Source: Chlamydiae bacterium CG10_big_fil_rev_8_21_14_0_10_35_9 (GTDB taxonomy: Bacteria > Chlamydiota > Chlamydiia > Chlamydiales > SM23-39). From it: DNA of 63,667 nucleotides. Both the position numbers and the translations under genes were made by a program. The DNA lies in contig PFAC01000054.1 in assembly GCA_002773835.1 (NCBI GenBank), positions 1-63,667 of the forward strand, read 5' to 3'. The notes under the pieces were generated by a model that did no database searches, had not been told where the DNA came from, and worked only from the letters and a program-made list of their open reading frames with translations. Positions 1 to 63,667 of the stretch are shown here, in pieces (within the stretch, counting starts at the first letter, position 1; every line of letters starts with the position of its first letter).

Positions 1-64
1 AAATAACGCATGACAAACACTCTTCTTATATTCTTTTATAACTGGTATGTGAATTTTTTTGTTT

Positions 65-1015
65 CTAAACTTTTTTGTATGTATTTCCAAATCGGTTTAA
101 ATAATAATCTCGAATACCTAAACATCCAGCTTTATAGCGTTTTAATTTCATAGATTTTTTTTTGACTTTATCTTTGGGCAAAAATCTTTTAAAGAGGAAA
201 AGCTCAAAGGATTTAAGATATCTGAGTTTATAAATTTTAAAAATTTCAGGCAGTAAAACCTTTTTATATGCTGCAACTTTTTCCTTTTTAGAAGTATTTC
301 TACTAATCCAAAACAGTCTGTTTCTCCACCAAAAATAATGCATTTGAGGTTTCCCTCCATCAAAAGAAGCAGAGATTTTGTGAGATATTATGGCATCTTG
401 CACAGAATAAGTTAAAAAGAAATGTTGTTTTGCTCTAAAGCAATAATCACTTTCTTCCCAAAGAAGAAAGAATCTAGGTTCTAAATATCCGATAGTTTCT
501 ACGACTTTTCTTCTGATAAAAAAAGAGCAGCCGCATACATAGTCTACCTGTTTGTATTTCTGAGAAGATAAAACAGTCTTAAATTCACATTTTTTCGCAT
601 CCCACATGCCACCAAAATGATACATTTCATTATTTTGATTTAGCACTTTAGCTCCAAAAATTCCTCCATCTGGATTGTCTTTTGAAGCTTTGACAAAGGC
701 ATGCAATATATTAGAATCTACGAGGGCATCGTTGTTTAGGATTAATATAAAATCAGCCCCTTTGCTCATGGCATATCTAATCCCTACATTATTGCCTTCA
801 GCATATCCCAAGTTCTTATCATTGCAAAGTAAAGTGATTTCAGGGAAAAGCTCTTGAAAGGCTTCAACAGAGCCATCTTTGGACCCATTGTCTATAAGAA
901 CTGTTGAAAAAGCAGGGTAGTTGATTTTTTTTACAGAAGTTACGCACTTAATTGTATCTTCTTTATTTTTCCAATTAAGAATGAGAATGAAAATTTGAGG
1001 AAATTCTTTTTGCAT
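65..1015 (-). CDS. Family 2 glycosyltransferase (COG1216/rhamnosyltransferase-like)
   Basis: N-terminal GT2 fold signature 'IFILILNWKNKEDTIKCVTSV...VLIDNGSKDGS' and 'ILILNNDALVD' (DxD-like). Start overlaps the pyrF stop by 41 nt. Confidence 0.75.
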   Translation of the reverse strand: MQKEFPQIFILILNWKNKEDTIKCVTSVKKINYPAFSTVLIDNGSKDGSVEAFQELFPEITLLCNDKNLGYAEGNNVGIRYAMSKGADFILILNNDALVDSNILHAFVKASKDNPDGGIFGAKVLNQNNEMYHFGGMWDAKKCEFKTVLSSQKYKQVDYVCGCSFFIRRKVVETIGYLEPRFFLLWEESDYCFRAKQHFFLTYSVQDAIISHKISASFDGGKPQMHYFWWRNRLFWISRNTSKKEKVAAYKKVLLPEIFKIYKLRYLKSFELFLFKRFLPKDKVKKKSMKLKRYKAGCLGIRDYYLNRFGNTYKKV

Positions 1016-1766
1016 AACTTTCCCAGCCTTTTTTTCTATACATTTTTGCTCGTTTTAGGGGATCTTTATCCATATATAAAGATCTTCCTACAATTATAAT
1101 ATCGCTTTGTGAAGAAAAAATGATATCATCAATTGTACGATAAGACTGAGAGAGACTGTCACTTTTAGCTTGAAGACTAACTCCAGGAGTTAAGTGAAGA
1201 TGAGCCGGATGATCGGAAACTTTCTCTTGAGAAATAAAACCTATGACAAATTCTTCATAGGCATGAGCCATTTCAATAGCTTTAGCGGTATAGTTTTCTG
1301 TGATTAAATTTCCTTGAGAACTCATTTGAGCAAGTAAAAGAAGGCCTTTTTCTTTTTTCCCGTTAGACTGTAAAAGACCTTCAATAATGCCTTTGCCAGG
1401 CAGGATATGGGCATTAATAATATCAGCCCAGCTAGCAATTTTAAAAATACCTTTTTCATATTGCAAGCGAGCTGTATTTCCAATATCTGCAAACTTACGG
1501 TCTTCAAACAGCAAAAACTGATGTTTTCGAGACAATGTAGTTAATTTATGTATAACTTCGTCAGAAAAATCTTCTAAAATATCAATATGGGTTTTAAGAA
1601 GGCAAATTTCAGGACCTATGTTGTTTGCAAACTCTAGTAGATCTTGGGCCTTTGTAAGGTCTGCTGAAGCACATAAATTGGTTTTCTTTTGTTCCATTAG
1701 CAAAAAAAGCTTTTTGGCTATAGGATTTTTGGTGAGCTTAGAGCGATCAACAAAAGAAAGAGACAT
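975..1766 (-). CDS. pyrF: Orotidine-5'-phosphate decarboxylase, eukaryote (URA3)-like type
   Basis: 'HQFLLFEDRKFADIGNTARLQY...WADIINAH' closely matches the yeast URA3 core as I recall it ('FEDRKFADIGNTVKLQY...WADITNAH'). Lies directly downstream of pyrE. Confidence 0.9.
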   Translation of the reverse strand: MSLSFVDRSKLTKNPIAKKLFLLMEQKKTNLCASADLTKAQDLLEFANNIGPEICLLKTHIDILEDFSDEVIHKLTTLSRKHQFLLFEDRKFADIGNTARLQYEKGIFKIASWADIINAHILPGKGIIEGLLQSNGKKEKGLLLLAQMSSQGNLITENYTAKAIEMAHAYEEFVIGFISQEKVSDHPAHLHLTPGVSLQAKSDSLSQSYRTIDDIIFSSQSDIIIVGRSLYMDKDPLKRAKMYRKKGWESYAKRISSNFHSHS

Positions 1767-1770
1767 GCAG

Positions 1771-2358
1771 CTACAATGGTTTTCTTAAAAAGTTTATGGC
1801 ACTTTCATAATGCTCTTGAGATATTTTTTTTGCATTCATTAGCTGACTTAAGATTTGATGTATCGAAAATAGGGAAGTTAACTGGCAGTTTTCTTTTTTC
1901 AAGGCATCTTGGGCACCTTGCTCACGGTCAATTAAACTGATTACGTGAGTAACTGCAAGACCTTCTTTTCTTGCTGCTAGTACTGTTTCTTTTACACTTG
2001 ATCCAGTAGTAGTTATATCTTCAATAATAAGAACGTTACTACCTTTTTTGTAAACCCCTTCTAATAGCTTTTTAGTGCCATAGGTTTTTCTCTCTTTTCT
2101 CATTAATAACAGAGGCTTTTTAAAAAGTATGGAAAAGGCACTGGCAATAGGAATTCCCGTATAGGGGACTCCTAAAACCGAATCAAAGGTAAGGTTCTTT
2201 ACTTTGGTTTCGACAGCAATAGCAATATTAATCAGAACTTCTGGATAGGAAATAGATTCTCTTAGATCAAGGTAAAAGGGAGAGACTATTTTACTTTTTA
2301 GCTCAAATGATCCGAACTTAATAATTCCTAAGTCATAAAAACAATCAATTAACTGCAT
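1771..2358 (-). CDS. pyrE: Orotate phosphoribosyltransferase
   Basis: PRPP-binding loop 'VLIIEDITTTGSS', 195 aa, sits in the pyr operon. Confidence 0.9.
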   Translation of the reverse strand: MQLIDCFYDLGIIKFGSFELKSKIVSPFYLDLRESISYPEVLINIAIAVETKVKNLTFDSVLGVPYTGIPIASAFSILFKKPLLLMRKERKTYGTKKLLEGVYKKGSNVLIIEDITTTGSSVKETVLAARKEGLAVTHVISLIDREQGAQDALKKENCQLTSLFSIHQILSQLMNAKKISQEHYESAINFLRKPL

Positions 2359-3440
2359 GCATATTTCTCCTTAGAATGGTATTTAGAGGCTAGTAAGGGA
2401 TCAAAAATCATCCCTGTTGCACATAAAGCAATATCGGCACCGTATTTAAAAAACTCATCAAAGTGCTCTGCTAGAGTAATTCCTCCAACACCCATGATGA
2501 TTATGTCCAGTTTTTCTTCCTTTTTTACTTGAAAGGCATTTTGTACGAATTCCAAAGCAAATTTTCTAATTTGTCCTCCACAAATACCACTTGTAGGCCT
2601 TTTAATCCCCAGAGCTGGTTGGCTATCTTTGGTAAAGACCGGTCTTCCTAAGGAATTTAGTCCGCAAATAGCATCAACATTTGCTTTAGCAGCTGCAATA
2701 AATACTTTCTTTAAGTGTTCATATGAAGGGAAATTTCCTACTTTGATAACTAAGGGAAGGGGATATATAGCTGTTTTAAGGGCTTTTGCAAATTGGTAAA
2801 CGCTTTCAGGGTCTAGATAAAGTTGACTATGCGCTGCAGCAACATTTGGGCAGGAAAAGTTTGCCTCAATAATAGATGCTCCTGCTTCTTTAGCTAAAAG
2901 AGCCGTATCGATAAAATCTTGCAAAAGGGAGATATCATTTGTTTGGCTGCCTACTACAGAAACAATTAATACCTGTCCGGGCGCCAGAGAAGCTTTTGCT
3001 TTTGCAATGTCATTTAATAAAAAGTCTCTTGATTGTGAGGGCATGCCAAAAGAGTTAGTAAGAGTTAAATCTTCTAGGGCTTCATGAGGCATATCTATTT
3101 GTACTGCATGATCTTCTTTAAGGTTGACATAGATCATATTAGGCAACGCGTGTCCTTGGTTTTTATAAGAACGAATGGTCTTATATGTTAGAATATCAAA
3201 GCCAAGTTGAGCTGCCAAATTTATCCAGTTAGAGTTTAATAAAGGACCTGCGGCAACTCCGATGGGACTCTTTATTGCGTGCCCAAGAAAATGAATATAA
3301 TTGTTTTTATCTACAGCTTTTCTTTCGGGAATAGCTTTAGTGTAAAATGGGCCTGAAGCGGCATTTTCTGCATAGGATTTTGTGATATCGTAAATAGGCG
3401 GGTTTTCTACATACCATTTTGGTGGCTTCTGTTTATTCAA
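2349..3440 (-). CDS. pyrD: Dihydroorotate dehydrogenase, class 1-like (Cys catalytic base)
   Basis: 'SPIGVAAGP', 'EANFSCPNV' (Cys base) and 'IIMGVGGI'. Overlaps pyrE and pyrC; no pyrK-like partner nearby. Confidence 0.85.
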   Translation of the reverse strand: MNKQKPPKWYVENPPIYDITKSYAENAASGPFYTKAIPERKAVDKNNYIHFLGHAIKSPIGVAAGPLLNSNWINLAAQLGFDILTYKTIRSYKNQGHALPNMIYVNLKEDHAVQIDMPHEALEDLTLTNSFGMPSQSRDFLLNDIAKAKASLAPGQVLIVSVVGSQTNDISLLQDFIDTALLAKEAGASIIEANFSCPNVAAAHSQLYLDPESVYQFAKALKTAIYPLPLVIKVGNFPSYEHLKKVFIAAAKANVDAICGLNSLGRPVFTKDSQPALGIKRPTSGICGGQIRKFALEFVQNAFQVKKEEKLDIIIMGVGGITLAEHFDEFFKYGADIALCATGMIFDPLLASKYHSKEKYACS

Positions 3441-4644
3441 TGTTGAATACCTTTCCTTTTAAAATAACTATTTTGGGCCAGCCTTTTAAAAGCTTGTTTT
3501 CAAAACATGACCAGCCAACTTTTGTTTTCATATGTCCAACTCTTTTTTCAAGGTTTAGATCTGCTAAAACAACATCATCAATGAGAGGAAGGTTGAAAAT
3601 GTCTTGGATTCTTAAATGAGTAAGAGAGACAATTTCCTGCAGTGTTAAACGGTTGTTGTTATACGCATCTAACAATAATGGAAGCATTGTTTCGATGCCG
3701 GGCATGCCCGAAGGGCAAGCCCCATAAGGCTTGTTTTTTTCTTCCAATGTATGTGGAGCGTGATCTGAACCTATACAATCTATGGTTCCGTCTTTTATGC
3801 CTTCCCAAAGGGCATCTCTATCAATCGATTTTCTAAGAGGTGGATTGATGACAGCTTTGGCGCCATATTTCTTGTAGTCATCAACTGTTAGAAATAAATG
3901 ATGAGGTGTTGCCTCTGCATAAATAGGCAAGTGCTTTTGTTTAGCTTTTCTAATGATTTCTAGTTCACCATGTGTACTTACATGAAGAATGTAGACTTTA
4001 GTAGGGTATTTTTCTACAAGTGATACAATTTTATGCACAGCCTTTTCAGCTGCTTTTTCTCCTCGTATAAGAGAGTGATCACTATAACTTAAAGGTCCCT
4101 TTATCTGACGTCTATTGCCTTGGATCATTTCTTCATCTTCAGCATGGACTGCTATAGGGAGATTATGTTTTTGAGCGATTTTAAATACTTCTTCTAAAGT
4201 TTTATTGTCTTGAATTAATAAACCTCCAGTAGAGGATCCCATGAATACCTTTATGCCAATAATATCATCTTTACAGCTTTCTATTTCATGTAAGTGGGCT
4301 TTATCTGCACCAAGGTAAAAAAAATGACGAAGAGGAATATTTACGCTCTTTAGCTGGTTAAATATTTTTTTCTTCTTATCTTGAAGAGCTGAAAAACTTA
4401 CACAAGGAGGAGTGTTATTGGGCATGTCAAATACAGTTGTGACCCCTCCATAAATAGCTGCCTTTGCTGCGGTTTCCCAGTTTTCTTTGTGTTCATGTCC
4501 AGGAACTCTAAAATGGACATGTGGGTCAATGAGAGCAGGTAGCAATGTAAGACCTGAGGCATCTATTATATGATTTTCTTTGCTTTCTATAAAATGGGTG
4601 ACTTTTTTCCCTTCAATATTTTTTGCATTTTTAATTTCTATCAC
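3433..4644 (-). CDS. pyrC: Dihydroorotase
   Basis: Amidohydrolase metal motif 'IDPHVHFRVPG', 'AVHAED' and 'GSDHAPH'. 403 aa. Confidence 0.9.
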   Translation of the reverse strand: MIEIKNAKNIEGKKVTHFIESKENHIIDASGLTLLPALIDPHVHFRVPGHEHKENWETAAKAAIYGGVTTVFDMPNNTPPCVSFSALQDKKKKIFNQLKSVNIPLRHFFYLGADKAHLHEIESCKDDIIGIKVFMGSSTGGLLIQDNKTLEEVFKIAQKHNLPIAVHAEDEEMIQGNRRQIKGPLSYSDHSLIRGEKAAEKAVHKIVSLVEKYPTKVYILHVSTHGELEIIRKAKQKHLPIYAEATPHHLFLTVDDYKKYGAKAVINPPLRKSIDRDALWEGIKDGTIDCIGSDHAPHTLEEKNKPYGACPSGMPGIETMLPLLLDAYNNNRLTLQEIVSLTHLRIQDIFNLPLIDDVVLADLNLEKRVGHMKTKVGWSCFENKLLKGWPKIVILKGKVFNIE

Positions 4645-5101
4645 TAATAAACTCTTTTATTTCTTCTTTAGAAAATTTTTTACAGCAGTATTTGCAAGAC
4701 AACTCAGTTAAAGAGCCAATTTGCTCAACTATAAAATATGTCTTGATCCTTTCATGGTTGGTAATACATTGATGATTAGGACAAATAAGTACTGATGAAA
4801 TTTGACTTGGGAGAGTATTGCTTATTTTTCTGACAACTTTATAGTTTTCGATATAATTAATTGTGGCCAGCGGAGAAAAAAGCGCTATTTGTTTTGCTTG
4901 CTCTACATTTATCTGACAGTTTTCAATTTTAATTAAATCTTTTTTCCCTAAAGCCTTACTAGGTAGATTAAGGCCAATGGTCACAAGATCTTCATGTAGG
5001 TAAAAATTTAAAAGACGTAAGATTTTAAGTCCTTCGCCTTGAGCTATGTGATCAATCACCGTGCCATTTTTAATAGCAGCTACTAAAAGTGTCTTATCCA
5101 A
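4631..5101 (-). CDS. pyrI: Aspartate carbamoyltransferase regulatory subunit
   Basis: 'AIKNGTVIDHI' N-domain and a C-terminal Zn domain with 'CPNHQCITN...CKYCCKKF' (4 Cys). Overlaps pyrB and pyrC. Confidence 0.9.
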   Translation of the reverse strand: MDKTLLVAAIKNGTVIDHIAQGEGLKILRLLNFYLHEDLVTIGLNLPSKALGKKDLIKIENCQINVEQAKQIALFSPLATINYIENYKVVRKISNTLPSQISSVLICPNHQCITNHERIKTYFIVEQIGSLTELSCKYCCKKFSKEEIKEFISDRN

Positions 5102-6017
5102 TATTTCCTCCTAAAAAAAGAGCAAGTATGGCCTCTCTTACAAAAACTCCATTGGCAGCTTGCTGGAAGTAATATGCATGAGGGGTTTTATCTATATCGA
5201 TGTCTATTTCATGCACTCTTGGTAAGGGATGAAGAATTTTCATATTCTTTTTAACTTTTTTTAAATGCGGGAGCTGTAGGATGAACTGACTTTGTAATTT
5301 TTGATATTCCAAATAAGGTATGCGCTCTTTCTGAATGCGAGTCATATAAAGAATATCAACTTTATCTAGGACTTCTTCAAAAGATTTGTGAAAGGAAAAT
5401 TTAATCCCTTTCTTTTTAAGATCACTGGTTTCCTCTTCAGGCAAACTTAAAGTAGGAGGGGAAATGAAATACATACGAGCTTTAAAATTAGACAGGCCTA
5501 AAGCCAAGGAATGAGCAGTTCTGCCGTATCTTAAATCTCCTACAAATGCTATTTTTAAATCTTCTAAGCTAGACTGAGACTCTTCAATAGTAAATAAGTC
5601 TACTAAAGTCTGCGTTGGATGTTGGTTAGCTCCATCTCCAGCATTGATAACTGGCACGGAGCTTACTTCGGCAGCTTGCATTGCAGAGCCCTCTAAAGGG
5701 TGGCGCATAACAATTATGTCTGCATAAGAGCTCATAATCTTCATGCTATCAGATAATGACTCTCCTTTTTCCGTAGAAGTTATTTTGCTATCGGAAAATC
5801 CAATAACTTTTCCACCGAGGCGAAGCATGGCTGCCTCAAAAGAAAGTTTTGTTCGTGTAGAAGGTTCAAAAAAGCAGTTTGCCAGAATTTTATTTTTCAA
5901 AAGATCAGGCTTAGGATTTTTCTTTAATTCTCTAGCTTTTTTTAAAATATATAAGATTTCTGATTTGGTAAGATCAAAGATAGATACTAAATCCCTACCT
6001 GCAAACTTGTTTGACAT
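5094..6017 (-). CDS. pyrB: Aspartate carbamoyltransferase catalytic subunit
   Basis: 'FFEPSTRTKLSFE', 'HPTQ' and 'HPLPRVHEI' motifs. Confidence 0.95.
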   Translation of the reverse strand: MSNKFAGRDLVSIFDLTKSEILYILKKARELKKNPKPDLLKNKILANCFFEPSTRTKLSFEAAMLRLGGKVIGFSDSKITSTEKGESLSDSMKIMSSYADIIVMRHPLEGSAMQAAEVSSVPVINAGDGANQHPTQTLVDLFTIEESQSSLEDLKIAFVGDLRYGRTAHSLALGLSNFKARMYFISPPTLSLPEEETSDLKKKGIKFSFHKSFEEVLDKVDILYMTRIQKERIPYLEYQKLQSQFILQLPHLKKVKKNMKILHPLPRVHEIDIDIDKTPHAYYFQQAANGVFVREAILALFLGGNIG

Positions 6018-6060
6018 GCCTTTATGTAAAAAGTTTCCTTTAATCTTAAAGAGGAAGTTT

Positions 6061-7122
6061 TTAATGGGCTAGTAAAAATTTACATTTTTCAAAGACTTCC
6101 TCAGGACCTATCTGATATAGACAAAAAGGTTCTTTGCACTTTCTTGCCATGCAAAAAGAACAGGTCTTTTTTTTATAAAAAACATGGGAATCTTTAGAAA
6201 GAGGTCCACAAAGATTTGGATTAGTCGGAGAAAAAATGCCAATTGTTTTGATGTTTAAGGCCTCAGCCAAGTGCATAGGACCTGTATCATTGGAAATCAC
6301 AAGGTCCATTTGAGAAAGTAAGCCAGCAAACTTTCTCATGTCGAGGTTTTGTACTATTTGAACAAAAGGTGCCTCTGAAGCAATTTTATGTAATGTGCTT
6401 TTTTCATGAGGTGAACCAGTTAGATAAAGATCTATAGAAAAGTCATTATGTAGCAGATGAATAAGTTTTATAAAGTTTGATGAAGGCCAACACTTATAGC
6501 CATCTTTAGCTCCTGGATGAATGGCAACTTTTAATTTGTCCGGTGTAACAAACTTTTGAAACTGCTCTTTTTCTTTTTCTGTTAGATAAAAGGAAAGAGT
6601 CGATGGCTTAGCAAAAACTTGTAAGGCTTCTAATTGCTTTAACCTTCTTACAACTTCATGAGTTTTGTTATCTTCAAAAGCATTGGTGAGTAAGAAATCT
6701 AACCCTTTGCATTTATTTTTTGTTCCTACAACTTTTTCAGCTCCAATAATGCAACTTAAAGGCAGAACAAATCTTTGAGAAGTATGAAAGTGAAATACAA
6801 TTTGAAACTTTTCTTTCCTTAATTTTTTCCATAAGGAGAACAATGAAGAAGAAAGAGTAAAAATTTGGTTAACATGCGGATTGTTTTGAAAAACTTGCGC
6901 GCCAAAAGACGTAGTAAGAACAGCTAAGTAAGCATTTGGGAAGTATTGTTTTAAAGTAGAAAAAGCAGGTGTGGCCCAAAGAGAGTCACCAAGGCCAGTT
7001 GTTGATAAGATCAAAACCCGTAAATTCTTAGAGTCAACGCAATTCTTTTTAAGGAAAAAGCTAATCGCTTTAACTAAGATTTTAAAAATTTTATTTTTAT
7101 ACTTGCTTAAAAGTTTCTTCAT
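6061..7122 (-). CDS. Family 9 glycosyltransferase (LPS heptosyltransferase-like)
   Basis: 'RVLILSTTGLGDSLWATPAFSTLK' and 'LVISNDTGPMHLAEAL', typical of the GT9 family. Confidence 0.8.
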   Translation of the reverse strand: MKKLLSKYKNKIFKILVKAISFFLKKNCVDSKNLRVLILSTTGLGDSLWATPAFSTLKQYFPNAYLAVLTTSFGAQVFQNNPHVNQIFTLSSSLFSLWKKLRKEKFQIVFHFHTSQRFVLPLSCIIGAEKVVGTKNKCKGLDFLLTNAFEDNKTHEVVRRLKQLEALQVFAKPSTLSFYLTEKEKEQFQKFVTPDKLKVAIHPGAKDGYKCWPSSNFIKLIHLLHNDFSIDLYLTGSPHEKSTLHKIASEAPFVQIVQNLDMRKFAGLLSQMDLVISNDTGPMHLAEALNIKTIGIFSPTNPNLCGPLSKDSHVFYKKKTCSFCMARKCKEPFCLYQIGPEEVFEKCKFLLAH

Positions 7123-7158
7123 TCCAAATATTGCATATCCAAATTTTTTTTGAGGTAT

Positions 7159-7701
7159 ATGATGACATCAGCAGCAAGTTCAATTATTACATCGGTATCA
7201 AGTTCAGTAAAGGGTAATCCAAATTTTTATTCAGATAAATTAGAAAAAGCCACATCAGGAAGTGAGTTCAATACTGTAATTCACAGCAGCATGCTTCCTA
7301 AAGCTTCTATTTTTATATTTGCCCCTTTTGCTGATGCTATCCTTACAGATGAGCAGAAAAAAATTCTTCAGGTTTTTTTTGATGGAATTTCAAAACAAGT
7401 TAAAAATATGCATGATGATGCTTATGAAGACATCTCTTTAGAGCTTAAAGTCTCAAATAAAACAATAACGCCTATTACTTGTTTAGTTGTTCCTTATAAA
7501 GATAATGGGATCAATTTAATTCAAAAATTAAATGCCTTCATGGAAGAAATAGGAGGACAACTTTTGAGTAATCTAAGCGGTATTTTCCTATCTAATCTTC
7601 CAAATTCCAAGCAGCCACATGCCATTGAAATAGAGCCTTCCAATAATGTTTACGTACTACATAATCTCACTGAGGTCACATCTAATATACGTAAGGTATA
7701 A
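7159..7701 (+). CDS. Hypothetical protein with Ser-rich N-terminus
   Basis: ORF only. The track starts at TTG 7150, but ATG 7159/7162 follows a GAGG. No recognisable domain. The 3' end overlaps the convergent sterol reductase gene by 20 nt. Confidence 0.45.
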   Translation: MMTSAASSIITSVSSSVKGNPNFYSDKLEKATSGSEFNTVIHSSMLPKASIFIFAPFADAILTDEQKKILQVFFDGISKQVKNMHDDAYEDISLELKVSNKTITPITCLVVPYKDNGINLIQKLNAFMEEIGGQLLSNLSGIFLSNLPNSKQPHAIEIEPSNNVYVLHNLTEVTSNIRKV

Positions 7702-9019
7702 ATTTGTAAGGGACAGCTTTGCAGTAGCGGTCCCAATCGGATCCATATTTTTTGGAGCAGCGGTAAACATCCCTTTGGTACCGATGCGTGATCATTAAAG
7801 CAAAAAATACTGGATACAAATAAGGCAGGATCCCTGAAAACCCACAGCTTAAGCCCCAAGTTATTGCCATAAGGGTATCTGCTGTATAGTGGATTTTTCG
7901 ACCATAACGATACCAGCCGTCAATTAAGAGGGCTCCTCCATCAGAAGTTTTTATGTATTTGGGGTCTTTCAATGTTCCCCAAGGCAGTTGAGGAAAAGTT
8001 TTTCGCTTAATATAAGTCCCTCTTAATTGCATGCGGAATCTGTTTTTTTGACTGTTAGCCGTGTCCCATACATAGTAAGCTCCTAATAAGAGGGCAAACA
8101 GAAATACCATATAGATAGGTGAATGGTGGATATTATTTTCTAGGATGTAGAAGGAAGAAAAACAATAAACAAAGGGAACACCCACATAATTCCAAAAAAT
8201 TAACATCCATCCAAATTTTTCATGAAAAATGTCCCATGTTGTAGGAATGCACTCTTCTCCTTTCATGCATGCATTAACATACAGGCCATGGGCTAGAATC
8301 ATAAAAACCATAGGAGCTGTAACTGTCCCATATATGGAATATTGTTTGGCCGCTGCCGACAATGTTAAGAAGAAAAGAAGTACCCAAGGAATACGGATCT
8401 CTGAAAATAATTTTATATCAACCCCCCAAATTCTGGGATTTAGCATTTTTCCCATAAAAAAATCATAGATCAGGTTGCCTGTTGGGGTAGTTTCTTTTTT
8501 TGTTATAGTGGCAATTGTAAATAAGGCTAATGCAAAGAGATTGGCTGTGATGATGCCAACAGTAATTAAAGGACCTAAATTATCAGCTAGGGCGGTTAGA
8601 GGAAAAATTCCAGTATAGTGTAGGGCAATCGCAGTAATCAAAGTTACATACCAGCTGGCGACTCCATTGCATAAGTAGTTTAGCTGAATATTTCCTTCTG
8701 AGGGGACTGGTAAGCCTTTTACATTTATTCCTGGCAATATTTTAGCTAGTAAAAACTGGAAAGCAATCAACCCTAAGTAAATGCCAGCAGCATACATTGT
8801 AGGGTGGGCACCTTCTAAAATATAGTTAGTCATGCGATGTAAAAAAGGGAAGAAGTCACTCAAAGAAGAAGGATAAACTAAAGATCCGTTGTAATAGGTT
8901 AGAGAAATCCATAAATAGTATAGTAGCAAATGTGAAAAGATTATGATAAAAAAGGCGCCAATGGGCCCCCCAAATTCATACTCTTGTTTGTTTGCGTGGG
9001 ATAAAGAACTTTTACTCAT
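7682..9019 (-). CDS. ERG4/ERG24-family sterol reductase (7-dehydrocholesterol / C14-reductase-like)
   Basis: Polytopic membrane protein with the C-terminal family signature 'LLIDGWYRYGRKIHYTADTLMAITWGL...ITHRYQRDVYRCSKKYGSDWDRYC...VPYKFIPYVY'. Confidence 0.85.
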   Translation of the reverse strand: MSKSSLSHANKQEYEFGGPIGAFFIIIFSHLLLYYLWISLTYYNGSLVYPSSLSDFFPFLHRMTNYILEGAHPTMYAAGIYLGLIAFQFLLAKILPGINVKGLPVPSEGNIQLNYLCNGVASWYVTLITAIALHYTGIFPLTALADNLGPLITVGIITANLFALALFTIATITKKETTPTGNLIYDFFMGKMLNPRIWGVDIKLFSEIRIPWVLLFFLTLSAAAKQYSIYGTVTAPMVFMILAHGLYVNACMKGEECIPTTWDIFHEKFGWMLIFWNYVGVPFVYCFSSFYILENNIHHSPIYMVFLFALLLGAYYVWDTANSQKNRFRMQLRGTYIKRKTFPQLPWGTLKDPKYIKTSDGGALLIDGWYRYGRKIHYTADTLMAITWGLSCGFSGILPYLYPVFFALMITHRYQRDVYRCSKKYGSDWDRYCKAVPYKFIPYVY

Positions 9020-9085
9020 ATATAAAACTTTTTTTTATTTTTTAATTAAAGGCTAAAAAAAAGTTTTGGTCAATGTTGTAAAACC

Positions 9086-10237
9086 TTAATTTTGATACCC
9101 ATCTTTAAGCAGTTTTTCTTGGAAGGCGATGTTGCGATCTGCTTGCATCATTATCTTCACCAGATTTTGAAAGGTTGTTGCTGGTTTCCAGTTCAAATAA
9201 TCTCTAGCTAAAGATGCATCTCCAATAAGTTGTTCTACTTCGGTGGGTCGAAAATAACGGGGATCCACTTTAACTAAGACTTGTTTGGTGTTTTTATCTA
9301 TGCCGATTTCGTTTACCCCAATACCTTGCCACACAATATTGATGCCAACTTCTTTAAAACAGGCTTCAACAAATTCACGGACAGAGTGCATCTCACCTGT
9401 AGCAATCACGTAATCACGAGGAATGTCTTGTTGAAGCATAAGCCACATAGCTTCCACATAGTCTTTAGCATATCCCCAATCTCTTTTAGCATCTAAGTTA
9501 CCTAAATAAAGGGTATCTTGAAGGCCTTCTTTAATACGCGAGACTGCCTGAGTGATTTTTCTTGTAACAAAAGTAATGCCTCTTCTAGGAGATTCATGAT
9601 TGAACAGTATTCCGTTGCAAGCGTAGATTCCATAGGCTTCTCGATAATTTATTGTAATCCAATAAGCAAATAGTTTTGCGCAAGCATAAGGGGACCTTGG
9701 GTAAAAAGGGGTTGTTTCCTTTTGAGGAATTTCTTGAACAAGTCCATATAGTTCGCTGGTGGAGGCTTGATAAAAGCGAACTTTTTTTTCCATGTTTAGC
9801 GACCTGATGGCTTCCAATATGCGTAAAGTGGCTAAACCATCTACGTCAGCCGTGTACTCAGGAAGTTCAAAGGAAACACGGACATGACTTTGCGCTCCTA
9901 AATTATAGATTTCGTCCGGCTGTATTTTTTGTATTAAAGATAGTACATTTGAAGTATCCGTCAAATCACCGTAATGCAAAAAAAAAGACCGATTTTCATC
10001 CTGAGGCTTTTGATACAAATGGTCGACTCTTTGAGTGTTTAAAGACGAAGACCTACGCTTTACGCCATGCACTTCATATCCTTTTTCTAAAAGAAACTCA
10101 GATAAATAGGCTCCATCTTGGCCTGTAACACCAAAAATTAAAGCTTTTTTAGGAGAGGAAAAGACAATTAAAGGAAAAAGAATAAGACACAACCACTTCA
10201 TTATAAACTCTTTTGTAAAAAATCTATTAAAATTCAC
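9086..10237 (-). CDS. gmd: GDP-mannose 4,6-dehydratase with an N-terminal hydrophobic extension
   Basis: '[27 protein letters not shown]', '[12 protein letters not shown]' and '[10 protein letters not shown]'. Preceded by '[16 protein letters not shown]'; the alternative start is ATG 10201. Confidence 0.9.
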
Positions 10238-10296
10238 AAGAAAAAATAACAGATTACAAAAGGAGCTGTTTAAACTGAATTTTTTTTAGAAAAATT

Positions 10297-13200
10297 TTAC
10301 AAAGAGATAAATTCATTCCAGGACTTTACTTCAAGGGATGTGGCATCCATTTCTTTTAAACAGTTTAAAAGCAAAGCAGACAGCTGCACATTTGTAATTA
10401 AAGGAATATGATGGTCGATAGCCAGCCTCCGGATGTTAAATCCATCTGTTTTGACTCTAAGACTAGTTTTTTTGGGAATGTTAATAATTAGATCTATTTC
10501 CTTTTGCTCTATTAAAGTAGCTGCATTGGGTTCGTGTTTTTGAGAGACTTTATAGACAAAAATAGATCCTACCCCATTTTTGGATAAAAAATCATGAGTA
10601 CCTTCCGTTGCATAAATTTCCCATCCTTTTTCCTCTAGTGCTCTTAAACTTTCTAAGAGCTTTACTTTATGATGTGAGCTAATACTAACCAAAATTCTTT
10701 TTCCTTTTAACCATTGATCAGTGGAAAGCCAAGACCTAAAAAATGCATCGCTCAATCTTTCTCCAATGCAAGCAACTTCACCAGTAGATGCCATTTCTAC
10801 ATGGGCTACTGGGTTGGAACCTTTTAAGCGGTTATAAGAAAACTGCGGAGCTTTTACGCCAACATAGTCTAATTCTAATGTTTCGTAGGCTTGGGGTTTG
10901 TATTTTTTAAGCAAAACTAAGGTAGTAATTTCAATAAAATTGTGCCCTGTTACTTTAGATACAAATGGAAAAGAACGGGACGCTCTAACATTGCATTCTA
11001 TAACTTTCAATTCATTTTCTTTTGCTATAAATTGAATATTAAAAGGACCGGTGATATGCAGTGCTGCTATAATTTTTCGGGTAATTTTTTTTGCTTTTCT
11101 GATTGTCTCTAAATAAAGTCTTTGTGGAGGCAGCACTATAGTTGCATCTCCTGAGTGTACTCCGGCATTTTCAATATGCTCAGATATTGCTTCAATGACT
11201 ACTTTTCCCTTATCTGCTACGCCATCTATTTCTAGCTCCTTTGCATTAGGTATAAATTTTGAGACGACAACAGGGTGTTCATTAGAAATAACTGTTGCAT
11301 GTCGGAGTAGCTTTTCTAGTTCCTCTTTGGAATAAATGACATTCATGGCAGCACCTGATAAAACATAAGAAGGTCTGATTAGAACAGGATAGTCATGTTT
11401 TGTAGCAAAGTTCATAGTAGCTTCATAAGAGGTAGCGCTTTCCCATAAAGGCTGATCGATATGTAAATCTTGCAAAAGTGAAGAGAACTTTTCTCGATCT
11501 TCAGCTCTATCTATATCTCTTCCCTTGGTTCCGAGAAGGTTATACCCTCTTTTTTCTAAGGGTAGTGCTAAGTTGTTGGCTATCTGCCCGCCAACGGATA
11601 CGATAATACCCATAGGATTTTCAAAATCAGCGATATCTCGCACTCTTTCTAAGGTTAATTCCTCGAAGTAAAGGCGATCAGATTCATCAAAATCTGTAGA
11701 GACTGTTTCCGGATTTGAATTGATAACAACAACTTGGGTGTTGTTATTTCGCAATGTTTTAGCTGTATTGACCGCACACCAGTCAAACTCGACTGAAGAG
11801 CCAATACAATAAGGTCCCGATCCTAGAACAATAGCTTTGGAGGAGTTATCAGAAATGACATCACTTTCACTTGCATGGTAAGTTAGGTATAAATAATTTG
11901 TCTTAGCTTCAAATTCTCCTGCCAAAGTATCTATTTGTTTAATATAAGGTACAATGCCGCATTTGATTCTAAACTCTCTTATTTCTTCTTCTGTATGAGG
12001 AAAGCTTTGAGATAATGTTTTATCAGAAAAACCAAACTGCTTTGCCTTTTTAATCAGTTGCTTAGAAAGTGGTTGCGAAAGAATTTCATGATAAACATCA
12101 GATAGAGATTTGATGTGATATAAAAACCAGGGAGTTATTTGAGTAAGTTCAAAAGCTTTTTCAAGTGATCCATTTTTTTGAAAAAACTGGAAAAGGGCAA
12201 AAATTCGTTTATCTGTTGGAGTAGCTAGCTCTTCTTCTAAATTAGAAAGATCTTGTGGGCAATCCTCTATTCCCATAGGGCCGATGTTTAGCATTCGTAT
12301 TGCTTTTTGAAGGGCTTCAGTAAAAGACCTTCCGATTCCCATGACTTCACCCACACTTTTCATTTCAGTTCCAATAACTCTATCTGCTTGCTTTAACTTA
12401 TGGGTGTCCCATCTTGGAATTTTCACAACGATGTAATCTAAGGATGGCTCAAAAAAGGCTTTAGTTTTTTTAGTAATGCTATTTTCAATTTCATCTAGAG
12501 AATAGCCAAGGGCTAGTTTAGCTGCGACAAAAGCAAGTGGATAACCTGTAGCTTTAGATGCTAAGGCACTTGATCTTGAAAGGCGAGGATTCATTTCAAT
12601 TACACGATAGTCACTCGATTTTGGGTCGAGGGCAAATTGCACATTGCATTCTCCAATGACCTTGAAATGACGTGCTATGTTGATTGAGATAGAGCGAAGC
12701 ATTTGGTATTCTTGATTGTTTAATGTCTGAGAAGGGGCAACAACAATGCTTTCTCCGGTATGAATACCCATAGGATCTAAATTTTCCATATTGCAAATAG
12801 TTAGAGCTTGATCCTTGCCATCTCTAATTACTTCATACTCAATTTCTTTCCATCCGGTTAAATACTCTTCAATTAGGATTTGATCTACTGTGTTGAAAAC
12901 TTCTTTAGCTTTTTTTTCTAGAAGTTCTCTTGAAGTAACCCGGCCAGATCCAAGGCCTCCTAGAGAAAAACCGGAACGCATCATAATGGGGAAGCCAATT
13001 TTATCTGCGGCATTTAGCGCTTCTTGCACATTAGAAGCTGCAAAGCTTTTAGGGGTTTTAATGCCAATGGACTTTAGATTTTCTTTAAAAAGGTCTCTGT
13101 CTTCGCTATTTTTGATAGAGTCAACAGATGTGCCTAAAACATCAATGCCGAATTTATCTAAGGTTCCATTGTCAAATAGCTTAACTCCTAAGTTGAGAGC

Positions 13201-13470
13201 TGTTTGCCCACCAAAACTTAAAAAAAGGGCATCCGGTTGCTCTTTTTCTAGGATTTTGGTGACAGAAGAAACATTTAGAGGCTGGAAATAGACTTCATCT
13301 GCAAGTGTTGCATCAGTTTGAACAGTGGCAATATTAGGATTAATAAGTATGGTTTTGATCCCTTCTTCTTTTAAAGCCTTAATGGCTTGTGATCCTGAGT
13401 AGTCAAATTCTCCCGCTTGCCCAATTTTTAACCCCCCAGATCCTAGAATAATTACTTTTTTATATTTCAC
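10297..13470 (-). CDS. carB: Carbamoyl-phosphate synthase large subunit
   Basis: 1057 aa with duplicated ATP-grasp halves ('IGQAGEFDYSGSQA', 'IEMNPRLSRSSALASKATGYPLA', 'VIECNVRASRSFPFVSK') and a C-terminal MGS-like domain. Confidence 0.97.
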   Translation of the reverse strand: MKYKKVIILGSGGLKIGQAGEFDYSGSQAIKALKEEGIKTILINPNIATVQTDATLADEVYFQPLNVSSVTKILEKEQPDALFLSFGGQTALNLGVKLFDNGTLDKFGIDVLGTSVDSIKNSEDRDLFKENLKSIGIKTPKSFAASNVQEALNAADKIGFPIMMRSGFSLGGLGSGRVTSRELLEKKAKEVFNTVDQILIEEYLTGWKEIEYEVIRDGKDQALTICNMENLDPMGIHTGESIVVAPSQTLNNQEYQMLRSISINIARHFKVIGECNVQFALDPKSSDYRVIEMNPRLSRSSALASKATGYPLAFVAAKLALGYSLDEIENSITKKTKAFFEPSLDYIVVKIPRWDTHKLKQADRVIGTEMKSVGEVMGIGRSFTEALQKAIRMLNIGPMGIEDCPQDLSNLEEELATPTDKRIFALFQFFQKNGSLEKAFELTQITPWFLYHIKSLSDVYHEILSQPLSKQLIKKAKQFGFSDKTLSQSFPHTEEEIREFRIKCGIVPYIKQIDTLAGEFEAKTNYLYLTYHASESDVISDNSSKAIVLGSGPYCIGSSVEFDWCAVNTAKTLRNNNTQVVVINSNPETVSTDFDESDRLYFEELTLERVRDIADFENPMGIIVSVGGQIANNLALPLEKRGYNLLGTKGRDIDRAEDREKFSSLLQDLHIDQPLWESATSYEATMNFATKHDYPVLIRPSYVLSGAAMNVIYSKEELEKLLRHATVISNEHPVVVSKFIPNAKELEIDGVADKGKVVIEAISEHIENAGVHSGDATIVLPPQRLYLETIRKAKKITRKIIAALHITGPFNIQFIAKENELKVIECNVRASRSFPFVSKVTGHNFIEITTLVLLKKYKPQAYETLELDYVGVKAPQFSYNRLKGSNPVAHVEMASTGEVACIGERLSDAFFRSWLSTDQWLKGKRILVSISSHHKVKLLESLRALEEKGWEIYATEGTHDFLSKNGVGSIFVYKVSQKHEPNAATLIEQKEIDLIINIPKKTSLRVKTDGFNIRRLAIDHHIPLITNVQLSALLLNCLKEMDATSLEVKSWNEFISL

Positions 13471-14525
13471 GCTAAATCCACCATTTTAAAGAACTTTTCA
13501 AACAGAAAAGCAGTATCTTGTGGCCCTGGATTGCTTTCCGGGTGAAACTGCACAGCAAAAAACGGATCCTGTTTATGTATAATGCCTTCTACAGATCCAT
13601 CGTTGATATTGCGAAAATACACTGACCAGTCATCAGGCAGTGTAGATTCATCTATTGCCCAGCCGTGATTTTGAGATGTTAAATAAGCTTTTTTATCTAT
13701 TAGATTTAAACACGGTTGATTTTGCCCTCGATGGCCAAAGGTAAGTTTGTAGGTTTGGGCTTGAATAGCAAGCGCCATTAATTGAGATCCCAGACAGATC
13801 CCAAAAGTAGGTTTTTTTAGTTGAAGCACTTTTCTAAGAATAGAAATTGTTTCCTTGCAATAGCTAGGATCTCCCGGACCATTAGAAACAAAAACACCAT
13901 CAAAATGTTCATGGGTAAAGTCGTAGTTATAAGGAACCCGCACTATTTCCCCGTTATATCTATTCAAATGGCGCATGATATTTTCTTTCATGCCACAGTC
14001 GATAGCTATAATTTTTTTCCCCTTGTTGCCAAAAGAAGTGATTTTCTGACAGCTTACTTTCTGCACAAGGTGAGTTTGGTTAGGGTCAAAAAAAGAAGAA
14101 CAAAGAGGTTCATTATGGCAGATAGCAGCAAGTGTAACCCCCTGGCTACGCAGTCGCTTGGTAATAGCCCTAGTATCAACATGAGAAATTAAAGGAACGT
14201 TTTGAGACTTTAACCAGTCTAATAGTGACATCGAGCTTTCAAAATGGGAAGGGTAAAGACAAGGCTCACTAATAACTACACCAGCAGCATGGATTTTAGA
14301 AGACTCCCAATAGTTAGATTGGGGTACCCCATAATTTCCGATTAAAGGATAGGTAAAAACAATAATTTGATCGCAAAAGGAAGGGTCTGTCAAAGTTTCA
14401 ACATAGCCTGACATGCCTGTTGTAAAGACTATTTCCCCAAAGAATTCTTTGTTTTGCCAGGAAGGGCTTAAACCATCAAAAGTTTCACCTGTATTTAGGA
14501 TTAGCTTTGATGGGATCATTTGCAT
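13467..14525 (-). CDS. carA: Carbamoyl-phosphate synthase small (glutaminase) subunit
   Basis: 'GICLGSQL' nucleophile elbow and 'FAVQFHPES'. 4-nt overlap with carB. Confidence 0.95.
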   Translation of the reverse strand: MQMIPSKLILNTGETFDGLSPSWQNKEFFGEIVFTTGMSGYVETLTDPSFCDQIIVFTYPLIGNYGVPQSNYWESSKIHAAGVVISEPCLYPSHFESSMSLLDWLKSQNVPLISHVDTRAITKRLRSQGVTLAAICHNEPLCSSFFDPNQTHLVQKVSCQKITSFGNKGKKIIAIDCGMKENIMRHLNRYNGEIVRVPYNYDFTHEHFDGVFVSNGPGDPSYCKETISILRKVLQLKKPTFGICLGSQLMALAIQAQTYKLTFGHRGQNQPCLNLIDKKAYLTSQNHGWAIDESTLPDDWSVYFRNINDGSVEGIIHKQDPFFAVQFHPESNPGPQDTAFLFEKFFKMVDLA

Positions 14526-14579
14526 AATCTAAACCTTTTCTAAATTCCCTGCGAGGGTACTGAAACTAAGTTGATTTTA

Positions 14580-15581
14580 TCAATTTTTTTCTTTTAAAGG
14601 CTTTCGGATTAACATTGGGTTGGTAAGTAAATCGTCACTTTTTAAAAGCTCATAGATAGAAGATATCCAGTTTGGGTCTAGATTTAAAGCAGGACAGCGA
14701 TATACTTGATATCCTTTATTTCTCAAAATAGGAACATATTCATACTCAATTTCATAAAGGGTCTCTATGTGGTCACTTGTAAAGCTTAAAGGGACAATAA
14801 TGATGTTTTTTCTTCCTTGAGAAAGATCATCGATGGAGTGGCATACCTTTTCTGTATAAGGTTTTATCCATTCTCCCTTCCCAAACTTCGATTGAAAAGA
14901 AAGCTTTCCTAAAACATAAGGGAATTTTTGCATAATTCTTTGAAAAGATATTTGACACTCACTTTCGTAAATATCTCCCGATGTAATAAATTCCTCAGGA
15001 ACTCCATGAGCTGAAAATAGCAACATTGTTTCATCTTGTTTTAGATCTTTTTCCAAAAAAAGACCTTCAATTTTTTTTTGGTAGGAATTGATGAAATGCG
15101 AGCTACCGGGATAAGATTTTATCCATCGCATTTTTCTTAAAGTCTGCTCTTCAAAATGCTTGGAAAAAAATCTGGCAATGCTTCCTGTAGTAGCGTAACT
15201 AAATTGTGGGAACATGGGAAATATTTTGATTTCATCGACTTTAAGCTGGTTTACCTCATCAATAAAGTTTTGATGGGTAGTAGGAAGATATCTATGGAAT
15301 GTGAGTACTTTCTTATCCAGTTTTTCACTTAATGCATAAGCCAGGTTTTCAGTATCTTGAAAAATAGGGGATTTTCCTCCTATTTTTTTGTAGTCCTTTT
15401 GAATCTTTTTGGCCCTTCTTTTAGCAATTTTTTTAAATAACCATTCTTGCATAAATTTAGGCCATTTGGTCCTTATGACATCTGGATCTGTTAACAAGGT
15501 TTCTAAAAATGGCCTGATTTCAGTTAGGTTCCTGGGGCCTCCAAAATTAGCAATGATATAAGCAGTTTCTTTTGGGAACAT
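14580..15581 (-). CDS. hemH: Ferrochelatase
   Basis: 'IIANFGGP' N-terminus and 'LLFSAHGVPE...SFTSDHIETLYEIE'. The track ORF starts at 15641, but ATG 15581 is preceded by AAGGAG plus a 6-nt spacer. Confidence 0.85.
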   Translation of the reverse strand: MFPKETAYIIANFGGPRNLTEIRPFLETLLTDPDVIRTKWPKFMQEWLFKKIAKRRAKKIQKDYKKIGGKSPIFQDTENLAYALSEKLDKKVLTFHRYLPTTHQNFIDEVNQLKVDEIKIFPMFPQFSYATTGSIARFFSKHFEEQTLRKMRWIKSYPGSSHFINSYQKKIEGLFLEKDLKQDETMLLFSAHGVPEEFITSGDIYESECQISFQRIMQKFPYVLGKLSFQSKFGKGEWIKPYTEKVCHSIDDLSQGRKNIIIVPLSFTSDHIETLYEIEYEYVPILRNKGYQVYRCPALNLDPNWISSIYELLKSDDLLTNPMLIRKPLKEKN

Positions 15582-15676
15582 ATTGACTCCTTTTTCAAAG
15601 TATACTAGTAATTTGTGGCCAAATTTTTTTATAATCATCAAAATAATCTATAAATACATAAAATTGGTCTATTAAA

Positions 15677-16426
15677 ATGTCAGCTATTAGAAGAATACCT
15701 ATTTTTTTGAGCCTTTTGTTCTTGTTGTGTTGCCAGAGTTCTCAAGATAAAAGTCATACCAGAATTGGCATGGATCCTGGCTTGCCTTCCATGGAGTTTT
15801 CTCCAATGCTTCCTTATGTCACTGGATTTTTAAAAGACTTTTTCTTAAAAGTCTCTGCTACATATCACATCTCTTTTGAGCAAATATATGACAGTAGACA
15901 AGATTTGCTTACAAATTTGGATCAGGAAAAATATGAGGGCATTTTAAGCTCAACATATCCACTTAATTTTTATTTGGACAAATATGCGTTTTCTGATGTG
16001 ATTATTCCATTTGGGCCAGTCCTGGTTGCAAAATCAGAAGGCAGCATTGACAGTGTTCATGACTTAAAAAACAAGATAGTAGCTGTACAAAAATCAGACA
16101 TGGCGAAGTTGGACTTAAGCTCCTACCAATGCGCCAACATTAAAATCTATACTTCTATTTTGCAGTCTTTAAATGATGTGCTGAACAATAAAGTAGATGC
16201 AGCTTTTGTAAAATATATTCCTGCTATATCGTTTGTAGAAGATACTTTTTATCAAAAATTAAAGATTGCAAGTGCGCCTTTAAATGATAGGGGGCTCAGG
16301 TTTATTACCTTAAAAGAAAATAGCAATCTCATTGACAAGTTTAATGCAACTTTTCAAAAAATGAAGAAAAAAAGCTCTTTAGAAAAACTTCTTATGAAAT
16401 GGGGTGTAAGAATAGATCATGAATAA
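15677..16426 (+). CDS. Lipoprotein, family-3 solute-binding-protein-like
   Basis: Signal peptide with lipobox 'LLFLLCCQSS'. Overall resemblance to periplasmic amino-acid-binding folds. Weak call. Confidence 0.45.
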   Translation: MSAIRRIPIFLSLLFLLCCQSSQDKSHTRIGMDPGLPSMEFSPMLPYVTGFLKDFFLKVSATYHISFEQIYDSRQDLLTNLDQEKYEGILSSTYPLNFYLDKYAFSDVIIPFGPVLVAKSEGSIDSVHDLKNKIVAVQKSDMAKLDLSSYQCANIKIYTSILQSLNDVLNNKVDAAFVKYIPAISFVEDTFYQKLKIASAPLNDRGLRFITLKENSNLIDKFNATFQKMKKKSSLEKLLMKWGVRIDHE

Positions 16427-17189
16427 ACTGTTTGTTTTCCTTTTTATTTTTTTTCAAGTCCATGCAGAAATCATTGAGATTAACCATATAGAAGATTTGC
16501 ATGACTATATAGATAAAACAACTTTAGTTATTTTTGACATTGATAATACATTGATTGAGCCTGCGCAAACTCTAGGCTCAGACCAATGGTTCTATTATCG
16601 GAGAAAACAGTATCAAAAGGAAGGATATACTTCTTCCGATGCATTAGAAAAAGCCCTTTCTGAATGGATGGCAGTGCAATGTATTACTGATATGAAACTG
16701 GTAGAACAAGAGGCAAAGCCTTTGATTGATTCTCTTCAAGAAAAGAAAATTTGCATTATGGGTTTGACAACAAGGGGAATGGGTTTAGCGACAAGGACCA
16801 TTCATCAGTTAAAAGATTTTCAAATTCACTTAGACAAGACAGCTCCTTCAAAAGAGGAAGTCTTTTTTGAAAACACTAATGCATGTCTTTTCAGAAATGG
16901 GATTTTATTTACTGCCGGCACAGATAAAGGACTTGCTCTGCAAAAGCTTTTGGAAAAAATAGGATGCCAACCAAAGAAAATTGTTTTTGTGAACGATAAA
17001 AAAAGCCATCTTCTTCCTGTTGAAATTTTTTGTGAGAAGCAAAAAATTCCTTTTATTGGCTTAAGATATGGATATTTAGATGAAAAAGTGTACCAATTTA
17101 ATGGAGAAGTTGCAGAGGTTCAATTTGAGGCTTTTAAGAAAATTTTATCGGATGAAAAAGCATTAGAGTCTTTAGATAACAGATTTTGA
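16419..17189 (+). CDS. Secreted HAD-superfamily phosphatase-like protein
   Basis: Signal peptide 'MNKLFVFLFIFFQVHA', HAD motif I 'VIFDIDNTLIEP' and a late 'VFVNDKK' (motif IV-like). 8-nt overlap with the upstream gene. Confidence 0.5.
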   Translation: MNKLFVFLFIFFQVHAEIIEINHIEDLHDYIDKTTLVIFDIDNTLIEPAQTLGSDQWFYYRRKQYQKEGYTSSDALEKALSEWMAVQCITDMKLVEQEAKPLIDSLQEKKICIMGLTTRGMGLATRTIHQLKDFQIHLDKTAPSKEEVFFENTNACLFRNGILFTAGTDKGLALQKLLEKIGCQPKKIVFVNDKKSHLLPVEIFCEKQKIPFIGLRYGYLDEKVYQFNGEVAEVQFEAFKKILSDEKALESLDNRF

Positions 17190-19730
17190 TCCGGCTTCTA
17201 AAAACCTTTTTTTAAATTTTTCTAATGTTTCTCGATCAATAGGGCAAGGTTTTATATCCCAGATTTTTTCAGCATAGTTGTAAATACTTTCGTCGGAAGA
17301 AAACCTGCCCATTCCTGCAATATTATGAAGTGCAAATTCAGCCCATTTATTTTCCTGTAAATAGAGCTCTTCAACTTTTAAGTTAGTATCATAATAACTA
17401 ATTAAGTCCTTAAGTACAAAATACTGATCAGCAGGTTGGTTGTAGTGACCTTCTAAAAGTGATTGGTGTAAATTCTGAAATGCTTCTTTTTCTGCATCAT
17501 TAATGGCAAAAGTGTTATCGATTAAAGTATCTACAGCCCTTTTGATTTTCTCATTTTGAATATAGTAATCTAAAGCCTTATAAGCATTGGCTTGTAGAAT
17601 TTTTTCGATCTCTTCTTTAGTGGCGCCAAATCTAAAAGGCCACCAATTGTCTCCAATAGCTTGCCTCATTTCAATATTAGCTCCATCTTCCGTTGCTAAG
17701 GTGAGGGCTCCATTTATGGAGAGCTTCATGTTACCCGTTCCAGAAGCTTCTTTGCCAGCTCTTGATATTTGCTGTGATAAATTTGCTCCGGGGATGATTA
17801 CTTCAGCCGAAGAGACATTATAGTTTTCAATGAAGATTACTTTTAACTTGTCTTGAATATCTGGGTCAGTATTTATTTTTCTTGCAATAGCATTAATATA
17901 CTGAATGATTTGTTTAGCTACCAAATATCCTGGGGCAGATTTACCGCCAATGATGACAGTCCTTTTAATTTTTCGTGATTCTGGATTATTTTTAAGGTCA
18001 AAATATAGCATAACAGTATGAAGAGCGTTCATAAGCTGTCTTTTATATTCATGGAATCTTTTAATTTGGACATCAATAAGTGAATCAACATCACATTTGC
18101 ATACGGTGTCAATTATTTTGCCTTTGTAGTCGCGAATAGGATTTTCTTTTGATAAGTAATTTAATAGAATCTCTTTTCTTTTTCTTTTTACCTCTAAGAA
18201 TTTTTTTTGAAGTTCCGGATCAGTCGCATGCTGTTTTAAGTTTTCGATTTTTCTAAAATCGGTAATCCATTCATCTCCAATTTTTTCTATAATTAGAGCT
18301 GAAAGTTCCGGATTCGCGTGTAATAGCCATCTTCTATGAGTGACTCCGTTAGTAACGTTTACAAATTTTTCAGGGTATAAATCATTAAAATCCTTAAAAA
18401 GGGTTTCTTTAAGAATCTGAGTATGCAGTTCAGCAACGCCATTGACTTTATGGCTTCCAAAAATAGCTAGGTTGGCCATGCGCACCTGGCCATCTCCAAA
18501 CAGTGACATTCTACATACTTTTTCTTCATCATTGGGAAACTTGGCACGTACTTGATCACAGAATCTCTGATTTAACTGCTGGATAATTTTATATTGCCTA
18601 GGAAGCAAATACTCCATGCGATGCTCATTCCATTCTTCTAAAGCCTCTTTTAAAATTGTATGGTTAGTATAACTGCAACAGGTCTTGGTGATCTCCAGAG
18701 CTTTATCAAAGCCAACGTTGTGCTTTAAGGTAAGTAGTCTAATGAGTTCTGCCACTACAAGAGCTGGGTGAGTATCATTGATTTGTATGCGTACTTTATC
18801 AGCTACAAGCTCTGCATCATCATAGAAATGAAAGTGCCTAGTTAAAATATCTTGCAGTGATGCAGAAACAAGTAAAAACTCCTGTTTGAGTCTAATCCTC
18901 TTTCCAGTTTCATGGTGATCATTGGGATATAAGACATCGGTAAGAGAGGTATTTTCTCCAGCCTGGTCCAATTTCCCTGCATTATATCTTTGCAGCTCGA
19001 AGTTTCTTGGTGATTCTTTTGTCGACCAAAGTCGAAGAGTTAACACAGAAAATATATCATTTTTAGGACATCCAATGATGGGGTCATCAAAGGACAAAGC
19101 TCTCACCTCTTCAAAGTTTTCTAAGTGAAAAACCTCATCTCCATGACTGTTTTTAACAGAGATTGGTGTTCCACCAAAATGGACGAGCGCAGCATGGCTG
19201 TCTCGTCGAAACTCCCACGGATTTTCATTGAGAAGCCATGTATCAGGTCTTTCCACTTGTATTCCATCCCAAATTTCCTGAGCGAAAATACCATATTGAT
19301 ATCTAAGTCCATATCCCATTGCAGGAAATTGCTGTGCTGCCAAAGACTCCATAAAACAGGATGCCAACCTGCCTAGGCCTCCGTTACCAAGCCCTGGGTC
19401 TGGTTCGCATGAAACTAAGTCGATATAGTTACGGTTGGTTTTTTGCAAAACATCCGAAACCAGTTCATTCACTCCAATATTTGTAATATTTGCGGGGAGC
19501 TCCTTTCCCGGTAAATATTCTAAAGAAAGATAGTATAGAACTCTTTCTTTTTGCTTTTCGATAGTATCGTAAGTAGAGACCCAATTAACAATGATCTCTT
19601 CTCTCAAAGCATAAGAAAAAGCTAAATAATATTCTTCATTAGTAGCATGCTCAATTCCTTTAGAGAAATTGATAATTAAAAAATGCTGAATTTTTCTAAT
19701 TAATGTATCTACTTTTTCTGGCGATACCAT
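17172..19730 (-). CDS. glgP: Glycogen/maltodextrin phosphorylase
   Basis: 'LGNGGLGRLA', 'HEYKRQ' and 'EASGTGNMKLSINGALT' (PLP Lys). The likely start is ATG 19730 (MVSPEK...); the track ORF extends to 19862. Confidence 0.95.
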   Translation of the reverse strand: MVSPEKVDTLIRKIQHFLIINFSKGIEHATNEEYYLAFSYALREEIIVNWVSTYDTIEKQKERVLYYLSLEYLPGKELPANITNIGVNELVSDVLQKTNRNYIDLVSCEPDPGLGNGGLGRLASCFMESLAAQQFPAMGYGLRYQYGIFAQEIWDGIQVERPDTWLLNENPWEFRRDSHAALVHFGGTPISVKNSHGDEVFHLENFEEVRALSFDDPIIGCPKNDIFSVLTLRLWSTKESPRNFELQRYNAGKLDQAGENTSLTDVLYPNDHHETGKRIRLKQEFLLVSASLQDILTRHFHFYDDAELVADKVRIQINDTHPALVVAELIRLLTLKHNVGFDKALEITKTCCSYTNHTILKEALEEWNEHRMEYLLPRQYKIIQQLNQRFCDQVRAKFPNDEEKVCRMSLFGDGQVRMANLAIFGSHKVNGVAELHTQILKETLFKDFNDLYPEKFVNVTNGVTHRRWLLHANPELSALIIEKIGDEWITDFRKIENLKQHATDPELQKKFLEVKRKRKEILLNYLSKENPIRDYKGKIIDTVCKCDVDSLIDVQIKRFHEYKRQLMNALHTVMLYFDLKNNPESRKIKRTVIIGGKSAPGYLVAKQIIQYINAIARKINTDPDIQDKLKVIFIENYNVSSAEVIIPGANLSQQISRAGKEASGTGNMKLSINGALTLATEDGANIEMRQAIGDNWWPFRFGATKEEIEKILQANAYKALDYYIQNEKIKRAVDTLIDNTFAINDAEKEAFQNLHQSLLEGHYNQPADQYFVLKDLISYYDTNLKVEELYLQENKWAEFALHNIAGMGRFSSDESIYNYAEKIWDIKPCPIDRETLEKFKKRFLEAGSKSVI

Positions 19731-19945
19731 ATTTGTTGTTCGAAAGTTAGATATTTTTTTGTATAAGAAATGCTTTGTTAAAAAAAAAGAAACTTTTTTT
19801 AAGTACAAGGTCGCAAAATTTTTTAGTAAATTAAAATTTGACAGTTTTATCAACTTGATCAAGTTTAAACTAATTAGTTTAATATTTGATTTTTATCAAA
19901 TTGTAATTTAAAATCTCCTCCATATTCTTTTAAAAAAGGTTTAAA

Positions 19946-21223
19946 ATGGCAGTTTCAATACAAGGTAGAGTTCAAATTCCCTCATTAACTGAAGCAGACA
20001 TCGATGATAATAAATCTGATGTAGTCGTAGTTGGAGGAGGCCCTGTAGGACTTTGGACAGCCATTCAAACAAAAATTTTAAGCGGTAAAGAAGTAACCGT
20101 TATTGAAAAGTACGAAGAATATCAAAGAAATATTCGATTAAATATAGATGCCCATTCCTTGAAAGGCATCCCTGATAACAATTTTTTGAAAGAGCTAACT
20201 AAAGCTTGGGGCAACCGATCTGTTTCGATTCAAGATATGGAAAACGGATTAGTACAATTAGCTAACGAAGTGGGGGTCAAAATCATCCGGGGGCATAGCG
20301 CCGATCCTCAAGACTTGCATGAGTTGTTTCCAGAAGCTTCAGTATTTATTGGAGCAGACGGAGCTAGAAGCAAAGTTCGAGAAGAGATCTTTCAAAATGA
20401 ATTTCGATTTAACTCTAATTTGCAGTACATGGTTCAAGTACAATATGAAATTGAAGGTGACTGTTGGCGGGAAATGGTAGGCGATAACAGTATAGAAAAG
20501 GTAAGAGATTTATCAGATAAATATCGAAGACAAAAATTTGCAGAACATGTTGTTGTTGAAAATATCCGTCCTCAAGAAAATGGGAACTCTCAAGTTACAT
20601 TGCAGATTTTTATCGATAAAAAGACATATGATCAAATGAAAGATGCCTCTTTTAAACACCCTTATTATTTTGAAATGGATCTGCATAAAGTTCCTGAAGA
20701 ACTTAAAAATGTCCTGATTAAATGGTGGGGGGCAAGAAGTAAGATTCACCACGAAACTATTCAAAGAGGTCATACTAATAAAATGACAGTAGTTGCTCTC
20801 AATTCTTATGCAGCAAAAAATGTTGTTGTGGATAGGGATGGTCGGGTGTGGACCCTTGTAGGCGATGCAGCCGGAGCTTTTCCTTTTTTTAGAGCGATAA
20901 ATACTGGTCTTGGGTTAGGAACTATGCTTGCGAAGGCTATTTCTTCTTCCTTTCAAAAATGTGATGCTACAGGGAAAAAGATGACAGCAGCTTCTTTACG
21001 CTCTTATTCCAGATATGCAACATTTCGTTTAAATACTGAGAGAATGAAAGCTTATTTCAAAAGTCTTTTTCTAAATATAACAAAAGTGTTTTTGTCGATT
21101 AGCAATCGAGTTTTTTGGCAAGTAAACAAGATAAAACCTGCACGACAAACAGTTATTGAGCAAGAAGGAAATCGTATATGGGATCTGCTTTCTTCCAATG
21201 AGCCTTTAGCGCAATCTAACTAA
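19946..21223 (+). CDS. FAD-dependent monooxygenase-like flavoprotein
   Basis: 'VVVVGGGPVGLWTA' dinucleotide fold, 'GADGARSKVR' and 'LVGDAAGAFPFF'. Confidence 0.6.
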   Translation: MAVSIQGRVQIPSLTEADIDDNKSDVVVVGGGPVGLWTAIQTKILSGKEVTVIEKYEEYQRNIRLNIDAHSLKGIPDNNFLKELTKAWGNRSVSIQDMENGLVQLANEVGVKIIRGHSADPQDLHELFPEASVFIGADGARSKVREEIFQNEFRFNSNLQYMVQVQYEIEGDCWREMVGDNSIEKVRDLSDKYRRQKFAEHVVVENIRPQENGNSQVTLQIFIDKKTYDQMKDASFKHPYYFEMDLHKVPEELKNVLIKWWGARSKIHHETIQRGHTNKMTVVALNSYAAKNVVVDRDGRVWTLVGDAAGAFPFFRAINTGLGLGTMLAKAISSSFQKCDATGKKMTAASLRSYSRYATFRLNTERMKAYFKSLFLNITKVFLSISNRVFWQVNKIKPARQTVIEQEGNRIWDLLSSNEPLAQSN

Positions 21224-21243
21224 TTAATCTTGCAAAAAGTTTG

Positions 21244-21270
21244 TAGGGAGTTATTACCTTAAACTCCCTA
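21244..21270 (+). terminator. Hairpin downstream of the flavoprotein gene
   Basis: tagggagt-(11 nt)-actcccta, an 8-bp stem followed by a T-rich 'gaatttcatttt'. Confidence 0.4.
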
Positions 21271-21345
21271 GAATTTCATTTTGTGTTAGACAAAAAAAAT
21301 ACACTTATCACACACTTTCCCTCCTTAAAAAACTAAATAACATTT

Positions 21346-22262
21346 GTGGTTACACTCAACAAAAGTCAGAACAGTATTATCATAATTGGTGCCGCAGGAC
21401 GCCAAGGAAAAGAATATTTTCATCTTCTTTCAAAGTTATATAAGATCAGTGGTCTTGTAGATACTAATTATAAAGCTCTAAAAGAAGCTTATAATCAAAG
21501 TTCGATTCCCTTATTTCACACTGTAGAAGAAGCTATAGAGCAATGTTCTTTTGCAACAGCTGTTATATGCATTCCTCACTCTTATCATTTTTCCGTTACC
21601 TTACCTCTTATTAACGCTAATAAAACTGTGATCAAAGAAAAACCACTTGCACTAACTCAAGTGGAAGTCAACAGATATAAAGAGCAGGAAAAAAATCATA
21701 TTTTTACAATTGTTCAAAGGCCTTTTCACGAAGCATTTTTCTTTGTACAAAAGAACTTGTACCGTTTAGGAAAGATCTATGATTTTGGCGAAGTAATTTT
21801 TCATTATCTGGGGGTGGCGTCATCATTGATATGGGATATCACATTCTAGATGTGATAATCAATTTTTTCGGACAGCCTGAAGAAATTTCTGGAGCTCTTT
21901 CATATTGCTATGACTATTCTGGGCGCTCTCATTTAGAAGATGCAGCTACTATTACTTGTCGATACTCAAACAACCAGCTACATGGAAGCATACGTCTTAA
22001 TCGATATGCTGAAAGCAAACGAGAATATTTTGAAGTTTTGGGAAGCAATGGGATGTTAACTATGCAAAACGGTTTTATAGAAATAAAGGACCGAAAAGGA
22101 AACCTTTTGGAACAAGTAGAAATTTCTGATCCCTTGAATAAACAAAAAATGTTTGATTTCTATTTTGAGCAATCTAGTTGTCCTTTTTTTTCTGAGCAAC
22201 ACCTCAACCATCACGCAGTGATTGTTGCACTTATTGAACAACTCTACAAAAGGATTCGATAA
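21346..22262 (+). pseudogene. Gfo/Idh/MocA-family sugar oxidoreductase split by a single frameshift in a G5 run
   Basis: Track ORFs 21346-21849 ('IIIIGAAGRQG', 'EKPLALT') and 21831-22262 are the N- and C-halves of one enzyme. Adding one G at 21810-21814 reads '...HYLGGGVIIDMGYHILDVI' and gives one 305-codon ORF (917+1 nt = 306 codons with stop). GTG start. Confidence 0.8.
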
Positions 22263-23491
22263 TGGAGTCAAATAAAATAACATATCCTTGGCCTATCATT
22301 ACTGAGGAAATCGAAGAAGCTGTCGTTCAGCAATTACACACTACGCTTGGAACTTATGATCGATCTGGCATCACAAAAGAATTCGAAGACAAGTTCAAAG
22401 AAATTCATAAAAGCAAGTTTGCTCTTGTTACCTCAAGTGGAACGGCTGCTCTGCATTCGGCATTTTATGCGCTAGACCTTGGGCCGGGTGATGAGGTCAT
22501 TTGTACTGACTACACTTTTTTTGCTACAGCTATGCCTCTTTTCCAATTAGGAGTAGTACCTGTTTTAGCAGACTGCGATCCTAATGGAGGGCTGGCAGCT
22601 ACAGAAATTGATAGACTTATAACCAAAAAGACAAAAGCAGTCGTTCTTACCCATATGTGGGGAAATCCTTGTGAAATGGATGCGATTTTAGATAGATGTC
22701 AAAAATACAACCTTCGATTAGTGGAAGATTGTTCCCATGCGCATGGGGCAACTTATAAAGGACAGCATGTTGGCACTTTTGGCGATATAGGTATTTGGAG
22801 CCTTCAGTCACAAAAAATTATTGCTGCAGGTGAGGCAGGAATATTGGTTACAAATGATCGTACATGTTACGACAAAGCACAGCTGCTAGGGCATTTCAAT
22901 AAGCGAGCCTTAAAAGAAATGGATCCTTCCTCTCCATTATATCAATATGCTATAACAGGTACAGGACTGAAATACCGCCCAGCGGCTCTTGGCCTTGCCA
23001 TTGCCAATAAGCAACTTGATTACTTAGAGCAGTGGATCAATGCCAAAAACCGAAATGCTGAACGAGTACAAAGTATTATTGGAGAAGTTGATGGGATCAA
23101 GTTTTTAAAAGGAGCTGGAGATTTTTCTCGCTCTGCCTACTATGCATTTACCTTTACCATAGACCCTAAAATAGCTCCTTTTTCTAGAGAAGAATTAGTG
23201 AGTTGTATGCACTCTTTTGGATTTAAGGATATAGATATTCCAAACTCTACTTCCTGCTTGCACAGATATCCAATTTTTCAAAAACCTATTTCTCCTGTGT
23301 ACTCCTATCAAAATGACATTTGCATACGGGGAGATTATCCAAATTCAAAGTTTATTTCAGATCATCTTGTAAAAATTTCTGTTCCTATTGATGATCATAA
23401 GGGTTCTAAAGGTCGTTTTTTTGTCGACTCTTTTGAAACAATTTGGAAAAAAGCAAAGGAGAAGTTATGCACCCTTATTCAAAAAAATTAG
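22262..23491 (+). CDS. DegT/DnrJ/EryC1/StrS-family PLP-dependent sugar aminotransferase
   Basis: 'LVTSSGTAALH', 'LVEDCSHAHGA' and 'SLQSQKIIAAGEAGILVTND' (Lys). TAATG overlap with the upstream gene. Confidence 0.85.
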   Translation: MESNKITYPWPIITEEIEEAVVQQLHTTLGTYDRSGITKEFEDKFKEIHKSKFALVTSSGTAALHSAFYALDLGPGDEVICTDYTFFATAMPLFQLGVVPVLADCDPNGGLAATEIDRLITKKTKAVVLTHMWGNPCEMDAILDRCQKYNLRLVEDCSHAHGATYKGQHVGTFGDIGIWSLQSQKIIAAGEAGILVTNDRTCYDKAQLLGHFNKRALKEMDPSSPLYQYAITGTGLKYRPAALGLAIANKQLDYLEQWINAKNRNAERVQSIIGEVDGIKFLKGAGDFSRSAYYAFTFTIDPKIAPFSREELVSCMHSFGFKDIDIPNSTSCLHRYPIFQKPISPVYSYQNDICIRGDYPNSKFISDHLVKISVPIDDHKGSKGRFFVDSFETIWKKAKEKLCTLIQKN

Positions 23492-23946
23492 AAATGGAGC
23501 TAGTGAGCCAAGCACTAAGAGATGACATACAGAAAATTGTAGTGGGAGGCGTCATTTTAGATAAAAACAAGGAAGCAGTCCTTCTTTTGAAAAGGCACCC
23601 TTCAGATTTTATGCCAAACATTGAAGAGCTTCCCAGTGGAGGGGTCCACGAAGGAGAAAGTCTTGCTGAAGCCCTCGTTAGAGAAGTGCAAGAAGAAACA
23701 ACTCTTGAAGTAGAACTTGTGCAAAGCTATATTAGCAGTTTTGACTACCACTCGCAAAGTGGTCGACTAACAAGGCAGTTTAACTTTCTAGTTCTTCCCA
23801 AATTATATGAACCGATTGTTCTTATTCCTGAAGAGCATTCCAGTTATGTGTGGAAGGAGCTAAATAATACTGCAGGTCTTTCACAAAAAATGAGGGAAAT
23901 TTTTGAGATTACAGCAAAAGCAAAAAATACAGGCTCTCTTCTTTGA
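23467..23946 (+). CDS. Nudix hydrolase
   Basis: Nudix box 'GGVHEGESLAEALVREVQEETTL'. ATG 23467 is preceded by AAGGAG plus 5 nt; the track start is 23443. Confidence 0.8.
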   Translation: MHPYSKKLEMELVSQALRDDIQKIVVGGVILDKNKEAVLLLKRHPSDFMPNIEELPSGGVHEGESLAEALVREVQEETTLEVELVQSYISSFDYHSQSGRLTRQFNFLVLPKLYEPIVLIPEEHSSYVWKELNNTAGLSQKMREIFEITAKAKNTGSLL

Positions 23947-24562
23947 CTTTGATGGTGTCCTTTTTGATCTCGAACCTCTTCATTTTAAAGCTTGGGAATT
24001 AACGTTGGAAAAGCTTGGATATCGTGACCCAAGCTTTTCACTAGAAAATGTAGTTGGAATTTCTGATAAAGAAATTGCTGATTACTTTATCAATTTTTTT
24101 TCACTTTCAATGAAAAGCGAAAATTTGCAGGAAGAAAAAGAACTTAACTATGATTACTTAATTAGCAGTGTTCAGTTTCCTACGAAGGAATTGCATGACA
24201 TTCTTAAAAAATATAGGCAATCATTTAAGTTGTTAATAGTCTCTTCTTCTACTACTAGAGCAATTAAAAAAATATTAGATCGATGCAATCTTGCTGATTA
24301 TTTCTTCACCATTATTGGTGCTGATAAAGTGCAAAATCACAAACCGCATCCAGAGCCTTATCATATGGCTCTTGAAGCTTGCTCTATTTCAGCAGATCAA
24401 GCAGTTGCAATTGAAGATTCAGTAGCTGGGCTTCGTTCTGCTCAAGATGTTGGGATCAGAGCTATTTGGTTTAAAAGGTACCAACATACACCTTCTTCTG
24501 AATACCAAAATAGTTTTCCTTCCATATCCCATCTTTCAGAACTGGAGTTTTATATTCAGTAG
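23903..24562 (+). CDS. HAD-superfamily phosphatase (beta-phosphoglucomutase-like subfamily)
   Basis: 'FFDFDGVLFD' motif I, 'IVSSS' motif II and 'AIEDSVAGLRSA' motif IV. TTG start overlapping the Nudix gene. Confidence 0.8.
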   Translation: MRLQQKQKIQALFFDFDGVLFDLEPLHFKAWELTLEKLGYRDPSFSLENVVGISDKEIADYFINFFSLSMKSENLQEEKELNYDYLISSVQFPTKELHDILKKYRQSFKLLIVSSSTTRAIKKILDRCNLADYFFTIIGADKVQNHKPHPEPYHMALEACSISADQAVAIEDSVAGLRSAQDVGIRAIWFKRYQHTPSSEYQNSFPSISHLSELEFYIQ

Positions 24563-24591
24563 TTTTGGAAGCTGGTCATCAATAGTTTTTT

Positions 24592-26010
24592 TTAAGCAAA
24601 AATAGCTTTCAAAATATAAAAAAGAACAATGCTAAGGATAGCACTGATCGGAATGGTAATAACCCAAGATAGAAATATATCTCTAAGTGTTCTTAAGTTT
24701 AAAGCAGACAAGCCTCTTGCAAGTCCAACCCCTAACACACCTCCCACAAGTGAGTGAGTAGTAGAGATAGGCAGACCCATTTTAGAAGCTATTAGTATAG
24801 TGGTAGCAGCTCCAAACTCGGCTGAAAAGCCTCTGGTAGGAGTAAGTTCTGTAATTTTTTTGCCGACCGTTTCTATAACTCTCCATCCCCAAGTAGCAAG
24901 GCCGACTACAATACCCGTTCCACCTAGTGCTAATAGCCATACAGGTACTTCGGACACCATTGAGATAGACTGGTTTTTTAATACGTCGAAAACGGCAGCT
25001 ACAGGTCCAATGGCATTGGCTACGTCGTTAGCCCCGTGTCCAAAAGCAACTAAACAGGCGCTAATAATTTGAAGATACACAAAGATTCTTTCCACATCAT
25101 GAAACTCCGACGTTCTTTCTTCAAATCGTGTTTGTTTTCGGAGGTCTTCATTTAAATTTTTTACATCACTCAAAATAGCACTTACTTTATCTTGCGTCTC
25201 TTTTTTAGATGAAAGTTTTACTCTTCTTAAATGCTTGATTGCTTTTTCTAAACTTAATACATGCTCGGGATGAACATGTTCACTTGCCTGAAACTGCGTA
25301 ATTTTTACTTTTCTAATTAAAATAAAGCCAATAGATCCAGCAAGTAAGGCAATTGGTATAGAAATGAAAAGAGCCTTTTGAAATGGCAAGTCCATGTTGA
25401 GGTTGGCAAGTCCTTCAAAAAGAAGGCTCATAGAAAACACTAAAAAGCAAAAGAAAACCATAAAAGGCGCTATCCTTTTGGTCGCTTTTAAAGGATTCAG
25501 GGCAAAAAAGATCTTTTTTTGAAGAAGAGAAAATATGAGAAAAGAGATGACCCCGCTTAAAAATGGAGATAAGACCCAGCTTGAAGCTATTCTAAACAAC
25601 TCTACCCAGTCAACAGCGTGAGCGCCTCCAATAATCACACCAAAGCCAACTACGGCACCAACAATCGCATGTGTCGTAGAGACAGGAAGTCCTAAATAAG
25701 AAGCGCTTTGCAGCCAAATTCCTGTAGCTAGTAGTGCTCCCATCATTCCTAAGACAAAAAGATGGGGGTCATTCATGAAAATTTCTGGTTGGACAATTTC
25801 TTTTTGAATCGTCTCAGATACATGAGATCCGACAAAAAAAGCTCCTGAAAACTCCAGTATGGCGGCCAAGATCACAGCTTTTTTTAATGTCAAAGCTCTT
25901 GATCCAACTGATGTCCCCATAGCGTTGGCAACATCATTTGCTCCAATATTCCACGCCATGTAAAAGCCGGTAATAAGGGTCAAAGTGCGTATAATGGTTT
26001 CTAATTCCAT
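24592..26010 (-). CDS. PiT-family inorganic phosphate transporter
   Basis: Duplicated 'GANDVANAMGTSVGS' / 'GANDVANAIGPVA' signatures in a polytopic protein. Confidence 0.9.
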   Translation of the reverse strand: MELETIIRTLTLITGFYMAWNIGANDVANAMGTSVGSRALTLKKAVILAAILEFSGAFFVGSHVSETIQKEIVQPEIFMNDPHLFVLGMMGALLATGIWLQSASYLGLPVSTTHAIVGAVVGFGVIIGGAHAVDWVELFRIASSWVLSPFLSGVISFLIFSLLQKKIFFALNPLKATKRIAPFMVFFCFLVFSMSLLFEGLANLNMDLPFQKALFISIPIALLAGSIGFILIRKVKITQFQASEHVHPEHVLSLEKAIKHLRRVKLSSKKETQDKVSAILSDVKNLNEDLRKQTRFEERTSEFHDVERIFVYLQIISACLVAFGHGANDVANAIGPVAAVFDVLKNQSISMVSEVPVWLLALGGTGIVVGLATWGWRVIETVGKKITELTPTRGFSAEFGAATTILIASKMGLPISTTHSLVGGVLGVGLARGLSALNLRTLRDIFLSWVITIPISAILSIVLFYILKAIFA

Positions 26011-26013
26011 AAA

Positions 26014-26688
26014 TTATTTCAATTCTAAGATCATACGAACGCGATTGGCGAGTTTTTCTGAAAGGTTTGAGATTGCTGCTATTTCCTTTAAAAGTCTCAT
26101 CCATAAATGGAAAGAGCCGTAAGGCATAGTGGCAGATAAGTCATAAAGTTTTTTTGTGATCTGGTGCTGAATGCGGTCAGCTTCATGCTCAAAAAAAGCT
26201 ACTTTCTCTATTAGCTCTTTTGTTTTCTGCGCTTCCACACCACCAAAAGAAGATTCTAATAAAGCATCAATTTCTTGGATAACTGCATGGACCTTATAAA
26301 AAGCTTCTAAGTTTTTTTTATAAAATACCGTGAAGTCTTTCAGTAGCTCATCTATCTTGTCAAATTTCTGCACACTAATTGTAACAGCAATATCTTCGGC
26401 TTGGTCTGCAAGAGAGTCTTGTAATGCCAATATTTCCAAAAGAGCGCCCCGATCAATTGGTAAAAAAATGCTTTTAGGCAAGTGGTTCCTAATATCATTT
26501 TTAATTTGATCTGCCTCATGCTCCAATTTAGAAATCTTCTTGGAAATTTCTTCTATTTTTTTTAAAGAACCAGATAAAAGGGCTTCGAACAATAAAGGAA
26601 CAAGAGCTACGCATTCTGCTACTTTTTCCATGTGGGTTTGAAGAGGGGCAAATGGTGATTTGCCAAAAAGCTTTGCGATGGTGTACAT
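26014..26688 (-). CDS. DUF47/PhoU-like phosphate-transport accessory protein
   Basis: Two helical repeats each with an 'EHEAD.I' motif ('LEHEADQIKNDI', 'FEHEADRIQHQI'). Lies immediately upstream of the Pit gene. Confidence 0.75.
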   Translation of the reverse strand: MYTIAKLFGKSPFAPLQTHMEKVAECVALVPLLFEALLSGSLKKIEEISKKISKLEHEADQIKNDIRNHLPKSIFLPIDRGALLEILALQDSLADQAEDIAVTISVQKFDKIDELLKDFTVFYKKNLEAFYKVHAVIQEIDALLESSFGGVEAQKTKELIEKVAFFEHEADRIQHQITKKLYDLSATMPYGSFHLWMRLLKEIAAISNLSEKLANRVRMILELK

Positions 26689-26799
26689 GCAAATTTTGTT
26701 GTTTTATATGTGAGTAGTTATAGCAAAAAAGTTGTTAAACAACAAAGGTAAGTTTTTTATATTGCGAGTTTTGCAAAGTTGTTTAGTTAAACAAAATAT

Positions 26800-27510
26800 T
26801 TATTTTGAAAGGCTGAATAGCTTTTCCTTGTCTTTTTTAGTGAGGGCGCGGTAAGCTCCAAGAGGGAGTTTGTCTAAACACAGAGAGCCTATTTTGGTTC
26901 TTTTTAAATCTCTCAATCGAAGTCTTGCTCTTAAAGCTAGTATTTTTACTTCGTGTTTTTTCCCTTCTTTAATACCTACTATAAGATGATTGCTTTTAAT
27001 TTTTTTTACATAAGTAGGTTTTACTCTTCGCTTATCGATAAAAGCGCCTTTTTGAAGCTTTTGAATATGCTCAGGAGTAACTTCGTCTGCAACTCTTAAA
27101 TGGTATTCCTTAACTATGTCGGAAGAGGGGTGAATAATTTGATTAGCAAGCTCACCGTCATTAGTAACCAGTAAAAGACCGGTAGTGTCTTTATCTAGCC
27201 TTCCCACAGTAAATAGCCTGGTTTTTTCTCTAAAAAAGAGGTCAATGACAAGTCTTTCTTGATCTTCAGCTGTATTAGAGCAGATGTATCCTTTAGGTTT
27301 GTTCAAAATAAAAGTTTTTTTTGCCACAGGGCGAACTCTAAACTCTTCATCAACTAAAATTTTATCTTTACCTACAACGACTTTTGTTTGTGGCGTTAAT
27401 ACAATTTTGCCATTAACTTTTACCCGACCATCAAAAATCATTTCCTCGGCTTTTCTTCGAGCCGCAATGCCTGCATCTGCTAGTGCTTTACTTAATCTTT
27501 TTTCTTCCAT
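26800..27510 (-). CDS. RsuA/RluB-family pseudouridine synthase
   Basis: S4 domain 'RLSKALADAGIAARRKAEEMI..GRVKVNG' and catalytic 'GRLDKDTTGLLLVTNDG'. Confidence 0.85.
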   Translation of the reverse strand: MEEKRLSKALADAGIAARRKAEEMIFDGRVKVNGKIVLTPQTKVVVGKDKILVDEEFRVRPVAKKTFILNKPKGYICSNTAEDQERLVIDLFFREKTRLFTVGRLDKDTTGLLLVTNDGELANQIIHPSSDIVKEYHLRVADEVTPEHIQKLQKGAFIDKRRVKPTYVKKIKSNHLIVGIKEGKKHEVKILALRARLRLRDLKRTKIGSLCLDKLPLGAYRALTKKDKEKLFSLSK

Positions 27511-27609
27511 AAGATAAGGGATTGAAATTGGATTTAAAATATAAAAGATTTAAAATTTAAATTCAATTTATTTTAACATTGGAAATTAATTAACAATAAA
27601 GGCAGATAA

Positions 27610-28287
27610 ATGGCGTCAAAACTAATTTTAATGAGACACGGTGAATCAGTTTGGAATGCTAAAAATCTTTTTACAGGATGGGTGGATGTCCCTCTTTCAG
27701 ATAATGGGATTAAAGAAGCTGTTGAAGGGGGTAAAAAAATAAAAGATATCTCGATTGATGTCATTTTTACCTCAAGTTTAATCAGAGCTCAAATGACTGC
27801 CTTTATTGCCATGTTGCATCATGAAAGTAAGAAAACGCCAGTTTTTGTCCATCATGAAAAAAAATTGAAAGAATGGGGAACAAACTATTCTGAAACTTCT
27901 TCTAAAGAAACTATTCCTGTTTATTATTCCTGGCACTTGAATGAAAGAATGTATGGAAAATTGCAAGGTTCCAATAAAGATGAAATGAGAGCAAAGTTTG
28001 GTAAAGAGCAAGTTCATACTTGGAGAAGAAGCTTTGACGTAGCCCCTCCTGATGGAGAATCTTTAAAAATGACTAAAGAAAGGACACTGCCGTACTTTAA
28101 AAAAGAAATCATTCCTTATTTGGAAAAAGGAGAAAATGTATTTATTGCAGCTCATGGCAACTCTTTAAGGTCTATAGTGATGTTTTTAGATGATTTGTCT
28201 CCTGAAGAAGTAGTAAAGCTTGAGATTGCAACAGGCGACCCTATTGTTTATGAATACGCATCTGGAAAATGGATAAAACAAATATGA
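27610..28287 (+). CDS. gpmA: 2,3-bisphosphoglycerate-dependent phosphoglycerate mutase
   Basis: 'LILMRHGESVWNAKNLFTGWVDVPL' and 'AAHGNSLR'. Confidence 0.9.
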   Translation: MASKLILMRHGESVWNAKNLFTGWVDVPLSDNGIKEAVEGGKKIKDISIDVIFTSSLIRAQMTAFIAMLHHESKKTPVFVHHEKKLKEWGTNYSETSSKETIPVYYSWHLNERMYGKLQGSNKDEMRAKFGKEQVHTWRRSFDVAPPDGESLKMTKERTLPYFKKEIIPYLEKGENVFIAAHGNSLRSIVMFLDDLSPEEVVKLEIATGDPIVYEYASGKWIKQI

Positions 28288-29405
28288 TCTATTTGGATCA
28301 GCATACATCTGTACTGCCTTGCTCGTCAGCTATCGATAGGCTGCAAACTTTTTTGCATAAAAAATGGTATAGCTCCAACTCGCCCTACTGTAAAAATACT
28401 TATGACTTGGAAAATGCCTATCAGACAATTTATGACTTCACTGGTGCAAAATATGAAGATACATTTGTTTTTACTTCTTCTGCATCGGAAGCGATCAACC
28501 AGGTACTGTTTGGTGTTTACCATGATGTGATAAAAAAAACAGGCAAGACACATATTATTACATCAAAAAATGAGCAAGCGGCTATTTTGCTAACGCTGAA
28601 AAAATTAGAAGAGCAGGGTATTATTGTTCATTATTTAGAGCCAAATCAAGATGGAGTCATCAATCTTGGCGAGCTGGAAAGAACTATTAATCCAAGGGTA
28701 TCTTTAATAACACTCTCCTGGGCTGACGCTCTTACAGGCACAATACAGCCAGTAGAATCAATTGCTCAGACTTGCGAAAAACATGGGATCTTATTTCATG
28801 TTGACGCCTCTGCTATCTTAGGAAAAGTCTATCTTCCTTTAAATGACATTGATATTCACTATATGACTTTTTGTGGCAACTTATTGCATGGCCCTGTTAG
28901 CTCAGGTGGTCTTTTTATGAAAAAAGGACATGAACTTTCCCCTCTTATTATAGGTGAAAATGAACAGGGAGGTTTAAGAGCCGGACCTTTTGATGTGGGT
29001 TCTTTTTTAGCATTAAGTGCAGCCTGTCAGCAATCACTTCTTTATATGGACCATATGAGCTTAGATGTAGCTAGGCTGAGATCAAGCTTAGAAAGAAAGC
29101 TGCAACAAGAGGTGGGAGCGAAAATATTTTTTCAAAACAACCCCAGATTACCTAATGTTTCTTGTGTTGCTTTTGAAAAAGTCAATAGTGAAGCCTTGCT
29201 ATATCGACTGTACACTGAAGGGCTTGTAGCCTCTTTTGGAGGAGATAGATGGCAGCATCTATCCAATATAATAAAAGGAGATTTAGCGAACTCAGCTGTG
29301 AGTTTCGTGTTAAGTAGGTATACAACCAAAGAAGAAATAGACCAAGCTACGGATATTATTATTAAAAACGTGAAGTTTTTACAAACCTTATCTTTTGATT
29401 TATGA
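28269..29405 (+). CDS. NifS/IscS-like class V aminotransferase-fold protein, apparently lacking catalytic residues
   Basis: Collinear with E. coli IscS as I recall it ('GKTHIITSKNEQAA', 'FHVDAS', 'SRYTTKEEID'). The PLP-Lys motif SGHK reads 'CGNL', and the Cys loop 'SSGSACTS' reads 'ASFGGDRW'. Confidence 0.7.
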   Translation: MDKTNMIYLDQHTSVLPCSSAIDRLQTFLHKKWYSSNSPYCKNTYDLENAYQTIYDFTGAKYEDTFVFTSSASEAINQVLFGVYHDVIKKTGKTHIITSKNEQAAILLTLKKLEEQGIIVHYLEPNQDGVINLGELERTINPRVSLITLSWADALTGTIQPVESIAQTCEKHGILFHVDASAILGKVYLPLNDIDIHYMTFCGNLLHGPVSSGGLFMKKGHELSPLIIGENEQGGLRAGPFDVGSFLALSAACQQSLLYMDHMSLDVARLRSSLERKLQQEVGAKIFFQNNPRLPNVSCVAFEKVNSEALLYRLYTEGLVASFGGDRWQHLSNIIKGDLANSAVSFVLSRYTTKEEIDQATDIIIKNVKFLQTLSFDL

Positions 29406-30166
29406 GCATAGAGAAATTAATTACTCCTTATTTTTGGAATACTTTTTCTAAAAAAATGAAGCAGAAAGTAGAAAATCCAAAATTTGCTGGTTTTTTTCTT
29501 GCAAAAGAAGCGGAAAGAACTGGCATGCGTTTGGCTACAGGCACAGATGGATCCCTTCAAGAAGGTAATATGGTAACTTTATATTGGCTTGTAGATGAAG
29601 CAGATGGGGTTATTGCCGACTGTAAATTTCAAGTATATGGTCCAACGTATCTTATTATTGCAGCTGAAACTATTTGTGAGATGGTTATCCGAAAAAATTA
29701 TGACCAAGCATCTCGCATTTCTGCTGACTTAGTAGACAGGCAAGTGAGAGATAATAGCAAACGACCTGCTTTTACAGAAGAGGGGGCTTATTATTTGAAT
29801 ATGGTAATGAGTGCTGTAGATTTTGCCTGTCATCAATGTCATGGTATTCCTTTTAAAAGAGACTATGCGGATACGCCTATTGACTTTTTAGAAGAAAATC
29901 AACAAACGATTCCTGATTTTGAAAATCTTGCTAAAGAAGTTAAGTTGCAAATCATAGAAGAAATAATCTCTAAGGAAATTAGGCCATATATTGAGATGGA
30001 TGCTGGGGGGGTTACTATTCATGACTTAAAAGGATCAGAACTTCATATTTCTTATGAAGGGGCTTGCACGAGCTGCCACGCGGCTACAGGGTCAACTCTT
30101 TCTGCTATTCAAAATATTTTAAAAACAAGAGTGCACCCTTCTATTACGGTCATCCCTACAATTTAG
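29402..30166 (+). CDS. nifU: NifU-like protein (degenerate IscU-like N-domain, Nfu-type C-domain)
   Basis: The C-terminal 'ISYEGACTSCHAATGSTLSAIQNIL' CxxC Nfu motif is intact. The N-domain aligns with IscU but has non-Cys residues at the canonical positions. 4-nt overlap with the nifS-like gene. Confidence 0.7.
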   Translation: MSIEKLITPYFWNTFSKKMKQKVENPKFAGFFLAKEAERTGMRLATGTDGSLQEGNMVTLYWLVDEADGVIADCKFQVYGPTYLIIAAETICEMVIRKNYDQASRISADLVDRQVRDNSKRPAFTEEGAYYLNMVMSAVDFACHQCHGIPFKRDYADTPIDFLEENQQTIPDFENLAKEVKLQIIEEIISKEIRPYIEMDAGGVTIHDLKGSELHISYEGACTSCHAATGSTLSAIQNILKTRVHPSITVIPTI

Positions 30167-30279
30167 TGCTCTTTTGAGGAATCATCCTGGAAATAAGCTC
30201 TCCAAGAGTAAGGCTTTTTACAAGATTCTTCATAGGGTGAAAAATTAATTATGCAACCAAGCTTCAGGCTAAATGCCTT

Positions 30280-30645
30280 TTACTTTAGAGTTAGTTCTAA
30301 GCAAAATCTTACATTGTTAAAAATACCTAGCTCTGCAGGAGAGAGGTCATCAGATGAATTAGAGGAGTTGGAAAATTCACTACCTGGAGTAGCGTCATCT
30401 AAATCAGCTGATGGAGTAGAGTAAGGCGAATAAAGCCATTTACTCCAAGCATCGTGCTGCCAATCAGGGGGGTGACTGCTATTAATTCTCTTATTTAAAT
30501 GATTCCAAGTACGAACTATCTTTTGTGCGCTAAGGTCTATTTTAAGCTGCGAAATCTTGCGTTGTGTTGTTTCAGCAGCTTCTATCTCTAAATCAGAAGA
30601 GTGATTGGTTGTAGTTAAACTTCTACTGCTTACTGGTGAAGTCAT
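30280..30645 (-). CDS. Hypothetical protein (Ser/Thr-rich ends)
   Basis: ORF only; no recognisable domain. Confidence 0.35.
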   Translation of the reverse strand: MTSPVSSRSLTTTNHSSDLEIEAAETTQRKISQLKIDLSAQKIVRTWNHLNKRINSSHPPDWQHDAWSKWLYSPYSTPSADLDDATPGSEFSNSSNSSDDLSPAELGIFNNVRFCLELTLK

Positions 30646-30725
30646 ATTGTTTTATAGCTTAAAAGGGCTTGTAGAGTACTTTTTTTCTTTAAATGTTAGC
30701 AACAAATTTAAGTAAATTTTTTATT

Positions 30726-31466
30726 TTAATCGACAACTTTTAGCGATACTTCAGCAGATGAAAGAGTAACAATTTCACCGCTAGGAAGACATACGTTGAG
30801 CTGACCTTCATTAGAAAGAGAATGACAAACTCCTTCCCATTCCTGCCCATCATTTTTACAGATAATAGTTCTGCCAATATAGGCCATTAAATTTTCATAC
30901 TGGCTTAAAAAAGGAACAAACCCTCTTTCTTTAAAAACTTCCAAGTCTTTTAAAAACTGGTTCTGCAGTTTTTTCAATAAATCATCTCTTGTAAAAAACC
31001 TGTCAGTTTCCAAGTTTAAAGAAGTAGCCGGTTTGTCAATCGAATCCAAAGTCTGTTTATCCAGATCTACATTAATACCAACCCCAATAAAACAATCATA
31101 TACATTATTTTTAGAAGACATTTCACAGAGGACGCCTGCTAATTTTTTACCATTAAGTAAAACATCATTAGGCCATCTTATTTTGGGTAAAAGATCTTCG
31201 TCTATTAAAACCTCAGCAATTGATAGGGTCATAAGCTGAGCTAAAGATCCTATATGCATGCTATCAGTAGGTAGCGTAAAATAAAAGGTAGCATAGATGT
31301 TTTCTCCTCCAGGAGATACCCATGTTCTTTGAAACCTGCCCCTTCCAGCTGTTTGCTGTTTAGCTGAAATAACGGTAAGTTCACTGCTATCAAACTCATT
31401 TACATGAGCTTTAGCCCAATTATTAGTAGAATCTATAGAATCTAGTTGGATATTTTTGATTTTCAT
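30726..31466 (-). CDS. birA: Biotin--[acetyl-CoA-carboxylase] ligase
   Basis: 'QQTAGRGRFQRTW', 'KWPNDV'-like 'IRWPNDVLLNGKKLAGVL' and 'IGVGINV'. No N-terminal HTH. Confidence 0.85.
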   Translation of the reverse strand: MKIKNIQLDSIDSTNNWAKAHVNEFDSSELTVISAKQQTAGRGRFQRTWVSPGGENIYATFYFTLPTDSMHIGSLAQLMTLSIAEVLIDEDLLPKIRWPNDVLLNGKKLAGVLCEMSSKNNVYDCFIGVGINVDLDKQTLDSIDKPATSLNLETDRFFTRDDLLKKLQNQFLKDLEVFKERGFVPFLSQYENLMAYIGRTIICKNDGQEWEGVCHSLSNEGQLNVCLPSGEIVTLSSAEVSLKVVD

Positions 31467-31552
31467 ATTAATTTGACTTTTAACGTTATGGTGATTGATT
31501 CCAGTAATTTTTTCAATTATTCTTATACAAAATCTACTGAGCTTTTAATACG

Positions 31553-32671
31553 ATGTTCGATCATAAGTTTATTACAAGAATAGATTTCAAAATTTTACCT
31601 ATTCTATTCATTTTGATGATTATTAGTTTACTAGTTATCTCCTCTATGACGAATGATTGCTCACAAACATTTTTAACAGAGTATGTTAGAAGTCAAATAA
31701 GGTGGTTTGCCATAGGCTGGGTCGTTTTTTTTCTGTGTGCATTATTAGACTATCAGAAAATAAGAGAGTGGACTTGGGTTTTCTACGCAATTATGATTCT
31801 ACTGCTTGTAGGTCTATATTTTGTTCCAGCAGTACAAAATGTGCATCGCTGGTATAGAGTTCCCGGATTTGGAAGCTTGCAGCCTTCAGAATATGCCAAG
31901 TTGGTAGTAGTAGTAACATTAGGATGGTTTTTGGAACGCAATGCCAGCAGAGTGCATAAGCTTTCCGTTGCCATGCAAATTCTAGTTATAGTTGGCATCC
32001 CTTTTATTCTTATTTTAAAACAGCCTGATCTTGGAACTGCTCTAGTGCTTTACCCTATCATGCTAGTTATGTGCTATTTGGGGGGTGTCCACAAAAAGTT
32101 CGTTTATGGTCTGACCTTACTGGGTATTTCAGGTTTTTTATTTATCGGCATGCTTCATTTAGATCTTCTTTCACATGAAAACATGAAGCCTTTTTTTACT
32201 AAGTTTCTTAAAGAATACCAATATGAAAGATTAAATCCTCATACCTATCATCAAAAAGCTTCCAAAACAGCTATTGCAATAGGGGGCATGGCTGGAAGCG
32301 GCTGGAATAAGTCTGAGTTCTCTTCTAAAAAATGGCTGCCAGCAGCTCATACTGACTCAGTATTTTCTGCTTATGCAGAAGAATATGGCTTTATTGGAGT
32401 TGCTATTTTATCATTTTTGTTTTTCTTGATGATTTATTTATCTTTTCAAGTTGCGTCACAAGCTAAAGAACTTTACGGCACCTTGTTATCGTCAGGACTT
32501 GCTGTTTACCTTTCCATGCATATTTTAGTGAATATAGCTATGATGACAGGCTTTTTGCCTATATCGGGCGTTCCCTTAGTATTAATTACCTATGGGGGTA
32601 ATTCTATCTTGACAACAATGGCTGCACTGGGGATTTTACAAAGTATCTACAGTAGAAGGTTTATGTTCTGA
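31553..32671 (+). CDS. rodA: SEDS-family peptidoglycan polymerase (RodA/FtsW)
   Basis: 10-TM profile with 'LQPSEYAKL', 'KQPDLGTAL', 'HTDSVFSAYAEEYGFIG' and 'PISGVPLVLITYGGNS'. Confidence 0.9.
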   Translation: MFDHKFITRIDFKILPILFILMIISLLVISSMTNDCSQTFLTEYVRSQIRWFAIGWVVFFLCALLDYQKIREWTWVFYAIMILLLVGLYFVPAVQNVHRWYRVPGFGSLQPSEYAKLVVVVTLGWFLERNASRVHKLSVAMQILVIVGIPFILILKQPDLGTALVLYPIMLVMCYLGGVHKKFVYGLTLLGISGFLFIGMLHLDLLSHENMKPFFTKFLKEYQYERLNPHTYHQKASKTAIAIGGMAGSGWNKSEFSSKKWLPAAHTDSVFSAYAEEYGFIGVAILSFLFFLMIYLSFQVASQAKELYGTLLSSGLAVYLSMHILVNIAMMTGFLPISGVPLVLITYGGNSILTTMAALGILQSIYSRRFMF

Positions 32672-33123
32672 TGAGTAGCTCACATCTTTTTATATTAAAG
32701 CCAGGCATATGGACTGGAGAAGGTAAAATTACATTAAATATGGTAGCAGAAGAGCTGCCTTTTAAAATGTTATGGACCATTTCAGAAAGAGATAAATCTG
32801 GAAAAATTAAATGCACACAAGAAGTGCAAATTCAAGGTTTGTCAGAAGGAATGAAAAATGAAATGACATTTTACGATTTTTCCCCAAAGGTTTTTTCCAT
32901 TGAAATGGAAAATGCCAATGTAGGTAGGATTATTGGAACGGGACTATATGACCAACAGCTGTTAGCCTGGGAGTTTCGTGAAAATGATCTTAATTTTGAA
33001 GGATATGAAACATACAAGCTAGAAAATGATAATAGCTATGTTATGCATGGAGAGTACATTACAACTGATCAACTGCGTACTCAAATTGATGGGAAAATCA
33101 TGCTAGAAAAAGGGGAAAAATGA
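32671..33123 (+). CDS. Hypothetical protein co-transcribed with rodA
   Basis: ORF with a TGATG junction to rodA and an ATGA junction to the next gene. No recognised domain. Confidence 0.5.
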   Translation: MSSSHLFILKPGIWTGEGKITLNMVAEELPFKMLWTISERDKSGKIKCTQEVQIQGLSEGMKNEMTFYDFSPKVFSIEMENANVGRIIGTGLYDQQLLAWEFRENDLNFEGYETYKLENDNSYVMHGEYITTDQLRTQIDGKIMLEKGEK

Positions 33124-33479
33124 AAAAGCTTTGTCTGTTGTTTACTTCTTTACTTTTGTTTTCTTGTGGTCACAAAGTTATGACAATGCAAGCTTTTTAT
33201 GACATACCGACAGGGACAACCGTACAGGAACTGAAACAGGCAGCAGGTAGGCCATACGCTATTCATAAGAAAGATGAAGTGGAAGAATATGAATATGTAG
33301 AGAGGTTCCAAAATGGCAATCGAACCATTTTAGAAAGACACTATTTTTTTATAGTAAAAGACAATCAGGTAATACAGAAGAGGGTTGAACAAATCAACCC
33401 TCCGCCTTATAGCATAAATAGCTATGATTTACAGACAACTTACTCTGAGGAGGATGAACCTACTCGAGAGCAAGATTAA
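33120..33479 (+). CDS. Small lipoprotein, BamE/SmpA-OmlA-like
   Basis: Lipobox 'LLLFSCG'. '[20 protein letters not shown]' resembles the BamE fold signature. Weak call. Confidence 0.45.
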
Positions 33480-33802
33480 GCCTTAATTTTGATATCCACA
33501 CCAGCTGCAACTGGAAGAACTTTCAACTTATCGATAGTATCTAAAGTTGGTCCTACGATATCAAGAACTCGCTTATAAGTTCTCATTTCAAACTGCTCCC
33601 TAGACTTACGGTTCACGTGTGGAGACCTAAGAACTGTATATATTTCCTTTTTAGTAGGAAGGGGAATAGGTCCAGCTACGCGAGCCCCAGTTCGTTTTGC
33701 AGTTTCGACAATATCAGCAGTTGAACGATCAAGCTGCCTTTGATCATACCCTTTTAAGCGGATACGTATCTTTTGTCTTTGTTGCTTTGTTTGCTTTGCC
33801 AT
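33476..33802 (-). CDS. rpsJ: 30S ribosomal protein S10
   Basis: 'IRIRLKGYD...[10 protein letters not shown]...[23 protein letters not shown]'. Confidence 0.97.
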
Positions 33803-33810
33803 GATATGCC

Positions 33811-35904
33811 TTACTTTTTAAGAATTTCTTCTTGTTTTGATTTTGGAACTTGTTCGTATTTCTTAAACTCCATTGTATACGTCGCTCTACCAGATGACAA
33901 GGAGCGAAGTTCAGTTGAGTATCCGAACATTTCTGCTAGGGGAACTTCAGATTCAATAACTACAGTACCCTTATTAATCTCTTGTCCTAAGATCCTTCCT
34001 CTTCTGCGGTTTAAATCACCAATAACATCTCCCATGTGATCTTCAGGAGTGGTGACGACAACACGCATAATCGGCTCTAATATTACAGGTTTTGCTTTAT
34101 TTGCAGCTTCTTTAATAGACATAGATCCGCAAATCTTAAATGCCATTTCATTTGAGTCTACTTCATGATAAGAACCAAATACAATAGCTACTTTAACGTC
34201 AACTAAAGGATAACCTGCAATAGCACCAGAGCTTAAGCCTTCTTCGACCCCTTTGATAACTGCTGGTATATATTCTCTTGGGATAACTCCGCCCACAATT
34301 TTACTGACAACTTCATTGCCCTTTCCTACTTCATTAGGCTCAATATCCAAGCATACGTGAGCATATTGTCCACGTCCACCTGACTGCTTAACAAATTTAG
34401 TTTCAGATTTTGAAGGAGCTGTAATAGTTTCACGGTAAGATACTTGCGGCTGTCCTACATTGGCATCAACCTTGAATTCTCTTAGCATTCTATCTCTTAA
34501 AATATCTAAGTGAAGCTCTCCCATTCCAGAGATAAGAGTCTGTCCAGTCTCCTCGTCACTTTTTACTCTAAAAGTAGGATCTTCGTCAGCTAGGGCAGAT
34601 AATGCTGTGGAAAGCTTTTCGCGGTCAGCTTTTGATTTAGGTTCAATAGCCATAGAAATAACAGGCTCAGGGAATTCCATTTTCTCTAGGATAAGTGGGT
34701 TGTTTTCTGAACAGATAGTATCACCTGTAGAGGTGTGCTTTAGTCCAATAATTCCCACAATGTCACCAGTAAAAAAAGCTTTCTTTTCATTTCTGGTATT
34801 AGAGTGCATTTCTAATAGCCTTGAAGCTCTTTCTTTTTTGTCTTTTGTAGTATTTATTAAAGTAGTTCCTTGTGTAAGAACACCGCTATAAATACGAACG
34901 AAAGTAAGTTTTCCGACGTAAGGGTCTGTCATAACTTTAAATGCTAATGCCGCAAGAGGACTTTCATCGCTTGGGTCAATTTTCATTTCTTCGTCATTAG
35001 ACAGATTAATTCCTTTAATAGTTCCTCTATCAAGAGGGGATGGCATCCATCGAATAACTGAGTCAAGAATTTGTTGAACCCCTTTGTTTTTGAAGGCAGT
35101 GCCACATAGAACAGGGTTGAACTTACTTTCGCAAACTCCTTTTCGAATAACTGCATGGATTTCATCTTCAGTAAGGGAATCCGGATCTTCTAAAACTTTC
35201 ATCATGAAGTCTTCATCAGATTCGTCAATAGTTGCAAGCTCTTCTAAAAGAGTAGCTCGCATCTCTTGGCATTTTTCTTTTAAGTCTTCAGGGATCTCTT
35301 CAATTTGATATTCGGCGCCCATGGTTTCGTCTTTAAAGAGATAAGCCTTCATAGTGATAAGATCAACCATGCCTTTAAAGCCACTTTCAGCTCCAATAGG
35401 GCATTGTACAGGGATAGCATTAGCGTTAAGCTTTTCTTTCATGGTCTCAACGCAGTTAAAAAAGTCAGCGCCAGTTCTGTCCATTTTATTGACAAAAGCA
35501 ATTCTTGGGACGCCATAAGTGTCTGCTTGTCTCCATACAGTTTCAGATTGAGGTTGAACACCAGCAACAGCACAAAAAACAGCGACAGATCCATCAAGTA
35601 CGCGTAGAGACCTTTCCACCTCTACAGTAAAGTCAACGTGACCCGGGGTGTCGATAATGTTAATTTTGTGATCTTTCCAGTATACAGTAGTAGCAGCTGA
35701 AGTAATTGTAATTCCTCTTTCTCTTTCCTGCTCCATCCAGTCCATTACAGCTGCGCCTTCATGAACCTCACCAATTTTATGGGACTTTCCTGCGTAGAAT
35801 AGAATCCTTTCTGTCGTAGTTGTTTTACCAGCATCGATGTGAGCCATGATGCCGATGTTTCTTACATTGTTAAGCTTATCTGTTTCTGGTCGTTTTTCTG
35901 TCAT
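33811..35904 (-). CDS. fusA: Elongation factor G
   Basis: '[20 protein letters not shown]', 'DTPGHVDF' and 'NKMDR'. 697 aa. Confidence 0.98.
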
Positions 35905-35916
35905 CTTATCCTCGTC

Positions 35917-36390
35917 TTACCATTTGTAGTGAGCAAAAGCTTTGTTAGCCTCAGCCATACGGTGAGTATCATCTTTTTTCTTAATTGTGCTGCCTTGGTT
36001 GTTGAAGCAGTCAGAAAGCTCATCGGCTAATCCTTGTGTCATGGATCTACCTGGCTTGGATCTTGCATTGTTAATAATCCATCTCATAGCTAAAGCAGTT
36101 CTTCTGTCTGGAGCAATTTCTACAGGTACTTGATAAGTAGCTCCACCAATTCTTCTAGATTTTACCTCTAGAGATGGCTTTGCGTTTTCTAAGGCTTGCT
36201 CGAAAGATTCCAGTTCATTTTCAGCTTTGATTTTTTCAGCAAATTTTTTGAGAGCACCATATACTATTTTACGAGCAACTGCTTTCTTGCCGCCCAACAT
36301 AATTTTATTAATAAGCTTGGAAAGTACTACATTGCCATAAACAGGATCAGGTAATACTGTTCGTTTTTCAGCACGACGTCTTCTTGACAT
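35917..36390 (-). CDS. rpsG: 30S ribosomal protein S7
   Basis: '[10 protein letters not shown]...DPVYG' and a C-terminal 'AFAHYKW'. Confidence 0.97.
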
Positions 36391-36473
36391 AAATATAATT
36401 CCTTTTTAAAAATTTCTTCACCCGACCTTTGTTGGTCCTTTAAAGAGAGCTTTTATTCAGAAAAAGCTCTAGG

Positions 36474-36845
36474 TTACTTAGGCCTTTTGGCCCCGTATTT
36501 TGATCGACTTTGTTTGCGGTCTTTAACAGCTGCGGTATCTAATGCTCCGCGAACTATATGGTATCTAACACCAGGAAGGTCTTTTACTTTTCCACCGCGA
36601 ACTAAAACGATACTATGTTCCTGAAGGTTGTGTCCTTCTCCAGGGATATAAGCAATAACTTCTCGACCATTAGACAAGCGAACCCAAGCTACTTTTCTTA
36701 AAGCAGAGTTTGGCTTTTTAGGTGTTTTTGTTTTAACTTGAAGGCAGACGCCACGTCTGTGTGGACACTTTTGTAGAGCAGGTGACTTCTTTCTTCTCAC
36801 TTTGTCTCGTCTTTTTTTGCGAATCAGTTGGTTAATCGTTGGCAT
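36474..36845 (-). CDS. rpsL: 30S ribosomal protein S12
   Basis: '[10 protein letters not shown]...[12 protein letters not shown]...[15 protein letters not shown]'. Confidence 0.98.
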
Positions 36846-37093
36846 AGAACGCTTTTCTCCTAAAAAATATCATATCTACAGAGAAAGACTATATCTTATA
36901 TAGGATTATTTGCAAAAACATTTCTTCTTTTCTTTTTGGTTTAAATTTTTTTTATTGTTCAAGTCTTTAATTCAAAGATAGTAACCAGTTTTATTAAATT
37001 AAAGTTAATTAATTATGTTGCGTAAAGGTTAATTTTAATTTTATAATTACAAATGGAGGTTAGAGGGGTAAGACGAAGCTTACGACGCTAAGT

Positions 37094-39133
37094 TTGGTGT
37101 TTTTCTTTGGTTCTTCACTCCTTCTTTCCTCCCACTTTTTTATAAGGGGGGTAAGGGTGAACAAGTTTTTTCGTAACATGTTAGCTTGTCTACTTTTAAC
37201 CTTTTCAGTTTTTTCTGCTCAGAATCTGATTGATCCTCAAGAAGTTCCTCATATTATGAACAAGTTCTTCAGTTATCACATCGACAAAAAGCAAATGACT
37301 CCGCAGATCATAAGAAGAACAATAAAAATTTATTTGGAACAGTTTGATCCTGAAAAAATTTATTTTACGCAAAGCGAAATAGATTCTGTCTTAAATATCT
37401 CAGACTCTGAAGTAAACCATATAATTGCGCAGTACTATAAAGGAAATTTTGAATACTTCGAAGAAGTTAGCTTTTTAATTCAAAAAGGGATTTTAAGAGC
37501 TCAGCGATTTAGAAAGTCTTTAAAAAATGAACTGATCAATCGACCTATTCAAGAGATGGATATCGAGTTTCAAAGTGGTTATGCCTCTAACGAAAAGGAG
37601 TTGTTTGAAAAACAAAAATATCGCATCAATCGCTTTTTCTTGTTCCATGATAAGAGGTCAGACCTCAATACAAAGAAAAGAAGAAAGAAAGCATTTAATC
37701 TTTTTGAAAAGAAGGCGAGGCAAGGGGAATTCGTCTATCTTTTTTTAGATTCAAATGGCAACCCTATGACAAATGAGCTGGCAAATCATATATTTTCCCA
37801 AAAGCTTTTAAAGGCAATGGCTAAGAGTTTAGATGCCCACACCTCTTTTTTTACAGAAAATGAAGCGTTTGAAATGAGAATGAACTTAGAAAAGCAGTTT
37901 GAAGGAGTGGGCATTGTTTTATCAGAAAGCATAGATGGAGTTTTGGTGGCAGATCTAATTAAAAATGGACCTGCAGCTAAAAGCAACAAAATAGCTATTG
38001 ATGACATGATAGTAAGCATTAATGACATAGATATAAAAAATAAGTCCTTTGAAGAAGTTCTTCAAATGATGAAAGCAAGGGATAGCAGTTTTTTAAAATT
38101 AGGGGTTAAAAAAGCGGGGAACAGTCGAGTAATTCAGGTGAGACTCTCTAAAGAACCGATAGTTATGGAAGATGATCGCCTCACATTTGAGGCAGAGCCT
38201 TTTGGAAATGGGGTGATAGGAAAGCTAAACCTACGTTCTTTTTATGAAAATGGAGAAGGCATTAATAGTGAAAAAGATATTAGAAAAGCTCTTCATGCCC
38301 TTGAAAAGAAAGGTCCTATTTTAGGGTTAGTTTTAGACTTAAGAGAAAACTCAGGGGGTTTTTTGAGTCAGGCAGTTAAAGTGGCTGGTCTTTTCATTTC
38401 AAGTGGTGTGGTAGTGATTTCTAAATATGGCCAAGAAATTCACTATTTAAGAAAAGTGGATGTAAAATCCTACTATAATGGACCTCTTATCATTTTAACA
38501 TCAAAGCTTTCAGCCTCAGCGGCAGAGATTGTAGCCCAGGCATTGCAAGACTATGGTGCTGGAATCGTTGTAGGAGATGAAAGAACTTTTGGAAAAGGGT
38601 CTATTCAGTACCAAACAGTAACAGATGAAAATGCTGATTTATTTTTCAAAGTTACGGTAGGGAAATATTACACAGTTTCAGGAAAATCGACTCAAGTAGA
38701 AGGAGTAAAGGCAGACATAGTAGTTCCAACTGCTCTATCTGTGTATAATATTGGAGAAAAATTTCTTGAGTATCCATTACAGCCAGATAAAGTAAACCCT
38801 GCTTATAGAGATACGCTGCTAGATTTAGATATGAAAACTAGGTCATGGTTTCAACAAAATTATCTGCCCTACTTGCAAAAGCAAATCCTATTTTGGAAAG
38901 GGATGCTTCCTACTTTAAGAGCGAATGCTACTTATAGAATTGATCAAAGCCTCACCTATCAAAAATTTTTAGAATCTATTAAAGTTGTCAATGATCCATT
39001 TTACAAACCTCACGGTATGGATCTTCAAATGGAGCAAGCCGTCAATATTTTAAAAGATATGATTTTCCTCGAGCTAAAAACACAGGTCGATGCTGAAAAA
39101 GCTTTTTCTAAAAAAGATAATTTTCAAAAGTAA
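37094..39133 (+). CDS. tsp: Tail-specific (C-terminal processing) protease, S41 family
   Basis: PDZ region 'GVGIVL...GPAAKS', S41 core 'LDLRENSGGFL' and 'SASAAEIVAQALQDYG'. The start is uncertain: TTG 37094 in the track, GTG 37157 after AAGGGGGG, or ATG 37178. Confidence 0.85.
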   Translation: MVFFFGSSLLLSSHFFIRGVRVNKFFRNMLACLLLTFSVFSAQNLIDPQEVPHIMNKFFSYHIDKKQMTPQIIRRTIKIYLEQFDPEKIYFTQSEIDSVLNISDSEVNHIIAQYYKGNFEYFEEVSFLIQKGILRAQRFRKSLKNELINRPIQEMDIEFQSGYASNEKELFEKQKYRINRFFLFHDKRSDLNTKKRRKKAFNLFEKKARQGEFVYLFLDSNGNPMTNELANHIFSQKLLKAMAKSLDAHTSFFTENEAFEMRMNLEKQFEGVGIVLSESIDGVLVADLIKNGPAAKSNKIAIDDMIVSINDIDIKNKSFEEVLQMMKARDSSFLKLGVKKAGNSRVIQVRLSKEPIVMEDDRLTFEAEPFGNGVIGKLNLRSFYENGEGINSEKDIRKALHALEKKGPILGLVLDLRENSGGFLSQAVKVAGLFISSGVVVISKYGQEIHYLRKVDVKSYYNGPLIILTSKLSASAAEIVAQALQDYGAGIVVGDERTFGKGSIQYQTVTDENADLFFKVTVGKYYTVSGKSTQVEGVKADIVVPTALSVYNIGEKFLEYPLQPDKVNPAYRDTLLDLDMKTRSWFQQNYLPYLQKQILFWKGMLPTLRANATYRIDQSLTYQKFLESIKVVNDPFYKPHGMDLQMEQAVNILKDMIFLELKTQVDAEKAFSKKDNFQK

Positions 39134-39175
39134 TTGCCAAAAATCCCTACAACCTTCTAAGCTGGTGGTCTTTTA

Positions 39176-39446
<271 letters not shown>

Positions 39447-39542
39447 TTTTGATGTCTCTTGTAGGGAAGTAAAAAGATCGGTCATATTCGTGAACGTGAA
39501 TTAAAAAAGAGAAGATTATCTTAACAGCGTTTTTTGAATTAT

Positions 39543-39569
39543 AAGAGGCCATTCATGGATTGGCCTCTT
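39543..39569. terminator. Perfect 9-bp hairpin downstream of the 85-aa gene
   Basis: aagaggcca-(9 nt)-tggcctctt. Flanks are A/T-rich but there is no clean U-tract. Confidence 0.35.
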
Positions 39570-39624
39570 CTGTACAAAAAAAATGGTTAAAAATCATTTA
39601 GAACTTAAATCATAATAAATATGT

Positions 39625-39882
39625 TTAACCAAGTAAACTATGAGCAATAAAAATAGTTAAATTTAAAGCTAGAAAAGTTGCTCCAAATTGGAATCCTATA
39701 ATTATATTTTTAGCTAGTAAGGAAGAGCTTGCCATTGCCTTTGCATGACAATAAATAGTAGCTAAAGAGCCTACAAAAACTGCTTGTGCAACATGTTTGA
39801 TCAAATTAGAAATAATATTGTCTTGTACTCTATATATATCAAACACGGTAGTGTGATTAGTTCTTAATATAGGGCTAGCCAT
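39625..39882 (-). CDS. Small membrane protein (two hydrophobic segments)
   Basis: 85 aa containing 'AQAVFVGSLATIY' and 'IIIGFQFGATFLALNLTIFIA'. Confidence 0.45.
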   Translation of the reverse strand: MASPILRTNHTTVFDIYRVQDNIISNLIKHVAQAVFVGSLATIYCHAKAMASSSLLAKNIIIGFQFGATFLALNLTIFIAHSLLG

Positions 39883-39892
39883 AATTTCTCCT

Positions 39893-40480
39893 TTAAGTTG
39901 TGTGTAAATTTATATCAATAGACTTCTCATATTCTCTAATAGTACGACTAAAATAATCCTTAGCTGTATGAAATTTCAATACATCATCATCAGAATCTCC
40001 ATTCTGTTGTTGCGATGCAATTCTTTGGGTTAAAGCATTAACTTTTCTATCTAATCGACTTAATCTACTGTGTTCAATTTGGTTTCCTATTTTGCCAGTC
40101 TTTAATATAAATTTACCCAAAGCACCTACCGATCCGCTTCCACCGCCTGTTACAGCAAATACAGTTAATGCTGAAGCAGAAGTGGCGAATAACGCAACCC
40201 CAATTATACCACCGATGATAGCTGATGTAGCTCCCCATTTAGTGACATCAGGTTTAGAAGTTTCTCTTCTTACTATTTTATGATCATTAAAAATATGAGT
40301 ACTTTCTGCAATGTCCATATCTTCTAAATAGCTATTAATTTCTTCAATTCCGCTGCATTTATAAGCGTACATTTTATCAGAGGGAATCCTTCCTATATTA
40401 GCATGATCAAAAATATGAAAGTTGGCATCATCATCAGATAATAATCTCATATGTTGTTGGTTAGAAACAATTGCTGTCAT
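39893..40480 (-). CDS. Membrane protein with a central Gly-rich bilobed hydrophobic region
   Basis: 'SAIIGGIIGVALFATSASALTVFAVTGGGSGSVGAL' flanked by hydrophilic N- and coiled C-regions. 10-nt gap to the downstream 85-aa gene. Confidence 0.5.
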   Translation of the reverse strand: MTAIVSNQQHMRLLSDDDANFHIFDHANIGRIPSDKMYAYKCSGIEEINSYLEDMDIAESTHIFNDHKIVRRETSKPDVTKWGATSAIIGGIIGVALFATSASALTVFAVTGGGSGSVGALGKFILKTGKIGNQIEHSRLSRLDRKVNALTQRIASQQQNGDSDDDVLKFHTAKDYFSRTIREYEKSIDINLHTT

Positions 40481-40691
40481 ATATTTCCTATTAAAATTTT
40501 TAAGTGTGTGAATGCTAAAGATTTTAGTTTGAAAATTGCAATTACAGAAATTATTTTAATTTTTTATCAAGTTTCCAAGTTAAAATAGCAATTTATTGTG
40601 ATTTCGAATTGGAGCTCACAGAGAGAGAATTCTTTGAATCTTGAACAAGCTGTCGTGATTTCAACGCGTGTGTATTATGGGGTGCATATGA

Positions 40692-40958
40692 ATGAATGGT
40701 AGATATCAGAAAATTTTAGACATCTTGAGGTATATCATGAAATGCATTGGAAGCATAAAAAGCAAATGGCGTCGTAATAGGCCTCTTTGTGGAGCTAAGT
40801 GTCGGGATGGGCATACATGTAAGGCAAAGGCTGTAGTAAATCCTAATACAGATCAACCAGTCAATGGACGTTGTAGGATATACGGAGGTTTAAGTACAGG
40901 AGCTAAAACTAAGATGGGAAGGGAAAAATGTAAGCAAGCTGCAAAAAAAGGATGCTAA
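40692..40958 (+). CDS. HGGxSTG-domain-like small Cys-rich protein
   Basis: 'CGAKCRDGHTCKAKAV...GRCRIYGGLSTGAKTKMG' resembles the 'C..C....C....RCR.HGG.STGP.T' motif of phage/plasmid small proteins, with His replaced by Tyr. Confidence 0.5.
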   Translation: MNGRYQKILDILRYIMKCIGSIKSKWRRNRPLCGAKCRDGHTCKAKAVVNPNTDQPVNGRCRIYGGLSTGAKTKMGREKCKQAAKKGC

Positions 40959-41197
40959 AATATTGGCAACAAAAGAAGAAAGGTTAATATCAGATGTATG
41001 ATTTGCCGTCAAAAAAACTTCTCATCAATTAATTGATGATCTTACTTTTTTTAGTTTGCCTTATGATTACAAAAAGTCTTTATTTTGTTCTCTTATAGGA
41101 TTTAAGTTGAAATTTTTTTCTTGAATTGACGGTATATTTAAAAATTTTGAATAGTATCGTCACTTAAATTTTTTTTAATAATAACAATGAGGTAAAT

Positions 41198-41896
41198 ATG
41201 GCAGCAGCAAGTCCCGTTTATCCCTATACTATTAGGGGAGAGTCAGCACGTGAACACCCTGATCGGTTTACTCAAATATATCAGCTAGAAGTTCATTCTG
41301 GCACAGGAGAAACAATTGAGGTCGCTATTGACCCAGCTGTATATCGAGACGATTGGGATCAGCCGTACGAAGAAGATTTAAATCATTATCTTCATTGCAA
41401 TGACCGGTTTTATAACGACAGAATTATTATGAGAGATGCTGTCTTTTTAAATGATAGAAGGTATGAGGATCCTAATTTTAGAGCTCATCAAGTGGAAAGA
41501 TATTTTACTGATAAAATGGAGCCCAGGTCGCATGAACTTGCTTGGATACATGCTTTATGTCCAGAAGAAGTAAGGTCATATGCAGAAGAACATAATTATA
41601 GTCAATATACGGAACAATTCCAGAATTTTAGAACTGCTTTAATGGATCGTTATATACAAAAAAAACAAAAAGAAAGACTTGATGCAATGAATCCTCTTGA
41701 TAGAACAGTAATGAAGGCTATATATGCACTTACTGATTTCAATGAAAAAATCATAGATTTTGTAGGAGATAAAAATGACCCAGAAGCTCAAGGGAAAAGA
41801 AAAATTGCAAGAAGCTGCATTAATCTGACTTATACAGCTGGATCTTTGTTTTTTTTTCGGTATTTACTGGGTTCAGCTTACTCAAAACCGCGTTAA
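41198..41896 (+). CDS. Hypothetical protein
   Basis: 232-aa ORF, acidic and aromatic-rich, with a C-terminal hydrophobic tail 'LTYTAGSLFFFRYLLGSAY'. No recognised domain. Confidence 0.45.
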   Translation: MAAASPVYPYTIRGESAREHPDRFTQIYQLEVHSGTGETIEVAIDPAVYRDDWDQPYEEDLNHYLHCNDRFYNDRIIMRDAVFLNDRRYEDPNFRAHQVERYFTDKMEPRSHELAWIHALCPEEVRSYAEEHNYSQYTEQFQNFRTALMDRYIQKKQKERLDAMNPLDRTVMKAIYALTDFNEKIIDFVGDKNDPEAQGKRKIARSCINLTYTAGSLFFFRYLLGSAYSKPR

Positions 41897-42066
41897 TATT
41901 TTTAGGAACTTCTGTTTTATTAGGATATTGGCACGATTTAGTAAATGCAAGTAAGTCATAGTAAATGTTGATTCATATGATTAGAGACTATTAAGCTGAG
42001 ATGGAAGGCAGCTTTTTAGAAAGCATAAGAGCTACATAAAAATTTGAAGATGATTTTCAGATTAAA

Positions 42067-42411
42067 ATGAATAATAAAGTCAATGAACCTAAAAAAAAGA
42101 TAACTCATCATAGAGCTTTAGCATATCTTTTGCAGAATCGAGTTATTTCTTCTTATGGAAAACTGATAGGTAAAGAATATGAGAATCTTGATTCCATAGA
42201 TGGTAAGTCAGCTTGGTGTGATTTTGCTGCACAAGACGAATGGGGTGAAGTTGTTTTAGCTTATCAAGAAAATTTACCTGTGCAGTTTTTATGGAAAAAT
42301 TTGTTTTATATAAGTCTTTCTGAGATGGAAGAAATGTATAATGTAAAATTGATGAAAAAACATTACCATCATCTTCATCTGAAGATTGTATGTCACCTAC
42401 AATTAAATTAA
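42067..42411 (+). CDS. Hypothetical protein
   Basis: ORF only; overlaps the next ORF by 22 nt. Confidence 0.35.
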   Translation: MNNKVNEPKKKITHHRALAYLLQNRVISSYGKLIGKEYENLDSIDGKSAWCDFAAQDEWGEVVLAYQENLPVQFLWKNLFYISLSEMEEMYNVKLMKKHYHHLHLKIVCHLQLN

Positions 42412-42722
42412 ATACTCAAAATGCAGTTCTGGAAAGCTTAGAAAAAAAACTTAGTAAAAAATATCCCTTTCTTAAAAAAGGATATAAAGAAAAAGGAACG
42501 CTGATAATAGGGATTATAGATCCACTCTTTGGAGGATTTATTAATGATATTGAGATAAAATTTAAAAGTTTTGATTTAAATTCTTTAGAAGAAGAAGCAA
42601 TAAGACTTTCTAAGAAAAGTTGTTTTGATAAAGTCTTGATTGTAGATGGATTGAGGGAGTTTTATTTAAACCCTCAGCAAGATGCTTATCAATTACTTCC
42701 GTTAAAAAATAATAATTATTAA
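42390..42722 (+). CDS. Hypothetical protein
   Basis: ORF only. Confidence 0.35.
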   Translation: MSPTIKLNTQNAVLESLEKKLSKKYPFLKKGYKEKGTLIIGIIDPLFGGFINDIEIKFKSFDLNSLEEEAIRLSKKSCFDKVLIVDGLREFYLNPQQDAYQLLPLKNNNY

Positions 42723-42751
42723 GGAGGTTCCTGAATCAAGTAAAAAGATTT

Positions 42752-43237
42752 CTATCTTTTGTAATTTTGTTTATATTCCTCAGCTAAAAGAACCAAGTCC
42801 ATTTTATCCTGACGATTTGATTTCAAAATTGGATATGTACTATATATAAGTTTTAAAAATTCTGTGTAGTTCATGTGTTTTGTTACAGATAATACATAAT
42901 CAACGATTTTACGATCTTTTTCGGAGAGAAGTTGATTTGCTTTATTTATATCTATCGGCTCTTTTAAAGAGATTTTTTCAGCAGTATTGCCGTAGTTGTT
43001 GATATATTTTTGAATAACAAAATATGAAGATTTATCTAGTTCGTTAATGATTTCTTTTACGTAAGGTCCATAATGATTAAATATCCACTTAATGTCGGTT
43101 ATTTGTTGTTTGTTATTAATTGCCGACTTCCAATCAACAAGGTAGATCAATTTTACTAATCTAGCTTTTGATAAAAGCGTTTTAAGATTGGTAGAACAAT
43201 AGCAAATATAAAGAGATAGATTTATTAATGGTGTCAT
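42752..43237 (-). CDS. Panacea (DUF4065, SocA/GepA-like) domain protein, putative antitoxin
   Basis: 'LSKARLVKLIYLVDWKSAINNKQQITDIKWIFNHYGPYVKEI' fits the Panacea core pattern (KL.KLLY..D......G..IT......W..GPV). Its start codon directly abuts the upstream stop (…ATG TAA ATG…). Confidence 0.65.
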   Translation of the reverse strand: MTPLINLSLYICYCSTNLKTLLSKARLVKLIYLVDWKSAINNKQQITDIKWIFNHYGPYVKEIINELDKSSYFVIQKYINNYGNTAEKISLKEPIDINKANQLLSEKDRKIVDYVLSVTKHMNYTEFLKLIYSTYPILKSNRQDKMDLVLLAEEYKQNYKR

Positions 43238-44074
43238 TTACATACCTAATTTAGTAGTATCTTCAAAAGAAGGGCCTATGTATTCTCTATACATGTCAAG
43301 GTCTTCCCTAAGGTTGATGCCAAGATCATCATTTAAAACTTTTGAGATCTTCCTTTCTTTTAATTGGGTTGGGCTAAGACTTTCAAATACAATAATCATA
43401 TGTTTTTGATGTCCACGTCGAATGGGTAGGGCAAAAATATTTCGGCTTTTCATAGTTAAGTTCGTAACTGAAGCTTTTGTTTTCATTCTTCCCACTTTGG
43501 AAGACATTTGAGCCTCAATCCAACCTTTTTCATCATTATTGGGATCAGGTAAATTTTCTATATAACATTTGTTTTTATGATAAGCCGCTCCAATTACTCC
43601 TTCATTATCAGGATAAAAAGCTCGACCTTTCTTTTTAAATTCTGGATCATCAGAGTGTCTATACAGTAAGATAAATTTATCCTTGGAATGGCAGTAAAGA
43701 GATACTCGCACTAATGGATCGTGAAGAAACTCTAGCCTTTTTAATATAGGTTCAAGTGAATGAGTTATCAAATTTTCGTAGAACTTTAGGGGCTGGTCTT
43801 GATCATCTGCTATTTCAAATAAATTGTTGATGTTGTTTATTAAGGTTTTATTTCGGGTTTTGTCTCGTTTACCTTGAGAAATAGTTCTTGATAATGACTT
43901 TTTATTTTTACAACTAAATATTATACAAATAATAAGTAAAATAACTCCAATTATATTTGCATTTTTAAGTGGGGTAAATAAGAGACTTCCGCTTATGATT
44001 GCTAAGGCTTCAACAAATCCTTCTCCCCATACCAGCTTATTTCTAAGAATACTTTTCAGAATTCGTTCTAACAT
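43238..44074 (-). CDS. 2-TM membrane protein with a C-terminal GAF-like domain, putative toxin/effector partner
   Basis: TM segments 'FVEALAIISGSLLF' and 'IIGVILLIICIIF'. GAF-like core 'VRVSLYCH...DNEGVIGAAYHKNKCYIENLPDP...SRNIFALPIRRGHQKHMIIVFES'. Confidence 0.5.
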   Translation of the reverse strand: MLERILKSILRNKLVWGEGFVEALAIISGSLLFTPLKNANIIGVILLIICIIFSCKNKKSLSRTISQGKRDKTRNKTLINNINNLFEIADDQDQPLKFYENLITHSLEPILKRLEFLHDPLVRVSLYCHSKDKFILLYRHSDDPEFKKKGRAFYPDNEGVIGAAYHKNKCYIENLPDPNNDEKGWIEAQMSSKVGRMKTKASVTNLTMKSRNIFALPIRRGHQKHMIIVFESLSPTQLKERKISKVLNDDLGINLREDLDMYREYIGPSFEDTTKLGM

Positions 44075-44294
44075 TTTTAAAATTAAAAATTAAATTTAAA
44101 GGAGCTTAGCATTAGTCGGAAATTAACTCTATCTTTATACCGGAATATTGCCGGAATGGATAATTACCAAAAGTTAATCTTGATCAATTTAAGTGACCAA
44201 TATTTCCTAGAAAAAATCTACTTTCCTCTATACACTTTATCAAGCAAAGGTGATTAAAGGTCACTTTGAGTAATTGTCAGTAAGGCTTTTTCAA

Positions 44295-44531
44295 GACTGA
44301 AAATCCTTGTGTCGCCAGTTCGATTCTGGCTCTGGCCACCACGTCACTTGCCGAAAGAATGCCGGAATATTACCGGAGCACAATTTCCTTAAATCATCCA
44401 AGCAGGGTTGCAACATATATTGTTGTTATCCGTTTTGGAGTGTCAATTTCGTTAAAATTACGGCATTTTTTAAACACTCTTTTTAACTAACTTAAAATCA
44501 AGAGCAAAGATGAATTTGTCTAAGGGTTATT
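44295..44531 (+). repeat. Direct repeat copy B (pseudo-tRNA-Phe 3' half 44295-44341 plus flank)
   Basis: Offset of 5090 bp from copy A. No tRNA 5' half lies upstream. Runs directly into the start of the 44535 gene. Confidence 0.9.
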
Positions 44532-44534
44532 TAT

Positions 44535-44885
44535 ATGAAAAAAACTGAAAATTTGTTCTCTTATGGAACATTGAGGTATGAAAAGGTTCAACTTGCTACA
44601 TTTGGTCGAAAATTAAAAGGAAAAGAAGACAGTCTTCCAGGTTATTACCTAGAAAAGCTTGAAATTACAGATCCTGACGTGATTGTAAAAAGTGGAGAGA
44701 ATATTCACTCGATTATTCGATTTTCAGGAAATCCTGAAGATCGAATTCCTGGCATAGTATTCAAAGTTTCTTTGGAAGAACTAGATCAAGCTGATAAATA
44801 TGAAGTAGCGGATTATAAAAGAATTCTAGTTCAATTATTGTCAGGCTTGTTTGCTTGGGTTTATGTCAGTGCCAAAAATCCTTAA
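44535..44885 (+). CDS. Gamma-glutamylcyclotransferase/AIG2-like family protein
   Basis: N-terminal 'LFSYGTLR' motif, about 115 aa, later 'YEVADYKRILV'. Confidence 0.55.
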   Translation: MKKTENLFSYGTLRYEKVQLATFGRKLKGKEDSLPGYYLEKLEITDPDVIVKSGENIHSIIRFSGNPEDRIPGIVFKVSLEELDQADKYEVADYKRILVQLLSGLFAWVYVSAKNP

Positions 44886-44906
44886 GGTCTATAAATCTAA
44901 ACATCA

Positions 44907-44934
44907 TGTCGCCAGTTCGATTCTGGCTTTGGCC
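44907..44934 (+). repeat. Degenerate third copy of the tRNA-Phe T-arm/acceptor 3' end
   Basis: tgtcgccagttcgattctggctTtggcc matches 39220-39247 at 27 of 28 positions. Confidence 0.8.
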
Positions 44935-45028
44935 GTTATGTTTCTAGCTAAAGCATCAACTGCCTTCATGCAAGTAGATCTGAAGCCTGTTTTTTCCGTT
45001 TTAAAGTTATAGACATGATACTAAACAT

Positions 45029-46735
45029 CTAATCTTGTACAAGTTCACTTGCCCTTTTTAAAGCTTGATCAAAGTGTGGAAATATCATTTGTTCTTGATC
45101 AGATTCTAGCAAATCAAATTTTTTGATAGTGTGTAATACGGATTTATTTACGCCTGAAAGGATGAGGGAGATATGATCTCTCTTACATTTGTTTACTAAT
45201 TCTCTTAATGCATGCATTCCAGTTGCGTCGATCACAGGAACTTGTCGCATTCGCAAAATAAATACTTTAGGCGGAAATTTAATATTAGAAAGGATGTCCC
45301 TTAAACTATCTGCTAAACCGAAAAATAAAGGTCCTGTTACTTCATAAACTTCTACACCATTGGGAATAGCGGATTGCTCAAGTGACTCTTGATTGACTTC
45401 TTCATTTTCAATAGGTTCATCTTTCAAAAAATATAATGGGGCAATTTGTGAAACATCCTCAATCCTTTTTATAAATAAAAAAGCAGAGAGCACAATTCCA
45501 ACTTCTACTGCAATCGTCAAATCAACTAAAACTGTAAGTAGAAAAGTCACTAGCAATATGGCTATATCATACGGTGGTGCTTTAAATAGATTTCGAAAGT
45601 GGTGGTACTCACTCATATTCCAAGCTACCATTACCAGGACAGCTGAAAGGGATGCTAGAGGGATTTGGCTAACGATAGGTGCAAAAATAAGTAAGATTAG
45701 AAGTAATGTTGCTGAGTGAATTATCCCAGCAAAGGGGGTTTTTGAACCTGATTTGATACTTGTTGCCGTACGGGCTATGGCGCCTGTTGCAGGTATGCCT
45801 CCAAATAATACAGAACCAATGTTGGCTATTCCTACAGCCATCAGTTCGCAATTTGATTTATGGCGTCGTCCTGTCATCCCATCAGCAACTATTGCAGAAA
45901 GAAGCGATTCGATGCCCGCTAAAAATGCTATTGTGAGGGCCTCCGGGATTAGATTATACCACCTATCAAATGGAGTTAAAAAATTAGAAAGTGAAAAAGC
46001 TGGGAAGCTTCTAGGAATTTCTCCGAAGCGTGAAGCTATAGTTTCTACAGGTAGTTCTAAGATCCATGAAAGCCCCCCAGCTAGAGCAATTGCTGTAATT
46101 CCCCAAGGCAAAACAGGAAAAAAACGACGTATAAGTATTATCAGTAGAAGAGAACCAGCTGCTACACCAAAAGTTATGGGGTGCCATGAGGAAAATGAGG
46201 AAAAAATCGCTATGCATTTAGGAATAAATTCAGCGGGAAGGTTTTGGATATTTAGGCCAAAGAAATCTTTAATTTGAGAAACAAAAATAATAACAGCGAT
46301 GCCTGAGGTAAATCCAACAACTAATGGGTAAGGGATGTATTTGATTAATGTTCCGAGTCGAAAAAATGCAAAAGCTAGAAGAATAAGTCCTGCAAGGATA
46401 GTAGCAAGGACTAATCCAGTATACCCATGATTATGAACAATATTGTAGATGATAACAACAAAGGCTCCTGTTGGGCCTCCTATTTGCGAGTAACTACCTC
46501 CCAATAGCGAAATAATGAAACCTGCAATGATTGCTGTGTACAAACCGCTTACAGGAGACAGCCCTGATGCAATAGCAAAGGCCATAGCAAGTGGAAGAGC
46601 TATAATTCCAACAGTTACTCCCCCAATTAAGTCATGCTTAAACAAATTGAAAGTATATTTGTTTTTAAGGCAAATCCACGTTTTAGGGGTAAATTCTATT
46701 AATCTTTGAACAAATTTCTCTCGCTTATTTTTCAT
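45029..46735 (-). CDS. SulP-family anion transporter with a C-terminal STAS domain
   Basis: 'DLIGGVTVGIIALPLAMAFAIASG' and 'NCELMAVGIANIGSVLFGGIPATGAIARTA'. STAS tail 'GPLFFGLADSL...VFILRMRQVPVIDATG'. Confidence 0.9.
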   Translation of the reverse strand: MKNKREKFVQRLIEFTPKTWICLKNKYTFNLFKHDLIGGVTVGIIALPLAMAFAIASGLSPVSGLYTAIIAGFIISLLGGSYSQIGGPTGAFVVIIYNIVHNHGYTGLVLATILAGLILLAFAFFRLGTLIKYIPYPLVVGFTSGIAVIIFVSQIKDFFGLNIQNLPAEFIPKCIAIFSSFSSWHPITFGVAAGSLLLIILIRRFFPVLPWGITAIALAGGLSWILELPVETIASRFGEIPRSFPAFSLSNFLTPFDRWYNLIPEALTIAFLAGIESLLSAIVADGMTGRRHKSNCELMAVGIANIGSVLFGGIPATGAIARTATSIKSGSKTPFAGIIHSATLLLILLIFAPIVSQIPLASLSAVLVMVAWNMSEYHHFRNLFKAPPYDIAILLVTFLLTVLVDLTIAVEVGIVLSAFLFIKRIEDVSQIAPLYFLKDEPIENEEVNQESLEQSAIPNGVEVYEVTGPLFFGLADSLRDILSNIKFPPKVFILRMRQVPVIDATGMHALRELVNKCKRDHISLILSGVNKSVLHTIKKFDLLESDQEQMIFPHFDQALKRASELVQD

Positions 46736-46965
46736 TCAATAGTTGGCTTGTCCCAGGTTGTTGGGTACAAAGGTTTATGCAAGGTAGCACAATTGATGGA
46801 CAAATTCAACTAAAAGTAGGTTGATTTAGAATATATCCAGAGTAGCTAATTTCTTAGAACCGTTTTAATCTTAAGTAACTATCTGAGCTCGAGAAAAATG
46901 GATGTTACCATATAAGACGTGGCGTTCAGCGGATTTAAATCCAAAAGAAGACTGCATTGTGAAGT

Positions 46966-47907
46966 TCACAAATTACTCAATACCGCAGTTGCAATTTGGA
47001 GATCCTGAACTGCTATCCCAGTTAATGAAGCTACTGTAATCTCATCATTTGAAATGCGTCCTTTGGAAGGGTCTGTAATTACTTCTCCAAGTTCAATAAG
47101 ATTGTCTTCACTTAAAAGGTGTTGTTGCAATGCGAAAGAAACATCACCGAATTGTTTGCATTGAACCTTGCTGTCCACAATTATTTTTTGGGCTTTAGAA
47201 AAGATTTTAGGATCGAGTTCTTGTTTGCCCACATCATCAGCTCCGATAGCAGTGATATGAGTTCCGGGTTTGATGTGTTTTTCTAATAGTAATGGAAAGT
47301 GAGATGATGTAGTGGTTACAATTAGGTTAGAAGAAGATGCTAATTCTTCTATCGTTTTAGCTATCTCTATATTCCATTCTTGCAGTCTTGGGTCGTTTTT
47401 TAACTGCTGCGCTTTTGAAGCGGTACGTCCCCAGACCATTACTTTTCGACAGTTAGTTGCATAGCGAAGTAGTTGCAATTGATAAAAAGCTTGAGCTCCT
47501 GTTCCAATAATTCCAATACAAGAAATCTCTTTTGGAGCGAGATATTTAGCGGCAATACATCCAGTAGCAGCGGTTCGGATGTCCGTTAAATAGCCTTCAT
47601 CTAAGAAAATAGAAACAGGCTTTCCTGTTTTTTGATCAAAGAGCAATAACAGACCATTCCCAGATGGAATTCCTAGTTTAGGATTCTCAGGAAAGCCCGA
47701 AGCTATTTTTACAATGTAATAAGGAGCGTTTTGGATATATCCATATTTTATATGACAATCTCCGGGAGGACTAGAAAAATGCATAGAGCCAATGGGAGGA
47801 ACTACAGCTTTTTTTTGGCTATAGAGAATAAATCCTCGCTCTATTTCTTCTAAGACTTTGAGAATGGAAAGAGCTCTTTCGATTTGCTTTCTTGTAAAGA
47901 TATTCAT
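46966..47907 (-). CDS. Ornithine cyclodeaminase/mu-crystallin-family NAD(P) enzyme
   Basis: 313 aa with 'YLTDIRTAA' and Rossmann 'IGIIGTGAQAFYQLQLL'. Confidence 0.8.
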   Translation of the reverse strand: MNIFTRKQIERALSILKVLEEIERGFILYSQKKAVVPPIGSMHFSSPPGDCHIKYGYIQNAPYYIVKIASGFPENPKLGIPSGNGLLLLFDQKTGKPVSIFLDEGYLTDIRTAATGCIAAKYLAPKEISCIGIIGTGAQAFYQLQLLRYATNCRKVMVWGRTASKAQQLKNDPRLQEWNIEIAKTIEELASSSNLIVTTTSSHFPLLLEKHIKPGTHITAIGADDVGKQELDPKIFSKAQKIIVDSKVQCKQFGDVSFALQQHLLSEDNLIELGEVITDPSKGRISNDEITVASLTGIAVQDLQIATAVLSNL

Positions 47908-49025
47908 TTTCTGTATTTTTGAAGGAATGCTTCAAAACGTTTTAATATTTCAGGCATATTCTTTCTTCCAAATCCAATTCGAAAGTAATTACCGGGAAGA
48001 CCTACTACGCTTCCAGGCATGATGAGAATACCTTCTTTTTCAGCGAGTTCTTTGGAAAAATCCTCAATAGAGATGGGAAGTAAGAGCTTGATGACTCCAA
48101 TAGTGCCACTTTGGGGACGAACCCACTTTAGGATATCTTGGTTACGGTCCATGAAAGCATCCAAGATGTCTAAATTCTCTAAAATAAGTTTTCGGTTTCT
48201 AGCTAAGATGTGCTTTTTTGCCCTAAGAGCAATTAAAGCTAGGATTTCGCTGGGAGCGCTATTGCAAATAGATGTATAAAGCTTATATGAACTAACACTG
48301 TCTATAAATTTTTTATCTTGGGAAACTATCCATCCAATGCGAAGACCAGCTAGACCGAAAGATTTTGTCATGACATTGAGCGTAATTCCTTTTTCATAGG
48401 CATCAGCAATGGAGGGGAGTCTCTTTGTTTCGTCAATTTCAAGAAATCGGTACACTTCATCACAAAAAATATACGCATCATGCTTTCTAGCTAGCTGAAT
48501 AATGCCTTCAAAAACCTCTTTTGATAATAAGCTTCCGGTAGGATTGTGGGGGTAGTTGAGAACAATAAGTTTTGTATTTTCTTGAAAAACCTGTTCAACT
48601 TCTTCAAGGTCTAATTGCCAATTATTTTCAGCTATTAAAGAAATACTAGAAACTTTTCCTCCAAAAGAAGAAGGTAAAGTTTTTAGGGACTGATAACAAG
48701 GGTCGATCGCAATAATGTGATCATTTGGCTCTATAAGAGTTCTCATGGAACAATAAATGCCTTCTTCAGCACCTGCAAAGGTAAAGACTTGATCGCTTTT
48801 TATTTTTGTATAAAGCTTGCAAATCTCTTCTCTTAAGAGAGGATGTCCGGGGACTTCTGTATATCCCAATGATAAAGTTTCCCATATTTGTTTAGACTCT
48901 GGATCAGCAAGCTTTAAAAGTTCTTGGAGTTTCCAGCTTTCAGGATCGGAGCAACATAATAAATAGGGTGTGGAAAATTCATATTTTTTCCAGAATTCTT
49001 CTAATTTAAAGGGCGGAAGTTTCAT
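47904..49025 (-). CDS. Class I/II PLP-dependent aminotransferase
   Basis: 'LNYPHNPTGS', 'IFCDEVY' and 'TKSFGLAGLRIGW' (Lys). Confidence 0.85.
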   Translation of the reverse strand: MKLPPFKLEEFWKKYEFSTPYLLCCSDPESWKLQELLKLADPESKQIWETLSLGYTEVPGHPLLREEICKLYTKIKSDQVFTFAGAEEGIYCSMRTLIEPNDHIIAIDPCYQSLKTLPSSFGGKVSSISLIAENNWQLDLEEVEQVFQENTKLIVLNYPHNPTGSLLSKEVFEGIIQLARKHDAYIFCDEVYRFLEIDETKRLPSIADAYEKGITLNVMTKSFGLAGLRIGWIVSQDKKFIDSVSSYKLYTSICNSAPSEILALIALRAKKHILARNRKLILENLDILDAFMDRNQDILKWVRPQSGTIGVIKLLLPISIEDFSKELAEKEGILIMPGSVVGLPGNYFRIGFGRKNMPEILKRFEAFLQKYRK

Positions 49026-49627
49026 AAATCTCCTTTTAAGTAATTGTAGACGCTCGCGCGTGAAATTTTTATAACATCTGCAATGTAAGTTGCAGCATTT
49101 TTTGCTTCAAAAGCTCCTTCTTTATGCAGAAGTTGGATGAGGATTTGTTTATCTTTTCGAGTAAGTGTTGCAAGCTCCAGTGACCTTTGTTGTAAATAGT
49201 TAGAAACATAACTATTGATTTTTTCCCTCCAATCATTTTCAAAGAGAAAGTCTGAAACATTTTCTGACTCTTGAACAAAACCTTGAATAAAGTGTTGAAT
49301 TTCTTCCCACTTTGACAAATCAAGGTTGATACAAAAAAGCCCTATGGGTTTTTGTTTAGAGTCTCGAATAACAGCTGTTACAGATTTTGTTTTTCTTCCA
49401 TTCCAATTTGTTTTGATATAAGGAGGGAAAATATCCTTATTTTGAGGTATTTGATCTTCTTTCCCTAGCAAAGATTCATCTCCTCTTTTTCTTTTTGAAT
49501 AACTGTTGAAAATTTCTCGAATACACCCCGTTTTGAGGTCATGGATTACAACCTCTACATGAGGAGAAAAGAGGAGGGTTAAAGCCTCTGCTATGGAGGT
49601 ATATCGGTCTAATTCATTCATATTCAC
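49022..49627 (-). CDS. YheO-like regulator (PAS-like N-domain plus C-terminal HTH)
   Basis: 'IAEALTLLFSPHVEVVIHDLKTG.I..I.N' N-domain and a C-terminal 'AATYIADVIKISRASVYNYLK'. Confidence 0.65.
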   Translation of the reverse strand: MNMNELDRYTSIAEALTLLFSPHVEVVIHDLKTGCIREIFNSYSKRKRGDESLLGKEDQIPQNKDIFPPYIKTNWNGRKTKSVTAVIRDSKQKPIGLFCINLDLSKWEEIQHFIQGFVQESENVSDFLFENDWREKINSYVSNYLQQRSLELATLTRKDKQILIQLLHKEGAFEAKNAATYIADVIKISRASVYNYLKGDL

Positions 49628-49797
49628 GGCCCTTTAATAGATATTAAAGTCTATTTTAGACTATTTTGTCTATTTTTACTAAATAAATCTTATTTTGAAT
49701 AGGATGGGATTATCTAAAGTAATTGGGCGTAAGCTATTTATGTGACTTTAAAAAGTGTTCCTAAATATTAGTATTTTAGAAAGGTCTTGCCTTGAAA

Positions 49798-49813
49798 TAC
49801 TACAATCGTAGTA
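49798..49813. promoter_or_regulatory. BlaI/MecI/CopY-type operator (imperfect palindrome)
   Basis: TACTACAATCGTAGTA, 35 nt upstream of the blaI-like start. Overlaps a TAATAT -10-like hexamer. Confidence 0.6.
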
Positions 49814-49847
49814 ATATCGCTGAAGTAAAAAATATAGGAGATATTCA

Positions 49848-50234
49848 ATGGGGCAGTTTGCTTTTGGAGAGTTAGAGCTTTCCATTTTAAAAGCAGTGCG
49901 AGAATTAGGCAGAGCAACTGTTCATGAAGTTCTTAAAAAATTAGCAAGTAAGCGCAGCTATACTACAATTATGACAGTAATGAGCCGTCTTGCTGAAAAG
50001 GGAGAATTAGCAAGAGAAAAGCAAGGTAAGCAGTATGTCTACTGGATTACCCCTCATAAGGAACGTGCATCAAAAGGTCTTCTAAAGCGCATCCAAGACA
50101 GACTCTTTGGTGGTAAGGGTGCAGCAATGGTGAGTTATTTGATTGAAGTAAGTGAAGAGATGTCTGATCAAGAGTTATGTGAAATTGAGAGTATGATTCA
50201 ACAGAAAAGACAGCAGAGTAAAAAAAATGGATAA
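49848..50234 (+). CDS. BlaI/MecI/CopY-family winged-helix repressor
   Basis: 'ELSILKAVRELGRATVHEVLKKL...YTTIMTVMSRLAEKG'. 128 aa, with AGGAG upstream. Confidence 0.85.
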   Translation: MGQFAFGELELSILKAVRELGRATVHEVLKKLASKRSYTTIMTVMSRLAEKGELAREKQGKQYVYWITPHKERASKGLLKRIQDRLFGGKGAAMVSYLIEVSEEMSDQELCEIESMIQQKRQQSKKNG

Positions 50235-51282
50235 ATTTGCGTTATTTATTTTCAACGTGTTTTTAAATAGTCTTTTAGCATTCTTTACAACTGTAATTTT
50301 AATAGAAGGGGTTATTTTTCTATTTAGAATTCGTCAAGGAAGATGGTGCTCTTTTTTACGAATCTTGCCTATTTTAAAACTTCCATTTGATGTGTTTTAT
50401 TATAATTTTTCTAGATGGTCCTATGCACAAGGTATCAATCCATTAATGTGCGAAGAAGGATCTCGAATATTATCAATAACTGTAGGGTATTTCGAGAGAT
50501 CGCCGGTAATTACTTCAGGTATTCAATTTACAGCTCCTGGAAGCCTGACTTTTAGTGTTGCCGATGCTATAAGCTATTTTTTCAACCCAAAGTTTTTGAT
50601 TGCATTTTCTTTTCTGTTGGTTGGATGCTCTTTAACTTTTCTTTTGAGGAAGATTTTTGTTTATAATCAATTCATTGCATCTCTAAATGAGCTACAAGAA
50701 GATAAGACTTACAAACAAAGAAGAATTCGCAACGCAAAAATTAACTGCCTTTTTAGAAAAAAAAGGGTTTCAGTAATAAGAGTTTCCAATATTAATGGAT
50801 CGCCATTTGTAGCAGGGATTGCCTCAAAAGTCATTTACATGCCGACTTCTCTTGAGCAAAAGCTTACTCAAAAAGAATATGAGGCTGTTTTAGCGCATGA
50901 AGTAGAGCATATTAGAAGAAAAGACACATTTATTCGGTTCATTTTGGATGTGATTGGGTCGGTATTTTGGTGGGTTCCCACTAAATGGCTACAAAAAAGG
51001 ATCGAAGAAGGACAAGAAGTGGCGTGTGATTTGAAGGCAAAAAGATATGGAGTTTTTTCCGTCGATCTTGCTTCAGCTATTTGTAAATCTGCAAAGGAGT
51101 CCCTGCATTTTTCTAATTATAAAATGGCGCAGTATCTTACAAAACATATGATGTATAAAAGAACGAATATTCTACTGCAGTCTTCCACAAAACGGTTTCA
51201 AGCTCTTTATTTTGTTTTGTCCTGCTTTGCTGTTTTCTTTTCCTTTTTACTAATTTTTCTAGGGAGATTTTGGATTTTTTAG
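50227..51282 (+). CDS. BlaR1/MecR1-like M56 membrane metalloprotease without a penicillin-binding sensor domain
   Basis: Multi-TM protein with the zinc motif 'LAHEVEHIRRKD'. 8-nt overlap with the repressor gene. Ends after a C-terminal TM. Confidence 0.8.
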   Translation: MDKFALFIFNVFLNSLLAFFTTVILIEGVIFLFRIRQGRWCSFLRILPILKLPFDVFYYNFSRWSYAQGINPLMCEEGSRILSITVGYFERSPVITSGIQFTAPGSLTFSVADAISYFFNPKFLIAFSFLLVGCSLTFLLRKIFVYNQFIASLNELQEDKTYKQRRIRNAKINCLFRKKRVSVIRVSNINGSPFVAGIASKVIYMPTSLEQKLTQKEYEAVLAHEVEHIRRKDTFIRFILDVIGSVFWWVPTKWLQKRIEEGQEVACDLKAKRYGVFSVDLASAICKSAKESLHFSNYKMAQYLTKHMMYKRTNILLQSSTKRFQALYFVLSCFAVFFSFLLIFLGRFWIF

Positions 51283-51304
51283 TCCTTATTTTTTAACCAA
51301 CAAA

Positions 51305-51320
51305 TACTACAATTGTAGTA
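51305..51320. promoter_or_regulatory. BlaI/CopY-type operator (perfect 16-bp palindrome)
   Basis: TACTACAATTGTAGTA contains the TACAnnTGTA cop-box core. It abuts the AAGGAG RBS of the 51332 gene. Confidence 0.65.
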
Positions 51321-51331
51321 AAGGAGAATTC

Positions 51332-51769
51332 ATGAAAAAAATGCTAATTTTAATGCTGATAACAATATCAGCTGGAACATCGTTTGCAGCATCTTGGGAA
51401 ATCCCTGAACATGACCTGAGAATTGTTAATGTATGTGATCTGTCAGACCAAGAATTGAATAAGGTAATGAATGGGTATCTACCCAATCTTGTCATAGAGT
51501 TTTCAGAAAATACAATGTTGCCTATCAATTTCTTTTTGAAGGGGAACTTAGTAAATTTGGTAGAAAAGAAAGAAAGCTTTGAACATATACAGGTTAAGCA
51601 AACTTTTTATGCCAGGTTTGTAGAAGAAGAGCTGATTTTAAGTTCCGATCTATCAGAATGGAAGCCATTTTTAGAGTTTCTTACTGGAAACATATCGGTA
51701 GCTCTTTCCATTCAAGAGGGTAAGCCCTCTATTGTATTTGGATCAGAAACAAACCGCCGTATTTATTAA
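51332..51769 (+). CDS. Secreted hypothetical protein
   Basis: Signal peptide 'MKKMLILMLITISAGTSFAAS', a strong RBS and an operator immediately upstream. Confidence 0.6.
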   Translation: MKKMLILMLITISAGTSFAASWEIPEHDLRIVNVCDLSDQELNKVMNGYLPNLVIEFSENTMLPINFFLKGNLVNLVEKKESFEHIQVKQTFYARFVEEELILSSDLSEWKPFLEFLTGNISVALSIQEGKPSIVFGSETNRRIY

Positions 51770-52130
51770 TGAAGTTTCATTAGAGCGCTTTTTCCATGTG
51801 AAGTAAGCGCTTACTTAAAAAATGATCTTCATCGAAGGTTTAATTAAAAATTTAAACAATGGCATTGCTTAAATTTTTTAATAAAAACAACAAGGAAATA
51901 TAGCCGTTCCAGCGTTGGTACTAATAGACCTTTACCAGTTTGAAACTCTAAGAAATAGCCAGGCGTTGTGTTAAAGTGTTTTTAGGGACTCTTGCACTAT
52001 TAAAATATTGGCATGATGTAAAATAAGTCTCGAAAATTGCTATATTGAAATATGTGTTTATTACTTTTCTTTTAATACAAAAGGCGTTAATTTGCTCGCC
52101 CTTATAATCTAAAAAAGGAGAGTAAAACAT

Positions 52131-53192
52131 ATGACACTTCCTGCCGTTCAGTCAACAGTTCATACTTTAGGGGATTCTACATTAGATAACCTTTATTGGT
52201 TACTTGAAGGGGATGGTTCTAACTTACAAGAAGCAATAGAAAATTCTACTGAAGGACAAATACAGGAAAAGCTAGGAGATCAATATCAAGTAGTCAGTCA
52301 TGCTTATGACGGCTTTACGACAGAAGATGTGTTGGGATTAAGGCTTCGCCCAGTGGGTAGTGTCTTACCTTCATGGGGAATTAAATTTCAAACATATATA
52401 GATCACAAGTGCCCCGGCTTTTATCGGCAAGTTCATCCACTTCAACAACTTAAAAAGGCCTTGCCACTTGAGGGCAATCATTATGTGGTAATCAGTGTAG
52501 GCGGCAATGATTTTAGAGAAAACTTAAGTAATCCTTTTCGTTTAATTAAGGATATATCGAAGGTTCAAGGTCGCTATCTTGAAATTGTAGAAAAAGTTCA
52601 AAGACTATCCACAGAAAATAGACGAGTCTATCCCATACTGATGTTTCAATATCGTACGGATGCAAACCACGATGTATATGGTATCTATAAATTATTTGGA
52701 GTGGTGGGAACTGTGGCTTTTGCGGTAAATACATTATGTACTGCTTTAATTGCTGCTCCTGCAGTTCATACTTCGAGTCTTTCTAAAGTATCTAAAGCGG
52801 TTTGTTCTGCCATTGGTTCCTTTGGGCTGTACTTGAGTAATAAGGCAGTGCCTTTATCAGTTTCTAGGGATATTATCTCATTGAAGAAGCCTTCCATGAG
52901 CCTTTTTGGAGCCCTTTTACAAAAATTTTATCATCCAATGCTGGCCAAGGCTAGAGAAGATCGCATTCCAGTGCTAGATTTGCCCAATACTTTTAACCCT
53001 TACGAAGACTTGTACGAATCGGGAATTGAGCCAAATGCAAATGGTTCAAAATTAATTGCTGAAGGGATTGCTCATATTGTTCAAAATCATGATTTTGAAG
53101 GGACAGGTCGAATTTATGCGAAAAGAGACGAAAACTATACTAGTTTGCCTATTACAAAAGGGTGGACAGTAGAATATCCTGAGCAGAGTTAA
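52131..53192 (+). CDS. SGNH/GDSL-hydrolase-like protein with an inserted hydrophobic segment
   Basis: Block I 'HTLGDSTLDN' and block III 'ISVGGNDF'. An insert of about 55 aa, 'FGVVGTVAFAVNTLCTALIAAPAV...AVCSAIGSFGLYL'. The block V region reads 'ESGIEPNANG' rather than D..HP. Confidence 0.65.
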   Translation: MTLPAVQSTVHTLGDSTLDNLYWLLEGDGSNLQEAIENSTEGQIQEKLGDQYQVVSHAYDGFTTEDVLGLRLRPVGSVLPSWGIKFQTYIDHKCPGFYRQVHPLQQLKKALPLEGNHYVVISVGGNDFRENLSNPFRLIKDISKVQGRYLEIVEKVQRLSTENRRVYPILMFQYRTDANHDVYGIYKLFGVVGTVAFAVNTLCTALIAAPAVHTSSLSKVSKAVCSAIGSFGLYLSNKAVPLSVSRDIISLKKPSMSLFGALLQKFYHPMLAKAREDRIPVLDLPNTFNPYEDLYESGIEPNANGSKLIAEGIAHIVQNHDFEGTGRIYAKRDENYTSLPITKGWTVEYPEQS

Positions 53193-53218
53193 TAATAGCC
53201 ATTCATATACTCTTTGCT

Positions 53219-53247
53219 ATAGGCTGTAATATTTTTTTACAGCCTAT
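53219..53247 (+). terminator. Hairpin downstream of the SGNH gene
   Basis: ataggctgt-(11 nt)-acagcctat followed by a T-rich 'tatcttctttgt'. Confidence 0.45.
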
Positions 53248-53793
53248 TATCTTCTTTGTAGGTAAATTTTTTACATTAAATTAAAGAAATAGATTATCTT
53301 GCACTTTCATTTATTTAATGAATCAAATTATCAGTTGAATTTAATAAATTATTAATTGTGACTGATAGTTTATTTTTAAATGATCCAGAATATTTCCATC
53401 GAGACTATAACAACGATTTACCTCAAAAGAGTGATGGTAATTTCTTCTCTCAAGCTCTAGCTCTTCCATTTATGTTTTAAAGGAGCATCCAACGTGGCTA
53501 AAGCCTTGTCATTGCCCAAAACTGATCTTGCTACCATTTAGGAGATTCTATGAAAGAGCAAAAAAAATTTGTTAACATTATGGCGAGGTATGAAAAGTCT
53601 TTTAGAACTAGTAGAAGAGTTAATCAAGAGAGCTAAATGAATTTTGAAGTTTTGGATAATGACAAGGACTAAAGGCGGGGGTTTTACGCCGTCATTGATA
53701 AATTTTAAAAGCACATAGTCTTTTTTAATTATACTCGATAAAAAAATTGCCTTTTAATAGTCTTAAAAAAATCTTTTTAAGAGGTGAGATATT

Positions 53794-54810
53794 TTGGAAA
53801 AAATAAAAATTGGGATTTTAGGAGCAGGAAGTTTTGTTCAAAGAAGGATTCTACCTATTTTTCATAAGGTGCCATCTATCCAACCTGTATGTATTTATAA
53901 TCGAAGCTTAGAAAAAGCAGAAAAGATAGCTAATCAATTTGCTGTTCCTTATGCAGTCTCTTCTAAAGAAGAGCTGCTTAGTCACCCAGAGGTTGATGCA
54001 ATTTTTATTGCTACGCCTAATCATTGTCATGAAGAAGATGCTATTGCTTGTGCAAAAGCAAAAAAGCCAACTCTTTGTGAAAAGCCTCTAGCGACAACAG
54101 TCGAAGCTATTATGCGAATGCAAGAGAGTTTTTCTCAAACAGCAACCATGCTTTTGGTAGGCCAATCTTTGCGTTTCAAACCAGCCATTCAAAAAGCCAA
54201 GCAATTAGCTGCAAAAGGAGAGTTGGGAGAACTTCTTCATATCCGTGTCTATTTTTCACTTTTTGTGCCAAAAAACAATTGGCGTTATAACAAAAGATCA
54301 GGTGGGGGAGTTTTACAGGATATAGGAGTCCATCTGATTGACCTTATTAGATTTACCACAGGAAGCGAGATGGCAACTATTTATGCGATAGCAGATATTG
54401 AGGATAGTACTCAGTGTGATGCAACAGTGACGGCCATAGGGAAACTTCAATGTGGGGCTGATTATACTTTTGAGTGTTCAATGAACGAGCCTCTTCGTAG
54501 TGGTTTTGAAATTATTGGTTCAAAGGCTAGCTTGGTAAGCTCTAATTCTCTTCGACAAACATACGATCCTGGAGAAACTCTTTACCTTGTTAGTGAAGAT
54601 GATTCTGTAACATATCTTCCTCTCAGAGCTAATGATATTTATGAAGCGGAATTAGCTCATTTTGGTGATGTTTTGCAACAGAAAGAAGCCTCTCTTTTAG
54701 ATTCAAAGGAAGGATTAGCAAATCAGATGGTAATTGAAGCTGCATATGCTTCTATTTTTGATAAAAAACCTCAGAAGATTGGAAAGGTTTTTAGTGAGCA
54801 ATACTGCTAG
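53794..54810 (+). CDS. Gfo/Idh/MocA-family oxidoreductase
   Basis: 'IGILGAGSFVQRRILP', 'CEKPLATT' and 'GGGVLQDIGVHLIDL'. TTG start 6 nt after GAGGTGA. Confidence 0.85.
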   Translation: MEKIKIGILGAGSFVQRRILPIFHKVPSIQPVCIYNRSLEKAEKIANQFAVPYAVSSKEELLSHPEVDAIFIATPNHCHEEDAIACAKAKKPTLCEKPLATTVEAIMRMQESFSQTATMLLVGQSLRFKPAIQKAKQLAAKGELGELLHIRVYFSLFVPKNNWRYNKRSGGGVLQDIGVHLIDLIRFTTGSEMATIYAIADIEDSTQCDATVTAIGKLQCGADYTFECSMNEPLRSGFEIIGSKASLVSSNSLRQTYDPGETLYLVSEDDSVTYLPLRANDIYEAELAHFGDVLQQKEASLLDSKEGLANQMVIEAAYASIFDKKPQKIGKVFSEQYC

Positions 54811-54818
54811 TTTAAAGT

Positions 54819-54851
54819 CTCCTTTGGTCATTGTACTTATGACCAAAGGAG
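54819..54851. terminator. Bidirectional hairpin between convergent genes
   Basis: Perfect 13-bp stem ctcctttggtcat-(7 nt)-atgaccaaaggag, flanked on both sides by 'gctagtttaaa'. Confidence 0.6.
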
Positions 54852-54865
54852 CTAGTTTAAATAAA

Positions 54866-57097
54866 CTATTGTTTCGAAGAGTCCATTTTAGAAGCTATTT
54901 CCTGGGATAGTTCACCTTTGTAATATACATCATCCATTATTGCAAGAATTTGTTTGGCTTCATCAAGGTGATCTTTATTAACCATTCTGTTTCCGATAAG
55001 AGCTAAATTAAAGTTTTTAACAGTGCTCCTTAGCCTAAAACCGTCTCCCTCTTCAGGAAGATCGCCTGCCAAGCTAATAGCTTGATCAAGATATTTTGAT
55101 GAACCAAAACGAATGTATCCTTCAGCAAGAGCAATAACTAAAAATTTCAGTGCTTCAGTTTTTAGAATTCCTTCACTTCTTTGGCTTTCTTCTATTGCAA
55201 TGCCTATAAAATCTTCAAATACTTCTTCCTCTATCCTGCCAATATTTCTAACTAGCATTGCAGATAGATTCACAGATTTTGAATAATCTACACACCCAGT
55301 AAGAACCTCTAAAGCTGTTCGAGGCTCATTACGGCTTTCATAAGCACGTGCTACAGCCAAAAGTGAGTCATTTTTGATTCTATTTCCGTCTTTGAAAACA
55401 GGTAGTTCCTCTGCCAGTTGTAAAGCTTCTTCAATATGGTCTTTTTCTATAAGTTGATAGCAAATTTGTTCATTTACAAGACTTGTTGAAAGAGGTGTAC
55501 AAGCAACTTTTTTGGCTAGGTTTATAGCTTTACCTGAGACTAGTCGATTAGTAAGTCTGTCGATAAAAAACTCATGTAGTTCTTTAGGGGCATTAACAAG
55601 GCCTTTTGCAATTTTTAAAAGATTTCCAATGCCCTGTTCTGTTTGTATATTGTCACATAAATATTCATGTAAACAGCCCCGGACCCCACTAGATGGTTTA
55701 AATTCTAATGGTATGTTAAAAATTTGTAGAGCTTCATCAATTCTTCCACTCTCCAAATGAGTAATAAAAATCAGATCATAGGCAAGGCGTTTTAACATTT
55801 GATTCATGACTTTTTCAGAAAGACTGTAGATCACTTGAAGGTCTTTAGTTTCCTCAAGTTGTTTTTTTAGGTAATCCCAAAAACTACTTCGTAATGTGTA
55901 ATCATTAGAATTTAATAAGTCTGTGTTGATAATTCCTAATGCTTTTTCTATGTCATCTCTATTTAGCAACTCTTGCACAATATGGTATAAACTAGAGTTT
56001 CTTTTGTCTTCGGTAGAAATAGTGTGAGCTAAATTTATAGCTTCGTCTACTTCCCCTTTTTCAACCAATATTTCAATGAGATCTCGAACAATTCTAGTAG
56101 TTCTATCAGGGATGTTTCCAGCAGCGTTTAAAGCTTTTTGGATAGTGAGGTTTAAGTTTACACCTTCTTCAATATCTTTTTTGAATGTTACAAGAACAAT
56201 TTTACTCAGAAGACAGCTTCTAGAGCTTTGATCAGAAATTTTTTCAACCTGCTGCAAAGCCTCATCAGTGCGCCTTTTGTTGAGTAACTCTTCAATAATG
56301 TTTGTTTGCATATATTTTCTAAGATTTTCAGAAGGGATCTGATCACAAAAGTCTGCGTAGTCAAGAGTAATTTTTGAGTCTTCTAAGGTACAAATGATTC
56401 GTGAAAATTCATGGTTTCTTTGATTTTCATGTTTAATTTGGTGGGCAGCTTGAAAAGCTAGTTTAAAATTTTGGGTTTTTACTGCGTCTCCTACAATTTG
56501 CGCAAAAATATTATCCAAAGCATATGGAATCTCCTCAGGTATCTTTTCAACTACTTCATAAGCCTTATCTTGAACGGTCACTGTAATAAGAAGGCCATCT
56601 GATCCTAAAAAAGTAGTGTGGATGGTAGAATTTTCTATATTGTTTAATAAATCTTCTTTATTAGCTTCTACAGCAGCCTCCATTTCACATTTATTATTAA
56701 GCAGCACACCTTCAACATATTTTAGCATAGATTTTTTCCACTCTTCGACTTTTATATTATGAGCCGCATGAAAAGCTAGATCAACATTTCGGGTTTTTAG
56801 TGCGTCTCCTGCAATTTGCGCAAAAATATTATTCAAAAGGGACTGAATATTACTGTCTTTTTGTGCTTCCCTTGTATATGTCTTGTCTTGATAGCCAGAG
56901 ACTGTGACGCTAACGCTCTGATCTGTAATATTAATTGTAAATAGATTGCCTATACCTCTTGTTGCACTTGCCATATTAACCTCATTTTTTTTTGAAAAGT
57001 GGAAGAAGTTTATAGAAGCTGTAATATGATTAACAATAAAAACCATTAAAAAATTTATGCATGGCTTTTCCCCCCCCCCCCCATTTATTGGCGCCAT
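54866..57097 (-). CDS. Large alpha-helical repeat protein with a duplicated N-terminal module
   Basis: 743-aa ORF. The more likely start is ATG 56974 (MASATRG…) after GAGG plus 5 nt. The C-terminal two-thirds hold recurring units of about 35-45 aa with '[IVL][DE][EKQ]A[LI]' turns. No known domain recognised. Confidence 0.6.
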   Translation of the reverse strand: MAPINGGGGEKPCINFLMVFIVNHITASINFFHFSKKNEVNMASATRGIGNLFTINITDQSVSVTVSGYQDKTYTREAQKDSNIQSLLNNIFAQIAGDALKTRNVDLAFHAAHNIKVEEWKKSMLKYVEGVLLNNKCEMEAAVEANKEDLLNNIENSTIHTTFLGSDGLLITVTVQDKAYEVVEKIPEEIPYALDNIFAQIVGDAVKTQNFKLAFQAAHQIKHENQRNHEFSRIICTLEDSKITLDYADFCDQIPSENLRKYMQTNIIEELLNKRRTDEALQQVEKISDQSSRSCLLSKIVLVTFKKDIEEGVNLNLTIQKALNAAGNIPDRTTRIVRDLIEILVEKGEVDEAINLAHTISTEDKRNSSLYHIVQELLNRDDIEKALGIINTDLLNSNDYTLRSSFWDYLKKQLEETKDLQVIYSLSEKVMNQMLKRLAYDLIFITHLESGRIDEALQIFNIPLEFKPSSGVRGCLHEYLCDNIQTEQGIGNLLKIAKGLVNAPKELHEFFIDRLTNRLVSGKAINLAKKVACTPLSTSLVNEQICYQLIEKDHIEEALQLAEELPVFKDGNRIKNDSLLAVARAYESRNEPRTALEVLTGCVDYSKSVNLSAMLVRNIGRIEEEVFEDFIGIAIEESQRSEGILKTEALKFLVIALAEGYIRFGSSKYLDQAISLAGDLPEEGDGFRLRSTVKNFNLALIGNRMVNKDHLDEAKQILAIMDDVYYKGELSQEIASKMDSSKQ
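56440..56843. repeat. Intragenic tandem duplication with a 318-bp period
   Basis: 56473-56520 and 56791-56838 are nearly identical. They encode 'NIFAQIVGDAVKTQN.KLAFQAAHQIK' and 'NIFAQIAGDALKTRN.DLAFHAAHNIK'. Confidence 0.8.
57070..57082. repeat. Homopolymeric C13 tract (G13 on the coding strand)
   Basis: Thirteen consecutive C in a markedly AT-rich window. It lies either in codons 5-9 of the long ORF (…NGGGGE…) or about 100 nt upstream of ATG 56974. Confidence 0.95.
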
Positions 57098-57350
57098 ACT
57101 TATGTAGCCATGCTAGAAAATTGTTTTTAATAGTTAAGTTAATTTTTTTTATTTCTCTTCGACTCTAAATGGTTATTTGAATAAGAGAAAAGTGAATAAA
57201 TAGCGTTCATGCTTTTAAGTAAAAAAAATTTAAAGTGCATGGCTTATAATTTAATATTCTTTTTAAGTAAATTAAAAACTAAGTCTTAGTTAAATAGGAA
57301 TGATAAAATAATAAATGTAAAATTTATTTTTAATTTTAGTAGCAAGTTTA

Positions 57351-57845
57351 TTAAGAAAGACAAGGCATAAAGCCTAATGTAAAGTTTTCTGTATCTAGAA
57401 GTGAATTGGGCCATGCATTGATAGTATAGGGGAGTTGAATGCGGGCTAAGGTTAGGTGAGGACGATAATAGTCACCATAATCATTTATTATGGGAAGCTT
57501 CTTTTTTTGAATGAAATCAACGGCTTGTTGATAAAGGTTTAATAGCGGAGTATCTCTTGCAATGGAAAGCTCTGCCCAATAATAACCTTCATGCTCAGCG
57601 ATTCCTTTAACAAAACTGAAGGCAGCGAAACGGATCATAAGAGAAGGTTGTGATAGTTTTTTAAACTCTTCCCAAAGGCTTGCCGCTAGACTTTGCTCGC
57701 ACTCAAATTGACATAGAGTGATATGAGGAGTGCTTTCTTTAGATAAAAGATGGTCACTATTTTGAGAAGAAAAGAATTCTTGCGCTGCTTGAATATATTT
57801 TTCCGCACTTTCTGGAGTAGGGATGAGAGCTAGCATGTAAGGCAT
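57351..57845 (-). CDS. 2H-phosphoesterase superfamily protein (LigT/cyclic phosphodiesterase-like)
   Basis: Two H-x-T-x motifs in the typical context, 'TPHITLCQF' and 'RPHLTLARI'. 164 aa. Starts 16 nt downstream of the GGDEF gene. Confidence 0.7.
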   Translation of the reverse strand: MPYMLALIPTPESAEKYIQAAQEFFSSQNSDHLLSKESTPHITLCQFECEQSLAASLWEEFKKLSQPSLMIRFAAFSFVKGIAEHEGYYWAELSIARDTPLLNLYQQAVDFIQKKKLPIINDYGDYYRPHLTLARIQLPYTINAWPNSLLDTENFTLGFMPCLS

Positions 57846-57861
57846 TTAATTTTTTGACCTT

Positions 57862-58755
57862 TTACATTTCCTGGTTCCAGAATTGCGTGCAGTTTCGCCC
57901 GGAAGATTTGGCTGCCATAAGGGCTTTGTCTGCTCTTTCTATTGAATCCTCAACAGGAGCATAAAGGTCTAGAGGGGAGATCCCAAATGATACAGTGATG
58001 CGAATAGGAGTAGGTTCTTTAATAATATCATTAGCAGCTATTTTGTTGCGTAGCTCTTCAATCTTTTCAAAAGCTTTGTTTGCTTCAATATTATTTAAAG
58101 AAATAAGAAACTCTTCTCCCCCATAGCGAAAAATTCTATCATGAGGTTGAAGATTTTCTGCTATTAGATGGGCAACAACAGATAAGATATTATCTCCTAT
58201 TTTATGACCATGTTGGTCGTTAATTGCTTTAAAATGGTCAATGTCCATCATAACTAAAAAACAGCGTTGATTTTCCCTTTTAGCACTTTCTTGTTGTTCT
58301 CGTAAAAGGGTGAGCATGTTGACTCGGTTAATGGTTTTAGTCAACGGATCACGGGTATAGAGTAAATTTTCCAGCTCTCGTATCAAAGTGGTTATTTCTA
58401 AACTAAGCCTTTCTAAGGAATTGGAAAAATTGTCATATTCGGGAGGGGATACTACTCTTCCTGAATTTACTGCCTCCAGTAAAGATTTAGCCAACTGGTG
58501 CATTCTTTCATGTTCTTCTCCTAGTGCTTTAAAACCGGGGTGTTTACTTAAATGGTTTAGATTTTCTGAATAATACCATTGACCGAAACGGCACTGTCTA
58601 TGAGCATCATCAGCAATATCGCGTTGATCGGGGGGGAGGTGGCATATAAGAGTTCGAATAAGTGAGTTAAACCAAGCCTGATGGTTATAAATTGCTTGAT
58701 CTAATCTTGTGATAATTTTTTGTAAGTCTTCGTGATTCATTTCAGTAAAAGGCAT
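57862..58755 (-). CDS. Diguanylate cyclase with an N-terminal chemoreceptor zinc-binding (CZB) domain, DgcZ-like
   Basis: CZB ligands 'AIYNHQAWF', 'QCRFGQWY' and 'EEHERMH'. GGDEF domain 'MDIDHFKAINDQHGHKIGD' and 'RYGGEEF'. The I-site position reads QPHD, not RxxD. Confidence 0.85.
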   Translation of the reverse strand: MPFTEMNHEDLQKIITRLDQAIYNHQAWFNSLIRTLICHLPPDQRDIADDAHRQCRFGQWYYSENLNHLSKHPGFKALGEEHERMHQLAKSLLEAVNSGRVVSPPEYDNFSNSLERLSLEITTLIRELENLLYTRDPLTKTINRVNMLTLLREQQESAKRENQRCFLVMMDIDHFKAINDQHGHKIGDNILSVVAHLIAENLQPHDRIFRYGGEEFLISLNNIEANKAFEKIEELRNKIAANDIIKEPTPIRITVSFGISPLDLYAPVEDSIERADKALMAAKSSGRNCTQFWNQEM

Positions 58756-58761
58756 AAATGG

Positions 58762-60162
58762 TTACTTTTTTTCTTGGGATACTCTTTCCCCCCTTTTATA
58801 CACATAGCGATTTTTCGTAAAGAAGCGAAAAAATCCTACAATACGCCACCAAACAGTAATTGGTCGGTAAGTAAAATTGTCTAAAAGAGAAAAGAAAAAC
58901 ATTTTAGCAATCATTCTAATGGATTGGTATTTTCTTAAGAAAATCTCTTGCATAATCATGGAGGTAATCGTTAGAAACAGACTAGTTCCCCACGCAATCA
59001 GGATAAAGTACCAAAAAAAGGCAAGGTTTAACACTCCAAAAAAATAACAGAAGGTGACGTAAAGATAGCCAAATCCTTCAATTAAAGGAGCTAGTGCCTC
59101 TCCAAAAAAAAGAAAAGGAAAATGGATAAACCCTACTTTTCCATATTTAGGGTTAAACATCATCTTTCTTCTTCTCCAGCAAACTTCAACAATAGAGCAG
59201 TGCCATCGTTTGCGCTGTTTGGCTAGGGAGGAAAATGTTTGTGGTACATCGGTCCAAACAATTGAGTCAAAGACATAATCGATACGGTATGGCTTTTTTT
59301 TGTCGCGCATGTCTTTATGAAGGGCAATAGTCATATCAAGATCGCCTGCTAGTACTTTTTGAAATCCTCCGATGTCAACAACTGCTTGTTTGTTAAAAAG
59401 GCCAAACCCTCCAGAGATAATAGGTGATCCACCTAGCTGGTTCCATCCAAGCCTTGCAAAGAAAAAAGTTTTTAAATATTCAATAACTTGCATCGATCCC
59501 CAAAAAGAAGAAGGTAAACTAACTTTTGTCACCTTTCCATTTTCTAGCGTGCACCCGTTTAAAATAGTAAGCATCCCACCCATAGCGCATATATTTTTTT
59601 CTGTAAAAAGATGTTGAGAAAATCGGTGTACCGCATCAGGATCAATGATTGAATCTGCATCAATATTTATAAAAAAAGGGGTCATGCATGCGTTAATGCC
59701 TGCGTTGATAGAGTCTTCTCTTCCTCCATTTTTTTTGTGGATCACCGTTAGATTAGGATGTGATTGAGAACGGTAATAATGTTTTATGGGCTCAGTTTTT
59801 AAAATGGGGCGAAAAATAGGAGGGAAAGAATCTAATGTATATTTATTCATTAATAGTTGCATTGTCTGGTCGGTAGAATCATCATCTACAACGATTACCT
59901 TGATGTGAGGAAAATCAACATTTAAAGCGGCAGCAACAGAGGACAGTAAAACTTCTGATTCATTAAAAGTAGGAATAATGATTGTAATAGGAGGAACAAC
60001 ATCAAGCTTTAAGAGCTGATAAGAATCTTGCGCTTTAACTTCTTGTGATCTTCGAACAAGGTTTGGATTGGTGAAAATAAGAAGAAGTATATAAAAGCCA
60101 TTCAGCAATAAAAAATACCCAAGTATGAATAGATCTATTCCTAAAAGGATATTTTCATTCAT
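58762..60162 (-). CDS. Processive family 2 glycosyltransferase (PgaC/IcaA/NodC-like synthase)
   Basis: N- and C-terminal TM helices, 'ITIIIPTFNES', 'VVDDDSTD', 'NIDADSI' and 'QRKRWHCS' (Q-x-x-R-W). Confidence 0.8.
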   Translation of the reverse strand: MNENILLGIDLFILGYFLLLNGFYILLLIFTNPNLVRRSQEVKAQDSYQLLKLDVVPPITIIIPTFNESEVLLSSVAAALNVDFPHIKVIVVDDDSTDQTMQLLMNKYTLDSFPPIFRPILKTEPIKHYYRSQSHPNLTVIHKKNGGREDSINAGINACMTPFFINIDADSIIDPDAVHRFSQHLFTEKNICAMGGMLTILNGCTLENGKVTKVSLPSSFWGSMQVIEYLKTFFFARLGWNQLGGSPIISGGFGLFNKQAVVDIGGFQKVLAGDLDMTIALHKDMRDKKKPYRIDYVFDSIVWTDVPQTFSSLAKQRKRWHCSIVEVCWRRRKMMFNPKYGKVGFIHFPFLFFGEALAPLIEGFGYLYVTFCYFFGVLNLAFFWYFILIAWGTSLFLTITSMIMQEIFLRKYQSIRMIAKMFFFSLLDNFTYRPITVWWRIVGFFRFFTKNRYVYKRGERVSQEKK

Positions 60163-61246
60163 AAAGATCTACCTTTAAAGCAAATTGAGCCGCTTCGTAA
60201 GCATAACGGTCCTCTTTAGGGTTTACCTGATTTAATGTTTTAATTCCTTTATCTCCTATTCGTTTTAATGCCAAAGCGCTATTCATTCTTACCCACCACG
60301 TTTTATCCTTTAGCAAGTTCAACAGTTCAGAAACAGCCTCTTCAGCTTTTAGGTAGCCTAAGCTGCGAGCTGCTATAGCTTTTACTTCCCATTCAGGAGC
60401 TTTTAAAAGAGGAAGAAGAAGAGAAATACTTCTGGGCTCAAAAAAATGACCTAGAGCGCGAATAGCTGCGATGCGTAAATTCAAGTGAGCCGCATAAAGA
60501 TCTTTTTCTGCTAAATCAACAATGTGAGAATTCATCTTATGAGCTAATACTTCTAGACAGCTGACTCTTTTATAAGGATCAGTCTCTTTTTCAAACCTTT
60601 TTTCTATATGATCAAAGGATTTTGGGTTTCCCCCTAGTAAAGCTTCTTGAAATGGATGTCGTAAAAATCTATTACAGCTCATAGCATCAATAACAGCATT
60701 AGCACTTTTGTAAGTTCCCAGCTTTGCTGCACAAGCTGCAGCTGAGTACTTAATAATGGGGACTGGATCTTGTAATAAGTAAAGAACTTCAGGTTCATTA
60801 TTGGTATCAGGAAAATGAAGATAGCATCCGGCTGCCTGTACTCTTTTAGTCCATTTTTTAGAATAGGTCAGTTTTTTAGCTTGAGGAAAAAGAAGATTTT
60901 GAGAAATCGATTTTTTTAATGTTTCCCAATGGCTGTCTTTTACTTCTTCATTAACTTTTAAGATTAGGGGAACAAGAAAAGGAATATTACATTTACAGCC
61001 GGCAAATAAAGGTATAGAAAATTCTTTCTTTTGTTGAATTGCTTTGATTAAATAACTTTTGAAAGCTGCAAGTTTTTTTTCTTTTCTTTTCCCCGAAAAC
61101 GTAAGAATAGGTTTTAACAAGAAAGAAAACGCAATATGAAGTCCAATAAAAATGAATTGTGAAATTAAAATCCATTTGACTAAATATAGATAGGATAAAA
61201 ATTGATGTCGTAACATAAATGGATTACTTAGGCATACATTATTCAT
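60155..61246 (-). CDS. Membrane-anchored HEAT (PBS-lyase-type) repeat protein
   Basis: N-terminal TM 'WILISQFIFIGLHIAFSFLL'. Repeats include 'LRIAAIRALGHF', 'EWEVKAIAARSLGYL' and 'TWWVRMNSALALKRIGD'. 8-nt overlap with the synthase gene. Confidence 0.7.
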   Translation of the reverse strand: MNNVCLSNPFMLRHQFLSYLYLVKWILISQFIFIGLHIAFSFLLKPILTFSGKRKEKKLAAFKSYLIKAIQQKKEFSIPLFAGCKCNIPFLVPLILKVNEEVKDSHWETLKKSISQNLLFPQAKKLTYSKKWTKRVQAAGCYLHFPDTNNEPEVLYLLQDPVPIIKYSAAACAAKLGTYKSANAVIDAMSCNRFLRHPFQEALLGGNPKSFDHIEKRFEKETDPYKRVSCLEVLAHKMNSHIVDLAEKDLYAAHLNLRIAAIRALGHFFEPRSISLLLPLLKAPEWEVKAIAARSLGYLKAEEAVSELLNLLKDKTWWVRMNSALALKRIGDKGIKTLNQVNPKEDRYAYEAAQFALKVDLYE

Positions 61247-61258
61247 TTAAATAATTTA

Positions 61259-63145
61259 ATGACTTATAATTGGCAAGTTATGACAAAGATTAAGGCCTCG
61301 CTTTTCTTCCTATTGGTTATTGGGGGACTTTCAGCTCTTTCAGAACCTATTTTAGCTCCTCCTTCGGAAGTGCAAGAAGAAGTTTCTTTTCCTAATCCTC
61401 AGACAGCATATGAATGGTATGAATGGGGATTGATTCAAATTCGGGAGAAAAAATGGGAGGAAGCTAAACAAAGCCTTGAAGAGGCTCTTTTTTTAGATCC
61501 TGAACTTATTGTTGCCAAAGTGCAATTGGCCTTCCTTGAGTTATGGCAAAATAACTTATCTGCCTCCTATCAATCATTTTTGGAGGTGTTTGAAGTTTCT
61601 CCTTGTGAGCCTCACGCATTAGAGGGGGTTCGAGAAATTGGCTTACAATGGGCGCAAGAACAAACTAAACAGCAAGAAGAAGTTGTAATATATGAAAAAT
61701 TGAATAGCTGCGAGCCTCATAATCCCGACACTCTTTTTTACCTTGGGCGGTCTCTTGCCAGAACGGGAAACTGGAATCAAGCAAAAGGGGTCTTGCAAGA
61801 ATGTCTTAGATTAGCCCCTCAATATAGCGATGCAGAAATTCAGCTTGCTTACATTTATTTATGGGAAGGGAAACCAGAAGAAGCAGAAGCTCTTTTTATC
61901 AAATATCCTAATAATCCAGATGCGAAACTGGCTCTTGCGCGCATTGCAAGGCAGCGTAATGAACATGATAAAGCAAAAAAACACTTAGAAGAGATTCTTT
62001 CCGAGAATCCTGAACATCCTGAGGCAAGAAAAGAATATGCAAATGTTCTTTATTTAAGTGGAAATTACTTTGAAGCGGAGAATGAGTTCTCATGGCTTAT
62101 TGATAATGGAGAAGATCCCAATGTTTTATGGCTTCCTCTTTTTGATATTGGCTCCCATACCCGTTATGCACTGTGGACAGAAACGCTTTATACAGACGCT
62201 AAAGAAAATGACCCAGATCTTAGCGCTCCCGTGGTGAAGGATTATTATTTTTACAACGCGGTTCACGTATTAGTCCCTCTTACAAATATGTGGCGATTAG
62301 ACATCAAGCAGATTTATTATCACCAAAGAGAAAATGATATTTATCCACCTGTAGGCGTTAATTACTCTGCGTATTATTCTGGAGGTCAGATCACTTCTAA
62401 TTGCTATTTTTGCAAAAATTGGCAGTGGGATCTTTTTATAAGGATCTTTCATGCTTGGGGAAGCCAAAATCAAATCGCAAACTTTCCTTTTGAATCAAAA
62501 AATCGTTATGAGCCTGGAACAGGACTTCGCTATAGCACAGACAGACAATTGTTTTTTATTGGAGCCCATAGTGAATCTTTTATCATAAAAGATTTTTCCA
62601 GCAATATTTCCAAACTGCTTGGGACAATTAATTTAGTTGCCGCTTATACCTACCGTTTCAATTGGATATTAAAGCCAGAGGTTCAAGCATCCGTAGAACA
62701 GGTATTTATTAAAGACAACTTAAGAAATTGGAAAAACACTAGTAACGGCTCAATTCGATTTGGGCTGCCTTACATAGCAGACTATGTCAAAGCGATCTAT
62801 TTTTTTGAGTATGGGCACTTTGATAAGCTTTCTCAAAATTACTATTCTTTTAGAGAGCAGGTTAGAAATGCTATTGGTGGATATGTTCATGTTCCTATTA
62901 CCTCTTATATTTCTTGGAACACTACCTATTACCATAGGTGGCAGTTGACCCGTGACTTATTCCAACCGATCGGTAACCAAGTGTTTGTAGCTCAAAGACA
63001 ACTGTTGGTTGCTAACTGGGTTACTTCAGAAATTTTAGTCCGCTATAAAGATAAAATGCGCCTAGCTTTGGAAGGACATTATTTCCGAGATAACCTTCCT
63101 TATCGCGACTGGGGCATTACAGGTTCTTTCCTTTGGCAGTTTTGA
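61259..63145 (+). CDS. Outer-membrane TPR plus beta-barrel protein (PgaA/BcsC/NfrA-like exporter)
   Basis: Signal peptide 'ASLFFLLVIGGLSALS'. N-terminal TPR repeats of about 250 aa. C-half with alternating aromatic beta-strand pattern ending '...GITGSFLWQF' (terminal Phe). Confidence 0.65.
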   Translation: MTYNWQVMTKIKASLFFLLVIGGLSALSEPILAPPSEVQEEVSFPNPQTAYEWYEWGLIQIREKKWEEAKQSLEEALFLDPELIVAKVQLAFLELWQNNLSASYQSFLEVFEVSPCEPHALEGVREIGLQWAQEQTKQQEEVVIYEKLNSCEPHNPDTLFYLGRSLARTGNWNQAKGVLQECLRLAPQYSDAEIQLAYIYLWEGKPEEAEALFIKYPNNPDAKLALARIARQRNEHDKAKKHLEEILSENPEHPEARKEYANVLYLSGNYFEAENEFSWLIDNGEDPNVLWLPLFDIGSHTRYALWTETLYTDAKENDPDLSAPVVKDYYFYNAVHVLVPLTNMWRLDIKQIYYHQRENDIYPPVGVNYSAYYSGGQITSNCYFCKNWQWDLFIRIFHAWGSQNQIANFPFESKNRYEPGTGLRYSTDRQLFFIGAHSESFIIKDFSSNISKLLGTINLVAAYTYRFNWILKPEVQASVEQVFIKDNLRNWKNTSNGSIRFGLPYIADYVKAIYFFEYGHFDKLSQNYYSFREQVRNAIGGYVHVPITSYISWNTTYYHRWQLTRDLFQPIGNQVFVAQRQLLVANWVTSEILVRYKDKMRLALEGHYFRDNLPYRDWGITGSFLWQF

Positions 63146-63639
63146 GCATAGATATTTAAAATCTGTTCTTCAATTTCATGATTTGCCAGCTTTTCAGAGA
63201 AATAGGGCTTATTAGAAAAAAGCGTCCCCGTCTGAATATGTTTACCTGTCCTTTTAACAATGGCTTTAAAAAGTTTAAAAAAAGGATATAGCTTGTTAGA
63301 CACTGTTAAAAAAGTGTCTTGAGGGACTGGATCAGTAAATTGAATACGATAAAAAAGCTTTAACGGGTTATCTGGATAAGATTCAACATGAAAGAAGGGG
63401 GCGCCGTTTAGTGTTACACTTTGTAAAATATCTAATGCTTGTTGTGTCGATTGAGCATTGGGGAAAAAAAGATGGGCGTCATGTGTCATGTGCGCTTCAA
63501 TGGCAACTTTTTTAATGCCTATTAACTGCAAAAATTTTTTTTGGTTAATTTGTCGATACAAAACCCAAGGTTTTTCCTCCATAGTGTTTTTTTGTGACAA
63601 GGCATTGGTAACTAGGAAAAGATCGTCAGGTTGGAGCAT
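63100..63639 (-). CDS. Hypothetical protein, possibly the C-terminal part of an alkaline-phosphatase-superfamily enzyme; N-terminus may run off the window
   Basis: The frame stays open toward the window edge. 'KRTGKHIQTGTLFSNKP' resembles the COG3379-type 'G.H...G' terminal motif. Weak call. Confidence 0.35.
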   Translation of the reverse strand: MLQPDDLFLVTNALSQKNTMEEKPWVLYRQINQKKFLQLIGIKKVAIEAHMTHDAHLFFPNAQSTQQALDILQSVTLNGAPFFHVESYPDNPLKLFYRIQFTDPVPQDTFLTVSNKLYPFFKLFKAIVKRTGKHIQTGTLFSNKPYFSEKLANHEIEEQILNIYAQNCQRKEPVMPQSR

Positions 63640-63667
63640 AGCAAAAATTTTGCCTAAAATTTTATCG

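Follow-up and report, generated by a model that had tools for sequence, protein, structure and literature searches.

A probable toxFtsL_D9:PanA-type toxin–antitoxin module on a tRNA-Phe islet of an environmental Chlamydiota bacterium

The window, meaning the whole 63,667-nt stretch of DNA that was analysed (contig PFAC01000054.1 of Chlamydiae bacterium CG10_big_fil_rev_8_21_14_0_10_35_9), carries two abutting genes on the minus strand. The first encodes a putative membrane-anchored toxin with a GAF fold and the second a stand-alone Panacea protein, the predicted antitoxin. The pair lies on a small islet delimited by a tRNA-Phe gene and a repeated piece of it. The features of the locus are as follows.

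39176..39251, plus strand: tRNA-Phe (GAA), left anchor of the islet (ARAGORN; Rfam, 69.9 bits)
39205..39445, plus strand: left copy of the direct repeat, 3' 47 nt of tRNA-Phe and downstream sequence (repeat search)
42752..43237, minus strand: predicted antitoxin gene, 161 aa, stand-alone Panacea protein, PanA (PF13274, 54.4 bits)
42842..43159, minus strand: codons 27-132 of the antitoxin gene, Panacea domain including HYGPYV (Pfam envelope)
43235..43240, minus strand: junction TAA/ATG, toxin stop directly abutting antitoxin start (sequence)
43238..44074, minus strand: predicted toxin gene, 278 aa, toxFtsL_D9-like membrane-anchored GAF protein (ORF and homology)
43277..43723, minus strand: codons 118-266 of the toxin gene, GAF-fold domain with family-invariant residues (Foldseek against the PDB; invariant columns)
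43736..43909, minus strand: codons 56-113, long basic helix continuing TM2 and a second helix (DSSP of the models)
43910..43957, minus strand: codons 40-55, strong transmembrane helix, TM2 (Kyte-Doolittle 3.33 over 15 residues)
43970..44026, minus strand: codons 17-35, weaker hydrophobic helix, TM1, with a conserved Glu (Kyte-Doolittle 1.86 over 15 residues)
44075..44294, minus strand: upstream intergenic region, presumed promoter region of the bicistron (one sigma-70-like match, 44243-44215)
44295..44532, plus strand: right copy of the direct repeat, far boundary of the 5.09-kb islet (repeat search)

Read on the minus strand, the junction is GGT ATG TAA ATG ACA, which assigns 43238-43240 to the toxin stop codon and 43235-43237 to the antitoxin ATG, with a spacer of 0 and an overlap of 0. 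Coordinates and sequence agree with the sequence-only reading, which had described a 278-aa ORF ending in TAA and followed by the ATG of a 161-aa ORF. Judged by their sequences, both ORFs are real genes and not chance ORFs, since the shorter product passes the gathering score of PF13274 and the longer one has homologues at E-values of 1e-56 to 1e-83 (four close homologues in the first search, with 43-57% identity). Both ORFs are intact, have the full length of their families and retain every invariant residue, and the identical pair is present in several independent assemblies. In the presumed promoter region, the number of sigma-70-like matches was no higher than in shuffled sequence, and a terminator scan of the same region found no terminator-like site.

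The 161-aa protein matches Pfam PF13274 (SocA_Panacea) over residues 27-132 with 54.4 bits, against a gathering cut-off of 25.7, and this is its sole credible domain. The match bears out the earlier assignment of the ORF to the Panacea (DUF4065) proteins. The HYGPYV stretch, with G56 and P57, is identical in the validated PanA of Gelidibacter mesophilus and represents the signature region of the GPV motif described for the Panacea family (PMC8832971).

The N-terminal part of the toxin contains two hydrophobic segments, both of which are helical in both of two AlphaFold models (pLDDT 74.6 and 88.5). The sequence-only reading had proposed two transmembrane helices here; hydropathy and the models support both, but the two are unequal, TM1 being the weaker (1.86 vs 3.3). 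The segment equivalent to TM1 is more hydrophobic in relatives, including the tested homologue toxFtsL_D9. TM2 is followed by a stretch with nine K/R against one D/E, cytoplasmic by the positive-inside rule, and DSSP assigns helices at residues 37-88 and 94-113. From this rule and from the need of the toxin to meet a cytoplasmic PanA, we infer a topology in which the N-terminus is inside, residues 36-39 form a short loop on the outside, and both the helix and the GAF domain face the cytoplasm. By its position, the part encoded by codons 56-113 is the counterpart of the helical 'FtsL-like' region in toxFtsL_D9. Similarity of this region to FtsL is not shown in the window toxin: Pfam FtsL/DivIC models match neither it nor toxFtsL_D9, and a weak DivIC match was found in one of 60 family members. 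Mimicry of the periplasmic coiled coil of FtsL is hard to picture if the helix and the GAF domain are cytoplasmic.

The C-terminal domain is recognised by its predicted structure. Foldseek searches of the PDB at E<=1e-3 returned 79 matches for the model with pLDDT 74.6 and 118 for the model with pLDDT 88.5, and the top matches listed for both models all have the GAF fold, with a probability of 1.00 and TM-scores of up to 0.67 on the target. The neighbours include cNMP-binding GAF domains, fRMsr enzymes, the GAF domain of PtsP and the ligand domains of IclR proteins. The cNMP-binding domains are no more prominent among them than the other three groups. The GAF-like core read from the letters thus holds at the level of the fold, in Foldseek and AlphaFold, but not at the level of sequence models, as the Pfam GAF models (PF01590 and PF13185) give no match to the window toxin even at E<=10; weak matches to GAF or GAF_2 occur in only 3 of 60 family members. 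Invariant in the family are R123, S125, F134, R139, G159, I161, M208, E231 and S232, a residue set that to our knowledge has never been studied. The motifs quoted in the sequence-only reading (NEGVIGAAY, SRNIF... and IIVFES) coincide with the invariant or near-invariant columns G159, I161, S210, R211, E231 and S232. That reading had also suggested that a ligand might gate the toxin through the GAF pocket; the invariant polar residues are compatible with a pocket, though with no ligand that could be named. None of the Pfam, NCBIfam, PADLOC and PHROG models recognises the toxin, and scans of 60 family members and toxFtsL_D9 yielded nothing usable. Genome annotation and defence-finder pipelines therefore miss it. 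Searches of the PDB by sequence, with toxin profiles and with PanA, gave no match.

Both proteins are homologous to an experimentally validated pair. Ernits et al. (2023; PMC10440598) tested a 281-aa toxin annotated as 'GAF; FtsL; transmembrane', toxFtsL_D9 (WP_027127282.1), together with a stand-alone PanA (WP_027127283.1), the NetFlax node D9-Panacea of Gelidibacter mesophilus. In E. coli this toxin caused slow or delayed growth arrest, filamentation, delocalisation of FtsZ and lysis, and it was neutralised directly by its PanA. The membrane was neither depolarised nor permeabilised (DiSC3(5)/SYTOX, Fig. S12), and a rapid shut-off was not seen in metabolic labelling (PMC10440598). The window toxin aligns with WP_027127282.1 by BLASTP at 33% identity over 144 aa (E 5e-18), in the GAF core only, and all family-invariant residues align between the two. 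Comparison by hhalign of the window clade with the Bacteroidota clade that contains toxFtsL_D9 gives a probability of 99.4% (E 1e-21). The window PanA shares 41% identity over 138 aa with the PanA adjoining toxFtsL_D9 (L110:3222-3719; E 1e-33). The N-terminal transmembrane and helical part of the window toxin does not align with the toxFtsL clade by either BLASTP or hhalign, and the 'FtsL-like' part is therefore similar in architecture only.

The two pairs resemble each other in protein size (278 vs 281 aa for the toxin, 161 vs 165 aa for the antitoxin), in the make-up of the toxin as a hydrophobic N-terminal hairpin, a long helix and a GAF fold, in the stand-alone Panacea antitoxin, and in the order of toxin before antitoxin with an abutting or overlapping junction. 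They differ in that the window junction is TAA/ATG instead of a 4-nt overlap, in the N-terminal third, which is unalignable at the sequence level, and in the host, a Chlamydiota bacterium of an FtsZ-less phylum and not a flavobacterium. Because both proteins are homologous to the validated pair, the window pair is, on sequence evidence, a new member of the known toxFtsL_D9:PanA type and adds no new system. The sequence-only reading was right to propose a PanAT-type two-gene module of a membrane-anchored GAF toxin and a Panacea antitoxin, which the homology supports. Its view of the toxin as a previously uncatalogued PanT-like effector in a new pair is contradicted by the earlier test of homologues (toxin E 5e-18, PanA 41%; PMC10440598). 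The membrane-acting, depolarising mechanism that it implied is not the one seen in the tested homologue, which blocks cell division and leaves the membrane neither depolarised nor permeabilised (PMC10440598).

The wider toxin family is far larger than its single tested example. Clustering at 50% gives at least 1,262 representatives, drawn from many bacterial phyla and, in one case, from an archaeal (Methanothrix) MAG. Within it, the window clade forms a small and deep branch of eight representatives at E<=1e-30, from metagenomes only, and a metagenome scan with this clade recovered distant relatives only (25-44% identity). Exact DNA and window-clade peptide patterns found no match in 185,579 representative genomes, where the window clade is absent, and tblastn with the window toxin found none in plasmid and phage collections, the latter with 50,697 records. 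With a central family member as the query, tblastn of the same collections returned one Vibrio plasmid only. A degenerate DNA pattern (the motif scan) located 71 genome loci of the family and a Bacteroidota-clade profile 13, largely in the same genomes. Neither the motif scan nor the Bacteroidota-clade patterns picked up the G. mesophilus toxin; WP_027127282.1 was recovered by protein search.

The sequence-only reading had suggested a search for the same pair in other genomes, and an adjacent Panacea gene was indeed found widely. Among the 64 species-representative genome loci with enough downstream sequence to be assessed, 40 have a Panacea ORF directly downstream of the toxin-family gene, in many phyla. 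The gap is -4 to +2 nt in 29 of these 40, a 4-nt overlap being the commonest arrangement. All seven metagenomic relatives examined (27-57% identity) have a second gene at stop+1 or overlapping, and in all seven it is a Panacea gene, five by precomputed Pfam SocA_Panacea annotation and two, which are truncated, by our own Panacea HMM. The order of toxin before antitoxin and the abutting or overlapping junction are thus kept across phyla. In 24 of the 64 assessable loci there is no Panacea neighbour, from which it follows that the GAF protein of the wider family is not always controlled by PanA. The neighbourhoods of relatives point to mobile elements and defence: they include elements with integrase and primase genes, a Rep_1 plasmid that also carries MmeI and Abi_alpha, and an ISL3 transposase.

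The islet has two marks of a tRNA-targeted island: it is inserted beside a tRNA gene, and the 3' end of the tRNA recurs as a direct repeat at its far boundary. The repeat consists of the 47-nt 3' piece of tRNA-Phe and roughly 190-290 nt of downstream sequence, with 98% identity over the first ~190 nt and a spacing of 5088-5090. The islet had been described as tRNA-flanked; one boundary does hold a complete tRNA-Phe, but the other is the duplicated 3' piece of the tRNA with the sequence downstream of it. The right junction is found at 100% identity in the independent assembly L129. The islet is low in GC, with 31.3% against 35.6%. The closest relative genome, which is 92-93% identical, lacks the islet and holds different cargo at the site. 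Searches of the islet ORFs with Pfam, PHROG and PADLOC gave no integrase or recombinase match, and placed none of the other islet ORFs in a recognisable family. Overlapping ORFs of 114 and 110 aa adjoin PanA in the islet and were considered as a second toxin–antitoxin pair. A 5,054-nt contig of islet length was considered as a circular, excised form; it ends inside the two repeat copies and has no terminal overlap, and therefore reflects an assembly break at the repeats.

We consider it probable, at roughly 80%, that the pair is a type II toxin–antitoxin module of the toxFtsL_D9:PanA kind, a PanAT sub-type, carried by a small, horizontally acquired tRNA-Phe islet in the chromosome of an environmental Chlamydiota bacterium. 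A point against it is that several predicted toxins of the PanAT studies were non-toxic in E. coli (PMC10440598, PMC8832971). By analogy with the homologue (PMC10440598), the two genes would be co-transcribed and translationally coupled, and PanA would bind the toxin directly in the cytoplasm and hold it inactive. Upon loss or displacement of PanA, the membrane-anchored toxin, probably as a dimer formed through the helical region, might interfere with divisome assembly. The expected outcome would be delayed growth arrest, filamentation and lysis, and not membrane depolarisation. The genomic context suggests that such a module may stabilise the mobile islet by addiction, or take part in an abortive defence that is directed at phages or other mobile elements.

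A toxin with no match among Pfam, NCBIfam, PADLOC and PHROG models, four close homologues only in a first search and no relative in representative genomes by the peptide patterns of its own clade could be taken for the founder of a new, uncatalogued PanT family unrelated to any described. This reading is scarcely credible and is refuted by the direct homology of the toxin to toxFtsL_D9 and of the antitoxin to its PanA; the 'GAF; FtsL; transmembrane' plus Panacea architecture was itself listed and tested (PMC10440598). The pair could also be a passenger that no longer works as a toxin–antitoxin system, either a non-toxic GAF sensor of small molecules that is regulated by PanA, or an inert remnant left on an islet in decay. 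The conserved polar residues of the GAF fold would suit ligand binding, PanA is missing beside part of the wider family, the islet lacks an integrase and its other ORFs a recognisable family, and the host phylum has no FtsZ, which is affected in the E. coli phenotype of the homologue. We nevertheless regard a passenger as rather improbable: both ORFs keep their full family length and all invariant residues, the tight coupling of the genes is retained, the identical pair recurs in independent assemblies, and strong toxicity, neutralised by the cognate PanA, is on record for the nearest relative tested (PMC10440598).

A further possibility, the membrane action envisaged in the sequence-only reading, is that the toxin serves an abortive-infection system as a holin-like or other membrane-lesion effector, which would accumulate in the membrane and, once released from PanA, make lesions and kill the cell. 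Besides the N-terminal transmembrane hairpin, this draws on the membrane disruption caused by three earlier validated PanT toxins (PMC8832971), on the delayed culture collapse with the homologue (PMC10440598) and on the Abi_alpha and restriction-modification genes that adjoin relatives. Foldseek searches of predicted viral structures (BFVD) also match phage proteins with transmembrane and GAF-like parts at E-values of 4e-6 to 2e-3, some of them annotated as class III / T holins (Proteus phage Stubb, E 7.5e-5; Serratia phage PS2, E 2e-3). The resemblance is at the fold level only, with TM-scores of 0.3-0.5 and 8-16% identity, and the toxin has no PADLOC or PHROG family match. The globular domain of T4-type holins is periplasmic, whereas the charge distribution and the PanA partner place that of the toxin in the cytoplasm. 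As toxFtsL_D9 causes neither depolarisation, permeabilisation nor rapid metabolic shut-off in E. coli (PMC10440598), a lesion-forming effector appears quite improbable.

Other PanAT systems with membrane toxins, those with PanT of E. coli STEC O31, PanT of Helicobacter sp. and Bartonella PanT_D11 (Kurata et al. 2022, PMC8832971), share with the window pair a Panacea antitoxin, a toxin containing transmembrane segments, neutralisation by direct binding and frequent carriage on mobile elements. Their toxins are small peptides or coiled-coil proteins without a GAF domain, are not homologous to the window toxin, and act by depolarising or permeabilising the membrane, with a shut-down of all macromolecular synthesis (PMC8832971). 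SocAB of Caulobacter crescentus, a type VI system, likewise has an antitoxin with a Panacea (DUF4065) domain, but SocA is a ClpXP adaptor promoting degradation of SocB, an unrelated toxin that binds the sliding clamp and inhibits replication. The PanAs tested need neither ClpXP nor Lon (PMC8832971). CbtA/YeeV-type toxins cause a division block and shape defects rather than a translation stop, as expected here by homology, but CbtA, which binds FtsZ and MreB, is small and soluble, lacks transmembrane segments, a GAF fold and a Panacea antitoxin, and is not homologous. Class III (T4 T-type) holins and 'GAF domain-containing' membrane proteins of phages resemble the toxin in having one or more predicted N-terminal transmembrane segments followed by an alpha/beta domain; they show no sequence similarity to it (tblastn against the 50,697 phage records; PHROG), and their globular domain is probably on the opposite side of the membrane.

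The host makes the pair unusual. Classical Chlamydiaceae genomes contain 0 predicted type II toxin–antitoxin genes (Leplae et al. 2011), none of the 71 motif-scan loci or the 13 loci of the Bacteroidota-clade profile is chlamydial, and the closest relative lacks the islet; the sequence-only remark that such a pair would be unusual for the Chlamydiae was reasonable. Chlamydiales have no FtsZ (PMC3988822, PMC11975371), and the target in the native host can therefore not be taken from the FtsZ phenotype in E. coli. The presence of a member in an FtsZ-less phylum raises the question of what the toxin really acts on: if functional there, a toxFtsL-type toxin would act on something other than FtsZ. 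An unlikely but consequential reading is that the family might inhibit, in a ligand-dependent way, a conserved step of division that does not need FtsZ, working through an anionic-ligand GAF pocket lined by invariant Arg, Ser, Tyr and Glu. Candidate targets would then be the FtsQ/L/B-FtsK-MreB machinery or lipid-linked peptidoglycan precursors, and the pocket could gate or mediate the action of the toxin. If this were true, the window member would offer a natural probe of how chlamydiae divide.

The putative toxin and its putative antitoxin, PanA, are encoded by adjoining genes on the minus strand.

42752..43237, minus strand: PanA ORF, 161 aa (ORF call)
43238..44074, minus strand: toxin ORF, 278 aa (ORF call)
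43238-43240, minus strand: toxin stop codon, abutting the PanA start codon at 43235-43237 (sequence)

The junction reads GGT ATG TAA ATG ACA, bearing out the sequence-only reading of a 278-aa ORF that ends in ATG TAA and is followed immediately by the ATG of a 161-aa ORF. The Panacea (DUF4065) assignment of the 161-aa protein likewise holds: PF13274 SocA_Panacea matches residues 27-132 at 54.4 bits against a cut-off of 25.7. No second credible domain was found in it in Pfam, and weaker matches are to DarG and type I specificity subunits, in their Panacea-like parts. The 278-aa toxin yields no match in Pfam, NCBIfam, PADLOC or PHROGs, nor by sequence in the PDB, and its escape from every public profile library is one remaining point of interest.

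PanAT systems were defined by Kurata et al. 2022, where GAF is unmentioned (PMC8832971). The NetFlax node D9 toxin of Gelidibacter mesophilus (WP_027127282.1, 281 aa, 'GAF; FtsL; transmembrane'), named toxFtsL_D9, is partnered by a stand-alone PanA, WP_027127283.1 (Ernits et al. 2023, PMC10440598). It abolishes colony formation and is directly neutralised by PanA; liquid cultures halt growth after ~1 h and then collapse, and the cells filament with YFP-FtsZ delocalised (PMC10440598). This very protein, its accession confirmed, was recovered with the profile of the family's Bacteroidota clade. The window toxin shares 33% identity with it across a 144-residue stretch of the GAF core (E 5e-18), all family-invariant residues being aligned, and profile-profile comparison of the two clades gives a probability of 99.4% (E 1e-21). 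In G. mesophilus a 4-nt overlap joins the toxin gene (contig positions 2380-3225) to a Panacea gene (3222-3719) encoding 165 aa. The two PanA proteins are 41% identical over 138 residues (E 1e-33) and have in common KLIYL.DWK and HYGPYV, the latter containing the 'GPV' signature that matters for PanA neutralisation (PMC8832971). Since the toxin, profile and PanA comparisons all match, both window components are judged homologous to the validated pair, with the same architecture and the same order of toxin, then Panacea antitoxin. The window pair is a new, divergent representative of the toxFtsL_D9:PanA family. The proposal of a PanAT-type pair is thereby upheld, whereas the description of the toxin as previously uncatalogued is not, its homologue toxFtsL_D9 having already been published. 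The N-terminal third, including the region called FtsL-like, is unalignable between the two clades, and Pfam FtsL/DivIC matches neither the window toxin nor toxFtsL_D9 itself.

A word-indexed search returned only four close homologues of the toxin (43-57% identity), each followed by a second gene at stop+1. On the longest contig this gene is annotated SocA_Panacea, and on two short contigs (L002, L003) the incomplete partner genes match a purpose-built Panacea HMM. Exhaustive HMMER search with the alignment of close homologues expanded the family to at least 1,262 cluster representatives at E<=1e-3, nearly all of 250-300 aa, with 552 at E<=1e-10. Only 8 remain at E<=1e-30, which places the window toxin, as judged from these scores, in a small, deeply branching clade within a large family. 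In a set of 60 diverse members, R123, G159 and E231 are fully conserved, and S125, Y127, F134, R139, R151, Y154, I161, P176, M208, S210, S232 and P268 nearly so; the invariant positions of the GAF domain, still unexplored, are a further point of interest. Distant members (27-31% identity) again have a Panacea gene immediately behind the toxin gene, in neighbourhoods typical for mobile and defence DNA: elements that pair an integrase with a DUF927/DUF5906 primase, a Rep_1 plasmid of ~9.6 kb bearing Abi_alpha and an MmeI-type restriction-modification gene, and genes for HerA, RelB and an ISL3 transposase.

Scanning one genome per species with a degenerate DNA pattern of the family motif gave 86 stretches, 71 of them true family members. 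The same pairing, for which the sequence-only reading had proposed a search, recurs there: a Panacea ORF lies directly downstream in 40 of the 71 loci, most commonly with a 4-nt overlap. Another seven run off the end of the retrieved block, leaving the downstream gene unassessable, and 24 lack a Panacea gene, mainly in an Actinomycetota and a Flavobacterium branch. Carriers include Proteobacteria, Bacteroidota, Firmicutes, Actinomycetota, Planctomycetota, Legionella, Saccharibacteria and a Methanothrix MAG, with no chlamydial carrier among the 71 loci. In the Actinomycetota loci without a Panacea neighbour (L014, L023, L026, L050, L062, L065, L076, L089), a 105-128-aa ORF without Pfam match directly precedes the GAF gene, often with a 4-nt overlap, and may be an alternative, undescribed antitoxin. 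The second Panacea-less branch comprises Flavobacterium/Flavobacteriaceae loci (L035, L037, L064, L070); in L037 and L064 the GAF gene is preceded by one for a MUG113-domain (T5orf172-like) protein of 397 aa. Copies in Legionella waltersii (L073) and Arthrobacter sp. (L012) appear to be decaying, as both genes are broken into several short ORFs. The ENA contig ctg130669_1x_c (L008/L009) is a concatemer of the ~9.6-kb Rep_1 plasmid, a small replicon loaded with defence genes, since it carries the MmeI-type enzyme, the Abi_alpha protein and a toxFtsL-like/PanA pair, besides a transposase.

Two AlphaFold models of the toxin were built, from 5 sequences (pLDDT 74.6) and from 47 (pLDDT 88.5, pTM 0.76). 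Both contain helices 2-11, 13-32, a very long 37-88, and 94-113, and residues 122-265 then fold as an alpha/beta domain. In the PDB, Foldseek gave 79 and 118 matches at E<=1e-3, and the top matches among those listed are GAF-fold domains without exception: the cAMP/cGMP-binding GAFs of Lcd1, CyaB2, PDE2A and PDE6, free-Met-sulfoxide reductases, the PtsP GAF and IclR ligand domains. The GAF-like core recognised in the sequence is thus borne out by the models, in which the GAF fold, as distinct from any ligand, is certain. Hydropathy indicates a strong transmembrane segment at 40-55 and a weaker one at 17-35. Because K/R are in excess at the N-terminus (4 against 1 D/E) and in the 25 residues following TM2 (9 against 1), both ends, and hence the GAF domain, are predicted by the positive-inside rule to be cytoplasmic.

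The analysis establishes the homology and architecture of the two proteins, the coupling and conserved pairing of their genes, and a mobile context; beyond that, a mechanism may be proposed by analogy with toxFtsL_D9. PanA would bind the toxin in the cytoplasm and keep it inactive; free toxin would be anchored in the inner membrane, probably as a dimer formed through its helical region, and would perturb divisome assembly, leading to a slow division block and lysis. From its context, the module might serve islet stabilisation or abortive defence. The transfer is weakened by the unalignable N-terminal third and by the absence of FtsZ from Chlamydiales (PMC3988822, PMC11975371); the FtsZ delocalisation in E. 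coli would therefore be indirect, or the target a component that chlamydiae keep, and the FtsZ-less host is itself of interest. A holin-like action would accord with the overall shape that the toxin model has in common with predicted TM+GAF proteins of phages carrying a class III holin annotation, TM-plus-GAF-like phage proteins in BFVD being matched at E 4e-6 to 2e-3. We consider it quite improbable: toxFtsL_D9, the tested homologue, neither depolarises nor permeabilises the membrane (PMC10440598), which also contradicts the membrane depolarisation implied by the sequence-only reading. On this resemblance, T-type holins and the toxFtsL-like family may be structurally linked; the BFVD matches include a Gordonia phage Finkle membrane protein, a Proteus phage Stubb 'class III holin' and a Serratia phage PS2 'T holin'.

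The pair is carried by a 5.09-kb islet with a GC content of 31.3%, against 35.6% for the window.

39176-39251: tRNA-Phe, the sole tRNA gene within the window
39205-39445: direct repeat, left copy, beginning with the last 47 nt of tRNA-Phe
44295-44532: direct repeat, right copy
44535-44885: GGACT-family gene
44907-44934: third tRNA-Phe 3' fragment, 28 nt, just after the GGACT-family gene

The repeat copies are 98% identical over their first ~190 nt and spaced by 5,088-5,090 nt. The islet had been called tRNA-flanked, which is true of one edge, at tRNA-Phe, but the other is a tRNA-fragment repeat with no second tRNA gene. Its six other ORFs have no family match in Pfam, PHROG or PADLOC, and no integrase was found among its ORFs. 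The flanks are 92-93% identical in DNA to the Chlamydiota MAG JASFVE010000006, with synteny kept up to 39428, across rpsG/rpsL, tRNA-Phe and the gene for a tail-specific protease that is 96% identical in amino acids, and again from 46952. Between these points the MAG has ~2 kb of different genes, and the window has the islet, repeat, GGACT-family gene, 28-nt tRNA-Phe fragment and a SulP transporter. The tRNA-Phe gene is a hot spot for insertions, with remnants nested at 39176-44934 in the order intact tRNA, ~240-330-nt repeat and third 28-nt 3' fragment. An identical toxin occurs in at least five further assemblies, one of which covers the right junction of the islet. A 5,054-nt contig matching the islet exactly was rejected as a circular form; it ends inside the repeats and thus reflects an assembly break.

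Within the islet, a 114-aa and a 110-aa ORF (42067-42722, plus strand, 22-nt overlap) run convergently towards the PanA gene, and 30 nt separate their end from its stop. Neither is matched in Pfam, PHROG or PADLOC; they may represent one gene broken by a frameshift, or a further small module of two genes. The ORFs of 85, 195, 88 and 232 aa (39625-41896) are orphans in all profile libraries tried. A hydrophobic stretch of the 195-aa protein is rich in Gly/Ala, and the 88-aa protein is rich in Cys/Lys/Arg. Ahead of the toxin gene, 63-94 nt from its start (44137-44168), lies a short repeat, ATTCCGG-N4-ATTCCGG. It is similar to the sequence immediately 3' of tRNA-Phe (39269-39300) and to the copy of that sequence at 44359-44390, and may represent a further att-like remnant or serve as an operator.

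Follow-up and report, generated by a model that had tools for sequence, protein, structure and literature searches.

The window analysed here is a stretch of 63,667 nucleotides assigned to Chlamydiae bacterium CG10_big_fil_rev_8_21_14_0_10_35_9. Five genes are grouped at positions 57,351 to 63,145. Four of them, encoding a 2H protein, a CZB-GGDEF protein, a GT2 protein and a HEAT protein, lie on the minus strand, and a gene for a TPR protein diverges from them on the plus strand. A sixth gene is cut by the end of the window:

57351-57845, minus strand: predicted 2H phosphoesterase, last gene of the operon
57862-58755, minus strand: CZB-GGDEF protein, a DgcZ-type cyclase
58762-60162, minus strand: GT2 protein of 466 aa, predicted synthase
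60155-61246, minus strand: HEAT-repeat protein with a transmembrane (TM) anchor
61259-63145, plus strand: TPR + beta-barrel protein of 628 aa, predicted exporter
63100-63667, minus strand: 3' part of the gene for a conserved protein of ~430 aa

The minus-strand genes of the operon are closely packed: the HEAT and GT2 genes overlap by 8 nt, and gaps of 6 nt and 16 nt separate GT2 from the cyclase and the cyclase from the 2H gene, respectively. An AT-rich spacer of 253 nt follows the 2H gene at the end of the operon. The annotated start codons of the divergent HEAT and TPR genes are only 12 nt apart; the true start of the TPR protein is probably M8 (MTKIK..., 61280), and that of the HEAT protein possibly M11. 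These open reading frames, strands and junctions are exactly those given in an earlier note on this DNA, the observations of which were borne out in every checkable detail. All evidence is computational. The window ORFs scanned with domain profiles are those of at least 110 aa, apart from about a dozen short ones nested in larger genes and the EF-G and S7/S12 genes.

Judging by its sequence, the product of 58762-60162 is a processive inner-membrane polysaccharide synthase. It matches GT2 families in Pfam and has one N-terminal hydrophobic segment (residues 11-29) and three to four C-terminal ones (343-399). The motifs D94/D95, D168-A-D170, D274 and Q316-RKRW (QRxRW, 316-320) are all present and are invariant in an alignment of 28 sequences of the synthase family, which upholds the processive D,D,D,QxxRW set recognized earlier. 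The family profile also matches processive membrane synthases: with the Chlorella-virus hyaluronan synthase the match extends over positions 11-358, with BcsA over 242-381 and with chitin synthase over 284-378.

The gene overlapping the start of the synthase gene encodes a protein with HEAT repeats (HEAT_2 in Pfam, 81.6 bits), resembling PBS-lyase-type HEAT and alphaRep proteins in the PDB. It is anchored in the membrane once, near its N-terminus (about residues 20-50); a segment rich in K/R follows (nine within residues 50-76), and the HEAT domain at the C-terminus is predicted to face the cytoplasm. A HEAT gene is located directly upstream of GT2 in 73 of 79 loci from several phyla, indicating that HEAT and GT2 form a two-gene core. 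The N-terminal anchor is present in 22 of the 23 HEAT partners examined across phyla, and is missing from the HEAT protein of L163/164. Both counts favour the earlier proposal that the HEAT-TM protein is a co-subunit of the synthase. HEAT-GT2 is apparently an uncharacterised core with exchangeable regulators: phosphorelays, REC-GGDEF proteins and Ser/Thr kinases are found beside it, as is a DgcZ-like cyclase in seven chlamydial lineages. No paper on any member of the HEAT-GT2 module was found in the literature.

The divergent gene encodes a protein with a signal peptide at its N-terminus and an aromatic residue at its C-terminus (...FLWQF). Many TPR families match this protein in Pfam, and its barrel domain is covered by no Pfam family. 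A structural model built from the single sequence was uninformative, and an alignment of 33 sequences was used instead. The resulting AF2 model (mean pLDDT 92.6, pTM 0.80) consists of about 15 TPR-type helices at residues 50-301 and 16 strands at residues 304-627. Its best full-length fold matches in Foldseek are the E. coli BcsC structures 9b8a, 9b8h and 6tzk, aligned over 565-593 columns (565 columns and E = 1e-14 for 9b8a). Alignments to PgaA, to a YaiO-type protein and to type-B TPR proteins are restricted to the TPR part. The 32 relatives of the barrel domain are fused to TPR without exception, and the few with a source name belong to Chlamydiota/Parachlamydiales. This TPR-barrel family adjoins HEAT-GT2 in every chlamydial context examined. 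The 628-aa protein thus models as the TPR + beta-barrel protein that had been expected, and is predicted to be an outer-membrane exporter.

The product of 57862-58755 (~296 aa) contains a CZB domain at residues 25-92 (50 bits in Pfam) and a GGDEF domain at residues 135-288 (134 bits). Along its whole length it aligns collinearly with E. coli DgcZ (295 aa at 27% identity in BLASTP, E = 4e-32), and its top match in the PDB is full-length YdeH, 4h54 (query 10-295 versus 7-289). The cutoff of the NCBIfam DgcZ equivalog NF007380 is barely exceeded (260.8 bits versus 256). Collinearity and equivalog score agree with its previous assignment as a DgcZ-type cyclase. Residues H25, C55, H82 and H86 align with H22, C52, H79 and H83 of DgcZ, which form the 3His/1Cys zinc site. 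In the GGDEF domain, DIDHFKAINDQHGHKIGD and GGEEF212 are kept and the active-site sequence DIDHFKAINDxxGHxxGD is present; on the basis of these residues (GG[D/E]EF, Mg2+ Asp, guanine-binding Asn/Asp), the domain would be catalytically competent. The I-site position reads QPHD instead of RxxD. The four zinc ligands, the GGEEF and the missing RxxD had all been pointed out before. Neither the zinc ligands nor the catalytic residues vary among 12 orthologues, six chlamydial and six proteobacterial. The nearest non-chlamydial relatives are found in Proteobacteria (38-49% identity), from which the cyclase was probably acquired.

In E. coli DgcZ, c-di-GMP synthesis is inhibited by zinc and this inhibition is relieved by Cys oxidation, the Cys-Zn site being a HOCl redox switch (PMC8262984). 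Since the same site occurs here, the label “zinc-sensing” used earlier is too narrow and should be widened to zinc/oxidant sensing. The earlier note stated that, as far as known, pathogenic Chlamydiaceae are not described as c-di-GMP users, and a 2023 review describes c-di-GMP enzymes as absent from Chlamydiales (PMC10745434). The cyclase locus would therefore represent a c-di-GMP-making enzyme in a group that reviews say lacks c-di-GMP.

Two further genes accompany the module. By its two H-x-T/S-x motifs, HITL41 (H41) and HLTL130 (H130), which are invariant in all orthologues, the product of 57351-57845 is assigned to the 2H phosphoesterase superfamily. Profile matches are marginal for LigT_PEase in Pfam (23.4 bits versus a cutoff of 23.3) and in NCBIfam, and below the cutoff for 2_5_RNA_ligase2 (24.1 versus 27). 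This gene follows the cyclase in five of the seven cyclase-linked chlamydial loci; the wider family comprises 254 representatives (E <= 1e-10), among which fusions with a P-loop kinase or a HAD domain are rare. The gene at 63100-63667, convergent with the exporter gene, encodes a conserved cytoplasmic protein that has only a marginal Phosphodiest match in Pfam and no match in the PDB or NCBIfam. Its phmmer matches lie in L001 (311-1618) and L073 (3704-5020) and include orthologues in L159 and L160; the gene recurs beside the module in L073, L159, L160, L248 and L249, and its product is a probable accessory component. This gene and a small polyprenyl-P-sugar-synthase-like GT2 gene usually go with the module, so that the five genes at 57351-63145 cannot be called “self-contained”, as had been assumed.

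Taken as a whole, the genes are best explained, in a reading that we hold to be more likely than not, by a distinct and apparently uncharacterised type of synthase-dependent system for exopolysaccharide secretion, with a DgcZ-type cyclase joined to it in the operon. This reading builds on the genes present and their synteny, on motifs and folds and on taxonomy, and the general features of this class, a processive inner-membrane GT2 with a TM region and a TPR + beta-barrel exporter, are found here. The earlier interpretation is kept as far as an exopolysaccharide secretion module of the synthase-dependent kind is concerned, and abandoned as to its Pga identity. The core of the system would consist of the inner-membrane processive GT2 and its obligate single-pass HEAT partner, the HEAT domain of which would lie in the cytoplasm. 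GT2 would polymerise a nucleotide sugar and pass the resulting chain through the inner membrane. The BcsC-like exporter would then carry the polymer through the periplasm via its TPR domain and through the outer membrane via its 16-stranded barrel. In the chlamydial lineage, the DgcZ-type cyclase would have joined this core in one operon. Zinc bound at the 3His/1Cys CZB site would hold the cyclase off, and loss of zinc, by zinc limitation or oxidation of Cys55, would release c-di-GMP synthesis. No product feedback on the cyclase would be expected, as the I-site arginine is lost. By analogy to PgaCD, likewise devoid of a PilZ domain, a direct activation of the HEAT-GT2 complex by the locally made c-di-GMP is proposed. 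Such a module would be a compact make-and-export gene set for a surface polysaccharide, tied to a zinc/oxidant-sensing cyclase, in an environmental chlamydia-like bacterium.

The claim that the system is “c-di-GMP-gated” could not be substantiated from the genes themselves. Receptor domains for c-di-GMP (PilZ, MshEN, GIL, PelD-type I-site, degenerate GGDEF/EAL) were recognized neither in the five proteins, HEAT and GT2 included, nor in the scanned ORFs of the window. No EAL or HD-GYP phosphodiesterase gene was found among these ORFs, and no c-di-GMP riboswitch was detectable in the 64 kb. The HEAT-GT2 core is also found without a nearby GGDEF gene in sister type-B chlamydial loci and in Bacteroidota, and is linked elsewhere to REC phosphorelays or Ser/Thr kinases, indicating that a response to c-di-GMP is no general property of the core. 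Moreover, the HEAT residues kept across phyla are generic repeat positions. The cyclase could thus be a mere neighbour, HEAT-GT2 being constitutive or controlled by protein partners, for example; the target of its c-di-GMP would then be unlinked, or the enzyme would work by protein contact instead of by its product. We regard this as unlikely. The cyclase gene is separated from GT2 by only 6 nt, and the same gene order is found in seven chlamydial lineages with GT2 identities of 58-95%, a recurrence that argues against a chance arrangement. Across these lineages, cyclase (62-86%) and synthase diverge in step. In Bacillota, REC-GGDEF genes lie immediately upstream of HEAT-GT2, which represents an independent recruitment of GGDEF to the core. 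Finally, no other c-di-GMP gene was recognized among the scanned ORFs of the 64 kb, and the phylum has been described as devoid of such enzymes, which leaves few other plausible targets. In the favoured secretion system, c-di-GMP would gate HEAT-GT2, where a PgaCD-like interface site for c-di-GMP may exist.

A genuine Pga/PNAG system would have the GT2 as a divergent PgaC making beta-1,6-GlcNAc, the TPR-barrel protein as PgaA, activation by DgcZ as in E. coli and a deacetylase encoded elsewhere in the genome. PgaC_IcaA (TIGR03937) is indeed the best NCBIfam match of the synthase (E = 6e-30), the cyclase reaches the DgcZ equivalog cutoff and the architecture of the exporter, TPR followed by a 16-strand barrel, equals that of PgaA. 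In sister chlamydial operons (L159, L162), CE4 deacetylases have PgaB as their best match, followed by IcaB. However, the synthase scores only 104.6 bits versus a PgaC_IcaA cutoff of 422.3 and is 23% identical to E. coli PgaC with 21% gaps, so that the description “PgaC-like” is valid at the superfamily level only. “PgaA-like” is likewise accurate for the architecture and not for the barrel, the sequence of which is unrelated to PgaA: the PgaA model TIGR03939 gives 19 bits versus a cutoff of 366.65, hhalign of the exporter family profile with E. coli PgaA covers 123 TPR columns only (probability 56%), and the nearest fold is BcsC. As already stated in the earlier note, PgaB and PgaD are not found in the window; among the scanned ORFs, no PgaD family match and no Polysacc_deac_1 match was obtained. 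The HEAT protein shows no similarity to PgaD, and Pga systems have no counterpart of such an obligate HEAT partner. An assignment to Pga was rejected on the synthase score, the missing PgaD and PgaB and the unrelated barrel, and this reading in its entirety seems to us quite improbable. In the distinct system proposed here, the polymer would nevertheless most likely be a beta-linked N-acetylhexosamine, PNAG-like chain. The sister-locus deacetylases suggest such a polymer, together with the weak best match of the synthase to PgaC; no deacetylase or other polymer-specific enzyme occurs among the scanned ORFs of this window.

A non-chlamydial origin of the module, by mis-binning or a chimeric contig carrying a proteobacterial or other contaminant, is effectively refuted: the closest non-chlamydial cyclase relatives are proteobacterial and the relatives are mostly known from metagenome-assembled contigs, but the EF-G of this window shows 74-79% identity to MAGs of Chlamydiae, Parachlamydiales and Simkaniaceae and at most 62% to other phyla, which assigns the contig to Chlamydiota, GC (~0.35) is uniform across the window, the same operon is found on contigs with a CT021-family gene or a TLC nucleotide transporter, and a 95%-identical syntenic copy is present in an independently assembled Chlamydiota MAG.

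Compared with known systems, the module shares with E. coli PgaABCD a processive GT2 synthase that lacks PilZ, a membrane partner of small or medium size whose translation is coupled to that of the synthase, the TPR + 16-stranded barrel exporter and, in sister chlamydial loci, PgaB/IcaB-like deacetylases; with DgcZ (YdeH) it shares a collinear CZB-GGDEF protein with the same zinc site. It differs in the partner, which is a HEAT protein of ~360 aa encoded upstream of the synthase instead of the 137-aa PgaD encoded downstream, in the position of the cyclase gene, inside the operon here and unlinked in E. coli, and in the QPHD at the I-site position. BcsC has the same succession of an N-terminal TPR solenoid and a 16-stranded beta-barrel, but sequence identity is only 12-13%, the exporter falls outside the Pfam and NCBIfam BcsC families, and its 628 aa, with a much shorter TPR region, contrast with the about 1150 aa of BcsC. 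A Bcs cellulose system was rejected, as the CelA model gives 36.7 bits versus a cutoff of 699, the PilZ domain of BcsA is absent from the synthase and no BcsB-like gene is found in the window.

In the Pel system, which uses a GT4 enzyme and the receptor PelD, the inner-membrane helical-repeat scaffold PelE adjoins the glycosyltransferase, a concept similar to HEAT beside GT2. In the NfrA/NfrB/DgcJ system of E. coli, the dedicated cyclase DgcJ locally feeds a single synthase, NfrB, which has an MshEN c-di-GMP domain at its C-terminus. In comparison with both, no receptor domain is recognisable here, and the helical repeats are HEAT rather than TPR. The non-chlamydial HEAT-GT2 modules of Bacillota, Bacteroidota, Acidobacteriota and others, such as those of Salipaludibacillus (L008) and Chryseobacterium (L046), have a GT2 that is 30-36% identical and the same TM-anchored HEAT protein encoded directly upstream of an overlapping synthase gene. 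They differ from the chlamydial locus in their additional components: the Bacillota modules are regulated by REC-GGDEF, REC and hybrid kinase proteins, and that of Chryseobacterium combines a hybrid kinase with a sulfatase-type domain fused to GT2 and a TPR-YaiO barrel.

The module is made of five genes, which were found in the six-frame ORF list exactly with the layout, strands and junctions claimed in the earlier note:

57351-57845, minus strand, 2H phosphoesterase gene
57862-58755, minus strand, CZB-GGDEF cyclase gene
58762-60162, minus strand, GT2 synthase gene
60155-61246, minus strand, HEAT gene
61259-63145, plus strand, TPR protein gene

The HEAT and GT2 genes overlap by 8 nt, gaps of 6 and 16 nt separate GT2 from the cyclase and the cyclase from the 2H gene, and an AT-rich spacer of 253 nt lies 3' of the latter. 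The domain calls of all five proteins were each confirmed by Pfam and NCBIfam. As listed, the divergent start codons of the HEAT and TPR-protein genes are 12 nt apart. M8, which begins a typical signal peptide (MTKIKASLFFLL...), is a more plausible true start of the TPR protein, and that of the HEAT protein is perhaps M11. These starts would leave ~63 nt between the divergent genes, and the orthologous gap in the related chlamydial locus L073 is ~70 nt. A scan for sigma-70 promoters and terminators gave sites fewer than, or no more than, in shuffled sequence.

Judged from protein identities and gene content, the module is chlamydial and comes from environmental lineages, not Chlamydiaceae, because the EF-G of the window shares 74-79% identity with Chlamydiae, Parachlamydiales and Simkaniaceae MAGs (at most 62% with other phyla), the same region is found in a Chlamydiota MAG (locus L001) at 86-95% protein identity, and on sister contigs there is a CT021-family gene or a TLC nucleotide transporter.

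The cyclase was expected to be DgcZ-like, with CZB ligands and GGEEF and without an RxxD I-site, and this is confirmed. The motif check identified H25, C55, H82-ERM-H86, DIDHFKAINDxxGHxxGD and GGEEF212. The protein passes the NCBIfam DgcZ equivalog NF007380 only just (260.8 bits, cutoff 256), and its top PDB match is full-length YdeH/DgcZ (4h54). It is collinear with DgcZ of E. coli K-12 (27% identity over 295 aa, E = 4e-32), and its C55 aligns with C52. None of the zinc ligands or catalytic residues varies among the orthologues compared, six of them chlamydial and six proteobacterial. The I-site position reads QPHD in the window and L001, HRNE in the chlamydial loci L163/164 and RDYE in E. 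coli DgcZ; RxxD is kept in L073 (RPYD), in the chlamydial locus L161 (RPQD) and in proteobacterial relatives, so that the loss in the window cyclase is derived.

The CZB site of DgcZ acts in two ways, as an allosteric brake that depends on zinc and as a HOCl-reactive Cys-Zn redox switch (PMC8262984). As proposed, the residues of the zinc site are in place, but the input should therefore be read more widely, as zinc/oxidant and not zinc alone. The nearest non-chlamydial relatives of the cyclase belong to the Proteobacteria (Methylophaga 49%, Sterolibacterium 48%, Dyella 45%), which suggests an old horizontal acquisition. The GC content of the operon is the same as in the remainder of the window, and the divergence of the cyclase among chlamydial lineages is in step with that of the synthase.

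The GT2 protein displays D94/D95, D168-A-D170, D274 and Q316-RKRW, together with a hydrophobic segment at the N-terminus and three to four more at the C-terminus, and its catalytic set is invariant in a 28-sequence alignment (30-73% identity). Because the family profile matches the Chlorella-virus hyaluronan synthase nearly end to end (positions 11-358), and also the QxxRW/TM core of BcsA and chitin synthases, GT2 is predicted to be a membrane-embedded processive synthase. The processive nature claimed before is thus borne out, as no grouping with non-processive transferases was found. The Pga-type identity is not: a score of 104.6 bits against TIGR03937 (cutoff 422.3) and an identity of 23% with E. 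coli PgaC (21% gaps) rule out a PgaC orthologue.

Using an HMM built from HEAT partners, a HEAT gene was located directly upstream of GT2 in 73 of 79 loci; the six loci without a HEAT match lie at contig edges or, in genomes of high GC, have ambiguous ORF calls. One hydrophobic anchor at the N-terminus is seen in 22 of the 23 HEAT partners examined, and the HEAT protein of the L163/164 lineage has no membrane anchor. Of the 27 residues that follow the anchor of the window protein, 9 are K/R, and by the positive-inside rule this stretch would place the HEAT domain in the cytoplasm. No similarity between the HEAT protein and PgaD was detected. Relatives of GT2 form a chlamydial clade at 39-95% identity, followed at 30-36% by proteins from Bacillota, Bacteroidota, Acidobacteriota, Gemmatimonadota, Acidimicrobiales and others. 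No description of a HEAT + GT2 synthase was found in the literature searched. HEAT-GT2 is a distinct, widespread and apparently unstudied synthase family. It occurs in Bacillota, Bacteroidota, Acidobacteriota and other phyla, and its regulation is modular, with the following contexts:

Seven chlamydial lineages (window, L001, L073/74, L161, L163/64, L248, L249): cyclase-linked form, HEAT-GT2-CZB-GGDEF
Bacillota, e.g., locus L008 (7255-15007): REC-GGDEF, HEAT, GT2, stand-alone REC and PAS hybrid histidine kinase, overlapping or abutting
Chryseobacterium locus L046: hybrid kinase, HEAT, GT2 fused to a sulfatase-type domain, TPR-YaiO barrel
Type-B chlamydial loci L075-L078 and L162: HEAT, GT2 and a pair of large TPR proteins, plus UDP-sugar dehydrogenase and epimerase genes or a CE4 deacetylase; the cyclase is absent
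Chlamydial locus L160: PAS kinase-REC-Hpt-REC phosphorelay upstream of HEAT-GT2
Chlamydial locus L159: Ser/Thr kinases and a CE4 deacetylase

GT2 has a GGDEF gene within 3 kb in 13 of the 79 loci, and also in L161, L163 and L164, which are outside the 79. Two different GGDEF architectures are joined to the HEAT-GT2 core in two phyla, and this recruitment is the best available argument for an action of c-di-GMP on the core. The REC-GGDEF arrangement of the Bacillota is a second, independent tie of the synthase core to c-di-GMP or phosphorelay signalling. Since many loci are GGDEF-free, c-di-GMP is not the sole or ancestral control.

Two of these contexts hold additional genes. At 9824-13261 and 13258-14493 of L046, GT2 fused to a sulfatase/alkaline-phosphatase-type domain (1145 aa) is found beside the TPR-YaiO barrel and the hybrid histidine kinase; this fusion suggests a phospho-modified polymer in Bacteroidota. 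In L163 (2237-4306) and L164 (2119-4212), the barrel gene and the HEAT operon are separated by the gene of a CopA-like heavy-metal P-type ATPase that has an HMBD domain. A zinc link via this ATPase was dropped, its best score being to the CopA copper exporter.

The 628-aa TPR protein had been proposed as a PgaA-like exporter with a beta-barrel. From the single sequence, AF2 modelled its C-terminal half (286-628) at a pLDDT of ~23, and no Pfam family covers the C-terminal domain. Searching with this domain gave 32 relatives, each fused to TPRs; those few whose source is named come from Chlamydiota or Parachlamydiales. AF2 with a 33-sequence alignment resulted in a mean pLDDT of 92.6 and a pTM of 0.80, placing helices in residues 50-301 and sixteen beta-strands in 304-627. 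In a Foldseek search against the PDB, the cellulose exporter BcsC of E. coli came first (9b8a, E = 1e-14, 565 columns; 9b8h; 6tzk). In profile-profile comparisons, the TPR region alone could be aligned with PgaA of E. coli, with a TPR-YaiO protein of Chryseobacterium and with the large TPR proteins encoded at type-B chlamydial loci, and membership of the barrel in any of these three groups was rejected. On this basis, the barrel is considered to form a separate sequence family, whose modelled fold resembles BcsC. The sixteen-stranded AF2 model thus supports the barrel but not its likeness to PgaA, from which the sequence is separate, the nearest fold being BcsC.

In five of the seven lineages with a linked cyclase, the 2H gene is found 3' of the cyclase gene (the two overlap by 4 nt in L073), and the 2H protein has two HxT motifs with invariant catalytic histidines. 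Acquisition together with the cyclase was rejected, as 2H, HEAT and GT2 genes are all missing from the neighbourhood of the proteobacterial DgcZ-like genes. A recognisable c-di-GMP phosphodiesterase was also rejected, the PDB search giving nothing significant. An exhaustive profile search collected 254 representatives at E <= 1e-10, mostly stand-alone. Their rare fusions, to Zeta/AAA_33-type P-loop kinases or HAD phosphatases, suggest a generic nucleotide/RNA cyclic-phosphate or end-healing chemistry.

The module, given earlier as complete within 57351-63145, extends further. In six chlamydial lineages (including L001, 311-1618), it has beside it a gene for a cytoplasmic protein of ~430 aa, in whose alignment many His, Asp and Trp residues are invariant; this gene is usually accompanied by a small GT2 like the polyprenyl-phosphate sugar synthases PpgS, AglJ and ArnC. 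In the window, orf179 (63100-63639; 179 aa) is the 3' part of the ~430-aa gene, cut by the window end (63667). Searches of PDB and NCBIfam gave no match to the ~430-aa protein, and Pfam only a marginal one (Phosphodiest). The stretch 54866-57097, immediately downstream of the operon, encodes a 743-aa protein with weak TPR-like matches only. It has 60% identity to its L001 orthologue, compared to 86-95% for the flanking genes, and appears to be fast-evolving.

The scan covered the window ORFs of at least 110 aa other than EF-G, the S7/S12 genes and about a dozen short ORFs nested in larger genes; among them, the cyclase is the only c-di-GMP-related protein, and no EAL, HD-GYP, PilZ or MshEN domain was found. 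An Rfam scan of the window gave one tRNA only and no c-di-GMP riboswitch. The c-di-GMP gating of polysaccharide secretion put forward in the earlier note is a reasonable inference, with no PilZ or MshEN domain in the scanned ORFs to support it. It is rather unlikely that the HEAT protein is a new receptor and 2H a signal-turnover enzyme in a minimal local c-di-GMP circuit. In such a circuit, one zinc/redox-sensing cyclase would be hard-wired to one polysaccharide synthase in some environmental Chlamydiota. The membrane-anchored HEAT partner, alone or with GT2, would be the c-di-GMP receptor gating polymer synthesis, and in other phyla the receptor of phospho-REC; the co-transcribed 2H would supply the missing signal turnover where the genome has neither EAL nor HD-GYP enzymes. 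The chlamydial version, in which one cyclase is the only c-di-GMP gene seen, would be the simplest setting for finding the HEAT-GT2 signal receptor.

According to a review, Chlamydiales have no c-di-GMP-producing enzymes (PMC10745434), and in the census of Galperin (2005), chlamydiae retained only histidine kinases and Ser/Thr/Tyr kinases (PMC1183210). Chlamydiae are unmentioned in the text of the CZB survey (PMC8262984), and no relevant description of c-di-GMP in Chlamydiota was found in the literature searched. The intact DgcZ-type cyclase in at least seven environmental chlamydial lineages contradicts the review and the older view of the census. Exopolysaccharide secretion by some chlamydiae, via a two-membrane synthase-dependent machine, is indicated, and bears on their host attachment, aggregation and survival outside cells. 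A zinc/oxidant trigger would suit life in a phagosome-derived compartment.

Elsewhere in the window, a near-complete de novo pyrimidine pathway (975-6017 and 10297-14525; OMP decarboxylase, phosphoribosyltransferase, DHODH, amidohydrolase, PyrI, PyrB, CarA and CarB) is consistent with a large-genome environmental chlamydia, not a reduced pathogen. An ERG4/ERG24 sterol-reductase family protein (7682-9019, 433 bits) is a eukaryote-like gene in this bacterial contig. A BlaI/BlaR1-like repressor and sensor-protease pair (49848-51282; Penicillinase_R, Peptidase_M56) has a similar counterpart near the module in L161. The lowest GC of the window (0.296) is at 42001-44100, where a SocA/Panacea antitoxin-domain ORF (42752-43237) abuts an uncharacterised 278-aa ORF (43238-44074); this region could hold a toxin-antitoxin pair or be a mobile island. 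A GFO/IDH/MocA oxidoreductase is present as two overlapping ORFs (21346-22262; Rossmann half 21346-21849, C-terminal half 21831-22262), followed by a DegT-family aminotransferase (22262-23491). This looks like a GnnA/GnnB-type amino-sugar pair, the split being possibly a frameshift, a pseudogene or a sequencing error.

Concerning the polymer, the curated synthase families nearest to GT2 are PgaC/IcaA, then NodC. The CE4 enzymes of sister chlamydial operons match PgaB best (83.5 and 102.5 bits), then IcaB, and type-B loci contain the UDP-sugar dehydrogenase and epimerase genes. From these indirect clues, the chances that the product is a beta-linked, PNAG-like N-acetylhexosamine polymer are about evenly balanced, and in the window lineage it may be left fully acetylated. 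The earlier interpretation is right in outline, in that a chlamydia-like genome holds a module for polysaccharide secretion that includes its own DgcZ-type cyclase. The module is not a Pga system; it has a synthase of the HEAT-GT2 family and a BcsC-like exporter.

Follow-up and report, generated by a model that had tools for sequence, protein, structure and literature searches.

To our knowledge, c-di-GMP has so far been found to be degraded only by EAL and HD-GYP proteins, whereas the substrate of Orn and PggH is pGpG, and we know of no general occurrence of EAL or HD-GYP enzymes in the Chlamydiota. Members of this phylum are regarded as obligately intracellular and devoid of c-di-GMP. According to a census from 2005, histidine kinases and Ser/Thr kinases are the only signal transducers that chlamydiae have not lost (PMC1183210). 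GGDEF proteins are not mentioned in the chlamydial genomics literature that was found, and the full text of one pangenome paper refers to neither c-di-GMP nor biofilm. Among the 2H phosphoesterases, Acb1 cuts 3'-5' cyclic dinucleotides via a cyclic-phosphate intermediate; it cuts only 3' of adenosine and leaves c-di-GMP uncleaved (PMC9117128). In E. coli, expression of CNPase, a 2H enzyme, brings down the level of 2',3'-cNMPs and alters biofilm and PNAG-related expression (PMC8765455). Literature in which 2H enzymes and GGDEF proteins appear together yielded incidental co-mentions only.

The window, i.e. the complete 63,667-nt stretch of chlamydial DNA analysed here, carries a four-gene operon in which a 2H gene follows a diguanylate cyclase gene. 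The operon is opened by the gene of a HEAT membrane protein (60155..61246, minus strand, 363 aa), hydrophobic at its N-terminus and with HEAT repeats at its C-terminus; this gene overlaps by 8 nt with the gene of a processive membrane GT2 synthase (58762..60162, minus strand, 466 aa, D,D,D...QRKRW motif). The cyclase gene (57862..58755, minus strand, 297 aa) follows the GT2 gene after 6 nt, and a spacer of 16 nt (57846..57861, minus strand; AAGGTCAAAAAATTAA on the coding strand) separates the cyclase stop codon from the start codon of the terminal 2H gene (57351..57845, minus strand, 164 aa). These coordinates confirm the 164-aa ORF with two HxT motifs that the initial annotation had placed 16 nt past the GGDEF stop. 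Divergent from the operon lies the gene of a TPR protein whose C-terminal region is long (61259..63145, plus strand, 628 aa), a putative outer-membrane export component that is PgaA/BcsC-like in its TPR part only. The GT2 synthase is only distantly PgaC/IcaA-like, and GT2 genes of this family usually have a HEAT gene as partner, which lies upstream in 47 of 80 related loci. The ORF list contains no PgaB-like or PgaD-like ORF in the operon. A scan for consensus promoters and terminators returned fewer sites than shuffled sequence and none between the operon genes, including the 16-nt spacer. The sequence runs that hold the window are groundwater metagenomes, with no RNA runs among them. As the initial annotation had claimed, the 2H gene is almost certainly transcribed with the cyclase.

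By its domains and metal ligands, the upstream gene is assigned to the DgcZ/YdeH-type zinc-sensing cyclases. Pfam identifies an N-terminal zinc-sensing CZB domain (E 3e-13) and a GGDEF domain (E 4e-39) with the active site GGEEF, and the DgcZ equivalog NF007380 scores 260.8 bits, above its cutoff of 256. The GGEEF motif and the H, C and HxxxH zinc-ligand positions are kept in seven orthologues and align with PDB 4h54. A weak match to the Cas10 palm (22.9 bits, cutoff 27) is the usual cross-match of GGDEF domains and does not indicate a defence protein. PADLOC matched no defence-system model to the 2H, cyclase and GT2 proteins, and we rejected a defence role of the CBASS, Panoptes or mCpol type. 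A six-frame motif scan of the window detected one GGDEF and no EAL (DDFGTG) or HD-GYP signature, as the initial annotation had stated, although 63 kb say little about the genome. Neither EAL nor HD-GYP proteins occur among the 29 of the window's 61 large ORFs that were run through Pfam. The description of the cyclase as lacking an I-site applies to the window allele, which has QPHD at the RxxD position, but not to the clade, since orthologous cyclases of two other loci contain RPYD (L057) and RHND (L054). The argument that an I-site-less cyclase would need the 2H protein fails because these orthologues with RxxD retain the 2H gene as well.

The 164-aa protein is assigned to the 2H phosphoesterase superfamily with an intact catalytic tetrad on the basis of its motifs and its predicted structure. 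Its HxT motifs, PHITL (residues 40-44) and PHLTL (residues 129-133), supply H41/T43 and H130/T132; both are invariant in an alignment of seven homologues and in a wider set of relatives, and they are no chance pattern. The Pfam scores fall close to the cutoffs, in line with a divergent 2H member: 2_5_RNA_ligase2 (PF13563) reaches E 4e-5 and 24.1 bits (cutoff 27), and LigT_PEase (PF02834) E 6.8e-5 and 23.4 bits (cutoff 23.3). No EAL or HD-GYP domain was detected by Pfam in the 2H protein, and a PDB sequence search with it returned noise only (E > 1). With the NCBIfam ThpR equivalog TIGR02258, the protein scores 26.5 bits where 65.7 would be required, and it is therefore no standard ThpR. In the AF2 model (pLDDT 86.8), both HxT motifs lie on β-strands, and Foldseek retrieved LigT, Usb1, AKAP18 and CPDase at a probability of 1.00 and a TM of about 0.65. 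The top matches were E. coli LigT (5ldm, TMq 0.65), Usb1, PH0099, AKAP18 and plant CPDase, and the matches also include Acb1, the penguinpox cGAMP PDE and the phage BCSR5 PDE. The modelled fold is thus closest to E. coli LigT and resembles Acb1 only weakly. The tie to Acb1 suggested in the initial annotation does not hold up, with a TMq of 0.48 for Acb1 versus 0.65 for LigT and with an Acb1 that spares c-di-GMP (PMC9117128).

A profile search defined the 2H subfamily as 605 cluster representatives, and its members occur in many unrelated contexts. The nearest other chlamydial relatives are preceded by a HAD phosphatase or fused with one; such neighbourhoods were found in four chlamydial lineages, with gaps of -1 to 8 nt or ORF overlap. 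More distant members are fused to a P-loop kinase (P0038, P0041), which is the end-healing arrangement of RNA repair enzymes. The order rph-2H-rdgB is seen in Micavibrio and tyrS-2H in Melainabacteria. The initial annotation had considered that the orthologues might always be linked to tRNA or RNA repair genes, and this applies in part: outside the clade, the neighbours or fusion partners are HAD, P-loop kinase, rph/rdgB or tyrS genes and not cyclases. In L048 (Legionella longbeachae), a weak GGDEF match is located 3 kb from the 2H gene on the opposite strand. The species-level scan revealed one 2H copy in each genome, and the cyclase-linked 2H gene is therefore the orthologue of the HAD-linked gene rather than an extra paralogue. 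As far as sequence kinship can tell, the relatives of the 2H protein point to ordinary 2',3'-cyclic-phosphate processing.

Within the clade, the cyclase-2H pair is kept in all ten loci whose 2H protein is at least 46% identical to the window protein, with spacers of 5-20 nt. The cyclase-linked 2H gene is a conserved terminal gene of the operon in groundwater chlamydiae. Identity among the cyclase-linked 2H proteins drops to 34%, divergence of the 2H gene runs parallel to that of the cyclase gene across the linked loci, and the downstream genes are unrelated among the five loci with readable downstream sequence. The gene encoding the tetrad is under purifying selection (dN/dS 0.20-0.32), and by both dN/dS and identity it is the operon gene with the weakest constraint. 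In the comparison of the window with L009, GT2 and cyclase show dN/dS values of 0.04-0.07, far below those of 2H; the cyclase value in the L001-L056 comparison is 0.11. Between the window and L001, 2H identity is 47% versus 62-64% for GT2 and cyclase. This low constraint, the single 2H copy in every genome scanned and the many contexts of the subfamily would suit a housekeeping 2H gene that became the last cistron after one ancestral rearrangement and is co-expressed without functional meaning. Such a passive passenger is nevertheless rather unlikely, because the linkage has outlasted divergence to 34% in five unrelated downstream contexts, whereas the neighbours in a shallower sister clade are variable and already shuffled. 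The spacers have also remained short, and the C-terminal change described below is limited to the cyclase-linked clade. Strict retention of the pair down to 34% identity exceeds what would be expected of a passive hitchhiker.

All ten cyclase-linked 2H proteins stop at PC[ILF] followed by 0-7 residues, in contrast to the 39/39 other subfamily members compared, which keep tails of the GxSDxxGQ[YF] type. The segment LGxSDxxGQ[YF], otherwise family-wide, is missing exactly in the cyclase-linked clade, which by this alignment has lost the last β-strand of the family in a clade-specific C-terminal truncation. That the loss is confined to this clade suggests that the substrate pocket was changed upon recruitment. 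An AF2 model of the full-length relative P0007, made to place the missing strand, was unusable (pLDDT 60.6, tail <50). PC[ILF] was also considered as a CaaX-type lipidation site; this reading was dropped because its distance to the C-terminus is variable or wrong. In an NJ tree of 49 subfamily members, the HAD-linked L012 is nested in the cyclase-linked group, but we do not trust this placement: the tree, built on 160 residues, is unsupported, and L012 still has the ancestral C-terminus. Judged from these comparisons, the locus represents a genuine case of an enzyme of the cyclic-phosphodiesterase type that was recruited, specifically in this clade, into a c-di-GMP/exopolysaccharide operon.

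The initial annotation had read the gene order as a synthase/hydrolase pairing. The 2H fold, the intact tetrad and the conserved pair agree with this, but the contexts of the relatives do not, nor do the homologous HEAT-GT2 operons whose cyclase is of the REC-GGDEF or MASE1-GGDEF type; these operons contain no 2H gene and no phosphodiesterase of any kind. As an off-switch, the 2H protein would cleave c-di-GMP, or the linear product derived from it, in the manner of Usb1 and Acb1 and so end the local signal: the 2'-OH would attack the adjacent 3'-phosphate, yielding a 5'-OH and a 2',3'-cyclic phosphate that is opened to a 2'- or 3'-phosphate, with GpGp and Gp as products instead of pGpG or 5'-GMP. 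This role, which we consider unlikely, would fit the linkage in 10/10 loci with short spacers and unrelated flanks, the parallel divergence of both genes, the C-terminus remodelled at recruitment, and the intact tetrad under purifying selection. It would also fit a window without EAL or HD-GYP, the 2005 census of chlamydial transducers (PMC1183210), and the repeated recruitment of 2H enzymes against cyclic oligonucleotide signals, as in Acb1, the penguinpox cGAMP PDE and the phage BCSR5 PDE (PMC9117128). On the other hand, one ancestral event may underlie all linked loci, and association of 2H and cyclase genes, complete within the clade, was seen in none of about 35 non-chlamydial subfamily loci. 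Orthologues paired with HAD phosphatases or kinases, the HEAT-GT2 operons without 2H, a fold nearer to LigT than to an Acb1 that leaves c-di-GMP uncut, and an I-site loss that is not conserved across the clade likewise speak against it. Direct c-di-GMP hydrolysis is plausible at a low probability, the sole evidence for it being gene order. Improbable, too, is the fuller proposal that the truncated 2H protein forms a third, metal-independent class of c-di-GMP phosphodiesterase, derived from a housekeeping cyclic phosphodiesterase and acting by 2'-OH transesterification to give 5'-OH/3'(2')-phosphate products. Such a class would have arisen when a Parachlamydiales-type lineage, otherwise without EAL/HD-GYP, gained a self-contained module of zinc-sensing cyclase plus exopolysaccharide synthase.

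A non-catalytic role was also considered, in which the 2H protein would bind c-di-GMP or GMP and signal to the synthase as an accessory subunit, replacing the missing PilZ/PgaD. The central domain of AKAP18 binds AMP and is a precedent for a binding-only 2H protein; AKAP18 2H domains are among the Foldseek matches, Pfam detects no PilZ or MshEN domain in the GT2 protein, and the operon has no PgaD-like gene. This role is very improbable: the catalytic His and Thr of the two motifs do not vary, and catalysis is therefore favoured over accessory binding. Related HEAT-GT2 operons, moreover, function without a 2H gene.

Tentatively, and with less than even confidence, we favour a LigT/ThpR-type 2',3'-cyclic phosphoesterase that was captured by the operon and has a housekeeping or modulating role, without direct c-di-GMP hydrolysis. 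It would be a cytoplasmic, metal-independent enzyme with one His-x-Thr motif on either side of a cleft, the two together acting as acid and base on the 2',3'-cyclic phosphate of a ribose (2',3'-cNMP or an RNA>p end). Its ancestor was probably the single-copy chlamydial 2H protein that is HAD-paired or HAD-fused in sister lineages. Capture would have occurred in one deep Parachlamydiales-type clade, as the last gene after HEAT, GT2 exopolysaccharide synthase and DgcZ-type cyclase, the clade in which the last β-strand was also lost. As the terminal operon gene, 2H should be made whenever cyclase and synthase are made. The predicted chemistry is cyclic-phosphodiester hydrolysis, with a likely role in nucleotide housekeeping or in modulation coupled to the biofilm/EPS state, e.g. 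by reducing 2',3'-cNMPs; c-di-GMP itself would not be a direct substrate. The strict retention of the pair, the clade-specific tail loss and the sub-cutoff ThpR score count against an ordinary phosphodiesterase.

If the 2H protein were such an ordinary cyclic phosphodiesterase, this would be a modest annotation point. If it degraded c-di-GMP, it would represent an enzyme class new to c-di-GMP turnover, beyond EAL/HD-GYP, with reaction products that are also new and that standard pGpG/GMP assays would miss, and the module would combine sensor, writer, eraser and effector in one complete unit of c-di-GMP signalling in Chlamydiota. Irrespective of 2H function, the operon is a documented case in Chlamydiota of an exopolysaccharide synthase that is coupled to a c-di-GMP cyclase, and it singles out a widespread HEAT-GT2 synthase module that recruits its own cyclase repeatedly.

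The HAD-2H pairs and fusions of other Chlamydiota (L012, L013, L014, L017; fusion P0055) belong to the same subfamily at 33-52% identity and share with the window 2H protein the RPHLTLARI motif and one copy per genome. They differ in keeping the C-terminal GxSDxxGQ[YF] segment and in having a HAD phosphatase with a signal peptide as partner instead of a cyclase. E. coli ThpR/LigT (5ldm, 4qak) is the best structural match (TMq 0.65), of similar size, with two HxT motifs including PH[IL]TL and, like the window protein, without a signal peptide. Identity is about 15%, however, and the window protein lacks the last β-strand motif of the family, so that the ThpR/LigT fold with its C-terminal hairpin (S/G...G..Y motif) is incomplete, and, unlike ThpR/LigT, it is encoded within a c-di-GMP/EPS operon. 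Phage Acb1 (7t26) has the 2H fold and the HxT/HxT tetrad in common with the window protein, but it ranks only 49th in Foldseek (TMq 0.48), has no sequence match, and its BFVD models reach at most 0.55. Acb1 is phage-encoded and has a C-terminal lid, whereas the window 2H gene is chromosomal, in a chlamydial operon, and its product has lost C-terminal residues. In E. coli, DgcZ (YdeH) activates the PNAG synthase of PgaABCD locally through c-di-GMP under zinc control. The operon resembles this system in its cyclase, which aligns end to end with 4h54 and keeps the four zinc ligands, and in the partners of this cyclase, a processive GT2 of PgaC-like type and an outer-membrane protein with TPRs. 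The PgaC and PgaA equivalogs are not reached (TIGR03937, 104.6 bits, cutoff 422.3; TIGR03939, 19 bits, cutoff 366.65). In contrast to the E. coli system, the window cyclase lies inside the synthase operon, and in place of PgaB and PgaD this operon contains a HEAT-repeat membrane protein and a 2H enzyme.

The 2H phosphoesterase gene of the window, a groundwater-metagenome sequence whose nearest genomes in a genome scan are Chlamydiota and Parachlamydiales MAGs, is preceded by three genes on the same strand. The first encodes a 363-aa HEAT-repeat protein with a hydrophobic N-terminus and overlaps by 8 nt with the gene for a 466-aa processive-type glycosyltransferase (GT2), which carries a QRKRW motif and is only remotely similar to PgaC. 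A 6-nt gap separates GT2 from a 297-aa GGDEF cyclase (57862..58755, minus strand), the stop codon of which lies 16 nt before the 2H gene (57351..57845, minus strand, 164 aa). Since the genes share one strand, are tightly spaced and are not separated by any promoter-like or terminator-like site in a promoter/terminator scan, they form an operon ordered HEAT, GT2, DgcZ-like cyclase and 2H; a 628-aa TPR protein is encoded divergently to it. The cyclase contains a CZB followed by a GGDEF domain, scores above the NCBIfam cutoff for the DgcZ/YdeH equivalog (260.8 bits vs 256) and aligns over its full length with the DgcZ structure 4h54; the zinc-ligand positions (His/Cys/HxxxH) and the GGEEF motif are kept. 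A six-frame motif scan of the window detected neither a second GGDEF nor an EAL or HD-GYP signature, and none of the 29 ORFs examined with Pfam (of 61 large ones) is an EAL or HD-GYP protein, which upholds the absence of EAL and HD-GYP noted in the initial annotation.

ORF and fold analyses also bear out the 2H protein as first described, with two HxT motifs (PHITL, residues 40-44; PHLTL, residues 129-133) and this spacing from the GGDEF stop. The two bacterial 2H models of Pfam give weak, borderline scores (PF13563, 24.1 bits, cutoff 27; PF02834, 23.4 bits, cutoff 23.3), the ThpR equivalog model of NCBIfam reaches 26.5 bits vs a cutoff of 65.7, and PDB sequences provided no meaningful match. 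The AlphaFold2 model (8 input sequences) is confident (pLDDT 86.8, pTM 0.84) and places both HxT motifs on beta-strands. Foldseek matched it to 2H proteins at probability 1.00, with E. coli LigT (5ldm) at the top, followed by Usb1, Pyrococcus PH0099, AKAP18 and plant CPDase, and a search of the viral library agrees with this result. LigT is nearer (TMq 0.65) than Acb1 (7t26; TMq 0.48, ranked no higher than 49), the enzyme that had been put forward as precedent. These data confirm a divergent LigT-like 2H protein.

A word-indexed protein search with the 2H query returned only seven relatives. Wherever identity to the query is 46% or more, the 2H gene directly follows an orthologous CZB-GGDEF gene, 5-20 nt after it. 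The cyclase-2H pair is present in the window, L009, L052, L053, L054, L056, L001 (counted together with its near-identical copies), L011, L057 and L058, and 2H identity within this clade extends down to 34% (median 47%). The sub-groups of the 2H and cyclase genes coincide, which fits co-inheritance. Downstream sequence could be read in five loci; the next gene is unrelated in all five and convergent in three of them. Thus, 2H is the terminal cistron and moves with the operon, not with its neighbour on the other side. The dN/dS values of 2H (0.20 for window vs L009, 0.32 for L001 vs L056) indicate purifying selection; the cyclase (0.07-0.11) and GT2 (0.04) are under stronger constraint. That the 2H protein is carried along as a passive passenger is unlikely, and a role as a non-catalytic nucleotide-binding subunit highly improbable.

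In the comparison of the window (57351-63145) with L009, its closest relative, dS shows an approximately four-fold spread among adjacent operon genes (2H 0.27, HEAT 0.29, GT2 0.51, cyclase 1.02), suggesting recombination or a mosaic operon. Downstream of 2H, the window encodes a single 743-aa TPR-like protein (54866-57097, minus strand), while L009 contains two tandem paralogues (7487-12267), which are 39% and 60% identical to that protein. The relatives at 46% identity (L001, 2237-4306; L002-L004; L010) have two extra genes between those for the TPR outer-membrane protein and the HEAT protein, one for a heavy-metal P-type ATPase (HMBD plus E1-E2) and one for a 204-aa protein, next to the CZB cyclase with its zinc sensor; the locus is bordered by a fragment of a DDE transposase.

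A full profile search with the 2H subfamily yielded 605 cluster representatives at E ≤ 1e-3, and a species-level genome scan 43 loci. The co-occurrence with GGDEF genes, a survey of which the initial annotation had suggested, holds for the cyclase-linked clade; outside it, cyclase, GT2 and HEAT genes are absent near 2H in the scanned loci, with Legionella longbeachae as a partial exception (weak GGDEF match 3 kb away, opposite strand). The nearest chlamydial relatives beyond the clade share 33-44% identity with the query. In four lineages (L012, L013, L014, L017), 2H lies immediately 3' of a conserved HAD phosphatase, in most with a signal peptide; the gaps are -1 to 8 nt in three, and L013 has overlapping ORF calls. 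The pair in L012 occupies 7273-8543. One metagenomic representative, P0055, is a HAD-2H fusion, while in P0038 and P0041 the fusion partner of the 2H domain is a P-loop kinase, as in RNA end-healing enzymes. In Micavibrio, 2H is flanked by rph and rdgB, and in Melainabacteria it follows tyrS. LigT/ThpR-type 2H enzymes process 2',3'-cyclic phosphates, and by analogy the family-level function would most simply be 2',3'-cyclic phosphate processing on nucleotides or RNA ends. In L020-L051, the subfamily comes mostly from bacteria with an intracellular or predatory life style (Chlamydiota, Legionella, Caedibacter, Nucleicultricaceae, Micavibrio, Melainabacteria/Obscuribacter, Pseudobdellovibrionaceae), a skew that may partly come from the peptide patterns of the scan.

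As each genome in the scan contains one 2H copy, the cyclase-linked gene is no additional paralogue but the relocated orthologue of the HAD-linked gene. A C-terminal hairpin motif, '[LF]xLGxSDxxGQ[YF]...', occurs in 39/39 other subfamily members compared and in 0/10 cyclase-linked proteins, which end in 'PC[ILF]' plus 0-7 residues. Among the HAD-linked proteins, L012 resembles the clade most, and it retains the ancestral tail; hairpin loss therefore coincides with recruitment to the operon. The 2H protein belongs to a known superfamily, of which it is a new, truncated form.

The proposal that 2H is a direct c-di-GMP off-switch is clear-cut and inexpensive to test, and would be of consequence if correct. 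Gene order lends it real support and 2H chemistry permits it: Usb1 and Acb1 cut 3'-5' bonds via a 2',3'-cyclic phosphate intermediate (PMC9117128), and the penguinpox cGAMP PDE and phage BCSR5 PDE share the 2H fold in Foldseek. However, the evidence, which consists of gene neighbourhood in one clade, ends at co-expression, because Acb1 cleaves only 3' of adenosine and spares c-di-GMP (PMC9117128), the fold is nearer to LigT than to Acb1, and the orthologues' partners are phosphatases and kinases, not cyclases. Some orthologous cyclases with an RxxD I-site (RPYD in L057, RHND in L054) also keep 2H, contrary to the idea that an I-site-less cyclase would particularly need it. Such a switch is unlikely, and the context of the family favours a more ordinary function. 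The best single reading, a tentative one, is that a LigT-type cyclic phosphodiesterase joined the HEAT-GT2-cyclase operon by recruitment and serves there as an accessory gene. The enzyme might act on biofilm/PNAG expression by lowering 2',3'-cNMPs; in E. coli, a 2H enzyme that depletes 2',3'-cNMPs is reported to alter both biofilm and PNAG expression (PMC8765455).

Elsewhere, the window encodes a 445-aa ERG4/ERG24 sterol-reductase family protein (7682-9019, minus strand; Pfam E 1e-129), a eukaryote-type enzyme on a chlamydial contig. Pyrimidine de novo genes (10297-14525 and 2349-4644, both minus strand; carA, carB, dihydroorotate dehydrogenase-like, amidohydrolase) and glycogen phosphorylase (17172-19862) make the metabolism of the contig wider than that of pathogenic Chlamydia. 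At 23443-24562 (plus strand), the genes for a Nudix hydrolase and a HAD_2 phosphatase overlap; with only 27-28% identity to the 2H-linked HAD of other chlamydiae, this HAD_2 was ruled out as its orthologue.

The HEAT membrane protein and processive GT2 (window 58762-63145; L059-L136) represent an exopolysaccharide synthase module that is widespread and apparently uncharacterised. Of the 80 loci obtained in a metagenome scan with the GT2 query, 47 contain the HEAT-GT2 pair, often with an adjacent TPR or YaiO outer-membrane barrel. A GGDEF gene lies near GT2 in 12/80, with the order REC-GGDEF, HEAT, GT2, YaiO in L090, L117 and L125 and a MASE1-PAS-(GAF)-GGDEF cyclase in L081 and L093. The GT2 synthase family has thus been linked repeatedly to a cyclase of its own, an arrangement that suggests control by c-di-GMP. 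Only the two chlamydial loci among the 80 contain 2H; an operon-encoded degrading enzyme is not a usual part of HEAT-GT2 loci, and 2H is a chlamydial addition.

Chlamydiota are a phylum without described c-di-GMP signalling. A 2005 census reported the loss of all chlamydial signal transducers except histidine and Ser/Thr kinases (PMC1183210), a literature search of chlamydial genomics papers found no mention of GGDEF, and neither c-di-GMP nor biofilm appears in the full text of one chlamydial pangenome paper. The operon represents a new form of DgcZ/Pga-type local c-di-GMP control, resembling the DgcZ-to-PgaCD circuit of E. coli but differing from it in being a single, self-contained unit.
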